A DNA stretch of 64,000 nt from Torpedo marmorata (lineage: Eukaryota), in the NCBI GenBank assembly GCA_977017645.1, contig OZ360220.1, forward strand, positions 157,108,001-157,172,000, written 5' to 3'. Shown here in pieces: positions 1 to 64,000 of the stretch. How positions within the stretch are numbered: the stretch's first letter is position 1; every line of letters starts with the position of its first letter. The notes under the pieces were generated by a model. That model saw only the letters and a program-made list of their open reading frames with translations, was not told the origin of the DNA and did not search any database. Both the position numbers and the translations under genes were made by a program.

Positions 1-694
1 TTCTTTGTTCAGCCAAAGAGGCAGGAGGTTTGAAACCCACTCCTGAGAGGATAGTGGGGGCACGTACCCTTTCCACATTTAATGGATAAGTAGTTGAGAA
101 CAATGACTACGTGTCAAGATCCAAGAGAACCAGGAGGCAGGAGTCATCCAAACAGTAGCCACCATGTATAAGATGGGCTGAACTGCCTCCGTTTTACGCT
201 TCTGTTTTTCAATGAGCCCATGGAACATGTGGGTCATTGTAAAGGCCAGAATGGCCTTCTAGAGTTGCTGGGAAGAAAATCTGCTCAGTTCCAGACTCAC
301 AGCAATGTGGCTGACCCCCATCATGTGCAGAAGAACCCCCCTCTGCTCAGGAGCAGTTCGTGAGGGCAATAAATGTTGGCCTTAGCATCCCATGATAAGT
401 GCACGTACCCAAGTGCATTGCCAGAGTTAAGAGTGCTCATGAGCCCACCACCACCCACTCCCATCCCATGGAATTTCCAGTGAAAAGTCCTAAACCATTA
501 AAGCATGATTCCATTTGAACTTGCTACAAATGAAAAGGTTCCACAGAAACAAGCTCAGTTTCTGTGGTGGCCTCTGAATCAGAATGTCCCAGGAAGTTTT
601 CCAGGGCACTGGGTTGATGTCCTCTGGATATAAGTGATTCGTTTCCCCTGAACTCTCTGACTGTGTTGGACAAACACATTGGACACTCTGTGCA

Positions 695-960
695 ACTTTA
701 CAACATAAACAGGCCTTTCAGCTCACGATGTTGTGCTAACCTATGTAAACCTACTCCACAAAAATCTAACCCTTCCCTACCTCACACCAATAACCCTCTA
801 TTTTTCTTACGGAATACATTTAAGAGACTCTTACACAGTCACATGGATAAAAGAAAAGTAGGGGGATATGGAGGAAGGGAAGGTTAGATTGACCGTGGAG
901 TAGCTTTACATAGGTCGGCCCAACATTGTGGGCCGAAGGGTCTGCACTATGCTCTAATTT
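695..960. mobile_element. Short CR1-type LINE 3'-end remnants in opposite orientations
   Basis: Plus-strand tail motif ttgtgggccgaagggtctgcactatgctcta near 927-957, and a reverse-oriented similar tail (acaggcctttcagctcacgatgttgtgc) near 709-737. The same tail is seen on other CR1/SINE copies in the window. Confidence 0.5.
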
Positions 961-1287
961 TGTGATGATCCAACAACATCACGTCTGTCATTATGTGACA
1001 ATATATTCATCAATTCTGATCATCTCTGGTTAAACTGCGAACATTTTTCCAATATTTTAATGGCAGCAGATATTATGGTGTTGAAAGCTTTCATGTAAAA
1101 GTATCAACTAAGCACAAGATTGGGTTTAATCTCCGATGATTTTTTATCCTGTCACAGATGGAGCAAATGTAAACAGATCATACCTCAGAAATAAAAGCTG
1201 ACAGACCGTGAATCTGAACTCTCCTCTAAATGATCATTATAATACTGCAGAAATCAGTTACGGCTGTTTCCAGACACTCTGTTCCCA

Positions 1288-1612
1288 GAGTGCCACAGTG
1301 GGTAGAGCCACTGTCTCACAGCTCCAGAGATCCCGGTTCAATCACAACCTCCGGCGCTGTCTGCGTGGAGTTTGCATGTTCTCCCTGTGACCTCATAGGT
1401 TCCCCCCCCCCACCAAGTGCTCCGGTTTCCTCCCACGTCCCAAAGATATGCGAGTTGGCTGGTTAATTAGCTGCTGCGTGGCCAGAAGTGTGTGAGTGAG
1501 AGATAGATTCTGGGGAGACGTGATCAGGAGAAAAAAATGGGATTGGAGTAAAGGTTAGTCAGCACAGATACAGTGGGCCGAAGGGCCTATTTCTATGCTG
1601 TATGACTCAATG
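1288..1612 (+). mobile_element. tRNA-derived V-SINE / HE1-like SINE
   Basis: tRNA-like head (cacagtgggtagagc...cccggttcaatc), V-SINE-like core (gtggagtttgcatgttctccctgtgacc...tccggtttcctcccac) and CR1-like tail gggccgaagggcctatttctatgctgtatgactc. Confidence 0.75.
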
Positions 1613-1644
1613 CCTGCATCCAAACCAGGCCAGAGCAGACAATA

Positions 1645-1995
1645 ACTTTATGGAGATTTATAAAATTATGAGAGCATTAGATAGGGTAGATGGTCTTTTT
1701 TCCCAGGATAAGGGAGTCTAAAACTAGAGGCCATAGATTTACAAAGAGAGGGTAAAGATTTAAAGGGTACCTTTCCAGACAGAGGGTGGTGAGTATGTGG
1801 AACGAGTTGTCAGAGGAACGGGTGGAGGTGGAGGTACAATGTTCAAAGGCATTAAGATAGGCATGTGGATAGGAAAGGTTTCGAAGGCTGTGGAACAACT
1901 GCAGGCAAATGGGTTTCACGTAGAAAGGCATCTGGGTCGGCATGGACCATTTGGGGCATAGGGTCTCTTTCCATACTGTTTTCCACGAAGACTAT
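1645..1995 (+). mobile_element. CR1 LINE 3' fragment (degenerate)
   Basis: atggagatttataaaattatgagagc...aaaactagaggccatagattt...cagagggtggtgagtatgtggaacgagttgtcagagg matches the CR1 ORF2 C-terminus pattern (TRGH...QRVV..WN.LP), with frameshifts. Confidence 0.75.
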
Positions 1996-2659
1996 TTAAA
2001 TCTCTAATCTCTTTGCAGGTGAATGACTACAAGAAATTAGTAGAGTGCAGATCACAGAATAAGACAATCATACAGCACAGAGGCCATTCAGCCCATTGAC
2101 TCAATACTGGCTCCTTGCAGAGCAAATCCATCAGTCCCCATTTCCCTCCTTCCCCACAGCCTGCCACTGATCTCCACCTTCCCTACAGATGACATGCATG
2201 GTCAGGTTCAGCAGAAGCGAAGAGCAGACAATTGAAATGTCGCAGACATTCATCAACGTATTTCAGTTTGCGAATAAATGGTGATGGCAGGGCTGAAACA
2301 TTTTGCTGCACCAGTTGTTCTTCAGGAAACTCGTCTGGTAACAGAGCAGGTTTCAAGCTCTGAGAATGCAGAATGCGAAGCTCACTCTCCCAGCTGCTTC
2401 TTTCAGAGGAAAGCCTTTCCTTTCCGATGTCACTGGCATAAGGAGGTCCCTGCTGTGCCATTCCTGTCTTCCCTACAGTCTCCTCACTTCTACATCACCA
2501 ACATGGTTGAAGGATGGGAAGGTCTGGGCACTCAACAACACAGGACAATAGTAGCTTCAGGCAGGGCAGGGGAACACCTTCACGGAGGAGGTGGCTTTGC
2601 AGCATTGATGAAGGAGTCCATTACTGCAGTTAAGAGGGTTTCCTGAAAGACTCATCAAA

Positions 2660-3175
2660 TGATGGAACCAAAACAGACCCTTTGGCCCATCTAGTCAGAG
2701 CCAAACCATTTATTCTGCCTAATCCCACCTGGACCATACGCCTCCCATTCAAGTATCTCTCCAACTTTCTCTTAAATGTTAAAATTGAGCCCGCATCCAC
2801 TACCTCCGTTGGCAGCTTGTTCCACGCTCTCACCAACCTTTGAGTGGAAGAGTGCAAAAAAGCCTGCTTGCATTTACTTTATCTATCCCCTCATCATTTT
2901 GAATACCTTTATAAAATCTCCCCTCATTCTTTGAAGGTCCAAGGAATAAAGTCTGAATCTATTCAACCTTTCCCTAGAACTCAGCTCTTTAGGGGCCAGC
3001 AACATCCATGTAAATTTTCTCTGCTCTCTTTCAATCTTATTGCTATCTTTTAAAATTTTAAATAAAATATTTTTTAAAAAAAATCTTATTGCTATCTTTC
3101 CTGTGGGTAGGTGCACACAGTGCTCTAAATTTGGCCTCACCAATGTCTTGTACAACCACAACATATCATCCCAAC
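2660..3175 (-). mobile_element. CR1 LINE 3' fragment
   Basis: Minus-strand ORF pieces LYKTLVRPNLEHCV, IEREQRKFTWML, RMRGDFIKVFKMM and TQRLVRAWNKLPTEVVDAGSILTFKRKL are characteristic of the CR1 ORF2 C-terminus. Interrupted by a small local duplication (aatcttattgctatcttt twice). Confidence 0.85.
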
Positions 3176-3614
3176 TGACGATGGCGATGCTGATGATGAT
3201 GAGAGTTTGTTGTCATATACACAAGTACAATGTACTGATACACCAAAATTCTTCCTTGCTGCAGCCACACAGAAATGCACCAGATGGGTAGAGTCAAGGA
3301 ACAAAAAGGGAGTGATCACTTTGCAGCCAGTGGGAGAGGGAGGAGTAGATGTGGAGACAAACTGCACAGCGATGGATGGGTCGACGGCCACCTTCATGTG
3401 AAAGATGTAGAGGCGATAGAATTTTCTAAAATACATCTAGAACTTTTAGAACCAGGAGGTTGAAAGTCTGGCAAGAGAAGGGGCAGTTCTGAAACTAAGC
3501 TGAGGAAATGGAGCTGAGCAATTGGTCAGCAGGAGAGAACTTTGGAGACAGCTTCAACAATAACAAGAGACTGGATAGGCTGGGTTCCTTTTCCTCACAA
3601 TGAAGAAGGCTGAG

Positions 3615-3935
3615 GAACCAACCTGATGGAGGCACACAAAAGTATCAAGGGGATAAGGTGGAGTGCAGGAAACATTTCCACATGGCAATGGAAACTAAAA
3701 GGATCGGAGATAGTTTTAGGATAAGGGGCAAGAGGTTTCAAGGGGCTCTGAGGAAGAACTTTTTCACCCAGGGTGTTTGGAGTCTGGAACATTGGCTGAG
3801 AGGGTGTGCAGGCAGAGACTCTCACAGCACATATGAGGTAACCAGACAAGGCTGTTATATGTGATGATTAGTATCGATAACTACGTGATGGTAGCATGGT
3901 TGTAGTGGGGCCTGTTGCTGTGCCTTATGACTCTG
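3615..3935 (+). mobile_element. CR1 LINE 3' fragment
   Basis: ORF piece FRIRGKRFQGALRKNFFTQGV and tail gggcctgttgctgtgccttatgactctg. Confidence 0.7.
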
Positions 3936-4134
3936 TGATTCTAATGATTCCACGATTGAACACTTCTTGATATTACACATCTGTTTTTCTTGCCCTCAAT
4001 GCCATAGCAATGCTTTTCACTGTACCTTAGAAACAAATCATTCAATAACCTGATTGCCTCTGCTGATTTAACAGAAATGCTTAAAAACTATTGACCCACA
4101 TGTACACTTACTATCTATTCAACTGTCATTGAGT

Positions 4135-4450
4135 CATGAGGAGATACAACACAAAAACACGCCCTTTAGCCCACTGAACCTCCACCAAACATCAAGCAAC
4201 CACTTTTATACTCTCTGAATCTATTTTATTCTCTCCACTTTTCCATCAACTCGCTCTCACATTCTACTACCACCAGGGGCAATTTACAGCAGCCATTTAA
4301 CCTCATATCATTGGGATGTGGGGGGGGGGGAAACCGACATGGTCACAGGGAGAACATGCAAACTCCACAGAGTCAGCACTGGAGGTCAGGACTGAACCCG
4401 GGTCCCTGGAGCTGTGAGGCAGTGGCTCTACCTGCTGCACCACTGGCCTG
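4135..4450 (-). mobile_element. V-SINE / HE1-like SINE
   Basis: Reverse complement of the SINE core (ggtcacagggagaacatgcaaactccac) and head (tgaacccgggtccctggagctgtgaggcag). Confidence 0.75.
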
Positions 4451-5399
4451 TTGAAAGAAAATTCTTATTAATACTCTGATAAAATAACCTTGAGAAGATG
4501 GCATCAAGGGTTGATTACAACCATTGTACCCACATTGTCTCTTGGCTTAAACTGTTCTGGAAAGGCTCTGATCTGCTACCTTTTATTTCCAAGGATAATT
4601 GAAGCTTCCATAGACCCTTCATTAGTGAAGGCATTTAGCTCTCCTGCTATCCTAGACAGACATTATTCTTTGTTCCATTTAAGGCATTCCACAAGTTACC
4701 AGGTTAAAATTAATACTTTTCACCCTCTGTCTCGCAGCCTTGCTTCAAACCCTACACAAAAGCATATTTACAGTGTATATAAATTCACAGTAGTCTGATG
4801 GTGTGTGATAACGTGACATAAAACGACAGTGTGGACTTGATCCTAGGTTTAAAGGCTGAAAGATCGTTTCTGAACAGAAAGTCATCAAAAGATTTGGAGG
4901 GAGATTTAAAAACGTTGTGCAGGAGACTAACGGAACCTGTAGAATTGTCCCACTTCAAGCCCACAATCTGGGACTAATGATCCAAAGAAGTTCAAATCCC
5001 AGCAAGGCAGCTGGAGGAGTTTAACTCAGTTAATTAAATAAAGCAGGAATTTTAGAAAAGGTCATCGTTGGTACGGGTGATCACAAAACTCAGAAGTGTT
5101 GGAAAACCCACAGAGATCACTACTCTCCTTCAAGGAAGGGAAACTTCTGCCCTTACCCAGATCTGGGGCCTTTATGGAACATCAAATTGACAGCAATGTG
5201 AGTGACTCATTGACCATCCTCAGAAATGGCCCATCAAGCTCTGCAGTTTTGCAGGAAATCTGGGCAGGAGTTAATAAATGCCAGTTTTACCGGTAACACC
5301 CAGGTCCTGCAAAATACTCAAGCAAATGATTTTCAGTTGCTATAGAGTCTAGGTCATGGATACATAGAAATAGTAGCTATGAGGTGAGGGATGCACTGT

Positions 5400-5975
5400 T
5401 TTTTTTAAATATTTTATTTAAAAAATTTTTAAATCACACATTACATAGTTTAAAATGCAAAATTATCAAATTACATGTGATACATTTTCACCCCCCTCCC
5501 TCCCTCCCCCTCCCGAAAAGAAAGAAAGAAAAAAGAAAAAGATAAAGTAAGGAGAATGTCACTCTAAAAAGAACAACTAAAAACTAATTTTATTGTGGAA
5601 CACAGGTTCGCCAGTCAGATCCAATATCCGGAGATCTTCAAATCCTTAAACCGACAGTTTTTATATATGGGCTCCATATTTTCAAAAAGAAATGATATTT
5701 ATTACGTAAATTATAAGTAATTTTTTCAAGTGGTATACATGAACGAAGTTCTGCATGCCACCTCTCTAACCTTAAATCTACATCAGATTTCCATGTAATA
5801 GCAATGCATTTCTTAGAAACAGCTAAAGCAATATGTAAAAATTCTGTTTGATACATATTTAATTTCATCTTAACACTAATTCTTTTAATATCTCCAAACA
5901 AAAATATCAAAGGATCCATTGGAAGTGTATTGGGACGCACTGTTAAAGCAAGTATCTGAACTAACACACCCGGTC
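5400..5975 (-). mobile_element. L1-clade LINE 3' fragment (ORF2 C-terminus, 3'UTR, A-rich tail)
   Basis: ORF 5638-5967: ALAVSKKCIAITWKS...WHAELRSCIPLEKITYNLRNK..FLKIWSPYI resembles fish-type L1 ORF2 C-termini. It is followed by a G-rich 3'UTR patch, AATAAA and a poly(A) read on the minus strand near 5400-5420. Confidence 0.7.
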
Positions 5976-6914
5976 ACTATCTCATAGGTAGGCCAGTATT
6001 TGGAAGTAAGAATAATAATGGGTTTGGGGACAACAAAAGAACTTATTAAGCCCCTTTGATATGGAGTATTTGCAACATTTTTCACTTATAATTGTTCTGT
6101 TTGAGGCATTCCACAAATTTCCTGATTGAAATTCATACTTTTCACCTGTTATCTTCAGGTCCTGTTTCAAATCCTGCGCAAAGGATATCTATTAAAATTC
6201 ATAACAGTGCGATAGTGGATGATAATGCACACAAAACCACAGTGGCACTCTTAATCGGAGGTTGGGACTTATTGGCTTGAAAGGCTGAATTTTCTGTTTT
6301 ATAATTGCTATGCATGGTTATGTTGCTGTGTCAATCACTCCTAAATTTCTTTAAATTGAATAGAACTCAGCAATAAAAATATCTCCATTAGATGCTGCCA
6401 GCATCCTGGGACTCCATGATTATTTTCATCTCTAAGCCACTGGTGAAGGAGGAACAAATCCTGAAGTTACCTTGTCATCATCTTTTCCCTCAGCACATCA
6501 TTAGGAAGTAAGAAAGCCAACCTATTGGAAAATGTTATGCTCCTGTGTGGCATTTTGTTCTGGCAAATCATGGGTTGCAGTTACACCAATTACCATTCTT
6601 CACCTGAATAATCAGAGCCGGAACCCAGAAGCAAGAAATGAAGAGCAAGGAAATGTACACAGGCTACTCAACTGGACTGTCCTAAAACAGACAGTAACTT
6701 TTGGCATTCACTTCTGCATCATATGCACCAGCACTGTATCTCAGGCCATACCAAAAAATACCTATCAGCCCCTTGCATCAGATGCATTGTATTCAAGAAG
6801 CCCAAATGACACTGTCTAAAGAATATTTAACAGGACAAACAGTTCTGAAAATGAATCTTCAGCTTATATATAGTTAAGGTATCTGGTATTATACCTTAGA
6901 GTCAAGACACAATT

Positions 6915-6919
6915 GAGAG

Positions 6920-6950
<31 letters not shown>
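6915..6950. repeat. (GA)n(TA)n microsatellite
   Basis: Directly visible. Confidence 0.95.
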
Positions 6951-7444
6951 AATTAAGAACTACTAATAGTTTTTTTGTCACGTTACATTATTTCAGAAAT
7001 CAAAGTACTATATATCTCTAACCAACTGTCTTCATAACTTGTTTAGCAATTTATTTTTGCCTTAAATTACAATTTCTCTAAAGGATGGTCAGTGCAAGAG
7101 AGATCTGTATATGGAAAATGACAAGATGGTGAAAGTCTTAACGTGTTTGTAATCTATGTCACTGCTTGAGACTATTAGTAAAGCAGCAGATAAATCGTGC
7201 TTTCTGTGAAAACTACCTGGTAATCAAAAAATCCCAAATCTTTTAGGCAGGCCTGTCATCATATTTGACAATGCTCCTTTTGGCATTTTTGTTACATTAA
7301 CGGTGCTGTAAAGTAGTTTACTGAGAATTTTACATATTATTCCAATTTCATCAGCAAACTCTCTAAGATTAAGTCTCCCAACAAGAACATCACAAGGTGA
7401 TTTTTATTTCTTCAACTTCAGAATTTTTGTTGTGATGTTTGAGT

Positions 7445-8245
7445 TACAGAACTATACAGCATGGAAACAGGCCCTTTGGCCCAATGCTTCCATGCTAGCC
7501 AAACTCCCTTTCTCACCTGTTCCCATTTGCATTCAGTTAGCCCATATCCCTCTCAACCCTTCCTATCCATGTACCTGTCTAAATGCCTTTTAAATGTCAC
7601 GATCGTACCCATCTCTACAGCTTCCTCTGGCAGCTCAGTCCACACACCCACCACACTCTGTCTGAATAAGGTGCCCCTCAGGCCCTCTAAATCTTTCTCC
7701 TTTCACCTTAAATGTATGCCCTCTAGTTTTAGACTCCCCAACCCTGGAGAAAAGACTGTGACCTAATGATTGTATATACCTCTGGAAGATCACCCTTCAT
7801 TTCCTATGTCCCAAGGGGAAAAGCCTCAGTTGTTGCTGTCTCTCTTTATAACTCAAGCCCTCCAGTCCCAGTAACAACCTTGTGAATCTTTTCTGTACCC
7901 TTCCAGGCTTCATGACATCCTTCCTGTAGCTAGGTGACCAGAATTGCACACTGTACTCCAAGTGTGACTTCACCAAAATCTTGTATAACTGCAACATGAC
8001 GTCCCTGCTCCTGTACTCAGTGTCCTGACCATTGAAGACAAGTGTGCCAAACATCTTCTTCACCATCCTGGCTACCTGTATTGTCACATTCTAGGGAGTA
8101 CAATACATTGTTTCTTGGTCTCTCTGTTTTACTGCGCACTCCAGGACTCTGCCACTTGCTGTGTAAGTCCTGCCCTGGTTCATCTTCCTGAAATGAAATA
8201 CTTTGCCCTTCCCCAATGTAAATTCCATCTGCCATTCTTTGGCCC
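7445..8245 (-). mobile_element. CR1 LINE 3' fragment
   Basis: ORF pieces MLQLYKILVKSHLEYSVQFWSPSYRKD...RVQKRFTRLL and the tail acagcatggaaacaggccctttggccc. Confidence 0.88.
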
Positions 8246-11200
8246 ACTTCTCCAGAAGTTGGTTTCATTACTTTTAAGGTTAGGATTTAAAATTAAACTC
8301 TGCACTTCTTAACATGGAGCCCTGTTTCGAAACGAACTGAAACTTGGAAAATACTTCACCTAAAAGCCTCAGGAGTCGTTTTAATCAGGAAAGGTTAAAA
8401 GAAGAGTCCATCAGAATTGCTTGCCCACCAAATGTTCGATGAACACTGGAAGGTTTGCATCTCGGATCGCCTCCAGGGGGAGACAGCGGTCCAAACTCGG
8501 TGGCAGCTTGCGTAACCTTAACTAACTTTCCACCAGCAACACATGAAGAAATAATGCATGTCTCCGTGACAATTGTGAGATACCGGCAAAATAAAAATCA
8601 CCAAATTATGGCTCCTTCGTAACCACTCAGCCTCGCGCATTTAACATCCGACATTCCCAATTGAGATGTGCCTCAGTATAAAAGAAGTCATACTACAATT
8701 ATACAACAAGTATTGAGGAATTGAACGTAGTCAATTGATAAATGATGCCTTGAGTTACACCCTGCGTTAGAAAAGCTGTGTTGGCGGGAGCTGCCTCCAA
8801 TTACACGTTCAAAAGGTTAACAGCTCCTGATCGCCACCCGGGTCCTAACATTGTCAACAATCGGCCCACTGTTTAAACTGGTGGTAAGAAAGATTAATTT
8901 ATATATCACTCAAAATAAAATGCCAGAATACATGTTGCGTTTAGTGCAAGGAAACGGCAGTGTGGCCGTTTTGTTGTTGCTTCCGAATAAATAGCAGAAA
9001 TGATTGCTACTCCCGGGTTCGGTCGCGCTGTAACAAAAAAAATCTCTGATTTCTATTACAGGCATTATTTACAAACTTATTTTGTATTGATCTGGCTATG
9101 CTCGCAAAGTAAAACCAATGTTTACACCATATACTGTATCGAAGTTTTAGACTATCCTTTCTGCTGGATTTTCTCATGTAAACCAATGTTTAAAGAATTC
9201 CGAGACTAAAACATCGGTTAGATTTTAAGTTTCCATTTGGGTTGTGATGTGTCCCTCTGCTTCAGGTCAATTTCCTTCAATTAAAATCGACTAATCAGTG
9301 TCAGCCCTATATTGGGACTTTGGGGAATAGATGTAAAAATCCGGCGCCAGACAACAACCAGTGATCCAAAGAGAGTGCAAAGCTGAGAGCAGTTAGCCAG
9401 ATTTCTACCCCCACCCTCCTCCCATCTCACTTAAATCATCATCGCATTGAGGCTCAGACATTTAATAATTTCTTACGACGAAAAAAATATTCGGTAAGTA
9501 TTAAATATAATATTTTCACAGGCGTTGGCCTCAGAAAAAAAATAAGCCATTGCTTGCCTTCTTCCAAAAGTCTTTGTTGTAAACGTTTTTTTCTCTCTCG
9601 CGGTGTTAAATTAAACAACTGGTGTTTTTCTACTTTCCTAGAATTGTAGTGCAGTACTCGTTTTATGTTTAACAACAAGGTGTTTAGTAACGGGAATATG
9701 TAATTAGTAGGCAATAGACTTTAATTAACATAAGTGAAGCCTGGTACTGGATGATGATTTAGATAATGAGTTGAGCATGAATATATTGACAAATTTCCGC
9801 TGTGTTCTCCTCACTACGGGGAAAAATACGTTTAGAGAGAAAGAAATCTTGATTTCACGAGGCTTGGCAGGATTTTAGCAGAAGAATCGTTATTATGATT
9901 TATAAGTTAACAGTCGAAGAATGACGGACAAATGGACATCATTAAAAATAATCGGAACTCACGAGGGCAATACGCAACATTTCCCCACGAAGAGAGGGTC
10001 TTGCAGGTGTTTACTGTAAACTCTGGGGGAGTTGTCGGGACTCGGGGGAGCTCGTGATCACGTGTGTGATTGCTGAACCCACGACTTGCTCCGGTTACTG
10101 TTGCAAGAAATAAATGGTGCCGAACGGGAAGGAATAGGATTTATTTTATGTAAATAAAATTAATCGTTGTTAGAAAAAAGCGATCGTTACTTATAACGGT
10201 TACCTTTAAATATTGAATTGAATGCATCTGCAATACCTATATTCTCTCCACTTGCTTTTCTTGGAAATGTCCAAGTGTGCAGCAATAAGAGGCCACATTT
10301 AGCGGTTCTTAAACACTGGAAGGCACAATAACTATTTGCTCAATAATTACCTACGCGATTTTGAATCAATTTATTGCAATTCTTTAAACTACCTATTAAA
10401 CAGTTGCTGGGAAATGGGCTTCCGTAAAAATGGGAAAGATATCCCCCAAAGAAAGATGATCTTCAAAGGTTGGTGTGAAGTTTACTGCGGGATTGTTTAA
10501 CTCGCTAGGAAGCCGCGAGGGATTTGTTATTTTGCACAGGTGTTCTGTTCCAAACGGAACCCTTGTACCACAAGATTTCACTCTTGATTCTGAGGACCAC
10601 AAGCACTTGGAGGTCTCCCGGAAAGCCGCTAAAAAATGGACCCCCGCCCCCACCCGGGCTACTACTGATGAACAGAAGATGAAACTTGGCAAAGAAAGTT
10701 TACTAAAGTCCCGGGATCTGTCTGACCTGTTTCCACTTGTCAGTCTCGATGCCTGTCTGAAACCTGCTCCGAGTCTCCCCAACCCCCAACTCTCTAAGGA
10801 TCTGAGCATAATGTGGTAAAAGTCTTCAGCGAACTCCTCGCGTCTTTGAAAGAAAGTTAATGGCGGGATGGCTTCTAATGCAATTATTGCGAAGGTCTCC
10901 GTGAAATTGGACCTTATTCTGTACAAATCGCTCGCTTTAATCATCTCCGGTTGAGTCTACGTGTTACACTAAATGGAAGGATTTAAATGCAGGTCAAGAC
11001 ATTTGCTACCTATCGTTTAACACTAATTGCTACAAAGGTACACAGTTCACGACATCGCAAACAAAACTAAACGTGCTCAGTTCAGATCATATTTAGAACA
11101 TGAACCGACGTTGCAGGAAGGAGATTAGACCCTCGAAGCGTTGCCAGTGTATTGTTGAAGGAGAGGATATGAGCCGGGGCGGTGGAGGTACTAGATGTTC

Positions 11201-12515
11201 CCATTGGCAAGAATCAGTCAAATGGACGGTCCTTTCCAGTCTAGCTGCCCCACACCAGTTCCCAGGACCGAGGTGTCTGTGTGAGACGAACACACCACCG
11301 GAACTGCCACTGTCAACCCGAGCTCGGCCTCCCTTCCCACTGCCTCTCCACTCTGAGGAAATGTTTTCTGAGTTTACAACTCTTCTAGTTCATGATATGC
11401 GGAATAAACGTTGACAAATTCGCATCGCTCTTTCTAATACCGCTGAAAATCGAGGAGAGATGAGATTTCCCACGTTTGGGCCTCTCGGTAAAACAGCTCG
11501 CTTTGGGGTGGGATGTGTGAGAGTGATGTGGAATCGTCACCTGTCCATTCCAAACCCCCACACCTCTCTCTCCTGTTCCCTTTCCACAGAAATAAACCTC
11601 TGTGCCTCCCGGTACCGAGCTGGAGTTTTTTTTTCATGCAGGGACATGGCAATTAAATTAACACCAACACTGCCGCTCATCGTCCTTTACCAACTGTGAC
11701 AGGAGGCTGAAGGAATTGAGATGGAGAACTCGCCCCGTCATCATCCAACGAGAGCTCGACCTCCGAATCATCGCCTCCTTCACATATTCGTTTTCCCGCC
11801 CTTCTGCCTCTTGCATTGAGTGTTGAGGTCAGTATTCATTTTGCAAAGTGGCAGAAACAGTTTGCAAACTGCTTTCGACACGGCTCCAGAACATGTACGT
11901 GAACAGAGAGTATTTCTTGAAGAAAAATGACGTGTATAAATATCTCAGTAAATAGGAGGCGAATGAACGCTCCCGAAAGATGGAGGGCAAAAACCTCTAA
12001 CTAACGCACAGTCAAACGCAGGCAACTTGGTCGGCATGAACGAGTTGGGCCGAAGGGTCTTTTTCTTTGCTGTGAGTAGAAGCTCTGTTCTCAAGCCGCT
12101 GGGTCGAGACCAGAGGGTCCCAGGAGATACAGACAACACCCTCTTGCACAACTGGTCACGTGTGTTGATCCCTCCCCCACTTGGTTACAAATCACGGGTG
12201 AGTCACAATGATGTAGGTTTCTGTGAGGGGCGCTGGACAAAGTAGGACTCTGTCTGCCTTACGGTAGACAAAAATTAAAGAATTTCATGTATGTTACATT
12301 CTAAATGTAGTATTACGTGACAATAATGGAACCTTTACCTTTCTTTACCTCTTAACCAGTTGGGTCGTAACTGTTGGGCGGGATGCTGAGGACAAGTGAA
12401 CAACATTTTCACTGGAAATGGCCACTTGCAGACCCCAAGCGCCAACTTGCCTCATTCACGAGTCCTTGTTACCAATTCAGTGTGTTGCGCTGAGTGGGAG
12501 TTGTGAGGCTCCTAC

Positions 12516-12874
12516 CTGCGTTATACGCTGCCAGGTCGGCTCCGGGTCCAGGGCTCTTCCTCTTGCGGGGACGACCCTTCTGCACCGTGTTCATGCCGTT
12601 GTAGAAGGGTAACCCCAGAGCGGCGCTGCTCTTGGGGCCCACATCCGTGTGGTTGAAGTGCGCCTGAAAATCGGTCTGAATCAGAGTCTCGAAATGAATC
12701 CTGCAGTACACCAGGCTGTCCTTCATTCCAAAGTGATCTCCGGTCGCCAGCATCTTGTTGCAAGTTGTGCACGTGAAACAGTTCAAGTGATAGACCAAGT
12801 CCCTGGCTCTCATCACCATCTCTGAAGCGGAGATGCCGAGGTGACATCTGGCGCACCTTTGCACGGAGAATCTC
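12516..12874 (-). CDS. lhx2: LIM/homeobox protein Lhx2, coding exon 3 (LIM2 domain plus linker with KGRPRKRK)
   Basis: Encodes RFSVQRCARCHLGISASEMVMRARDLVYHLNCFTCTTCNKML...QKGRPRKRKSPGPGADLAAYNA, which carries Lhx2-type rather than Lhx9-type residues. Acceptor ccacag|G at 12875/12874 and donor G|gtagg at 12516/12515; 359 bp; phase joins exon 2. Confidence 0.93.
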
Positions 12875-13048
12875 CTGTGGAGAATGGGAGGGCAATGTTG
12901 TTTAAAACCTGCTGGTGTCTCGTGTCAAATGTTTTTTTTATCCCGGTTTAAACACTCTGCCGCGGAGTAGAGCATCTATATAATCAGATACTTTTCATGA
13001 TCTACTTGGATGCCACTGTAAAAAAACTAGAACATTCGCCACAGCTCA

Positions 13049-13315
13049 AAAACACACACAGGCAGACACAGAGAAATACACAAATACATTTACAGGTGGA
13101 CACGCACAGACAACTGCACACACATACACAGGCAGACATACAGAGAAATACACAAATGCATACACAGATGCACACGCATACAGGCAAACAGACACATGCA
13201 AAGACAGACACACAAACACACAAATACACATACACAGACACAGACACACGCAGACACAAAACCAATCACACACATGTTCGCACAGCGCGCGAGCACACAC
13301 ACACCTTACACACAC
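13049..13315. repeat. Degenerate (CA)n-rich low-complexity tract in lhx2 intron 2
   Basis: Visible acacacag/acacat runs; explains the spurious HT/CV-rich ORFs. Confidence 0.9.
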
Positions 13316-15547
13316 CTGAAGTTCCAACTACACACGTTCACGCAACCGCTCTCCCTCAAAGGCACGAAACCAGATTCCCCTTGCAGAAAAGATCGGGGCT
13401 TATAGGAAGGGCTTTTGGTTTTGGGAGCGGACCCTGTCAGAGGACCTGTGATTTTTCAGTATTTGCAATAACATATTAACGGGGATAACTAATCGCTGTG
13501 GCAGAGACTATTTTCAAGACTTCACACTGCCTGTCTAAATTGTGGTTTTTAAAAACATATGCATTGGGGTTAATCACATGGACTGGACTTGCTTAAGTTT
13601 GACTGTCCCACAGAATATCGTCCGCTCCCTTTGTAAATGTTATCAGCCCCCGCTTTATTGAGGCGCCTCTGTTCTTTTCTTTTTAACGGGGTTTGTTTTT
13701 ATTTCAGAAATATTACAGCTACTTTGCCGCAATTCCACGCAAAAGGACAATCAAGTTGCTTTTACAGGTTGTGGTTATTTCCGTAAGATTCGCACCTCTT
13801 TAAAGCTGAAAATTTAAGGCTCGGTTGTGACATTGGACTTCTCCAGGTTAATGTATGATCTGTTTAAACCGCCAAGCTTCCTTTAACCACTATCGAAACA
13901 ATATATTAGGGAGTTCAATCAAACAACTGGAAATATAATGAGATGAACAATTCCTCACACTCCAAGTTTCCTACACTGTATCCCACACAACTTTAGCAAC
14001 CCCTCCCACCCCGAAAAGTTGTGATAATTCATAAGATACGCGGCTCTCTGAATTGCCCCCACTTAGTTTGAAATTTGACTTTCCCGAGAAATCTACAAAC
14101 AGTGCTCTTTAAACTGCTTCACGAGACGACTCTGACTAACGTTGCGCCTGCTCTATAACGAACAAACTGATTTAAAAAAATCCATGTTGTATTTCGACAC
14201 ATTTGCCTTAAATTGCGTGGCGCGTCCTTTAATTAGTTGATTATTGCATAAACATGACGCGCCGTGCAAAACCGCATGATTTAAAAAAATTAACTTTTCA
14301 ACTGGCCTATGTAAATATAAGAATGCTCCGCGGAAATATCTCACGGGCCAATCTGCTACTGGGTGTGAAATCTCCATTAACTCGTTCTGTTCGATAGACG
14401 CGCTTCTTACAGGCAGAATTTTGTTTTAAGAGTTCACTTAATTCGCGCTGAATGCGGATTAGAGGGTAATATTTCCGCGGTTTTATGTGTTTCTTACATT
14501 TAAAAAGGCTTTCGCTTCTCATTATTATTTCGAGAACAATATTACTGTTTCCCCGCGTTTCAATAAAGTACGACAACCACGCCTTGCCCCAAAATACATT
14601 ATTAAGCATCTGTAACCAATGATAGATAACTGTTCGTGTGAAACTCTCCGCACCCCACATAACACTCTCTCTCTCTCACACCCACTCACTCACTCACAAA
14701 CAGTGACAATAGATGGATAAGCGACTGCGTGAGTCTTTCAGGTACAGGTCGGTCTTTACTTGCCACATATGAAATTCACGTCCATTTAATTCCATAACGA
14801 GCCTAAATTCAACGAAATAGGCCAACCGCATATATACCGCTTTCGCCTGATACTCTATGTTCGGCCAAGGTACTGTAATTGTTGGATGTTATTTATTCGA
14901 CTGCATTTAACTGCACGAATCATTCTTGTTGGCATTACATTTTATATAACACGGTTAGAACATAATTAAGCTTAATAGGTGCATTAACACAAGCCTCGTT
15001 TTATTGTTTCCATTGTGATCTGCTTACGGCGTGACAACAGCCATTGTTTTGTTATTTTTACACCCAATCCCTCCAATAACTAGTTCAAAATAACTTGGGC
15101 TGCACAAACTATTTAATTGGTTGTTTGGTTTCCATATTCGAGACTTTTTAAAAATCATAGACAGATATTCCTTTCACCTTACGTTCACACTCACTCCAGA
15201 CCATGTAACACAAAAGCTGCAATTTTCGTATCTGAATATCTCGTCGCATTAAATACTTATTTTTTTAAATCTTGCTCATTCTGCCATCAGGAAAAAAATA
15301 TACTCTCTGCCCTCTGCTTTCAGTGTGATGTCTATTTTGAAGAATTTCATGCAATTATAAATTCTTTAACTGACTCACAGTGGTTTAGATAAGAATGGCA
15401 ATAATGTTTCACGTTAATTGTAGGCACCCACTCCAAGTCCCCACAAATTAGATTGAAATTCGTTTTCTGTCTTGCCCGTTCGCCGCTGTGTCGCTGCAGG
15501 CCTGAGCTGGACTCTTGGCTGTGAATTTAACATTGTGTTTTAGCTAC

Positions 15548-15750
15548 CTGTAGTAATCTTCTTTGCAGTAGATGCTGCCGTCCTTGGCGAAACAAGTCAG
15601 TTCGGACTCCAGAGCCAGTTTACATTCACAGCATTTGAGGCAGCGCATGTGCCACTGCTTGTCCACTGCCAGAAGATAGTAGCGGTCTGAGATCTTGCCT
15701 CCACAGCCTGCACAGAGTGCCGGTCTGTCGCCGCTAATAGACGGCATGGT
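15548..15750 (-). CDS. lhx2: Lhx2 coding exon 2 (LIM1 domain)
   Basis: TMPSISGDRPALCAGCGGKISDRYYLLAVDKQWHMRCLKCCECKLALESELTCFAKDGSIYCKEDYYR. Acceptor ttttcag|ACC and donor AG|gtagc; 203 bp. Confidence 0.95.
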
Positions 15751-17198
15751 CTGAAAAGGAAAAAGAAGGGTTTACCCCATCAGCGCCCACTCTAACACGC
15801 ACACACATACAGGGTAATACTGTGCCTTTCGCCTGTCAGGGAAGACCTTACTTATCAACCGTATAGCAGACATTTTCACCCAAAGAAGTGTTAAATACTG
15901 ATTATGGTGAGATTTACGCCACTGAAACTTTTTACTTTTTCTCGATTATACACACAATAAAAAGAGTAGCTGTTGTGCAGTATCATTTCGGGATTGCGAG
16001 TAAACTCTATGGCTAATGATTGTAAATAGTCGTCTGCTTAATATTATTTGTGCGGCTCTTTGACTTACTATCTTCCAAATTCTCGCAAATCTTCAAAGGA
16101 ATAATTATAAAAGTAACTGCGAGCTAACAACCTCGCGATATAGAGTCAGTGGCATGTATCCACCACCAGAACTGCTGCTTAAAACATCCCATCTACAAGT
16201 TTAATGCAAATATTCCTGCTGCCAATGTCGTTCAATACAAGGAGTGTTTTCCTTCCACAAATAGAGATCACTGGTCCTTTGCCAAACTATTAATTATATT
16301 CTGCAGCAATAACTGTCAGGTTTGAAGTCGCTGTTTTATGACAAGTTTTATTATTCATGATACAGGCCTTTCTTGAGTTACATTTATTTTTAAATCCTTT
16401 TGAAAATCTTTTCGTGGATAACACTGAACGCCAGCCATGCGAAATAAACCGAACTCAATAAAGCAACATCTTAGCGGTGTTTTTGACAAATTATTGAAAG
16501 CGTTTTTAATACTATTCCATCAGTATATTTGTGATTTTATTTTGCTACAATTCTCTTCCACCCATTTAATTATCCCACAACTTACTCCAGCCGGTTTCCT
16601 CGTTTTAATTGCAATGGAAATGCCGACTAAAAGCCATGTACACTGCGCCGTGTTTCCAATTTCTTACCGCCTGCTCAATCTGTACGAGGTCATCACGATT
16701 TCAATTTGAAAATAAAAGTTGTTCAAACACCGAAATTGAGTTCCCCTTGAATTTCTGTCAAAATTTATTTTTTTGTTTGCTGGGTGAAATTCGAGGGAGA
16801 ACAACGTCAGGACCTAGTTTATAATCCGGAAACTGCGACGCAGAGAGTAGAAGGTCTACACACTGCAATTCTCCAAAATTCTGATTTCCCAAGTACAAGC
16901 ATCTTCCTTTAAAATCTGATTAAAGATAATGCATGATTAAATCCTTCAAATCTGAAAGAAGCTCCGAGAGATATCATTCACACTTCAGCGGTGAGTCTTC
17001 GAAACCAGGCGTCAAGGCAGTCGCTCCAGTATTTTTGCAGAAGGTAACATGTTCGCGGTTAAAAAGATTATAGTAAGAAGAATAAAAATACACAACTTAC
17101 TTCGTGAGGCGTAGGTAGATTAAACGATTTTGTTTTAAACAACAATTGCCCAATCCCTGCGCAGTCCTCTATAGATTTGTTAAATCTTTGATGCCTAC

Positions 17199-17372
17199 CG
17201 TTTCTCTATCCCCCATGTCTATCTCCGCACTGTTGGCTGACGCGATCTTCGACCGTCTTTCCATCTCCTCTATAACTCCCTGCATCTCACCCCCCGAGAT
17301 TCCGTGGAAAAGCATCGCTGAGTGGCGGAAATTACACGTATCTTTCTCAGGTTTCGAATTCAGAACTTCCAT
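17199..17372 (-). CDS. lhx2: Lhx2 coding exon 1 (start at MEV 17372; alternative in-frame ATGs at 17396 and 17315)
   Basis: MEVLNSKPEKDTCNFRHSAMLFHGISGGEMQGVIEEMERRSK...DMGDRET; donor ACG|gtaggc, phase 0 to exon 2. The true start codon is uncertain. Confidence 0.88.
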
Positions 17373-17479
17373 AAGCCGGAGACTTAAGCCATGCATTTAT
17401 TCACGGCTCTCCCCAAATCTTTCCCCAGCAACAGAAACAAAAGCGAGGTCAGACCACGGGACCGGTCTTAAAAAGAATA

Positions 17480-17900
17480 AGAAATAAAAATAACCACGTC
17501 ACTTGCAACCTTTTTTGAGGGGGAGAGCACCCCGCTGGCATTAAATTGCTCCCATCAAGATGTGTTCACAGAAAAAAATAGTTCTTTTTTTGCAATGTCT
17601 GATCTCGATGCAAAAAGCTGCAGACTTGATGTCTTGTTGTTTTTAGTAAGTTACTCTAGTGCAAAGCAAAGCCTTGTGTGAGTAATTGGGGAGGAGGGGT
17701 TAGTTCTGAATTTGGTGTAATCCTTTAACACCACTCAGTTGCAGAGCTTTCTCTCCTTGATTGACAGCAGGAACCAGCGCCGACTCCGCGCCTTTTCTAC
17801 CGGGACGCGCACGTCACCGCCCCCCGTACATCCATTGGTTGCTTCCGCGCCACCTCCTTCCTATTATAGCAACGCGTGCTGGCGGCTTTCAAATTTAAAG
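17480..17900 (-). promoter_or_regulatory. Probable lhx2 5'UTR / proximal promoter
   Basis: Directly upstream of exon 1. CpG cluster at about 17775-17885, a CCAAT box (attgg on plus, about 17834), CRE/E-box-like cacgtcac at about 17495 and 17809, and a TATA-like tattata at about 17862. TSS not determinable from sequence. Confidence 0.55.
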
Positions 17901-18204
17901 GGAGACTGCATGGAAAAATAAATTTTTTAAGAGTTCAACGATTTTTTTTCCTACAGACTTAAAGGCGCAGATTCCTAATTAGTTTGTCCTATAAGTCAAT
18001 CGCAAACCTACCCACACGCGTTCGGGTCATGGCAATAATTACCCCGACTAACTCGACTGCACTGGATTGCTATTTTGCAGACAAGCACTCGACTGATCCA
18101 ACATTGAACGCTGAGATTCAGATTAAATAGAAGGAGAAAACACAGAGTTCAGAAACCTTCAGATCTGACTTCCAATAGTTAAATTGGTTGCACATTATTT
18201 TCCA

Positions 18205-18340
18205 AAGTGCTGGCGAAACTCAGCAGGTCACGCAGCAACCACAGGAAGTAGTAGCGTTTCGGGCCTGAGCCCTTCCTCGGGAATGTTATTAATGTGTATT
18301 ACATTCGAACCCAGCATCTGCAGATTTTCTTGTTTAACTT
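18205..18340 (-). mobile_element. Short Penelope-derived 3'-terminal remnant with degenerate hammerhead motif
   Basis: Minus strand reads ccgaggaagggctcaggcccgaaacgc...gacctgctgagtttcgccagca, homologous to the ends of the elements at 37-39 kb. Confidence 0.65.
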
Positions 18341-20811
18341 TATTTTCCAATGTACGTTGATTTTGGCGGAAACGAAGTTGGGATTAACAAATATTTTGCC
18401 ATGATCAATTGTATTAAATTGGAATGGAATTTGGAGATTAGGTTAATGGGCGCAAAACCAATCCAACACTGGGTTTACATTTTCGCCCTTTTGCCCCAAC
18501 ACATTAAAAGTGAGCCGAAAGGACACCGTATCATCCCCTGCTTTAATAAGCGCACATATGGCGATCTTTGCAAGGACCATTGAAACTTAATCTGATTTTT
18601 AAATATAACTGTTTCCAAATCTTTCTGTCAGTACATTTTGGTAAGATAAAGAAATATAGACAGAAGTTTCACATGCGCCGTTTTTTTCGACAAAGATAAA
18701 GTTTTCAAATTGGCTTAGTATGAAATTAACCAAACTTTATGCGAAACATCCCAGCAACAGACCAATATAATTTTAATCAGTGGTGCAATTTTTAGACATT
18801 TTAACCTATGTACTTGGTAGCAATTAAAACTAGTATTCAAAAGTTGCTTGTCCATAGAGATCTTTTTGACAAATCTTGTTTATTAATATCGATTTATTAT
18901 TAACGGTGAAAGAACCTAACGGATCCCATTAAACGTATATAATCTGCCGATTATACCGGTATCATATTGTCCATTAATTGTTTGGTTTTATGTTGTAAAC
19001 AAATTTAACAACGAATTCAATCTGTTATGCGATTCTGTTCGGAGAACAACGATGGTCGGAGTCAGTTGTGAAACTGCAAACCATTTATAAATGTAAATAG
19101 AGGAATTCCATACAAAGATACACATTTGGCTCCTCTCGGCAGCATGGAACTCCATATCGTAGAATAAACCCAAGAGGCAGAATTCGCTTCTGGCGTGGAA
19201 TTGTCTGGGCCTCGGTGAACGCGCTCGCCAATGATCGGCAGGACAGTGGTTTTTGATGGTCACATATACATTGGCTAAATCAACCATGCCAGGACGAATG
19301 CCAGCTGTCTACAAGCAAACTTTACAAGTATATGTAATTCTGTTTGGTGAAAGGGAAGTAGGCAAAAAAAATTAAAGAAAATAATAGAGCGGGTACTATC
19401 GACCAAGTCTTCACAGTGTTCAGGTTTTGACCGAGAGATCCGCAATGTAAATGTAAACACGGATATGCTATTTGTAAGCGAGCATTGGGTATAGTCTTTC
19501 ACATATAATCATTTTATTGGATATTCTCTTTATGTGAGTCAGCGAGAGATTATCGTTTACCTGAATATTCAACAATATACAAATTCCCTGCCCACATTAT
19601 AAACGCATAAATAAGGTACAGTCTGTTTACAATAAGCCCACCTTACTGGTGATTTTGGCTCACTTGCAGGCAGAGTTGAAGATGCTACACTCAACTGTCA
19701 ATGACAACAAATCATGAAAGTAAACCCCTTGCCCCAAATAATGGGGCCTCACTGAATTACAATAGGTTGTTGCCAATTCCTAAATTGGCAATCGCCTCTT
19801 TTTTTTTGGCTCGGTATAAAGCAAGGGAGGGTTTATAGATGTCAATAATAAAGGAGATTACTCTTCTCAACTGGGTAGCCTTTTTCAGATTAATAGGTTG
19901 AAGTGTTGCATCTTTAATTTAACTCTGAGTCGGGGAGATGTGAGCGTCAGTCTTTGGCGGGGACCACATATCGCAAATGCAAATGCAGTTCTCAGCGGTG
20001 AGGGTCTCCGGGACTGTAAAGCACAGTCTATTTGACTTAAAATGCAGTTGTGAACGCATGTTTGAACAATCCAAAGATAAACAAGCTGGGTGGGATGTTT
20101 CTTCTCTACTTACACGTGTTTCCGATGTAAATCATTTCTGATAGATGAAGGTTTTGTCCCCCTTCTGTGACAAAGATCGGCAGTGGGGCGCATTGACTAC
20201 GTCGCAGGAGTGGTCTGAGCCAAATGAACGTGACGCACATCATGCAGCAGAAAGTCCTTCTCCCTTCCTACCCACTGGTTGGGAAGTACATCCTGGACTA
20301 GATATCGTTTATATGTCTTTTGGTAAATCATTTCTCTGAAGCATATAAGAAAAGCAATTTTGCAGCGTCAAACGGGAATATAAACCGTAGACTTTCACGC
20401 CGAGTTTCCCACAACAAGCAAGATATTGTATCCCGAGGTCTGATGAATGAACTAAGCATTGGACGGATGCCATGTTGTCATTAAATCCCCAGAACGTGGA
20501 TGTCAGGCGTGACGTCTGAAATTTCCTCCTTTATTGCAATTAAAATAATTCCTATTGGAATATTCTCACGGCATTCATCGCAAATATAGCGGTTAGCGCT
20601 AGGCCTTTTAGCGAAACGCTGGGTGGGTAACATGAATTACAACAAGATCGCCTTAGAAAACCGAAGGGATCCTCAGTCCAGGCAGCGAACGGTGCCCAAT
20701 AAGAAGATTAAATTTGCTAAATCAAGACATTCTACTCTGCTCACCAAGAATCCGGGGGGCAGCCTGAATAGAGATGTAACTCAAAGTGCAGACGTAATCC
20801 ACTCACTCGAA

Positions 20812-20816
<5 letters not shown>

Positions 20817-20883
<67 letters not shown>
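20817..20883. repeat. (TA)n(TG)n microsatellite
   Basis: Directly visible. Confidence 0.95.
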
Positions 20884-20885
<2 letters not shown>

Positions 20886-23434
20886 GAAACGTGCACACCC
20901 GTTTTGCCTCCAGATCGTATTTGCCTCAAAAGCCTACAAGGTGGAGGTTGTATGAAATCCACGTGTCCAGATAGGCCGAGGCTGTGGTCCTGCAGTTACT
21001 AAATCCAGAGGGTTATCTGGGGAAGGCAACGTATTGGCTATGAAATCAATAATAAACATTTGTTATTTTAATATTTGTAATGTTATGGCATCAAACGCAT
21101 GCCATGCACACAACCCTGCCCTATGTGTATGCTTGAAGAGACCACCGATTTTCGGTTCTAACGATTAAAAAAAAGGGGGGGGGGCATTAAAGTGATCTGG
21201 ACACAGGTCCCATTCTTGAAGTGGTGCCGATCCCGTGTCTGCTGGGTGGATTTCCCGCGCCGGGTAGGAGGTGACAGGTGAACTAATGGTTGATTGGAAT
21301 GGCTACAAGCAACCTCAGCATCTCCACGTCACCTTCTCCCCTACCATCTGTTAACAGCGGCTCCCACACTCACACACAAAGGTACCACCAGCCAGCAACC
21401 GTGACTAACTCCTAACAATAGAATTCAAAGCGCAGACTGCTTCATCTGCGCGACTGAGCTCCGCTCTGATAAATGACAGGTTGTAATCTAGATACTATGA
21501 TCTGGCAAATCTCTTGATATTATTAAGCGACAGAATTATCACCATATTACTCCCCACTTAAATTATTTTATCTGAATTTAAAATTCAAGTACTTAATTTG
21601 ATATAAATTGAACTGCGAATTAAAACCTGTAATTGCTTTAGGCGCCTAATATATTGCTTGATGGTGGTTTTATATCTTCATACACAGTGATTGACAAGGT
21701 GTAATTAATCATCGTTATTGCTGCTCTAAGTATGGGTTTATTTTGTAACCCTCATCAGTAATTTTCTCGAGAGCAATAATAAAACGTTTTATTTCCGCGT
21801 GAGTTTTTTTCTAAATGAAAAGACGATATCTTAGATTAAATTACATAAAATATGCTTATCCTAAAAATTCACGGCGTGCTGATGTCAAAGTGTGATTACT
21901 GGAAACATTTGTGGACTGTATTTAGGTCCGTGGCTCCATCCAAACCACTGCTGCTGTGGATGGGAGATTTAATTCCCACGCAATTTGTCTGGCTGTTTCT
22001 TTTCCTGTGGAATAAAGCTGATCACAATATGTAATAACAGAGAGCTGAAGTGTATGTGGATGTTTGGACTTAATACACGAGAGGACAGCGGAAGGAACTG
22101 TTAACACTGAAAGGCAGTAGGAGCGCAAGATTTCGCCCCAATGTGGTGTCAACACCAAGCCTGTTTGTCTGCTGAACGGCGAAACTTCAGTCATGTGATA
22201 ATGTCACAGAAACATCCTGGAATACGTCTGCAACATTTCATTCACAGTTTCTATTTCTTAAAATAATTGTAGAGGTTGGTGGTGACTGATTTTCCAAAGC
22301 AGAGTTATTCTTAAAAAAAAAATCCGAGGCTTTTTACCTTCACGCGGGCTGTGTCCCGCGAGTGGCGTTTCCACCCTCCAGGACCGAACCGTGTCCAATA
22401 TAAAGACGCCGCTCAGCTAGTCACCAGGAGGCGCTGGCAAGCTCGGAGACGCGAACTGTTACATCAAACCTCCATCTCCCGACAACTCAGAGTTGTTACA
22501 ATCCCCGCACCAAGTTTCCAGTTAAATTTGGGTTTCTGTAAGCTCATGATCCCAGAAAGGAAGGTTTATTTTTAACTATCCAATCGTAAAACACTTGAAC
22601 TATACTCTCTTGGTAAATATCAACGACTTAATGTGAATTGGATCGCGCGTAGGTGCCGCGATAGATGGGAGGGGCGTATAACCCACCTGCCTTAATTGAA
22701 CAGAGGTTACTACCTACTGACAAGCTCATTTGTCATGTTCTCAGCGCCAATATTTCACGCTACACCCTGGATCCCCGGACGCGAGGAACACGTGTCATTG
22801 GAAATGTGTGACCCGTTCACCACGCCACACGCCCAGGCATTACAAGTAAATACAAATGGAACATTGATGTAAATGGGGAAACATTTTTTAAAATCGCGAA
22901 ACCGTAACCATGTATGGGGGGAATCTTCTGCAGAGAGGAGGAAAACATCTGACCTGACGTACGTTAAATTCGCGTTCAGTTTAAAACAGCGTGAGCTGCC
23001 TTGGCCTGTGATTCAAACGTCGTTTACAGTGAGTGTGAAGATGTCCGTGTAAAGATCTGATTAATGAACAATTGGCGCCGTTTCATTCATTTTAGAAGCC
23101 AGTAATAGGTTTCACCCCACTCGACCCAGGCCGAGTTTGAACGCACCGCCGCTATTGCTGTACAATCGGAACCCACTTGTCCTCCCCAAACGTGTCCAGG
23201 AATCGATTCTATTTAGTTGTAAATAAAACATTCTTTCTCTGCACATCCTTTACTGATAAAATGGCAAAGGCCTCTCCTGGGCAACTGTCTCATCTCTTCG
23301 GTCGCTGTTTTCACCACAAGCATGTTTTAGAAACTGCAGCTGGAGCAAAGTTAGTGAGCCCTCCGGTGTATCTTGAACTTGTTTCGGTGAATTGCTTCCG
23401 CCAGCACTTGAGTACAACCTGAGTTACGTATGAT

Positions 23435-23625
23435 AGTGTGTGTGTGGGGGTGGGGGTGGAGGCAGGTGTGTGTGTCTGTGTGGGGGGCATGTGTGTGAGT
23501 GTGTGTGTGGGGGGGTATGTGTGAGTAGGGGGCAGGTGTATGTCTGCATAGGAGAGTGTGTGTTGGGATGTCATCTCATGCGTTGTGTGTGTGCAGTGTA
23601 AATGGTGTGTGTGTGTGTGTTTATA
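23435..23625. repeat. Degenerate (TG)n/G-rich low-complexity tract
   Basis: Directly visible. Confidence 0.8.
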
Positions 23626-26600
23626 TGTATCCTTCTACCCCACCACCCCCCACCTCTCCCTGTTGCCTACCATCAAAATTATGACACACCAGGATAATCA
23701 AGCTCTGTTCTGTGTTAATTAGCTGCTGTTGCCAGTACCTGGACAGTAGGGATTTGTCTTAACCGGGTATTATAGACTTTCTACATCCGAGTTCAAATCT
23801 TTAGAATAAAAAAGTGGCACTAAGGCAAACGTGGAATTGATCGGAGAATTGCAGTTTTGAATGTTTCCGTGACTGGGTGTTTGCGGTACCGATCACTTAT
23901 TTGCAGAACAATCATTCGAACAGCGCTCAGTTTTGCGCCGGACCATTTTTTAGATCCATACATTCCTTGCTGAGAATGTTATTCAGTTGGGATTTCAACA
24001 GACCTTTTAAATATAAACTTTTGGATGTGTTTACTGTAGGCTGCAGGGATTGACATTTTCATCATTTCCTTCCCACAACACACCTTAAAGTCTCCTCTCA
24101 AGGAAATATTAAGTAAAGAAGCCCCTTTTATTTGATGTGTTTCTGCGCGTTTCCATTTTTATGAGTGGAGTTATGGGGATGGCTGTCGGGGGTATTCGTC
24201 TACGGGAAATCTGTCTACAAATGGCATTTTTAGACAGAAGAGTTTTTGGAATGCTCGGTCTACCCACATTCTGCTTTAAGCAGCGGAAAACATATCGTAT
24301 TACCTCGATGGGGTTGGCTTCCAACACAGGAGACCGGCTTGGTTACAAATGTACAACAAAAGAGCGAAATTGCATTTCTTTTCACCTAGATCTTGAATTA
24401 AAGTGGTTGCAAAACACGTGTGTGTGTGTGTTTGAATACGAATGCATGTATATGTGTTCCACTCTGCGCATGTAGTTGTGCAATTGGGTGTACATGTATG
24501 TATATGTGGTATTAATATTTGTCTCTGTGGGTGTATTTGAATATCTGCTCATATACACGAGTACAAGTGGGTATAAGTGTAGACGTGTGTATGTTGTGCT
24601 TGTGTGTGGGGGGTGTTGTGGGGTGTATGTGTGTCTAGATAGATATGTATGAAACGGCGCGCGAATTTCCGTCGTGCGCAGTCCCAGTCAATGAAAGTGA
24701 CAGGGATTGTACTCCAATCCTTTTGTTCGGCCTGAAACATTAAAAAAAACGTTTTAAAATAAAACCACAGCCTGAGAAGTCCGGATTCTGGAGCTGCTTA
24801 AAGTCCTGAAGATTTGTTTTGTTAATCGAGTTTCAGAATGCCATTTTTACACATTCAATCCGTGATATCTTTAACTTTAACGGATGTGGTTGGCCGGTTT
24901 TGGAAGTTTCACGATAAAGTGCGTCGCTGCTCAAACATTTTTGAACACTTAATGTCCACTTTTATAAGTTTTTACTTTTAAAAACACAATATGTTAAGTG
25001 TATGAAACTTTGTGACCGGATCCAGAATCTAAACAAAAAATGGTTGTGCAAGCGTGCATGGCCGTTTACGCTGAATTGGTTCGCTATGGCATCGTGGTTA
25101 AATCTCGCAAAGGATACATAATTCGTAGTCAATGCTGCGCAAACTATAAACTGTATACTGTCCCGAGAAGTAAGAAATGCACTGTCCAGATGCTTGCTCA
25201 ACAATATTTTCTGCGAAAGGTTTTGGATACGTACGGCAGGAGAGGTTAAGACAACCCTTTAAAATACCTTTGTTCTTGTCGCTTTGATGATGTACAAATT
25301 ACCTATGTTGAATTAGCTTGCTATTTTAAACTTATTCCTCTTTTTTAACCATCCTATAATTCATTCTCCTACCTCTCATTAAACGGGGCCACCTGCCGAA
25401 AATTAAATAAAAGCTTCAGTGTATCAGTCCCACCACGAGGGTCGAGCAGCATCGTCCCATTAATTAACTCAATTGGACACTTAAATGTCACGCTCGCTTC
25501 ATGATCGGAAGAAGGAGGCCAAAGTGACCAAGGCCCTACACACATAAACGCTCTTAAACAAAATTAGAAAGTACACTTCACACATTAAACCGAACTTATT
25601 CCAAACACACTTTAACACCTCTGCGTATCAACGCAAGTAGTAATTAGCTGCTCGTTTCTTTAATTAACTATCCCTGGTAGATTTTTACTGAGCACAGACC
25701 ATTGCACCCTATGTGGAAGATGTTGGAACTTAGTCAACATTTCTCGCCACAAGGAAACCAGAAATTCGCTGACTTTATGCCCTTAAAATAAAATGTGTAC
25801 ACACTGCTGGTTTGATGACAATAATTTTTATCTTCAAACACTTCAACATCTTTAACAAGAAAGGAGATTAAGTGCCAGGTCAAACATAAAAAGGTGAAAG
25901 GTCATTTATACCAGTTGATTGTGGTTATGACCATTTCAATACTTCCCATATTCGCTCTCTGTCCCAACACTAAATGTTAATTTTAAGGGAAGTGTGTTGT
26001 CAAATGCAAATGTAATTGCAGAGGCGCATTTAATGTTTGGCTTTCTTTATTTTGGCCAGATCATCAATGTGCATCGGTTGGTTGGATTTCATGAAATTAA
26101 CAGGAGCTTTGGGACAGGAACCCCCGTTGCCGGCTATTTGTGTGGCTCATCTGAAAGAGTGTTGGGATGCACAACCTTTAAAAGTGCAACTCCGTTCACA
26201 TAAATTGAAAAGATTTAACGTTAAACCTTGTAATCTCAGGCCACATCTTAGTGGACCAGGTAAAAATACACTTTAACTGCGCGATCATTCATTTTACACT
26301 AAAACAAGATTTTATAAATGGAAAGATGTCTTGGCGGTTTTGGTCCCATTTAATGAAATAGGTCTGCTTGTCGAGTTGTACAATTCGGATTATCGGATTC
26401 GGCTAATGGTAAATTACTTTATCAGAGTAAGCATCTTGATTATTCCGACAATTCCAATCTCGAGAAATACATCAAGCACAATATTGTATTCCAATTATTT
26501 AAATTAAACTATTAATTGAAGACTACACAGTGGAGTCCATCATATAATCAACTTCAGTATTACCAAGCTTGAAGTCTGCTGGGGTTATTCTAGGTGACAT

Positions 26601-29600
26601 CGCCTCGGTTTAAATTAGGATCTGAAATTTGACAACTGTTTTCATTTTCTCTCTGGTTTGAGAGAGATTTAGACATCAATAGAACTTCACATTTTCGCTC
26701 ATTTAAAAAAAATCAGATGATTGACGTTTTAAGAAAACGGCCAAGGCCAGCCTAACAACTCAAAGTATATATCGGAATATCATGCGATACGAACCGCAGC
26801 TCTCGTTGCTTGTAAAATAAATTACTGAGTGGTATCTCTTCCTTGAATTGAATAGAGATGGGAATGGCACATCCACCGCCAATATCAATCTGTGAAATGA
26901 ACTTGTTCGCACCTCCAACCTCGTGTACTGTGAAATGTTCACCGACCTTTACTGCAAGCTGTTGTTTGGGAAGCAACTTTATTCGTGGTGGAACTGTCAG
27001 CCCATTGGTTAATTTGGCCCGTTTAAGGCCGAAATAGATATTACAGGGGGCACGGGTGGACATTGTCAGATGTACTCAGTATTGGAAAATGTCTCGTCAG
27101 CTGACGATGTCTGATCCTAGATGTGAACACAGTTTGCTGTAGTTGCTGGTCCCTGTTGTACAACAGATTAATCATTATTTCATCCTGACTGACATCTGTT
27201 GACCAATTGTTACCTCTCTACCCTAACAAGGCGACTGGACTGATAAAACAGTTCAAGCATATTGGACCTTACAATCATTAGTTACTTTAGTTAATCAATT
27301 GGGAAGACGTGACCGGTCAAGCCATTAATACCCAATAAACCAGAATAATTAATACTGTCTGTTAACATTGCGAGGGTGAGAGGGTCAGCTCTACCGAACA
27401 CAACTGTGCCAGTGATAGATTTAAGTTTGGATGCTAGCCAATGGGAAGCTATAGGTAGTCCATGGAATTAGACACGAGGGATTTGAGCAAAACCCAAAAC
27501 ATTTATTGCTGGGAAGGAATAACGTTGCGATATGAAATAGATATGAGCTGTTTGAATTAATGATGGTTCAAATCCTGATGTTATGTACTGGCAAACGTCG
27601 AGGAAAGATATTCAGAAGTTACTTCCAACCACAGATTGGTGGGGTCGGCGTGGTGGGAACAAACCTTGTGAAAAGGCAAACAGGATGTCGTCTAAAACTA
27701 CAGTGATGGGAAGCATTTTGTAAATATTTGTATTGCTTAATTTGCATTAAGACACCTAGTTTATTCTGCACCTGCCCCACGTGTTCTGATAAAAGGCGTC
27801 ATTTATTACAACCCGAGACCTTTCTCCTTGGTGTAAGTGAAACCAGTACTAATACAAATTAAAATAATCTCTCAACATTAAGAGGTACGTGTGATGCTGA
27901 AAAACACTATTCTTACCATTTCCAGTTTCTGGCGATAATTTCGCCATGTCAGTGGATAGATTTAAATTTTGTTAGATTGGGTTTTTTTGGGGGGTGGGAT
28001 CTTTATGATCTATTGAAACATTACAGCACGTGTGAAATATTTATATGTGTGGAATATAAATATTAACCAATGCAAATAGTCTTCCACTGTTTTTGTATAT
28101 TAATACTACAATTAAACTATTACTCGCTGGGGAGGTGTCCATACGAAGAACAACTTTCTGGCTGATTAAGTGCTTTACAATCATACTTGATCATTCATGA
28201 CGATGAATGGGTGTCTTTCCGATCTATCAACACACGAATGCAAGCTGTCAGCAATTGGCGTGTCTTATGTTGTCTGATAATTTGATCTATGGTGTACACT
28301 TTAGTCATGACATCAATTCATTCCGCGCTTGATTCATTAATGCGGTCTTATGGATCAATCTGATATTTAGGTTAGCTATCCAGTATCCTTGGCTTCTTGG
28401 ACCCAAACCTCTTGTTCTAATTACTTACTAGAACTGTGTTCTAGATATATTAGCAGTTTGTTTTTCCCTCGCCCATTTAATGTGAACCTTGCAAACGGTC
28501 TTCATGCTCAAAGCCTACAAATCGTACTCTGAAGGTTAACGGGATTGTCCCCGTTTTCTGTAATTTGGAAATTATCAGGCGGACAAACGAGGGATCACCT
28601 TTTACACTATAAAATTCATATTGCCGACGAGCGTTTAATAAAACACTCGAAACATGATTTAGTGCAATTTTATGAACAACTAATAAATGATGGAAATCTG
28701 ACAAATGGGCTCTTATCTTGACCAACTTGGCCACACCTGAGCTGGTTCATGAATCAGCGTTGGCAAAATCTGAGCATGCGGGATAAAGTTAGTACTGGCG
28801 AAATTAAAGCCAATTATTTGGTTGTACACTACTTGTCTTTCAAGTTAATTGCGTCCTTCCATACGAGGTCTACTCTGGACAACAATAACACCCTGGAACC
28901 GTCCGCCACCACTGCCCCACCCCCTCGATATACTTGTCCATCTATTTGTAGACATATGTGCATAACTTAAATAAAAAGTGAAAACAGACTTTTACACTCT
29001 ACTTTATATAATTTAGAATGTCACAACTCAGAGGTCATCATTGCGCTGAATATCCCGATATGTAGTGTAAAAATATCCAGACATTGTTCAGGCTTGATCA
29101 GAATTTCTTTGAAACATCAACTTATAATTCAGTAAGAAATATCAGCTCGAAGTTGGTAAATAAAATTCCTGCAAAATAAGCCTGTACATTCAGAGGAGCT
29201 TGCAAAAACCATGTGTTATCTTACAAAGACTGATTTTTTTTGTTGCATAGGGTCAGGTTTAGGTATTCATAGATTGTATCCAACAGTGCAACATTAGATC
29301 TCAGATTAAACCCTCAGCAATTAAACATTTCAAAATCCGAGAGAGTACAAAAACAGTCTAGTATTAATTGGCGGTAGGCACACTCTTGTAATGTTATTTC
29401 GGGCTACATGTGACCACATTTTATACATTAGCCAACTTAATTTCAAAATCTGGGATGAATAATCACAGTAGATCGTAGTATTTATAACGTTACTTTATTT
29501 TAACATAATTTTCACTAGGAAGTGTCCAGCGGACATCCTATGAAACCATTTGCTTTCCTTTTATTCTCGTTTTATTATCATTTTGACCAGACCGTGTGAC

Positions 29601-32600
29601 AAGCATAACAAATGTGACTTAAACAGATCACAAAACGTGGGCATTAAAGGCCAGAAATATGGATATAGCTTTGTTGAGGAGCTGAACCACACGAGGGAGG
29701 CGTGTAGTGTGATGAGCCCTGACAGTATAAATGGCATTACTAATACTGGAAAACGCTATTGGAGTAAGTCAAACTATCGGGAAGCGACATTTGGATAATT
29801 AGCCACCAATGAACAGTCCATCAAATGAGTAGAAAAACGGGACAAAAAAACCCTCAGTGGTGCTCCAAAACAAAAGAATCCTCAGTCAGGCAGGCACGGG
29901 ATTAACCGTTCCAAAGCGATATGGCTGTTGTTCTATTTGTAAAGGCTGGTCCCCAATACACCCACAGATTTAAACTACCTTTTACAATTTTATTCAACCC
30001 TCACACAACAAGCATTTGTCACAATACTTCGAATCGCACTTCTGACAATATTTTACGCGTCTATTTTTGCCTTCATGGAAAACGCACATGATAAATGTAA
30101 AACCAGTGCCAAGGAGTGAGCATTATCCTTAACAGTGGCGGTCATATATTTTCATGCTACTGCAATTACTATTTACAATTTCCCGTCTAGTGTCTAAGTC
30201 TGGTTCATGCTGCTAAGGATTAAAATCAATAACCTTAAAGCGTCCACGGATCTACATAATAAAACACCAACTGCTTAAAGATCGGCCTCGGCTTACACGG
30301 GCCCTATGCAAATTAAAACATGCAGAATGCTTAATTGAATAAATACATATTTAATACATGCGCATTTTATCAGGGCATCATAGCGTCTAGAATGTTTGGT
30401 TTATACATTATACATCATTCTTGTACACAGGATGTCTGCAGGCGTGTATGAAATATGATATTGCAACATTCACAAACGATTAATGCATCAATCAAGCATA
30501 AATTAATCAGTGTGCTAAATTTTCACACTAATAAATTTGCAGTTGATTCCAACAAGATTATGCCACCATTGGATAAATCATGCCTTACCGCCGGCCAGTT
30601 TCTCCCTCTGCAGTGACACTTCCAGACCTGGTCCCTTCTCGAGTCTGTAACCTGATTGTTTACGAACAATTGGCCTATCTGTATTCGATCGCCACTAGCC
30701 CAGAGACAACACCATATACAGCTGTGATCTACAGCCCCACTCCCTTTATAATCCTGGTGTATATCTGACCTCTGACCCACCTGCATCGTCAGGCTCCGCG
30801 GTTGCATTAATTCTTCATCCATTTCTGAACTTTTTGTTGTTGAGTATCGGATGACTTTTCCTGTTAAACATGTCTATGACAATCACTTTTGATCAAGATC
30901 TGAGAATGCCAACCACAACATACTTCGCCTTCGTCAGATTTTCGGTCACACCAGACATTGCAACCGAGTTCAGTTTAGTGGTCGCGAATTCTTTGACAAA
31001 GGAGAGGTGAAGATTTTATAATCCGTTCTAATTAATCTTAAAAGTCTAACAACACCTTTGACGAGCTCCGCATAGTTTGAAAAATATATCGTAAGAATAG
31101 GATGGGAGAAGGTTGTATAAAATGTTACTGATATAAAGAGCACTTCTTTCGGAATAATTGATGTACCGTGACCGTCACACTGTCTCGAGGTTGCAAAGGA
31201 CCCCATGCACCGCCCGTTTAATAAGTTCAAGACATGCCCTTTTCCTTTATTTTCCCTTAGTCTTACTCAGTGGAAATAAAATCCTTCCGATGAAGTGCTA
31301 TACCGGAAACGAATAAGTAGTCTTCCACGTCGGGTTACGTCTATTAGCAGGAAACTCCTGTTCGTCCGCTCTAACTAATGGTTTTGATTAGCTTTTACAG
31401 CGAGCCACCTCGTCTAACAGAACCCATTGAAAGCCCAGCGCCTCTCCCATATAACGGCACTTACTTGAGGACAAATACACTGTTGTAGATGACAAAATAT
31501 CGCCTTTGCTTAAAAAAAAGAATTCGCAAACTTGCGATGGAACAGTGGGGGTAAAGGGGGCATCTTCCTGTGAGTTTTAAGCATTGGGTGGAGGGGGGAA
31601 GATAGAACAGAGCAGGTAACTGTTGATAAAAGGAACGGCTGAATGTTCCTATTAACGCGCAACACTTGATGGGCGAATGGGTTTTCCTTTGGGGTTTTGT
31701 AATTGGTATTGGTTCTTAAATCTTGTAACAGTTTTTATTTTATTTACTCAATTAGATTATTTTTCGCCTTCGTTTTAAATACGGGCTGTCACAATCCACA
31801 TTTTCAGAATGTAAATGACGCTTCATGTGTCGCTTTATCCAACATAGCCTTTCCCAAAGTTCTGTGAAGTGTCATTATTTTGAAAACAGTCTGTTTGTAG
31901 GTGACAAGAATGGTAAACACCCTTCTGCATTTACATTATTCATATTACATGAACCCACTTAAAGTCGCAACGTATGACAGCGCTGTAGCAGTAATGTTGG
32001 AGAACAGTTCAATGCCCACACTGTGTTTTACCTGTATCCATCCAAAATTAGCATACATCATGTAGCGGGACTCTGCGGTTTAAATTACCACTGGCTCTCC
32101 TGTGTAGGAGCTGATGACTCTGAATCTTCCACATGATATATTAAAAATGACATTATAATGATTGACATTTTCTGAAATCCTTGCTTGAAATTCATAAATT
32201 GCAAAACAGTATACCGCTCGGTACACTAGTATATGCAGTCGGAGATATGCGTTAATTTTTAACAGAAATGAATACACTATTTACGCATCGTTGCCGTATC
32301 TTAAACGGTCGCCAAAATTCAATTTGAGATACAAATTTTATATGTCACATATTGATAACCTATTTCAAAACTATATTCCCTAATTATTTAACAATAGCTT
32401 GTTTAATTTTCTTCTCCCTTTGCTGTACTGGAACATTGCATTAAAAACATTTCATACACGAAATTACAGACAGAATTATACTAATAATATGTAACATTTG
32501 CTGTTTGTGGAATGTTTAATTTATACAACGCGTAATCGCTGTTGTCCTGCATTTAATTGGACTTACAATTGCCAATAGCGAGATGTTAATCAAAATAAAT

Positions 32601-32761
32601 TGGTGTTAAACAGTAAATCATTAAATCTGTATTGCAATGTAAGTGTAACTAATGTGTTTTGACTTAAAGCAACTGAATGCAAATAATGAATCTGTCACTG
32701 AGGATGTGCTCATTAAACAAAGCTGGGTACACCAGGGTCTGTCAGAAAGGAATTACATCAT

Positions 32762-32764
<3 letters not shown>

Positions 32765-32809
<45 letters not shown>

Positions 32810-32870
32810 GGAAGGGGTGTAGGGATGTATTAACATAAAGGTGTGTATGTGTGTGTTTATATACAGTATA

Positions 32871-32905
<35 letters not shown>

Positions 32906-33003
32906 ATGTTTTATGTATACATTGGAGCAGAAATCGGCTATTTAGCCCATACAGTATAAATATATATATATGTGTGTGTGTGTGTATGTATATGTATATA
33001 TAG

Positions 33004-33035
<32 letters not shown>

Positions 33036-33055
33036 CTCGAGAGAAATAAAGAGAG
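32765..33055. repeat. Compound (TG)n/(TA)n microsatellite cluster
   Basis: Directly visible. Confidence 0.92.
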
Positions 33056-35094
33056 AGCTATTTTAAAAGCCAACGTTAAAGAAATTGAAAACAGCAGGAA
33101 ATGAGGTGAATTGTTTCTTTAAAAGATTGGAGGATTAGCATATTAACTAGAGGGAGATTTCTGAAATTCACGTTGTATCTGAATTTGCATTAAATTTAAT
33201 AGCCGATGACAACGTAGAATTACGGGCAGTATTATGATTTTTCTCCTTGTATAGAAGAACCAGTTTCTGCCGAACTAGTCTCTCATACCATTATCAGCTC
33301 TGGTAACGGGTCAGTTCAGGAGCCAGTTTGTAAACCGCCCAGTTCCGAAATCACTACACAAACTGACAACCTCAACTGCACTTTTCCCCCCTCAACCTGC
33401 AGGGAGTAGGAGGAGTTTCATTTTAATTAAGTATTATCCCCCATGAACCGGCGACATTGAAATTACAATCAGGTTGCCGGGCGATCCATACATTTTGTTT
33501 CCACCGATTAAATTGTCACCGATGGACGGAAACATTTTCAGAGCTCTAAACAGATTTTAAAAGACAAATCAGCGCAGTCCACCAGGTCACAGAGGATTTT
33601 ACAACGCGACTTCAGATTCTGAGGTTGTACAATTTATAATGAAAATGTGCCGGAACATCTCCACCATTCAACCACCTTCATTTACCTATCGACCGTGTAT
33701 ATCAGTGTCTTTCTCTATTTTCTGCGACCTCACCCATTCGTCAATAGTTTTTTTTTTCTTTCTGTCAGACTTGCAATAGCTGGCCAATATCTACATTTGT
33801 ATTGTCACCAGAATCTTTCCGCGCCCTGGCAAATCGTTTGTAACTGCTCCGAAATGTACGTTTGCAACTTGCAACTAGTGGGTAACCTTTTTACTTTTCT
33901 CACATCCCGACTTTTGGCACTTTTTAGGATGGATTTCTCAAGATGGATAACTTCCATTATTTTGAGAGAATGTTTATCACATAATTTGTTAAGAAGTTAT
34001 TGATAATTCAGATGCACCTTTGACATCCAGCGTGTCCTCAGATGAGCAATTATCTGGAAACAGCAAATATAACTCATTCAATCCCTTATTTTCTTCATTA
34101 ACACGGATATTCATGTGTGGAAACAAACCGCTGAACGGCTTTGTGTCAACCTGATGGGATGCGTCAAATGAACACGCGCGTTAACTCTTAGTCAACAAGT
34201 TGAACGTACGAACATGGTTTTCGTGTTAAATGTTGCCCTTTTTGTGCCGTTTCTGGGAACTAAGAATGAGGCTGTGAATAGTCCTGCCTGCGATCCAACG
34301 CCCATTTTCCATTTAGGAAGGACAAAACAAAATTCACGTTTCCATCGATAAGTTTTTCTTAATCTGTTTTTCTTTTCATGTTTTTACACACTATTAATGT
34401 CTGTCCAACTTTACAAGCCTTTCGATTTGAAATATTTTTCTCTCGTTTCTTCGTTATTTTCCACACTCCAGACTGGATGCACTTCAAGAAGTACTTCGCT
34501 GGGTGTGAGACTATTTTTTCTGGGTGAGGCGCTACAGAAACTCAAGTTCTGCTTTTTCAATACTTCCTAATTGGCATTGTTTCTTTGTTGGTCTTCACCG
34601 CTTCTTGTTCGCCCCTCTGTTCTCGTGTCCATCGGTTCTTCCCCAACGAGGGAGTTGGCATGAATTGGCTTCACTTACTAACTTGATGTGCACAGGGCAC
34701 AACTGAGCAAAAACTCAAATCACCCCAGTTCAGATCACCTGAATAAGTCCCGGTGTGACTAACCTGGCGTATCCCATTCATTGTGAACCACAAGGCCGAT
34801 AACACAACTCGCCTTTCCTAAACTGACCCAATCCCCACCACCACACATAAACCACTGGTATAGCATTGGGTTATGATGCTCTTTATAAATCCGCCCCATG
34901 GATATCTTTAAAAAGGGATCAGACGCTAAACGTTGATTGACCATTGCTACCTCCGGATGCTGTCTCACCTGCTGAGTTCCTCCAGCATCTGCAGTCTTTG
35001 TATTTCTCAATGGTTATCAGTGATCACTTTGGTTTTGTTACCAATCTCACACTTTCACTGGCTCTATGTAACCCACGTTATCTTGGTTCTGAAT

Positions 35095-35469
35095 AAGTGA
35101 TTTTCAAACTTCCCCCCTAAACTCACATTCCACCTTAAGTAATCCCTATGCCATAAGTGCTCTGTGATTGATAAGGGATTGCTTAAGGTGGTATGTGAGT
35201 GGGAAGGGAAGGTTGAGAACCATTGCTTTAGACCTAATTGTTACTGAAATATTTTGCTTGAGAAAAATTGTCATTGGCCCATTTCCTTTGGAATTATGAA
35301 ACCGTGCACACAACGAGTCAATTAGGTACAATTAAACCAATGGTTTGCAAACCTTTTTCTTTCCACTCACATACCACCTTAAGCAATCCCTTGCTAATCA
35401 CAGAGCACTTACGGCATAGGGACTGCTTAAGGTGGAATGTGAGTTTAGGGGGCAGTTTGAAAACCACTA
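35095..35469. mobile_element. Composite hAT-type MITE: two ~130-bp palindromic units in inverted orientation around a ~112-bp spacer
   Basis: 35095-35225 is approximately the reverse complement of 35338-35469. Each unit has Charlie/MER5-like ends (agtgattttcaaac...ggttgagaaccattg) and internal self-complementarity (ctcacattccaccttaag / cttaaggtggtatgtgag). Confidence 0.75.
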
Positions 35470-35534
35470 TTTAGTTGTTTTGTATGAACCTAAATGCAGA
35501 CCGGCCGAAGAAGTAACAAGGTAAACATCCCCAC

Positions 35535-36062
35535 TTGTATGGTATGGGGACACCAATGCCTCTGAACGGAAAGCCCTGCAAAAGGTAGTGGACACAGCCC
35601 TGTACATCACAGGTAAAACTCTCCCCACCATCGAGAAAATCTACATGGAACCTTGCTTCGAAGAGCATCAGCAATCATCAAGGATCCACACCACCCAGCA
35701 CACGCTCTATTCTCGCTGCAGCCATCAGAAAAGAGGTATAGGTGCCAGAAGACTCGTACCACCAGGTTGAGGAACAGTTGCTCCCCTCCACCATCAGACT
35801 CCTAAACAACAGACTCAATCAGAGACTCATTTAGGGACTCGTACTTTGCACTTTATTTATTACTGAATATTTATTTTTTCTGTATTTGCAGAGTCAGATT
35901 GTTTACATTTCTGTTTTCGTTTACGTTTTTCTCTTTTGTGTACGTATCTTTTCTTGTGTACAATTTATACCACCGATAACTGCCTGGCCTGCAGGAAAAA
36001 GAATCTCAGGGTTGTATGTGGTGTGATATATGTACTCTGACAATATATTTGAACTTGAACTT
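35535..36062 (+). mobile_element. Older Rex1/Babar-like LINE 3' fragment with (TTGAAC)n tail
   Basis: Degenerate homology to the C-terminus of the 43-44 kb element (LQKVVDTA..ITG..LPTIE.IY; DPHHP.HALF) and tail ttgaacttgaactt. Confidence 0.7.
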
Positions 36063-37176
36063 GTTAGCCCCAGAGCAAATAAATGCGAATTTATTGTCAT
36101 ATACATAAGCACATTTGTATAGATGCAGTGAAAATCTTCCTTGCTGCAGTTTCCCAGGTACATAAAACACACTGACAACAATTTTATAACGATCACGCAA
36201 AACGCTACGAAGAGAAAAAAAAGGATAATAAATGTAAAAGAAAAAGAAGAGAAACCGTAAATAATAAACATTCACAGTTGGCCGGTCGTGCAAAATATAA
36301 ATTGTATCAGTATTGCAGGCCGATCCTTTGTGGACATGGAGTAATGCTACAGTTCAGGTGATACGGGAAGGTTCAAGAGACTGATGGCTGAGAGAAAGTC
36401 AACCTGAAAATAATTGTGCATCTTTGTCTGGGCGGTTGCGCCGGGACTCTTATGGAACGATATTCACTCCTTTACATCCAATTTTCCATCTGCCGAGTTC
36501 ATTTCTTGGGTGACATGGCCCTTGAGGCAATGGTTGGAGGATCGCAATGCCGGGCATGATGGTATTGATGGAGACATTGGGGAGAGATTCTGCCTATTTT
36601 ATTCTGAACTTGGCCGAGGTATCCTGCATCCGGAGGCTTGTTAGTGCTCTCCACCTGTGAAATAATTTTGGATTCCATTTTTAATTTAACGCTTCTTTCC
36701 CCACAGTGGTAATTTGTACTAAAATATGAAGTCCGCCAGATCTTCTTCGCTCTTCTTCACAGATCGCCAGGAGCGAAGCCCAACTCAGCTGGTGATGAGT
36801 AATGAGAAACTGGAGGGACTTGGCGGGTCAGGCAGCGCCCATGGGGAGAAGTGGTCATTCAGCGTTTCTCTCCATGGATGCTGCCTGACCCTCTGAGTAC
36901 TCCAGCCATTGATAGAATCTGAGTTGTTAGCTGTCCCACTCGCCTGCGTATCTTCTTTCAGTGAGATTTCATTTTATTTTACATTTTAATCAGAGAGAAT
37001 TTAAAGTTCCAATGACTTCTAAATCTCTCTCAACCAGTGGTAAAATAAAGACCCGACAAATATTCGTTAAATTTCAGTTATAATTTAAACCGAGGTGACA
37101 GTGTCGGTAGTAAAAAACACAAATGCTGGAGAAACTCAGCAGGTCAAACGGTGTCTTTTATGTAGCAAAGGTAGAA

Positions 37177-37220
37177 ATACATAACCGACGTTTCGGGCTT
37201 GAGCCCTTCATCAAAGTATG
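37177..37220 (-). ncRNA. Minimal type I hammerhead-ribozyme-like motif (left arm)
   Basis: Minus strand reads TTGATGA-A-GGGC-TCAA-GCCC-GAAA-C-GTCG-G-TT. Minimal hammerheads in Penelope-like termini are established knowledge. Confidence 0.7.
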
Positions 37221-37405
37221 AGAAAATGCCGGCAGGCGTCCGAACAAAAGAATGAGGGGGGAAGGGGGATGGCAAAGGCAGGAGATGATAGGTGGAGAAA
37301 GGAGGGAGGGGACAGCAGCAAAGAGGGGGAGGAGGGATGGCTAGGTAGCTGGAGAAAAACAGGAAGGACAGGTGAGGGGGGAGGGGAAGGGAAGGACAAG
37401 CAGGT

Positions 37406-38074
37406 TTAGTGGAAAGCAGAAAAGTCAATGTTAATGCCATCTGGCTGGAGAGTGCCGAGGCGGAATATGAGATGTTGTTCCTCCAATTTGCGGGTAGTCT
37501 GGGTGGGATAGTACATGAGGCCATGGACAGACATGTGAGTGTGGGAGTGTGACCCGGAATTGAAATGGTTGGCTACTGGGAGGTCGCTGTTGTTGTGGAC
37601 GGAGAGGAGGTGCTCAGCAAAGCGGTCTCCCAATCTACGACCGGTCTCTCCAATGTAGAGAAAGCCACAAAGGGAGCACTGGATGCAGTAAATAAGTTCT
37701 CTGGATGTACAAGTGAAGTGTAGTTTCACTTGAAAGGCCTGTTTGGGGCCGTGGACCGTGGTGAGGGGGGAGGTGTGGGCGCAGGTGTTGCACCTCCTGC
37801 GGGCACAGGGGAAGGTGCCGGGGGTGCGATGGGTGGGGAGGGATGAGTGCATGAGTGAGTCACGGAGGGAGCGGTCCCTACGGAAGGCCAAGAGGGGAGG
37901 AGAAGGAAAAATGTGTCTGGTGGTGGGATCCTGTAGTAAGTGCCGGAAATTCCGGCGGATAATGTGTTGGATGCGGAGGCTGGTGGGGTGGTAGGTGAGG
38001 ATGAGGGGGATTCTATGTTTGTTGCATCGAGCCCCCTCGGCCCCCAGACGCAACAAACATAGAATCCCCCTCAT
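37406..38074 (-). CDS. Penelope-type GIY-YIG endonuclease ORF (222 aa from ATG; left arm; no RT domain)
   Basis: IPLILTYHP linker, CxRxxCxxC motif, LIYCIQCSLCGFLYIGETGRRLGDRFAEH...NHF...RKLEEQHLIFRLGTLQPDGIN. The frame is open; expression unknown. Confidence 0.7.
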   Translation of the reverse strand: MRGILCLLRLGAEGARCNKHRIPLILTYHPTSLRIQHIIRRNFRHLLQDPTTRHIFPSPPLLAFRRDRSLRDSLMHSSLPTHRTPGTFPCARRRCNTCAHTSPLTTVHGPKQAFQVKLHFTCTSRELIYCIQCSLCGFLYIGETGRRLGDRFAEHLLSVHNNSDLPVANHFNSGSHSHTHMSVHGLMYYPTQTTRKLEEQHLIFRLGTLQPDGINIDFSAFH

Positions 38075-38669
38075 CCTCACCTACCACCCCACCAGCCTCC
38101 GCATCCAACACATTATCCGCCTGAATTTCCGGCACTTACTACAGGATCCCACCACCAGACACATTTTTCCTTCTCCTCCCCTCTCGGCCTTCCGTAGGGA
38201 CCGCTCCCTCCGCGACTCACTCATGCACTCATCCCTCCCCACCCATCGCACCCCCGGCACCTTCCCCTGTGCCCGCAGGAGGTGCAACACCTGCGCCCAC
38301 ACCTCCCCCCTCAGCACGGTCCAGGGCCCCAAACAGGCCTTCCAAGTGAAACTACACTTCACTTGTACATCCAGAGAACTTATTTACTGCATCCAGTGCT
38401 CCCTTTGTGGCTTTCTCTACATTGGAGAGACCGGTCGTAGATTGGGAGACCACTTTGCTGAGCACCTCCTCTCCGTCTGCAACAACAGCGACCTCCCAGT
38501 AGCCAACCATTTCAATTCCGGGTCACACTCCCACACTCACATGTCTGTCCATGGCCTCATGTACTATCCCACCCAGACTACCCGCAAATTGGAGGAACAA
38601 CATCTCATTTTCCGTCTGGGCACTCTCCAGCCAGATGGCATTAACATTGACTTTTCTGCTTTCCACTAA
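38001..38669 (+). CDS. Penelope-type GIY-YIG endonuclease ORF (222 aa from ATG; right arm; conserved Arg changed to His)
   Basis: Mirror of the left-arm ORF; LGDHFAEH instead of LGDRFAEH. Expression unknown. Confidence 0.65.
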   Translation: MRGILCLLHRAPSAPRRNKHRIPLILTYHPTSLRIQHIIRLNFRHLLQDPTTRHIFPSPPLSAFRRDRSLRDSLMHSSLPTHRTPGTFPCARRRCNTCAHTSPLSTVQGPKQAFQVKLHFTCTSRELIYCIQCSLCGFLYIGETGRRLGDHFAEHLLSVCNNSDLPVANHFNSGSHSHTHMSVHGLMYYPTQTTRKLEEQHLIFRLGTLQPDGINIDFSAFH

Positions 38670-38854
38670 ACCTGCTTGTCCTTCCCTTCCCCTCCCCCCT
38701 CACCTGTCCTTCCTGTTTTTCTCCAGCTACCGAGCCATTCCTCCTCCCCCTCTTTGCTGCTGTCCCCTCCCTCCTTTCTCCACCTATCATCTCCTGCCTT
38801 TGCCATCCCCCTTCCCCCCTCACTCTTTTGTTCGGACGCCTGCCGGCATTTTCT

Positions 38855-38898
38855 CATACTTTGATGAAGGGCTCAAGCCCGAAACGTCGGTTATGTAT
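38855..38898 (+). ncRNA. Minimal type I hammerhead-ribozyme-like motif (right arm)
   Basis: ttgatga a gggc tcaa gccc gaaa c gtcg g tt at 38861-38892. C3U core variant, extra A before stem II, short stem III, imperfect stem I (atac.t / a.t.gtat). Confidence 0.7.
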
Positions 38899-39399
38899 TT
38901 CTACCTTTGCTACATAGAATACACTGTTTGACCTGCTGAGTTTCTCCAGCATTTGTGTTTTTTACTTCAACCACGGTGTCTACAGATTTTCGTGTTTTAC
39001 TTTTGACAGTGTCGGGAGGTTGGATGCGCTCCAACAGGGAGCTTATTAAGCGGTGAGTTGATGTGATGAAATTGATTGTGATCGCTCGGCCTTTTTCGTC
39101 CCAGTCTGTACTGCTGTGGTTATGAACCCGTTAGTGAACACCGCGATTTGAATGTTACGGAAGAACAGTAGATGGAGATGATTTATGAAGCGCAGCTAAA
39201 TTTGAGAAGGATCTTTCCTTACTCTTCTCGATTGGACAAATGGGTGGGGGCTGGCGGTCCATTGGAGAGCACAGGAGATTGGCTCTCCACTGTTATACCG
39301 GTGCAACACCGAGCCATCTGAGAAACTAGGAGGATTACAACAATCCAATGTGAAAAGCCAGAGCGCCACTTTCAGGGAATGGACAATCCAACATTATTA

Positions 39400-39700
39400 T
39401 GAGCAACACACGATCTGCTGGAGGAACTCAGCGGTCGAGCAGCATCAGTGGGAGTAAGAAGAATGGTGAACGTTGTGGGCAGGACTGAGAGGGTAGTGTG
39501 GAGGGGAGAGAGAGCTGGTGTTATGGGGGCAGGGTGGGAGGGGTCGGACCGGGGTTAGTGGGGGATTGGTGGAACGGTGAGAGGTGAAGGGTGGCGGAGA
39601 GTTGACTAGCAGATGCCAGATAGAGGGAGAGAGAAGCGAGAGCAGCGTAGGGTGAGGTGGAGAAAGGTGAGTCATGCAGGGAGGGGTTGGGTGACAGGTA
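39400..39700 (-). mobile_element. Old Penelope-derived 3' remnant
   Basis: ctgctggaggaactcagcggtcgagcagcatc followed by a purine-rich tract, the same architecture as the PLE 3'UTR but diverged. Confidence 0.5.
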
Positions 39701-40390
39701 GGAACACAGGCTGCCAGGTTTATTACTCCATCGAAAAATAAACTAACGGAGCCATGCACATCCCAAGCACGATTCTTACACCACAGCTGGAGTTCCTTCG
39801 TTTTAAAAAAAATTAAAGCTCCACTCTTTTAACCGGAGGGGCTTACTCCACGAATCAATTACATGAGACAAAAAAATTACCTCAACTCGATATTAACCCT
39901 CGAACACAACATCTTAAGCAAGTAGCAATCTGAACATTGTTGGATTCCTTTTGACTCTCCCCTCTCAATCAGGCGCTACAGGTTGCTAAGGGAGCAGGTA
40001 AGGAGGGTGAGCACAGCGGGGTGTCCTCATTGATCCGCGGAACCGTGGAAGGAGAGTTGGCAAATGTTCAAACGAGCTCGTTTCCTTTCTGCGCTTCAGT
40101 GCCTCGAAGTTGGAAAGCTGTTTCTTCGAGTCCTAACGCAGATTATCGCAACGCAACATCAGTCATTTCTCTCTCCAACGTTCAATACGACGTCCTCTGT
40201 TATCAGTTAAAGAACTGAACTTGGACATTGAACTTTGAGATTGAATTTTGTGGACTGTGTTTTTTGGACTGACTTACTTGACTGACTGACCTGGGGTTTT
40301 GGGAATTTTTCCTTTTTGAATATTGGGCACAGACTGTAATGGTCTGGGTATTTTTTTTACATACACACTGTTTATAAATATATGATATCC

Positions 40391-40501
40391 CTACTTTGAT
40401 GAAGGGCTCAAGCCCGAAACGTCGGTTATGTATTTCTACCTTTGCTACATAAAATACACTGTTTGACCTGCTGAGTTTCTCCAGCATTTGTGTTTTTTAT
40501 T
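40391..40501 (+). mobile_element. 111-bp hammerhead-only Penelope-derived insertion with 10-bp TSD
   Basis: Nearly identical to 38858-38965 and flanked by TATGATATCC at 40381-40390 and 40502-40511. Confidence 0.88.
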
Positions 40502-40749
40502 TATGATATCCGTATATTTGCCATAGATACTTATAAGGGGTTAATTGTGTTAAGACATTATATTATTAATAGTCATTAATAAATATAGAGTTAAAATTTA
40601 ACCCTTTTGAATTGCATCTTCTGTTGCTGCTGGTTTGAGTTGTAACAAAGGTAAAAAAACACAAAATGCTGGAGGAACTCAGCCGGTCCTTTCAGCGTCT
40701 ATAGGAGACAAAGGTATCACTAGAAGTGTGTATCAAGGAGGGCCCACCA

Positions 40750-41760
40750 CTCCTGACAACATCCTTGTGAAAATTTCCTCCACCCACTCGATTTTAGTCA
40801 CACCCTCACTGTAACATGGTGACCAGAATTGCACACAATAATCCAGGTGCGGTCTAACCAACGCCCCATACAGCTTTAATGTGACATCACAACTCATTGT
40901 CATTGCCCTGTGCGACAACGGTTAGCATGCTAAAAGCCTCCTTCACCACCTTGCTTCCCCAGGTCACCACTTTCAGGGAATTATGTAATTGTATACCCAG
41001 ATGTCTGTTCTACAACACTCCCCGGGTCCCTAACATTCACTGTGTATGTCTTGCCGTGGTTTAACTTCCAAAATTCATAACTTCATAAATGTTTGAGTGA
41101 AATTCCATCTTCCATTCCCTGCTCTACTTTCCTAATGGATCTAGATACTGTTGTAGCCTCAGACAACCGTCTTCACTGCCCACCACACTATCAATTTTGC
41201 TGTCATTCGCAAATGTACTTTCCACCTACATTCTCAACAAAATAGTTAATGGAAATGACAAACATCAGGGACTCAACATTGATCCCTACAACACGCCACT
41301 GCTCACAAGCCTCCAATCTGCATGAGCTCTGAATCCTTTCACCAAGCTAATTTTGTATCCAATTAACTAGCTCACAGTGGATCCCAGGTAACCTTCTGAA
41401 CCTGACTTCCACGTGGGGTCTTCTCAAAAAACCTAGCTAAAGTTCACGTAGACTAAGTCTACCACCCGCCTTCGTCAATCCTCTAGATTACCTCATCAAA
41501 AATTCAATAAAATTCGTGAGACACGATTTCCTCTGTACAAAGCCCCTGTCTCTTAGTAACCTTTCCACCGCTAGTGCTAGGTTCACTGGCTTGTCCTTGC
41601 AACTCTTCTTAAATAAGTACACAACATTAGCCACCTTCCAGTCTTCTGGTTCTTCAACCGAGGCCGAATAAGATACAAAAATCTCTGGTAGGGTCCCGGT
41701 AATTGTTCCACAACGTCCAAGAATACACGGTTAAAGATTTATCCACAATTATGCGACCCA
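40750..41760 (-). mobile_element. CR1 LINE fragment (old, RT region)
   Basis: ORF piece LKLYGALVRPHLDYCVQFWSPCY plus degenerate upstream RT-like sequence (acagggatc/gtcattcgcaaat, i.e. FAND-like, on the minus strand). Confidence 0.75.
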
Positions 41761-41819
41761 AGACTCTTTCCTAATATCCATATGTTTCAGGGCATCGCTG
41801 TTAAATTTATTTCAATTTT

Positions 41820-42066
41820 TTTAAAAATTTAGACATACAGCACGGTAACAGGCCATTTCAGCCCACGAGTCCGTGCCGCCCAATTGCAACCAATTAATGT
41901 ACAACTCCCGGTACGTTTCGAACGGTGGGAGGAAACCGGAGCTCCCGGGGAAACCCCACGCAGACATGGGGAGAACGTCCAAACTCCTTACACACAGTGC
42001 GGGCTTCGAACCCGGTCCTGATCGCTGGCGCTGTAACAGCGTTGCGTTAACTGCTACGCCACCCAT
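41820..42066 (-). mobile_element. V-SINE-like tRNA-derived SINE
   Basis: Minus strand: gtggcgtagcagttaacgcaacgctgttacagcgcca...gggttcgaagcc (A/B-box-like), core aggagtttggacgttctccccatgtctgcgtggggtttccccgg, and an A-rich tail. Confidence 0.8.
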
Positions 42067-42074
42067 GTGTTCTC

Positions 42075-42270
42075 TTCCCTGATTTCTGTTTTTCTTTCAC
42101 TTTCCAGAACCTGCAGTTTTATTTCTTTTCCATAATCTTCTACCCATCTCCAGTTCAGAAGAGGGGTCTCTGACCCAAAACGCTCACTGGTTTCTCTTTC
42201 CACAGATGTTGCCTGCCTGGCTGATTGAATTCTTCCTATTCTTGTTTCAGGTTCCAGCATCTACAGTTTT
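42075..42270 (+). mobile_element. Old Penelope-derived terminal remnant with decayed hammerhead motif
   Basis: cagaagaggggtctctgacccaaaacg...cacagatgttgcctgcctggctga has the hammerhead-plus-tail layout with mutated core boxes. Confidence 0.5.
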
Positions 42271-42754
42271 AATTTTTTTCATGCGATTAATTAAACCAGG
42301 CAGCATTTGGGCAGTGGGGCATAGTATTCTGTGCAGAAGTTAAATCAGCATACACTTCAGAGCTCGGCCCCAGCATTAGGGAAATGCATACCTAGTACAA
42401 ATAAAACAGGAAACAGACTTCTAAGGGCTGTTGTATGATTTTGTGTACTCCCGAATAGTGTTGACAACTGTTTCTGCAGCCTTGCTGTCATCTGGTTAGA
42501 TTTGCTGACAGTACAATGAACGGTGTGATATTACTGAAGAGCATAATAGAGAAATATTTTGTAGGGTTGTTGATAGTTACAAAACCAGCCAAGTTCTGTA
42601 TGCAGCGGGTCCTCACCAGACCAGCCTTCACACACACAAGGTGAAGGATAACATTGATTTCTGCCGTATCCAACATTTCACGTACACTTCAAGGCTTCGT
42701 GTGAAGTGTTTTGAGACTATTCGAGTCCCATATAAATGCAAGTATTCTTTAGAG

Positions 42755-44506
42755 CAGCCATTCTCAACGGGGGCCCTACGACGCCCCTGGGGGCCACGGC
42801 ACATTTAAGTAAAAGCCTTGTTTTCTTTTCACCTCATTTAACATAAATATTTTTAATGGTTTTTTTAATGTAGTCGGTAGTGGAGATGTCAGAACTTCAT
42901 TCAAAAGGGTGAACCCTCGCAAGGCGTCAGGCCCTGTCGGCGTACCTGGCAGGGTATTGAAAATCTGCGCCAACCAACTAGCCAAAATGTTCACGGACAT
43001 TTTCAACCTCTCATTGTGGCAGTCAGAGGTTCCCACCTGCTTCAAAAGGGCATCAATCATCCCAGTACCCAAGAAGAGTAGTGTGAGCTGCCTCAACGAC
43101 TACCGCCCAGTGGCACTAACTTCTATGGTTATGAAATGCTTTGAGAGGCTGGTCATGGCCAGAATTAACACGTACCAAAGCAAAGATCTGGACCCACTGC
43201 AATTTTCCTATCGTCACAATCGCTCCACAGCAGATGCAATATCGTTTGCTCTCCACTCAGCTCTGGATCACCTCGAAAACAGCAATTCATACATACGGCT
43301 GCTCTTCATCGACTACAGCTCGGCCTTCAATACCATTATTCCCTCAGTGCTGGTCAAGATGCTACAAACTTTAGGCCTCTGTACCCCCCTCTGCAACTGG
43401 ATCCTTGACTTTCTCATCAGAAGACCACAGTCAGTACGAATTGGAAACAATGTCTCCTCCTCATTCATCATCAACACAGGCGCACCCCAAGGATGCGTGC
43501 TTAGCCCACTACTCTACTCGTTACACACCCATGATTGTGTGGCCAGGCACAATTCCAATGTCATCTACAAGTTTGCCGATGACACCGCAGTTGTTGGCAG
43601 AATCACAAACGGCAATGAGGAAGCGTACAGGAGGGAGATAGATCAGCTTGTTGAATGGTGTAATGACAACTACCTTGCACTCAACGTCAGCAAAACCAAG
43701 GAGATGATTGTGGACTTCAGGAGGAAGCCAGTCCTCATCGAGGACTCAGTAGTGGAGAGGGTCAAGAACTTCAAATTCCTGGGTGTCAACATCCCTGAGG
43801 ATCTGTCCTGGAGCATCCACGTTGATGCAATTACAAAGAAGGCTCGTCAGCGGCTATACTTTGTGAGGTGTCTGAGGAGACTCGGTATGTCACCGAAAAC
43901 TCTCGTAAACTTCTACAGGTGTACCATGGAGAGCATTCTGGCTGGTTGCATCACTGCCTAGTATGGAAGCACCAACTCTCAGGACAAGAATAAACTCCAG
44001 AGGGTTGTTAACTCAGCCTGTGACATCAAAGGCACCAAACTTCACTCCATCGAGGACATCAACACGAGGTGGTGTCTTAAAAAAGCAACCTCTCTCCTCA
44101 AAGACCCCCACCACCCAGGCCATGCCCTCTTCACTCTGCTACCATTGGGAAAAAGGTACAGGAGCCTAAAGACGAGCACTCAACGGCACAAGGACAGCTT
44201 CTTCCCCGCTGCCATCAGATTCCTGAATAATCAATGAACCAAAGACATTGCCTTACTTTTCGTGCATTATTATTTATATATATTTTTATAGTAATGTTGT
44301 AAGATGGTAATACTATGAATGTTAATTGCACTATGATGCTGCCACAAAACACCGAATTTCATGACTTGTTCAGGACAATAAATTCTGATTCTGATTCTGA
44401 GAAGTACGGAAGAAACTAAAACTTGACTGCTTCACAGGGAATGGACCCATAAACGTTGAGCAGAGTCCTGAGGGGCCATAGCCAAAAAAAAGTTTAGGTA
44501 TGGCTG
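42755..44506. mobile_element. hAT/Charlie-like MITE split by a LINE insertion
   Basis: Imperfect TIRs CAGCCATTCTCAAC at 42755 and gtttaggtatggctg ending at 44506. 8-bp TSD ctttagag (42747-42754) / cttcagag (44507-44514), 7 of 8 matching. Confidence 0.75.
42880..44400 (+). mobile_element. Rex1/Babar-clade non-LTR retrotransposon, 5'-truncated; RT ORF 42909-43961 ended by a premature stop
   Basis: RT motifs [50 protein letters not shown]>TAG at 43959-43961. 3' tail aataa(attctg)3. Confidence 0.92.
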
Positions 44507-47500
44507 CTTCAGAGCTCCAACTATTGAGGAAGGAAATCTGCCGCACAATTACTTTTGTGTTATTATGGATAAGGATGGAATAGGAAGGTTAGGGTATATG
44601 GGAGTAGAGGGGTTAGTGAGGATAGGACTAGAGGATTTGGGTAGACAGGAGTAGAGGAGCTGTGGTCATAGGAAGGGGTTGGAGGGGTGAGTGTAGATCG
44701 AGGGGTACGGCAGATGGGGTTAGAAGGGTTTGGGTAGATATGTTTTAGGGTAGACAGTAGAGGGGTTAGGGTAGACAGGAGTAGAGGGGTTAGGATAGAC
44801 AGGAGTAGAGGGGTTAGGGAAGACAGGAGTAGAGGGGTTAGGTTAGACAGTAGAGGGGTCAGGGTAGACAGTAGAGGTGTTAGAGTAGACAGGATTAGAG
44901 GGGTTAGGGTAGAAGGGAGTAGAGGGGTTAGGGTATACAGTAGAGGGGTTAGGGTAGACAGGAGTAGAGGGGTAGGGTAGACAGGAGTAGAGGGGCAAGG
45001 GTAGACAGCAGAGGGGTTAGGGTAGACAGGTGTAGAGGGGTTAGGGTAGACAGTAGAGGGGATAGGATGGACAGTAGAGGGGTTAGGGTAGACAGTAGAG
45101 GGGTTATGGTAGACAGGAGTAGAGGGGTTAGGGTAGACAGTAGAGGGGTTATGGTAGACAGGAGCAGAGGGGTTAGGGTAGACAGGAGTAGAGGGGTTAG
45201 GGTAGACAGGAGCAGAGGGATAGGGTAGACAGGAGTAGAGGGGTTAGGGTAGACATTAGAGGGGTTAGGGTAGACAGGAGTAGAGGGGATAGGGTCGACA
45301 GTAGAAGGGTTAGGGTAGACAGTAGAGGGATTAGGGTAGATAGGAGTAGAGGGGTTAGGGTAGACAGTAGAGGGGATAAGATAGACAGTAGAGGGGTTAG
45401 GTTAGACAGTAGAGGGGTTAGGGTAGACAGGAGACGAGGGGTTAGGGAAGAGGAGTAGAGGGGTTGGGGAAGACAGGAATAGAAGTGTTAGGGTACACAG
45501 GAGCAGAAGGGTGAGGGTAGACAGGAATAGAAGGGTTAGGGTAGACAGGAGCAGAGGGTTAGGGTAGACAGGAGTAGAGGGGTTAGGGTAGACATTAGAG
45601 GGGTTAGGGTAGACAGGGGTAGAGGGGATAGGGTCGACAGGATTAGAGGGGTTAGGGTAGACAGGAATAGAAGGGTTAGGGTACACAGAAGTAGAAGGGT
45701 TAGGGTAGACAGGAGCAGATGGGTGAGGGTAGACAGGAATAGAAGGGTTAGGGTAGACAGGAGCAGAGGGATAGGGTAGACAGGAGTAGAGGGGTTAGGG
45801 TAGACATTAGAAGGGTTAGGGTAGACAGGTGTAGAGGGGATAGAGTCGACAGGAGTAGAGGGGTTAGGGTAGACATTAGAGGGGTTAGGGTAGACAGGAG
45901 TAGAGGGGTTAGGGTAGACAGTAGAGGGGTTAGGGTAGACAGTAGAGGGGTTAGGGTAGACAGGAGTAGAGGGGTTAGGGTAGACAGTAGAGGGGTTAGG
46001 GTAGACTGGATTAGAGGTGTTAGGGTAGAAGGGAGTGAGGGGTTACGGTAGATAGTAGAGGGGTTAGGGTAGACAGGAGTAGAGGGGTTAGGGTAGACAG
46101 GATTAGAGGGGTTAGGGTAGAAGGGAGTAGAGGGGTTACGGTAGATAGTAGAGGGGTTCGGGTAGACAGGAGTAGAGGGGTTACGGTAGACAGTAGAGAG
46201 GTTAGGGTAGACAGGAGTAGAGGGGTAGGGTAGACAGGAGTAGCGGGGCAGGGGTAGATAGCAGAGGGGTTAGGGTAGACAGGAATAGAGGGGTTAGGGT
46301 AGACAGGAGAAGAGGGGTTAGGGTAGACAGTAGAGGGGTTATGGTAGACAGGAGTAGAGGGGTTAGGGTAGACAGTAGAGGGGTTATGGTAGACAGGAGT
46401 GGAGGGGTTAGGGTAGACAGTAGAGGGGATAGGATAGACAGTAGAGGGGTTAGGGTAGTCAGTAGAGGGGTTAGGGTAGACAGGAGAAGAGGGGTTAGGG
46501 AAGAGGAGTAGAGGGGTTGGGGTAGACAGGAATAGAAGGGTTAGGGTAGACAGGAGCAGAGGGTTAGGGTAGACAGGAGTAGAGGGGTTAGGGTAGACAT
46601 TAGAGGGGTTAGGGTAGACAGGAGTAGAGGGGTTATGGTAGACAGTAGAGGGGTTAGGGTAGACAGGAGTAGAGGGGTAGGGTAGACAGGAGTAGCGGGG
46701 CAGGGGTAGACAGCAGAGGGGTTTGGGTAGACAGGAGTAGCGGGGCAGGGGTAGACAGCAGAGGGGTTTGGGTAGACAGGAGTAGAGGGGTTAGGGTAGA
46801 CAGGTGAAGAGGGGTTAGGGTAGACAGTAGAGGGGTTAGGGTAGACAGGAGTAGAGGGGTTAGGGAAGACAGGAGTAGAGAGGTCAGGGTAGGCAGTAGA
46901 GGTATTAGGATAGACAGGACTAGAGGGGTTAGGGTAGAAGGGAGTAGAGGGGTTACAGTAGATAGTAGAGGGGTTAGGGTAGACAGGAGTAGAGGGGTTA
47001 CGGTAGACAGTAGAGAGGTTAGGGTAGACAGGAGTAGAGGGGTAGGGTAGACAGGATTAGCGGGGCAGGAGTAGGCAGCAGAGGGGTTATGGTAGACAGG
47101 AGTAGAGGGGTTAGGGTAGACAGGAGAAGAGGGGTTAGGGTAGACAGTAGAGGGGTTTGGGTAGATAGGAGTAGAGGGGTTAGGGTAGACAGTAGAGGGG
47201 TTATGGTAGACAGGAGTAGAGGGGTTAGGGTAGACAGGAATAGAAGGGTTAGGGTAGACAGGAGCAGAGGGTTAGGGTAGACAGGAGTAGAGGGGTTAGG
47301 GTAGACATTAGAGGGGTTAGGGTAGACAGGAGTAGAGGGGTTACGGTAGACAGTAGAGGGGTTAGGATAGACAGTAGAAGGGTTAGGGTAGACAGTCGAG
47401 GGGTTAGGGTAGACAGGAGTGGAGGGGTAGGATAGACAGGAGAAGGGGGTTCGGGTAGACAGTAGAGGAATTAGGGTAGACAGGAGTAGAGGAGTTAGGG

Positions 47501-50500
47501 TAGACAGCAGAGGGGTTAGGGTAGACAGTAGAGGAGTTAGGGTGGACAGGATTAGAGGGATTAGGGTAGACAGTAGAGGGGTTAGGGTAGACAGGAGTAG
47601 AGGGGTTAAGGTAGAAAGTAGAGGAGTTAGGGTAGACAGTAGAGGGGTTAGGGTAGACAGGAGTAGAGAAGTTAGGGTAGACAGGAGTAGAGGGGATAGG
47701 GTTGACAGTAGAGGGGCTATGCTAGATAGTAGCGGGGTTAGGGTCGACAGTAGAGGGGTTCGGGTGACAGGAGTAGAGGCTTTTGGGTAGACAGAGTAGA
47801 GGGGTTGGGGTAGACAGTAGAGGGGTTAGGGTAGACAGGAGTGGAGGGGTTAGGGTAGTCAATAGAGGGGTTAGGGTACACAGGAGTAGAAGGGTTACGG
47901 TAGACAGTAGAGGGGTTAGGGTAGACAGGAGTATAGGGGTTAGGGTACAGGAGTAGAGGGGTAGGATAGACAGGAGTGGAGGTGTTAAGATAGAGAGGAG
48001 TAGAGGGGTTAGAGTAGACAGGAGTAGAGGGGTTAGGGTAGACAGTAGAGGGGTTAGGGTAGACAGTCGAGGGGTTAGGGTAGACAGTAGAGGGGTTAGG
48101 GTAGACAGTAGAGGGGATAGGTTAGACAGGAGTAGAGGGGTTAGGGTATGCAAGAGAAGAGGGGTTAGGGGAGATAGTAGAGGGGTTAGGGTAGACAGTA
48201 GAGGGGTTTGGGTAGACAGTAGGGGTGTTAGAGTAGACAGTAGAGGGGTTAGAGTAGAAAGTAGTTGAGGAGTTAGGTTAGCCAATTGAGGGGTTAGGGT
48301 AGACAGTAGAGGGATTAGAGTAGACAGTAGAGGGGTTAGGGTAGCCAGTAGAGGGGTTAGGGTAGACAGGAGTGGAGGGGTTAAGGTAGAAAGTAGAGGA
48401 GTTAGGGTGGACAGGATTAGAGGGATTAGGGTAGACAGTAGAGGGTTAGGGTAGACAGTAGAGGGGTTAGGGTAGACAGGAGTAGAGGAGTTAGGGTAGA
48501 CAGGAGTAGAGGGGATAGGGTTGACAGTAGAGGGGATTGGGTAGACAGTAGCAGGGTTAGGGTCGACAGTAGGGGATTTAGGGTAGACAACAGTAGAGGG
48601 GTTAGGGTAGACATTAGAGGGGTTAGGGTAGACAGGTGTAGAGGGGATAGGGTGGACAGGAGTAGAGGGGTTAGGGTTGACAGGAGTAGAGGGGTAAGGG
48701 TAGTCAGGAGTAGAGGGGTAGGGTAGACAGGAGTAAGGGGTTAGGGTAGACATCAGAGGGGTTAGGGTAGACAGGAGTAGAGGGGATAGGGTAGACAGGA
48801 GTAGAGGGGTTAGGGTAGACAGGAGTAGAGGGGTTAGGGTAGACAGGAGTAGAGGGGTTAGGTAGACAGTAGAGGGGATAGGGTAGACAGGAATAGTGGG
48901 GTTAGGGTAGACAGTAGAGGGGTTAGGGTAGACAGGAGTAGAGGGTTAGGGTAGACAGTGGTCAAGGGGTTAGGGTAGACAGGAGTAGAAGGATTAGAGT
49001 AGACAGTAGAGGGGTAGGGTAGAGAGGAGTAGGGGGTTAGGGTAGACAAGAGTGGACGGGCTTGGGTAGAGAGGAGTAGAGGGGTAAGGGTAGTCAGGAG
49101 TAGAGGGGTAGGGTAGACAGGAGTAGGGGGTTAGGGTAGACAGTAGATGGGTTAGGGTAGACTAGAGGGGTTAGGATAGGCAGGAGTAGAGGGGTTAGGG
49201 TAGACAGGAGTAGAGGGGTAGGGTAGACAGTAGATGGGTTAGGGTAGACTAGAGGGGTTAGGATAGGCAGGAGTAGAGTGGTTAGGGTAGACAGGAGTAG
49301 AGGGTTTAGGGTAGATAGTAGAGGGGTTAGGGTAGACAGTTGAGGGGTTAGGGTAGACAGGAGTAGAGGGGTTAGGGTAGAAAGGAGTAGAGGGGTTAGG
49401 GTAGACAGGAGTAGAAGGGTGAGGGTAGTCAGTAGAGGGGTTAGGGTAGACAGTAGAGGGGTTAGGGTAGACAGGAGTAGAGGGGTTAGGAGAGACAGGA
49501 GTAGAGGGGTTAGGGTAGGCAGGAGTAGAGGGGTTAGGAGAGACAGGAGTAGAGGGGTTAGGGTAGACAGGAGTAGAGGGGTTAGGGGAGACAGGAGTAG
49601 AGGGGTTAGGGGAGACAGTTCTGGGTTAGGATTGACAGGAGTAGATGGGCTAGGGTATACAGGAATAGAAGGGTTAGGGTAGACAGTAGAGGGGTTAGGG
49701 TAGACAGTAGAGGAGTTAGGGTAGACAGTAGAGGGGTTAGGGTAGACAGGAGTAGAGAGGTTAGGATAGACAGGAGTAGAGGTGTTAGGGTAGACAGGAG
49801 GAGAGGGGATTGGGTAGACAGTAGGGTGGTTAGGGTAGACAGTACAGGGATTAGGGTAGACAGGAATAGAGGGTTAAGATAGACAGGAGTAGCGGGGTTA
49901 GGGTAGAAAGGATTAGTGGGATTAGGGTACAGAGGAGTAGAGGGGTTTGGTAGACAGGAATAGTGGGGTTAGGGTAAACAGGAGTAGAGGGGTTAGGGTA
50001 GACATTAGAGGTGTTAGGGTAGACAATAGAGGTGTTAGGGTAGACAGGAGTGGAGGTGTTAGGGTAGACAATAGAGGTGTTTGGGTAGACAGGAGTGGAG
50101 GTGTTAGGGTAGACAGTAGAGGTGTTAGGGTAGACAGGAGTGGAGGTGTTAGGGTAGACAGTAGAGGTGTTAGGGTAGATAGGAGTAGAGGTGTTAGGGT
50201 AGACAGTAGAGGTGTTAGGGTAGACAGGAGTAGAGGTGTTTGGGTAGACAGTGGAGGTGGTAGGGTAGACAGGAGTAGAGGTGTTCGGGTAGACAGGAGT
50301 AGAGGTGTTAGGGTAGACAGGAGCAGAGGTGTTAGGGTAGACAGGAGTAGAGGTGTTAAGGTAGAAAGTAGAGGGGTTAGGCTCGACAGAAGTAGAGGTG
50401 TTAGGGCAAAAAGGATTAGTGGGGTTAGCGTAGACAGTTGAGGTGTTGGGTAGACAGGAGTGGAGGTGTTAGGCTAGACAGGAGTAGAGGGGTTAGGGTT

Positions 50501-52386
50501 GACAGGAGTAGAGGGGTTTGTGTGGACAGTAGAGTGTTTATGGTATACAGGAGTAGAGGGGTTAGCGTAGACAGTAGAGGGGTTAGGGTAGACAGTAGAG
50601 GGGTTTGGGTTGACAGGAGTAGAGGAGTTAGGGTAGACAGTAGAGGGGTTAGGGTAGACAGTAGTGGAGTTAGGTTAGTCAGTAGAGGGGTTAGGGTAGA
50701 CAGTAGAGGGGTTTGGGTAGACAGTAGAGGGGTTAGGGTAGACAGGAGAGGGGTTAGGGTAGATAGTAGAGAGGTTAGGGTAGGCAGGAGTAGAGGGGTT
50801 AGGATAGACAGGAGTAGAGGGCTTAGGATAGACAGGAGAAGAGGGGTTAAGGTAGACAGTAGAAGGGTTAGGGTAGACATTAGAGGGGTAAGGGTACACA
50901 GTAGATGGATTAGGGTAGACAGAAGTAGAGGGATTACGGTAGGCAGTAGAGGGGTTAGGATAGACAGTAGAAGGGTTAGGGTAGACAGTAGAAGGTTTAG
51001 GGTAGACAGTAGAGGGGTTAGGGTAGACAGGAGTAGAGGGGTTAAGGTAGAAAGTAGAGGAGTTAGGGTGGACAGGATTAGAGGGATTAGGGTAGACAGT
51101 AGAGGGGTTAGGGTAGACAGGAGTAGAGGGGTTAAGGTAGAAAGTAGAGGGGTTAGGGTCGACAGAAGTAGAGGTGTTTGGGCAGAAAAGAGTAGAGAGG
51201 TTAGGGTAGACAGTTGAGGGGTTAGGGTAGACAGGAGTAGAGGGGTTAGTGTGGACAGTAGAGTGTTTATGGTAGACAGGAGTAGAGGGGTTAGGGTAGA
51301 CAGTAGAGGGGTTAGCGGAGACAGTAGTGTGATTATGGTCGACAGGGGTAGAGAGGTTAGGAGAGACAGGAGTAGAAGTGTTAGGGGAGACAGTAATAGA
51401 GGGTTAGGATAGACAGAAGTAGACGGGTTAAGTTGGACAGGAGTAGAGGGGTTAGGATAGACAGGAGTAGAGGGGTTAGGATAGACAGGAGTAGAGGGGT
51501 TAGGGTAGACAGTAGAGGGGTTCAGGTAGACAGTAGAGAGGTTAGGGCACACAGGTGTAGAGGGGTTAGGATAGACAGGAGTAGAGGGGTTAGGGTAAGC
51601 AGTAGATGGATTAGGGTAGACAGGAGTCGAGGGGTTTGGGTAGAGAGTAGAGGGGTTACGGTAGACAGTAGAGGGATTAGGCTGGACAGGAGTAGAGGCG
51701 TTAGGGTAGACAGGAGTAGAGGGGTTAGTGTAGACAACAGTAGAGGGGTTCGTGTAGAGTGTAGGGGGTTAGGGTAGACAGTAGAGGGATTAGAGTAGAC
51801 AGGAGTAGAGGCGTTTGTGCAGACAGTAGACGGGTTAGGGTATACATTAGTAGAGTGGTTAGGGTAGACACTGGATGGGTTAGGGTAGACAGTAGAGGGG
51901 TTTGGGTAGACAGTAGAGGGGTTAGGGTAGATAGTAGAGGGGTTAGGATAGACAGGAATAGAGGGGTTAGGATAGACAGGAGTAGAGGGCTTAGGATAGA
52001 CAGGAGAAGAGGGGTGAAGGTAGACAGTAGAAGGGTTAGGGTAGACATTAGAGGGGTAAGGGTACACAGTAGATGGATTAGGGTAGATTGGAGTAGAGGG
52101 GTTATGGTAGGCAGTAGAGGAGTTAGGATAGACAGTAGAAGGGTTAGGGTAGACAGTAGAGGGGTTAGGGTAGACAGTAGAGGGGTTAGGGTACACAGGA
52201 GTAGAAGGGTTAGGGTAGACAGGAGATGGATTGGGGTAGACAGGAGTAGATGTGTTAGGATTAAACAGTAGAGTTGTTAGGATAGACAGGAGTGGAGGTG
52301 TTCGGGTAGACATTAGAGGGGTTAGGGTAGACAGGAGTAGAGGGGTTAGGGTAGACAGAAAAGGGGATAGGGTGGACAGCAGACAG

Positions 52387-54196
52387 AAAAAATATAAATG
52401 CTGGAGAAATTCAGCAGGTCAAACAGTGTCATTTATGTAGCAAAGGTAGAAATACATAACCGACGTTTCGGGCTTGAGCCCTTTATCAAAGTATGAGAAA
52501 ATGCTTCAGACGTCCGAACAAAAGAGTGAGGGGGGAAGGGCGGGTGGTGGCAAAAGCAGGAGATGATAGGTGGAGAAAGGAGGGAGGGGACAGCAGCAAA
52601 GAGGGGGAGGAGGGATGGCTGGGTGGGTGAAAAAAAAACAGGAAGGAAAGCTGAGGGGGGAGGGGAAGGAAACGACTAGCAGGTTTAGTGGAAAGCAAAA
52701 AAGTCAATGTTAATGCCATCTGGCTGGAGAGAGCCGAGACGGAAAATGAGATGTTGTTCCTCCAATTTGCGGGTAGTCTGGGTGGGATAGTACATAAGGC
52801 CATGGACAGACATGTGAGTGTGGGAGTGTGACCCGGAATTGAAATGGTTGGCTACTGGGAGGTCGCTGTTGTTGCGGACGGAGAGGAGGTGCTCAGCGAA
52901 GCGATCTCCCAATCTACGACCGGTCTCTCCGATGTGGAGAAAGCCACAAAGGGAGCACCGGATGCAGTAAATAAGTTCTCTGGATGTACAAGTGAAGTGT
53001 AGTTTCACTTGGAAGGCCTGTTTATGGCCCCGGACCGTGGTGAGGGGGGAGGTGTGGGCGAAGGTTTTGCACCTCCTGCGGGCACAGGGGAAGGTGCCGG
53101 GGGTGCGATTGGTGGGGAGGGATGAGTGCACGATGGAATCGCGGAGGGAGCGGTCCCTACGGAATGCCGAGAGGGGAGGAGAAGGAAAAATGTGTCTGGT
53201 GGTGGGATCCTGTAGTAAGTGGCGGAAATTCCGGCGGATAATGTGTTGGATGCGGAGGCTGGTGGGGTGGTAGGTGAGGATGAGGGGGATTCTATGATTG
53301 TTGCGTCTGGGCGTAGTGGGGTCCAGGGCGGCCCCCTCTCCCCCCAGACGCAACCCTGGCCCCCTCTGCACCCAGATGCAACCCTGGCCCCTCTGCCCCC
53401 AGACGCAACAAACATAGAATCCCCCTCATCCTCACCTACCACCCCACCAGCCTTCCCCTGTGCCCGCAGGAGGTGCAACACCTGCGCCCACACCTCCCCC
53501 CTCACCACAGTCCGGGGCCCCAAAGAAGCCTTCCAGGTGAAACTACACTTCACTTGTACATCCAGAGAACTTATTTACTGCATCCGGTGCTCCCTTTGTG
53601 GCTTTCTCTACATCGGAGAGACCAGTCGTAGATTGGGAGATCACTTTACTGAGCATCTCCTGTCTGTCCGCAACAACAGTGACCTCCCAGTAGCCAACCA
53701 TTTCAATTCCGGGTCACACTCCCACACTCACATGTCTGTCCATGGCCTATTGTACTCTCCCACCCAGACTACCCGCAAATTGGAGGAACAACATCTCATT
53801 TTCCGTCTAGGCACTCTCCAGCCAGATGGCATTAACATTGACTTTTCTGCTTTCCACTAAAGCTGCTTGTCGTTTCCTTCCCCTCCCCCCTCACCTGTCC
53901 TTCCTGTTTTTTTCCACCCACCCAGCCATCCCTCCTCCCCCTCTTTGCTGCTGTCCCCTCCCTCCTTTCTCTACCTATCATCTCCTGCCTTTGCCACCCC
54001 CCCTTCCCCCCTCACTCATTTGTTCGAACGCCTGCCGGCATTTTCTCATATTTTGATGAAGGGCTCAAGCCCGAAACGCCGGTTATGTATTTCTAGCTTT
54101 GCTACATAAAAGACACTGTTTGACCTGCTGAGTTTCTCCAGCATTTGTGTTTTTTTCTTCAACCACGGTGTCTACAGATTTACGTGTTTTACTTTC
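52387..54196. mobile_element. Second fold-back Penelope-like element, inside the satellite
   Basis: The left arm (minus strand, frame 52685-53371) and right arm (plus strand, ends 53860) both encode GIY-YIG. Three ~28-bp tandem repeats sit at the centre, the right arm has a ~164-bp deletion, and hammerhead motifs lie at 52458-52489 (minus) and 54053-54084 (plus). Confidence 0.92.
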
Positions 54197-54498
54197 AAGA
54201 CAGTAGAGCGGTGAGGGTAGACAGGAGTAGAGGGATTAGTGTAGACAGGAGTAGAGGGGATAGCGTAGACAGTAGAGGGGTTATGGTAGACAGGAGAAGA
54301 GGTGTTAGCGTAGACAGTAGAGGGTTTAGGGTTGACAGGAGTAGAGGGATTTGGGTAGACAGTAGAGCGGTCAGGGTAGACAGGAGTAGAGGGGTTAGGG
54401 TAGACAGGAGTAGAGGGGTTTGGGTAGACAGTAGAGGGGTTAGGGTAGACAGGAGTAGAGGATTTAGGGTAGACAGTGGAGGGGTTAAGGTAGACAGT

Positions 54499-55331
54499 AG
54501 AATCAGAATCAGAATTTATTGTCATGAACAAGTCACGAAATTTGGTGTTTTGCGGCAGCATCATAGTGCAATTAACATTCATATTAACCATCTAACGACA
54601 TTACTATAAAAATTATAAACAATAGTGCACAAAAAGTAAGGCAGTGTCATTGGTTCATTGATTATTCAGGAATCTGATGGCAGCGGGGAAGAAGCTGTCC
54701 TTGTGCCGTTGAGTGCTCGTCTCTAGGCTCCTGTACCTTTTTCCTGATGGAAGCAGAGTGAAGAGGGCATGGCCTGGGTGGTGGGGGTCTTTGAGGATAG
54801 AGGCTGCTTTTTTAAGACACCGCCTCATGTAGATGTCCTCGATGGAGTGAAGTTTGGTGCCTGTGATGTCACAGGCCGAGTTAACAACCCTCTGGAGTTT
54901 ACTCTTGTCCTGGGAGTTGGCGCCTCCATACCAGGCAGTGATGCAACCAGCCAGAATGCTCTCCACGGTGCACCTGTAGAAGTTTACGAGAGTCTTTGGT
55001 GACATACCGAGTCTCCGCAGAAACCTCACAAAGTATAGCCGCTGACGAGCCTTCTTTGTGATTGCATCAATGTGGATGCTCCAGGACAGATCCTCGGAGA
55101 TGTTGACACCCAGGAATTTGAAGTTCTTGACCCTCTCCACAACTGAGCCCTCGATGAGGAGTGGGTCGTGTTCCCCTGACTTCCTCCTGAAGTCCACAAT
55201 CATCTCCTTGGTTTTGCTGACGTTGAGCTCAAGGTTGTTGCCATTACACCATTCAACGAGCTGATCTATCTACCTCCTGTACGCTTCCTCATTGCCGTTT
55301 GTGATTCTGCCAACAACTGTGGTGTCATCGG
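54499..55331 (-). mobile_element. Rex1/Babar LINE 3' fragment inserted in the satellite
   Basis: Highly similar to 43578-44400. [22 protein letters not shown]...FFPAAIRFLNNQ; (attctg)n tail; truncated at the DD motif. Confidence 0.92.
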
Positions 55332-58300
55332 TTTGGGTAGACAGTAGAGGGGTTAGGGTAGACAGGAGTAGAGGAGTTAGGGTAGGCAGTAGAGGGGTTT
55401 GGGTAGACAGTAGAGGGGTTAGGGTAGACAGGAGTAGAGGAGTTAGGGTAGACAGTAGAGGGGATAGGGTAGACAGGAGTAGCAGGGTTTGGGTCAACAG
55501 TAGAGGGCTTTGGTGGACAGTAGAGGGGTTAGGGTAGACAGTAGAGGGGTTTGGGTAGACAGTAGAGGGGTTAGGGTAGACAGTAGGGGTGTTAGGGTAG
55601 ACAGGAGTAGAGGGGTTAAGGTAGACAGTAGAGGGGTTATGGAAGACAGGAGTAGAGGGGTTAAGGTATACTCTAGATTGGTTTGGGTGGACAGTAGAGG
55701 GGTTTGGGTAGATAGTAGAGGGGTTAGGGTAGACAGTAGATGGATTTGGGTGGACAGGAGTATAGGGGTTAGGATAGACAGGAGTAAAGGGGTTAGGGTA
55801 GACACTAGAGGGGTTAGGGTAGACAGTAGAGGGGTTAGGATAGACAGTACTGGGATTAGGGTAGACAGGATTAGAGGGGTTAGGGAAGACAGTAGAGGGA
55901 TTCGGGACAACAGGAGCAGAGAGGTTAGGATAGACAGGAGTCGAGGTGTTAGTGTTGACTGGAGTAGAGGGGTACGGGTAGACAGTAGAGGGGTTAGGGT
56001 ATACAGTAGAGGGATTAGGGTAGACAGGAGTAGTGGGGTTCGGGTAGACAGTAGACGGGTTAGGGTAGACATTCGTAGAGGGGTTAGGGTAGACACTAGA
56101 GGAGTTAGGGTAGACAGTAGAGGTGTTTGGTTAGACAGTAGAGGGGTTGGTGTAGACATTAGTGGGATTAGGGTAGACAGGAGTAGAGGGGTTAGGATAG
56201 ACATGAATAGAGGGGTTAGGGTAGACAGGAGTAGAGGGGTTTGGGTAGACAGTAGAGGTTTCAGGGTAGACAGTCGAGGCATTAGGGTAGACAGGAGTAG
56301 AGGTGTTAGGGTAGACAGTAGAGGGTTAGGATAGACAGGAGTAGAGGGGTTAGGGTAGACAGTGGTCGAGGGGTTAGGGTAGACAGGAGTAGAAGGATTA
56401 GGATAGACAGGTTTAGATTGGTTAGGGTAGACAGGAGTAGAGAGGTTAGGATAGACAGCAGTTGGGGTGTTAGGGTAGACAATAGATTGGTTAGGGTAGA
56501 CAGTACTGGAATTAGGGTAGACAGGATTAGAGGGATTAGGGTAGACAGTAGAGGGATTAGGGACAACAGAAGCAGAGAGGTTAGGATAGACAGGAGTCGA
56601 GGTGTTAGTGTAGACTGGAGTAGAGGGGTACGGGTAGATAGTAGAGGGGTTAGGGTAGACAGTAGAGGGATTAGGGTAGACAGGAGTAGTGGGGTTCGGG
56701 TAGACAGTAGACGGGTTAGGGTAGACATTTGTAGAGGGGTTAGGGTAGACACTAGAGGGGTTAGTGTAGACAGTAGAGGGGTTTGGTTAGACAGTAGAGG
56801 GGTTGGTGTAGACATTAGTGGGATTAGGGTAGACAGGAGTAGAGGGGTTAGGATAGACATGAATAGAGGGGTTAGGGTAGACAGGAGTAGAGGGGTTCGG
56901 CTAGACAGTAGAGGTTTCAGTGTAGACAGTAGAGGCATTAGGGTAGACAGGAGTAGAGGTGTTAGGGTAAACAGTAGAGGGTTAGGATAGACAGGAGTAG
57001 AGGGGTTAGGGTAGACAGTGGTCGAGGGGTTAGGGTAGACAGGAGTAGAAGGATTAGGGTAGACAGGTTTAGATTGGTTAGGGTAGACAGGAGAGGGATT
57101 AGGGTAGATAGGAGTCGAGGGGTTAGGGTAGACAGGAGAGGGATTGGGTGGACAGGAGTAGATGGGTTAGCATAGATAGGAGAGGGATTAGGTTAGACAG
57201 GAGTAGAGGGGTTAGGGTAGACACTAGAGGTTTAGGGTAGACAGTAGTGGGGTTAGGATGGACAGTAGAGGGATTAGGGTCGACAGGAGTAGAGAGGTTT
57301 GGATAGACAGCAGTAGGGGTGTTGGGGTAGACAGTCGAGTGATTAGGGTAGACAGTACTGGGATTAGGGTAGACAGGATTAGAGGGGTTAGGGTAGACAG
57401 TAGAGGGATTCGGGTCGACAGGAGCAGAGAGGTTATGATAGACAGGAGTTGAAGTTTTAGTGTGGACCGGAGTAGAGGGGTACGGATAGACAGTAGAGGG
57501 GTTAGGGTAGACGGTAGAGGGATTAGGGTAGACAGCAGTAGTGGGGTTCGGGTAGACAGTAGACGGGTTAGGGTAGACATTCGTAGAGGGGTTAGGGTAG
57601 ACACTAGAGGGGTTAGGGTAGACAGTAGAGGTGTTTGGTTAGACAGTAGAGGGGTTAGGGTAGACAATAGTGGGATTAGGGTAGACAGGAGTAGAGGGGT
57701 TAGGATAGACATGAGTAGAGGGGTTAGGGTAGACAGGAGTAGAGAGGTTTGGGTAGACAGTAGAGGGTTCAGGGAAGACAGTAGAGGCATTAGGGTTGAC
57801 AGGAGTAGAGGTGTTAGGGTAGACAGTAGATGGCTAGGTTAGATAGGAGTAGAGGGGTAAGGGTAGACAAGATTAGAGTGGTTAGGGTAGACAGGAGAGG
57901 GATTAGGGTAGACAGGAGTAGAGGGGTTAGGATAGACAGGAGTAAAGGGGTTCGGGTAGACAGTAGAGGGGTTAGGGTAGGCAGTGGAGAGGTAAGGGTA
58001 ATCAGGAGTGGAGGGGTTCGGGTGGACTGTAGAGGGGTTAGAGTAGACAGTAGAGGGATTAGGGTAGACAGGGGTAGAGGGGTTTGGGTACACAGTACAC
58101 GGGTTAGGGTAGACAGTAGAGGGGTTTGGGTAGACAGTACAGTGGTTAGGGTAGACAGTAGCGGGATTAGGGTAGACAGTAGAGGGGTTAGGGTCGACAG
58201 GAGTAGAGAGGTTAGGATAGACAGGAGTAAAGGGGTTAGGGTAGACACTAGAGGGGTTAGGGTAGACAGTAGAGGGGTTAGGATAGACAGTACTGGGATT

Positions 58301-61300
58301 AGGGTAGACAGGATTAGAGGGGTTAGGGAAGACAGTAGAGGGATTCGGGACAACAGGAGCAGAGAGGTTAGGATAGACAGGAGTCGAGGTGTTAGTGTAG
58401 ACTGGAGTAGAGGGGTACGGGTAGACAGTAGAGGGGTTAGGGTAGACAGTAGAGGGGTTTGGGTTGACAGGAGTAGAGGAGTTAGGGTAGACAGTAGAGG
58501 GGTTAGGGTAGACAGGAGCAGAGGGGTTAGGGTAGACAGCAGATTGGTTTGGGTGGACAGTAGAGGGGTTTGGGTAGATAGTAGAGGGGATAGGGTAGAC
58601 AGTAGAGGGGTTAGGATAGACAGTAGAGGGATTAGGGTCGACAGGAGTAGAGAGGTTAGGATAGACAGCAGTTGGGGTGTTAGGGTAGACAATAGATTGG
58701 TTAGGGTAGACAGTACTGGAATTAGGGTAGACAGGATTAGAGGGATTAGGGTAGACAGTAGAGGGATTAGGGACAACAGAAGCAGAGAGGTTAGGATAGA
58801 CAGGAGTCGAGGTGTTAGTGTAGACTGGAGTAGAGGGGTACGGGTAGACAGTAGAGGGGTTAGGGTAGACAGTAGAGGGATTAGGGTAGACAGGAGTAGT
58901 GGGGTTCGGGTAGACAGTAGACGGGTTAGGGTAGACATTCGTAGAGGGGTTAGGGTAGACACTAGAGGAGTTAGGGTAGACAGTAGAGGTGTTTGGTTAG
59001 ACAGTAGAGGGGTTGGTGTAGACATTAGTGGGATTAGGGTAGACAGGAGTAGAGGGGTTAGGATAGACATGAATAGAGGGGTTAGGGTAGACAGGAGTAG
59101 AGGGGTTTGGGTAGACAGTAGAGGTTTCAGGGTAGACAGTCGAGGCATTAGGGTAGACAGGAGTAGAGGTGTTAGGGTAGACAGTAGAGGGTTAGGATAG
59201 ACAGGAGTAGAGGGGTTAGGGTAGACAGTGGTCGAGGGGTTAGGGAAGACAGGAGTAGAAGGATTAGGATAGACAGGTTTAGATTGGTTAGGGTAGACAG
59301 GAGTAGAGAGGTTAGGATAGACAGCAGTTGGGGTGTTAGGGTAGACAATAGATTGGTTAGGGTAGACAGTACTGGAATTAGGGTAGACAGGATTAGAGGG
59401 ATTAGGGTAGACAGTAGAGGGATTAGGGACAACATAAGCAGAGAGGTTAGGATAGACAGGAGTCGAGGTGTTAGTGTAGACTGGAGTAGAGGGGTACGGG
59501 TAGATAGTAGAGGGGTTAGGGTAGACAGTAGAGGGATTAGGGTAGACAGGAGTAGTGGGGTTCGGGTAGACAGTAGACGGGTTAGGGTAGACATTTGTAG
59601 AGGGGTTAGGGTAGACACTAGAGGAGTTAGGGTAGACAGTAGAGGGGTTTGGTTAGACAGTAGAGGGGTTGGTGTAGACATTAGTGGGATTAGGGTAGAC
59701 AGGAGTAGAGGGGTTAGGATAGACATGAATAGAGGGGTTAGGGTAGACAGGAGTAGAGGGGTTCGGCTAGACAGTAGAGGTTTCAGTGTAGACAGTAGAG
59801 GCATTAGGGTAGACAGGAGTAGAGGTGTTAGGGTAAACAGTAGAGGGTTAGGATAGACAGGAGTAGAGGGGTTAGGGTAGACAGTGGTCGAGGGGTTAGG
59901 GTAGACAGGAGTAGAAGGATTAGGGTAGACAGGTTTAGATTGGTTAGGGTAGACAGGAGAGGGATTAGGGTAGATAGGAGTCGAGGGGTTAGGGTAGACA
60001 GGAGAGGGATTGGGTGGACAGGAGTAGATGGGTTAGCATAGATAGGAGAGGGATTAGGTTAGACAGGAGTAGAGGGGTTAGGGTAGACACTAGAGGTTTA
60101 GGGTAGACAGTAGTGGGGTTAGGATGGACAGTAGAAGGATTAGGGTCGACAGGAGTAGAGAGGTTTGGATAGACAGCAGTAGGGGTGTTGGGGTAGACAG
60201 TCGAGTGATTAGGGTAGACAGTACTGGGATTAGGGTAGACAGGATTAGAGGGGTTAGGGTAGACAGTAGAGGGATTCGGGTCGACAGGAGCAGAGAGGTT
60301 ATGATAGACAGGAGTTGAAGTTTTAGTGTGGACCGGAGTAGAGGGGTACGGATAGACAGTAGAGGGGTTAGGGTAGACGGTAGAGGGATTAGGGTAGACA
60401 GCAGTAGTGGGGTTCGGGTAGACAGTAGACGGGTTAGGGTAGACATTCGTAGAGGGGTTAGGGTAGACACTAGAGGGGTTAGGGTAGACAGTAGAGGTGT
60501 TTGGTTAGACAGTAGAGGGGTTAGGGTAGACAATAGTGGGATTAGGGTAGACAGGAGTAGAGGGGTTAGGATAGACATGAGTAGAGGGGTTAGGGTAGAC
60601 AGGAGTAGAGAGGTTTGGGTAGACAGTAGAGGGTTCAGGGAAGACAGTAGAGGCATTAGGGTTGACAGGAGTAGAGGTGTTAGGGTAGACAGTAGATGGC
60701 TAGGTTAGATAGGAGTAGAGGGGTAAGGGTAGACAAGATTAGAGTGGTTAGGGTAGACAGGAGAGGGATTAGGGTAGACAGGAGTAGAGGGGTTAGGATA
60801 GACAGGAGTAAAGGGGTTCGGGTAGACAGTAGAGGGGTTAGGGTAGGCAGTGGAGAGGTAAGGGTAATCAGGAGTGGAGGGGTTCGGGTGGACTGTAGAG
60901 GGGTTAGAGTAGACAGTAGAGGGATTAGGGTAGACAGGGGTAGAGGGGTTTGGGTAGACAGTACACGGGTTAGGGTAGACAGTAGAGGGGTTTGGGTAGA
61001 CAGTAGAGTGGTTAGGGTAGACAGTAGCGGGATTAGGGTAGACAGTAGAGGGGTTAGGGTCGACAGGAGTAGAGAGGTTAGGATAGACAGGAGTAGAGGT
61101 GTTTGGGTAGACAGTAGAAGGGTTAGGATAGACAGTAGAGGGATTAGGGTAGACAGTAGAGGGGTTAGGGTAGACAGTAGAGGGGTTTGGGTAGACAGTA
61201 GAGTGGTTAGGGTAGACAGTAGTGGGATTAGGGTAGACAGTAGAGGGGTTAGGGTCGACAGGAGTAGAGAGGTTAGGATAGACAGGAGTAGAGGTGTTTG

Positions 61301-63524
61301 GGTAGACAGTAGAAGGGTTAGGATAGACAGTAGAGGGATTAGGGTAGACAGTAGAGGGGTTAGGGTAGACAGTAGAGGGGTTAGGGTAGACAGTAGAGGG
61401 ATTAGGGTAGACAGGTGTAGAGGCATTAGGGTAGACATTAGAGGGATTAGGGTAGACAGTGGAGGGGTTAGGGTAGGCAGGAGAGTGGTTTGGGTAGATA
61501 GTAGAGAAGTTAGGGTAGACATTAGAGTGGTTATGGTAGACTGTAGAGGGGTTCGGGTAGACAGGAGTAAAGGGGTATGATGGAGAGGAGTAGAGGGGTT
61601 AGGATAGACAGTAGAGGGGTTAGGGTAGACAGAAGAGGGGTTAGGGTAGACAGTAGAGGGATTAGGGTAGACAGGAGTAGAGGGGTTAGGGTAGACAGGA
61701 GAAGAGGAATTTTGGTAGACAGTAGAGGGGTTTGGGTAGACAGGAGTAGAGGAGTTAGGGTAGACAGTAGAGGGATTAGGGTAGACAGTAGACGGGTTAG
61801 GATAGACAGTAGATGGATTAGGGTCGACAGGAGTAGAGAGGTTAGGGTAGACACTAGAGGTTTAGGGTAGACAGTAGAGGGGTTAGGATGGACAGCAGTT
61901 GGGGTGTTAGGGTAGACAGTAGAGTGGTTAGGGTAGACAGTACTGGGATTAGGGTAGACAGTAGAGGGGTTAGTATAGACAGTAGAGGGTTTAGGGTAGA
62001 CAGGAGTAGAGGGGTTAGGGTTGACAGTAGAGTGGTGGGATAGACGAGTAGAGGGGTTAGGATAGACAGGAGAAGAGGGGTTCGGGGAGACAGTAGAGGA
62101 GTTAGGTTTGACAGTAGAGGGGTTAGGGTAGACAGGAGTAGAGGGGTAGGATAGACATAAGTAGAGGGGTTAGGGTAGACAGTAGAGGGGTTAGGGTAGA
62201 CAGTAGAGGGGTTAGGGTAGACAGTAGAGGTTTTAGGGTAGACAGGAGAAGAGGGGTTCGTGTAGACAGTAGAGGGGTTAGGGTAGACAGTAGAGGGGAT
62301 AGGGTAGACAGTAGAGTGGTTAGGGTAGACAGGAGTTGATGGGTAGGATGGACAGGAGTAGAGGGGTTATGGTAGACAGGAGTAGAGGGGTTAGTGTGGA
62401 CAGTAGAGTGTTTATGGTAGACAGGAGTAGAGGGGTTAGGGTAGACAGTAGTGTGATTATGGTCGACAGGAGTAGAGAGGTTAGGAGAGACAGGAGTGTT
62501 AGGGGAGACAGTAATAGAGGGTTAGGATAGACAGAAGTAGACGGGTTAAGTTGGACAGGAGTAGAGGGGTTAGGATAGACAGGAGTAGAGGGGTTAGGAT
62601 AGACAGGAGTAGAGGGGTTAGGATAGACAGGAGTAGAGGGGTTAGGATAGACAGGAGTAGAGGGGTTAGGGTAGAGAGTAGAGGGGTTCAGGTAGACAGT
62701 AGAGAGGTTAGGGCACACAGGTGTAGAGGGGTTAGGATAGACAGGAGTAGAGGGGTTAGGGTAAGCAGTAGATGGATTAGGGTAGACAGGAGTCGAGGGG
62801 TTTGGGTAGAGAGTAGAGGGGTTACGGTAGACAGTAGAGGGATTAGGCTGGACAGGAGTAGAGGCGTTAGGGTAGACAGGAGTAGAGGGGTTAGTGTAGA
62901 CAGCAGTAGAGGGGTTCGTGTAGAGTGTAGGGGGGTTAGGGTAGACAGTAGAGGGATTAGGGTAGACAGGAGTAGAGGCGTTTGTGCAGACAGTTGACGG
63001 GTTAGGGTATACATTAGTAGAGTGGTTAGGGTAGACACTGGATGGGTTAGGGTAGACAGTAGAGGGGTTTGGGTAGACAGTAGAGGTAGATAGTAGAGAG
63101 GTTAGGGTAGGCAGGAGTAGAGGGGTTAGGATAGACAGGAGTAGAGGGGTTAGGATAGACAGGAGTAGAGGGCTTAGGATAGACAGGAGAAGAGGGGTTA
63201 AGTTGGACAGTAGAAGGGTTAGGGTAGACATTAGAGGGGTAAGGGTACACAGTAGATGGATTAGGGTAGATTGGAGTAGAGGGGTTACGGTAGGCAGTAG
63301 AGGAGTTAGGATAGACAGTAGAAGGGTTAGGGTAGACAGTAGAGGGGTTAGGGTAGACAGTAGAGGGGTTAGGGTACACAGGAGTAGAAGGGTTAGGGTA
63401 GACAGGAGATGGATTGGGGTAGACAGGAGTAGATGTGTTAGGATTAAACAGTAGAGAGGTTAGGATAGACAGGAGTGGAGGTGTTCGGGTAGACAGAAAA
63501 GGGGATAGGGTGGACAGCAGACGG

Positions 63525-64000
63525 AAAAAATATAAATGCTGGAGAAATTCAGCAGGTCAAACAGTGTCATTTATGCAGCAAAGGTAGAAATACATAACCG
63601 ACGTTTCGGGCTTGAGCCCTTCATCAAAGTATGAGAAAATGCTTCAGACGTCCGAACAAAAGAGTGAGGGGGGAAGGGCGGGTGGTGGCAAAAGCAGGAG
63701 ATGATAGGTGGAGAAAGGAGGGAGGGGACAGCAGCAAAGAGGGGGAGGAGGGATGGCTGGGTGGGTGAAAAAAAAACAGGAAGGAAAGCTGAGGGGGGAG
63801 GGGAAGGAAACGACTAGCAGGTTTAGTGGAAAGCAAAAAAGTCAATGTTAATGCCATCTGGCTGGAGAGAGCCGAGACGGAAAATGAGATGTTGTTCCTC
63901 CAATTTGCGGGTAGTCTGGGTGGGATAGTACATAAGGCCATGGACAGACATGTGAGTGTGGGAGTGTGACCCGGAATTGAAATGGTTGGCTACTGGGAGG
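63525..64000 (-). mobile_element. Duplicate of the left arm of the 52.4-kb Penelope element (cut by the window end)
   Basis: Near-identical to 52387-52862, including the satellite junction; offset 11,138 bp. Hammerhead motif at 63596-63627. Confidence 0.92.

Follow-up and report, generated by a model that had tools for sequence, protein, structure and literature searches.

EN+ Penelope-like elements (PLEs) of the Neptune clade are characterized by a C-terminal GIY-YIG endonuclease, a CX2-5CxxC motif in the linker and 5' truncation, and EN+ PLEs have been described with an adjacent inverted copy, a tail of 30–40 bp on one side only, a target-site duplication (TSD) and a hammerhead-like motif at the 3' end (PMC8557442, PMC3846280). 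The inverted copies were ascribed to self-priming (PMC3846280) and the tail instead to resolution by the endonuclease (PMC8557442), neither of which is directly proven. The same features recur in two palindromic insertions (copies 1 and 2; the TSD in copy 1) in the window, i.e., the whole stretch of 64,000 nucleotides of Torpedo marmorata DNA that was analyzed. The initial annotation saw in them a candidate for an undescribed mechanism; as to their architecture, an inverted 5'-truncated neighbour copy, a one-sided tail and a TSD had already been published together (PMC3846280, PMC8557442). Unlike Neptune-clade EN+ PLEs, copies 1 and 2 have no reverse transcriptase (RT), consist of just two arms of ~930 nt, and share a common centre.

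In the twin priming of L1, as reportedly set out by Ostertag and Kazazian in 2001, the element RNA is reverse-transcribed from primers on each of the two target strands, and microhomology joins the inverted and forward pieces. Where the second primer anneals within the RNA varies, and the arms share no sequence. This layout, with non-overlapping inverted and forward pieces inside one TSD, is present at 18206–18339 of the window and at the related locus L006. In contrast to L1 inversions, the arms of copies 1 and 2 overlap by up to 930 nt, and the second start proposed below would be fixed at the tail boundary. Head-to-head inverted pLTRs with a TSD and an optional tail are also known from Pen2 and Pen3 of Adineta vaga, where the pLTR lengths cluster within a family group (181–218 bp) and junction palindromes were read as self-priming (PMC3846280); these are Poseidon-type elements with pLTRs of ~200 bp and usually an intervening body, whereas the ~930-nt arms seen here include an endonuclease frame. 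The Anolis Poseidon element PAc, which belongs to another clade and was studied in vitro only, has a hammerhead near the tail, the position of the hammerhead-like motif here; its protein acts on both strands of the target, cutting and extending each, and the tail lies between the two places on the RNA where reverse transcription begins, as we propose for the present insertions (PMC11167929). Non-LTR retrozymes and non-autonomous PLE derivatives likewise represent 3' ends of PLEs, hammerhead motifs included, that are mobilised although they encode no RT themselves (bioRxiv 10.64898/2026.07.22.740005; PMC8557442), but they are non-coding head-to-tail tandems, while copies 1 and 2 are head-to-head, carry frames of 207–214 aa and fall outside the retrozyme definition.

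In copies 1 and 2, a Neptune-type PLE has inserted in 5'-truncated, head-to-head form, the clade name following from the linker motif together with the reported presence of Neptune in vertebrates. The linker holds at residue 80 a zinc-finger-like CX4CX2C motif (CARRRCNTC) whose cysteines are invariant in the homologue alignment; a CX2-5CxxC motif between RT and endonuclease is common to Neptune and Nematis (PMC8557442). A GIY-YIG-type motif is present, with a match of one of two arms to PF01541 (Pfam) at E = 0.0056, below the gathering score. The closest named proteins (57–67% identity) come from rays and sharks (Mobula, Hypanus, Rhincodon, Stegostoma, and Chiloscyllium), and many of the 37 longer homologues have both RT and GIY-YIG. 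The best identity was 67% among the longer proteins, 63% among the near ones and 73% over short stretches among the shorter ones; no protein above 73% was found in the searched protein sets, so the family is absent from them and no further family junctions were gained. No RT of this family was detected in the window, where tblastn with seven relatives matched only the linker and endonuclease.

Both palindromes reported by the initial annotation (centres at ~38026–38049 and 53310–53400) are real and were confirmed by arm alignment. In copy 1 (37108–39003) the arms, aligned over 37098–38028 and 38047–38977, are 97% complementary, and the insertion is bracketed by a 12-bp direct repeat, TGACAGTGTCGG, at 37096–37107 (+) and 39004–39015 (+); as it is flanked by this single TSD, copy 1 represents one insertion event. 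Its left inverted arm (37108–38028, − strand) comprises the end of the linker and GIY-YIG ORF with an open frame of 207 aa, the 3' UTR and the hammerhead-like motif, has no tail and terminates at the tail-start site. The coding part of the right arm (38031–38669, +) specifies 212 aa of RT-EN linker and GIY-YIG endonuclease with no RT, and a 3' tail of 37 nt (38967–39003, +) is found on this arm only. At the head-to-head junction (38026–38049), delimited by sequence and fold, two substitutions create a 4-bp mini-hairpin and the spacing is the one that the motif's own 4-nt inverted repeat (CTGG/CCAG) would give; the junction may reflect microhomology.

Copy 2 (52387–~54195) consists of a tailless left inverted arm (52387–53329, −) with a 214-aa open frame and four substitutions clustered within the motif close to its tip, and a right arm (53330–~54195, +) with a 164-nt internal deletion near 53452 and a tail of ~38 nt (about 54158–54195) that the left arm lacks. 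Tails are 37–40 nt long and restricted to one arm in both palindromes. The centre of copy 2 (53330–53409, +) is made of 2.9 tandem copies of a 28-nt motif unit, each with substitutions of its own. No usable TSD was found for this copy, the best candidate being a 6-mer that also recurs in the surrounding satellite. An assembly fold-back artefact was rejected for both copies, given the differences between arms (2.15% in copy 1 and 5.79% in copy 2), the TSD and the one-sided tail. A further copy at 63525–64000 (−), which lies in the satellite array inside a repeat of 11,138 bp, was rejected as an independent event, because its near-identity to the left arm of copy 2, with only 3 mismatches over 480 nt (91.5% over about 1.57 kb once the flank is counted in), marks it as a duplicate.

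Two further insertions in the window have a TSD. The first (40391–40501, +; 111 nt, 98% identical to copy 1) adds an independent third event to the family of copies 1 and 2; it is tailless and non-palindromic, with a 10-bp TSD (40381–40390 / 40502–40511) and a 5' end just ahead of the hammerhead-like core, along the element about 800 nt downstream of the centre site shared by the palindromes. The second (18206–18339), from a related PLE family, is arranged head-to-head and flanked by an 11-bp TSD (18195–18205 / 18340–18350); its inverted arm runs from the hammerhead stem to the tail start, its forward arm is the tail alone, and the two do not overlap.

The kinship of the four palindrome arms was assessed over 743 ungapped columns, in which 10 sites group by locus and 1 groups by side, none is crossed, 3 are multi-state and 53 are singletons. 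With 10 of the 11 informative sites grouping by locus (P(≥ 10 of 11) = 1.3e−4), the view that the arms of each palindrome came from one template lineage, in two separate events, was borne out. The CIQC/CIRC site cited earlier for this view does pair by locus, but it is one of three CpG-type sites among the ten that could recur, and another of the ten adjoins an indel. Arm-to-arm divergence is 2.15% in copy 1 and 5.79% in copy 2, the latter as large as that between loci (4.98–5.52%). The comparison of locus with side proposed as a check does group arms by locus, but a palindromic source whose sense arm was copied twice would also yield by-locus arms along with an inherited centre, so this outcome leaves de novo and inherited centres unseparated.

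With modest confidence, we think that each palindrome is best explained by twin target-primed reverse transcription, through which a Neptune-type PLE was inserted in a single event. Each target nick would prime its own antisense cDNA, one per start site, and the two cDNAs would anneal by their 3' ends and copy each other into a head-to-head repeat. A first cDNA stopping at the second start site would leave arms that abut without overlap, as at 18206–18339, while overlapping arms such as those of copies 1 and 2 would result if both cDNAs ran on, whether on separate RNAs or, with strand displacement, on a single one. Of the two arms, one reaches only to the tail start and the other to the tail end, and the junctions carry short microhomologies and reiterated motifs. 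Eight head-to-head insertions have readable ends (copies 1 and 2, 18206–18339, and the related loci L003, L006, L008a, L010, and L013), and in six of them one arm ends at each start site; an arm of L010 is 3'-broken, and both arms of L003 are tailless. The 3' ends of the related family are bimodal (about 2083–2089 vs. 2134–2150), junction overlaps of 5–7 nt occur in L003 and L013, and a short motif is reiterated at the L008a junction much like the triplication in copy 2. A clear TSD is present in five of the eight insertions, and three of these five have non-nested arms, namely 18206–18339, L006 (TSD of 13 bp; arms at 2113–2150 vs. ending at 2085, L007 coordinates) and L008a (TSD of 17 bp; 1988–2142 vs. 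1768–2088). Twin priming, begun on both nicks of the target and at the two RT start sites of the element, would explain these three; they sit in other families, two of them in distant relatives with about 47% protein identity, and the arms of copies 1 and 2, being nearly nested, agree just as well with a fold-back. Twin priming could be tested simply in genomes by such non-nested, TSD-flanked insertions, and directly in an existing in vitro PLE system. No twin-priming model for PLE inverted repeats was found in the literature searched, and the main text of the PAc study presents the both-strand biochemistry, in its other clade, with no link to inverted repeats (PMC11167929).

Self-priming, raised by the initial annotation and in PMC3846280, in which the cDNA stops, folds and copies itself back, with later trimming of one end by the endonuclease to leave a one-sided tail (PMC8557442), is a possible but doubtful builder. 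It accounts well for the near-perfect hairpins with tiny loops in copies 1 and 2, for the grouping of arms by locus, and for the nested arms and short junction homologies of L010 and L013. The 4-nt inverted repeat that predicts the junction spacing of copy 1 also speaks for it, but 4-bp inverted repeats of this kind begin at 42 of 638 positions. A fold-back cannot yield L006, L008a or 18206–18339, where each arm has sequence absent from the other, and these three TSD-flanked insertions indicate that it is probably the wrong mechanism; by itself, it also leaves unexplained why the inverted arms end where the tailless insertion at 40391–40501 ends. Copying of the whole palindrome as a non-autonomous unit, with the arms later homogenised by gene conversion, would agree with one centre for all copies and the one-sided tail they have in common. 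We regard it as quite improbable, as the tips differ in sequence, the only by-side site is of CpG type, and the 19 and 21 private changes in the arms of copy 2 imply that gene conversion is not ongoing. An RT-less family retained for an expressed endonuclease plus ribozyme is very improbable, since the 207–214-aa open frames kept by three arms are expected in young copies anyway, the arm starts have no start codon (the first Met of copy 1 is not kept in the left arm of copy 2), two of the four by-locus coding sites are non-synonymous, and the hammerhead core is non-canonical.

The position of the shared centre was examined by numbering the arm starts on the 29-nt motif of the initial annotation, counting from its first C. 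The starts fall at 6 and 22 in the right and left arms of copy 1, and at 5 and 0 in the right and left arms of copy 2, with the inner units of the copy 2 right arm starting at 1–2; all four lie inside 22 nt, and those of the tail-bearing arms are 1–5 nt apart. The coincidence is real, with a chance of about 0.01–0.06 per pair (0.004–0.013 under a uniform model for the tail-bearing starts), but only two of three independent insertions share the site, and the probability that some pair of three would do so is 0.012–0.18, varying with span and tolerance. The evidence for a fixed centre site is weak.

For comparison, nine 5' ends were drawn from the 11 of 16 related loci that form one family; L001, L005, L011, L015, and L016 belong to other families and were excluded, and L002, L004, and L007 yield no 5' end, being full length or at a contig edge. 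L003 was kept, although 686 nt of its flank are inverted too, at 100% identity, which together with its two tailless arms suggests an artefact. The nine ends are dispersed over L002 positions 1342–2392, with 1 of 36 pairs within 30 nt and none within 6 nt. In addition, read-through junctions were sought in 273 of 298 homologous proteins, a set without the 48 short matches to the shorter proteins; scores of ≥ 16 were reached by 15, the highest value in 40 shuffles being 12.6, and two of the 15 (P0296 and P0280) were then set aside, as internal and marginal. The 13 remaining junctions span residues ~386–640 of P0009, with close pairs at 536/536 and 602/605, these positions being BLAST starts on P0009 and hence approximate and biased to query-covering proteins.

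We tentatively regard a template boundary as the likeliest origin of the shared centre: the template would end there, its source copy being truncated or folded at that point, and a palindromic source would pass on its centre while both arms were recopied from one arm. The fixed RNA 5' end raised by the initial annotation, or a non-autonomous lineage that is itself truncated, would be a further possible origin. This reading draws on two of three insertions; no source copy or upstream sequence was seen, and the ends of relatives are dispersed. Chance, with 5' ends scattered as in other PLE families independently of how the arms were built, is a serious contender. It is in line with the dispersed ends and protein junctions, close pairs included, with the end of 40391–40501 about 800 nt away, and with the after-the-fact choice of the pair; it sits less well with the 1–5 nt between tail-bearing starts (vs. 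no comparison pair within 6 nt), the near-symmetry of both copies, and the three restarts of copy 2 at about one point.

A palindromic sub-family that perpetuates itself is an unlikely extension of the template-boundary reading. A palindromic source would be transcribed, the dimeric RT-endonuclease of an autonomous partner would prime both nicks at the two start sites bounding the tail, the same sense arm would be copied twice, and the cDNAs would anneal across the old tip, so that daughters would inherit the centre and receive two fresh, identical arms; the triple 28-nt unit of copy 2 would then reflect repeated re-copying at the template boundary by a telomerase-related RT. If true, a single mechanism would account for the inversion of pLTRs, for their fixed length within a family and for the tail on one side. 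A programmed stall or self-priming site, at which a cDNA G-quadruplex or RNA structure in the motif halts the RT on full-length transcripts, had also been suggested and appears improbable. The triple restart in copy 2, G-runs along the cDNA strand (G4Hunter 1.3–1.4) and a weak local hairpin at the left tip of copy 2 (z = −1.7 to −2.3) would suit it, but 14–17% of 25-nt arm windows reach or exceed these scores, values in the 3' UTR, through which the RT did pass, going up to 2.3. Folding of single arms close to the tip is also no stronger than that of shuffled sequences (z −0.4), reiteration is seen also at the unrelated L008a junction, and the junctions of relatives are dispersed. A centre fixed genome-wide would point to a palindromic lineage that propagates itself or to a template boundary, and the host genome would be continually supplied with hairpins of ~930 bp; one that is not fixed would make the locus ordinary PLE debris.

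The hammerhead-like motif of copy 1, predicted by motif scan as a minimal type I motif at 38861–38890 (+), has a stem II that folds and a non-canonical core, in which U3 is combined with G8; this matches neither the C3-G8 form nor the U3-A8 variant described in PMC4209133. An Rfam scan of 36500–41000 gave no hammerhead match at E ≤ 1, and of its 24 matches, all below the gathering score, 23 were to microRNA hairpin models and one was to an IRES model. The motif scan also predicted hammerhead-like motifs at 37214 (−), 40396, 54053, and 63627 (−).

The arms of the two palindromes (copy 1 and copy 2) code for 207–214 aa comprising the RT–endonuclease linker and a GIY-YIG domain with a CX4CX2C motif. 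The Pfam match was weak (E = 0.0056, in one of two arms), but RT + GIY-YIG proteins are among the 37 longer homologues; of the named ones, the best come from rays and sharks (57–67% identity), which makes a cartilaginous fish the probable host. The palindrome centre maps where the RT thumb region ends, immediately before the conserved linker; a search for the RT of this family across the 64-kb window found none. A minimal hammerhead-like motif with a non-canonical core (U3-G8) lies upstream of the tail, and an Rfam scan of 36500–41000 gave no hammerhead match. Both copies are head-to-head insertions of a probable Neptune-type Penelope-like element (PLE), of a kind already known. Their palindromic architecture has been published: inverted head-to-head terminal repeats (pLTRs, 181–218 bp) with a target-site duplication (TSD), an optional 31-bp tail and junction palindromes interpreted as self-priming (PMC3846280), as well as frequent adjacent inverted 5'-truncated copies, a tail attributed to endonuclease resolution, the Neptune/Nematis linker motif and non-autonomous PLEs (PMC8557442). 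Opposite-strand hammerhead pairs 100–700 bp apart are also described (PMC4209133).

Copy 1 has arms of 931 nt each (97% complementary, 18-nt spacer), and because one 12-bp TSD encloses the entire unit (37108–39003), it represents a single insertion. Copy 2 (52387–~54195) is embedded in satellite, with no usable TSD readable in the satellite flanks; its right arm lacks 164 nt and starts with 2.9 tandem copies of a 28-nt motif unit. In both copies a 37–40-nt extension is present on the right arm only. The near coincidence of the two centres was confirmed: on the 29-nt motif found there (numbered from its first C), the four arm starts fall at 6, 22, 5, and 0, all inside 22 nt, and the tail-bearing arms start 1–5 nt apart. 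The copy 2 left arm tip carries four substitutions packed in ~12 nt (53311–53323), far over the ~3% rate of that arm, and changes perfecting a small hairpin are also seen at the copy 1 tip and at the junction of L010, a related PLE locus outside the window. GACAGT occurs within a few bases downstream of both copies (39004–39010 and 54196–54203), a possible target preference (n = 2).

Across 743 ungapped columns, the arms group by locus at 10 sites, by side at 1 and crosswise at 0 (P = 1.3e-4), which upholds the separate events deduced earlier from private arm variants, but the CIQC/CIRC site cited for this is CpG-type, as are 3 of the 10 by-locus sites in all (this one included) and the sole by-side site; the other seven are not. 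The two arms of copy 1 differ from each other by 2.15% and those of copy 2 by 5.79%, compared with 4.98–5.52% between loci, from which we infer that the events would lie ~2.7-fold apart in age and would have used slightly different templates. The 63525 copy was rejected as a separate insertion, being a duplicate of copy 2 (3 mismatches in 480 nt against its left arm, same flank). A third true insertion (40391–40501; 98% identity, tailless, non-palindromic) has a 10-bp TSD that differs from GACAGT and starts ~800 nt downstream of the motif site, which is thus common to two of the family's three independent insertions in the window.

Eight head-to-head insertions with readable ends were compared, leaving out a ninth, a small old palindrome built from the PLE-like 3' ends of a different family (36810–36905). 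In six of them, one arm stops at the tail start and the other at the tail end, the two RNA sites bounding the 3' tail; the exceptions are L010 (broken) and L003 (suspect). Neither arm contains the other in three of the five with a clear TSD, namely L006, L008a, and the window's insertion of a related family at 18206–18339. Because folding back can yield no more than a subset of the copied strand, these three need two primed cDNAs and are incompatible with the fold-back mechanism of the initial annotation. Joined with in vitro data, in which both target strands are cut and extended and the tail is bounded by two RT start sites, with a dimer predicted (PMC11167929), the non-nested arms point to twin priming. 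Each target nick would prime its own antisense cDNA at one of these start sites, after which the two cDNAs would anneal via short homology (junction overlaps are 5–7 nt in L003 and L013) and copy each other. Twin priming is known from L1 elements, and a literature search, mostly outside subscription papers, found no proposal of it for PLEs; we regard the evidence that the non-nested arms give for it as more useful than the fixed-site lead. Copies 1 and 2 would fit if both cDNAs reached the same template end, and we lean towards extending twin priming to them; fold-back is also consistent with both, but given the non-nested arms elsewhere it is a somewhat unlikely account.

Under twin priming, if both RTs ran to the 5' limit of the template, centres that coincide would imply limits that coincide. 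Such limits would be set by a source copy with a truncation or fold at the motif, which is quite possibly what happened. Chance is an almost equally tenable alternative. Assuming uniform 5' ends, two fall within 6, 20, or 30 nt with P = 0.013, 0.042, and 0.062 over 950 nt (0.004, 0.013, and 0.020 over 3 kb), and any pair of three coincides with P = 0.012–0.18. A genome_contigs scan gave 16 loci, 11 from one young related family whose nine readable 5' ends are dispersed over positions 1342–2392 of L002, the reference locus; one of 36 pairs is ≤ 30 nt apart and none ≤ 6 nt, against the 1–5 nt between the tail-bearing arms here, which speaks against chance. When ORFs crossing head-to-head junctions were scored in 273 proteins, 15 exceeded the shuffled background and 13 junctions were kept, located at ~residues 386–640 of the homologue P0009 with close pairs elsewhere than the window's site (~544–550); three lie ≤ ~15 residues from it. 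Because ends and junctions spread out, the linker is no general hot spot, but these data come from other families and do not thereby refute a family-specific boundary. The fixed fold-back site proposed initially is a fair lead based on two copies: two of three insertions coincide, but relatives' ends are dispersed and P reaches 0.18. A palindromic source would hand on its tip while a single arm served as template for both new ones, so that arms would group by locus although the centre was inherited; the sites do group arms by locus (10 versus 1), but for this reason the arm tree suggested earlier cannot separate de novo from inherited centres. The tips of the two copies differ in detail, which fits remaking at each insertion, and a self-perpetuating palindromic sub-family with inherited tip and recopied arms is doubtful. 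A stall signal is distinctly improbable: although the triplicated unit of copy 2 hints at several restarts from a single point, the L008a junction has a reiterated motif too, so that reiteration may be a general joining signature, and the G4 potential at the site is equalled or surpassed in 14–17% of 25-nt windows. A comparable 4-bp inverted repeat begins at 42 of 638 positions.

The surrounding satellite (44565–52383, 54198–54500, and 55330–63524) is large, G-rich and strand-asymmetric, with units of 21–24 nt containing TTAGGG and a higher period of 45 nt; the satellite and copy 2 are being duplicated together as an 11,138-bp repeat. Two pieces of a non-LTR RT element, presumably Rex1/L2-like from its motifs, are 92% identical in opposite orientation (42880–44400, forward; 54500–55330, reverse), one within the satellite. 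Further 3'-end fragments, short and PLE-like but from other families, lie at 34915–35010, 39416–39442, 40654–40700, and 42080–42280, the last possibly with tail on both sides of its hammerhead-like part. Imperfect palindromic elements of MITE-like shape (35096–35468 and 710–944; arm identity 70–76%) are unrelated to the PLE arms. The related loci (L001–L016) are animal-type PLE copies inside bacterial genome assemblies, one nearly full length; 13 of the 16 come from one assembly, and host contamination is likely. L005:1–3232 and L011:1–1140 are 99.6% identical, although ~2.1 kb is absent from L011, and in both an inverted RT segment is joined to an endonuclease segment in forward orientation; the structure was possibly passed on as a unit, or they are alleles. 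In L003:1–3260, a possible assembly fold-back, the inverted repeat also takes in 686 nt of flanking DNA (100% identity), and another perfect palindrome opens the locus.
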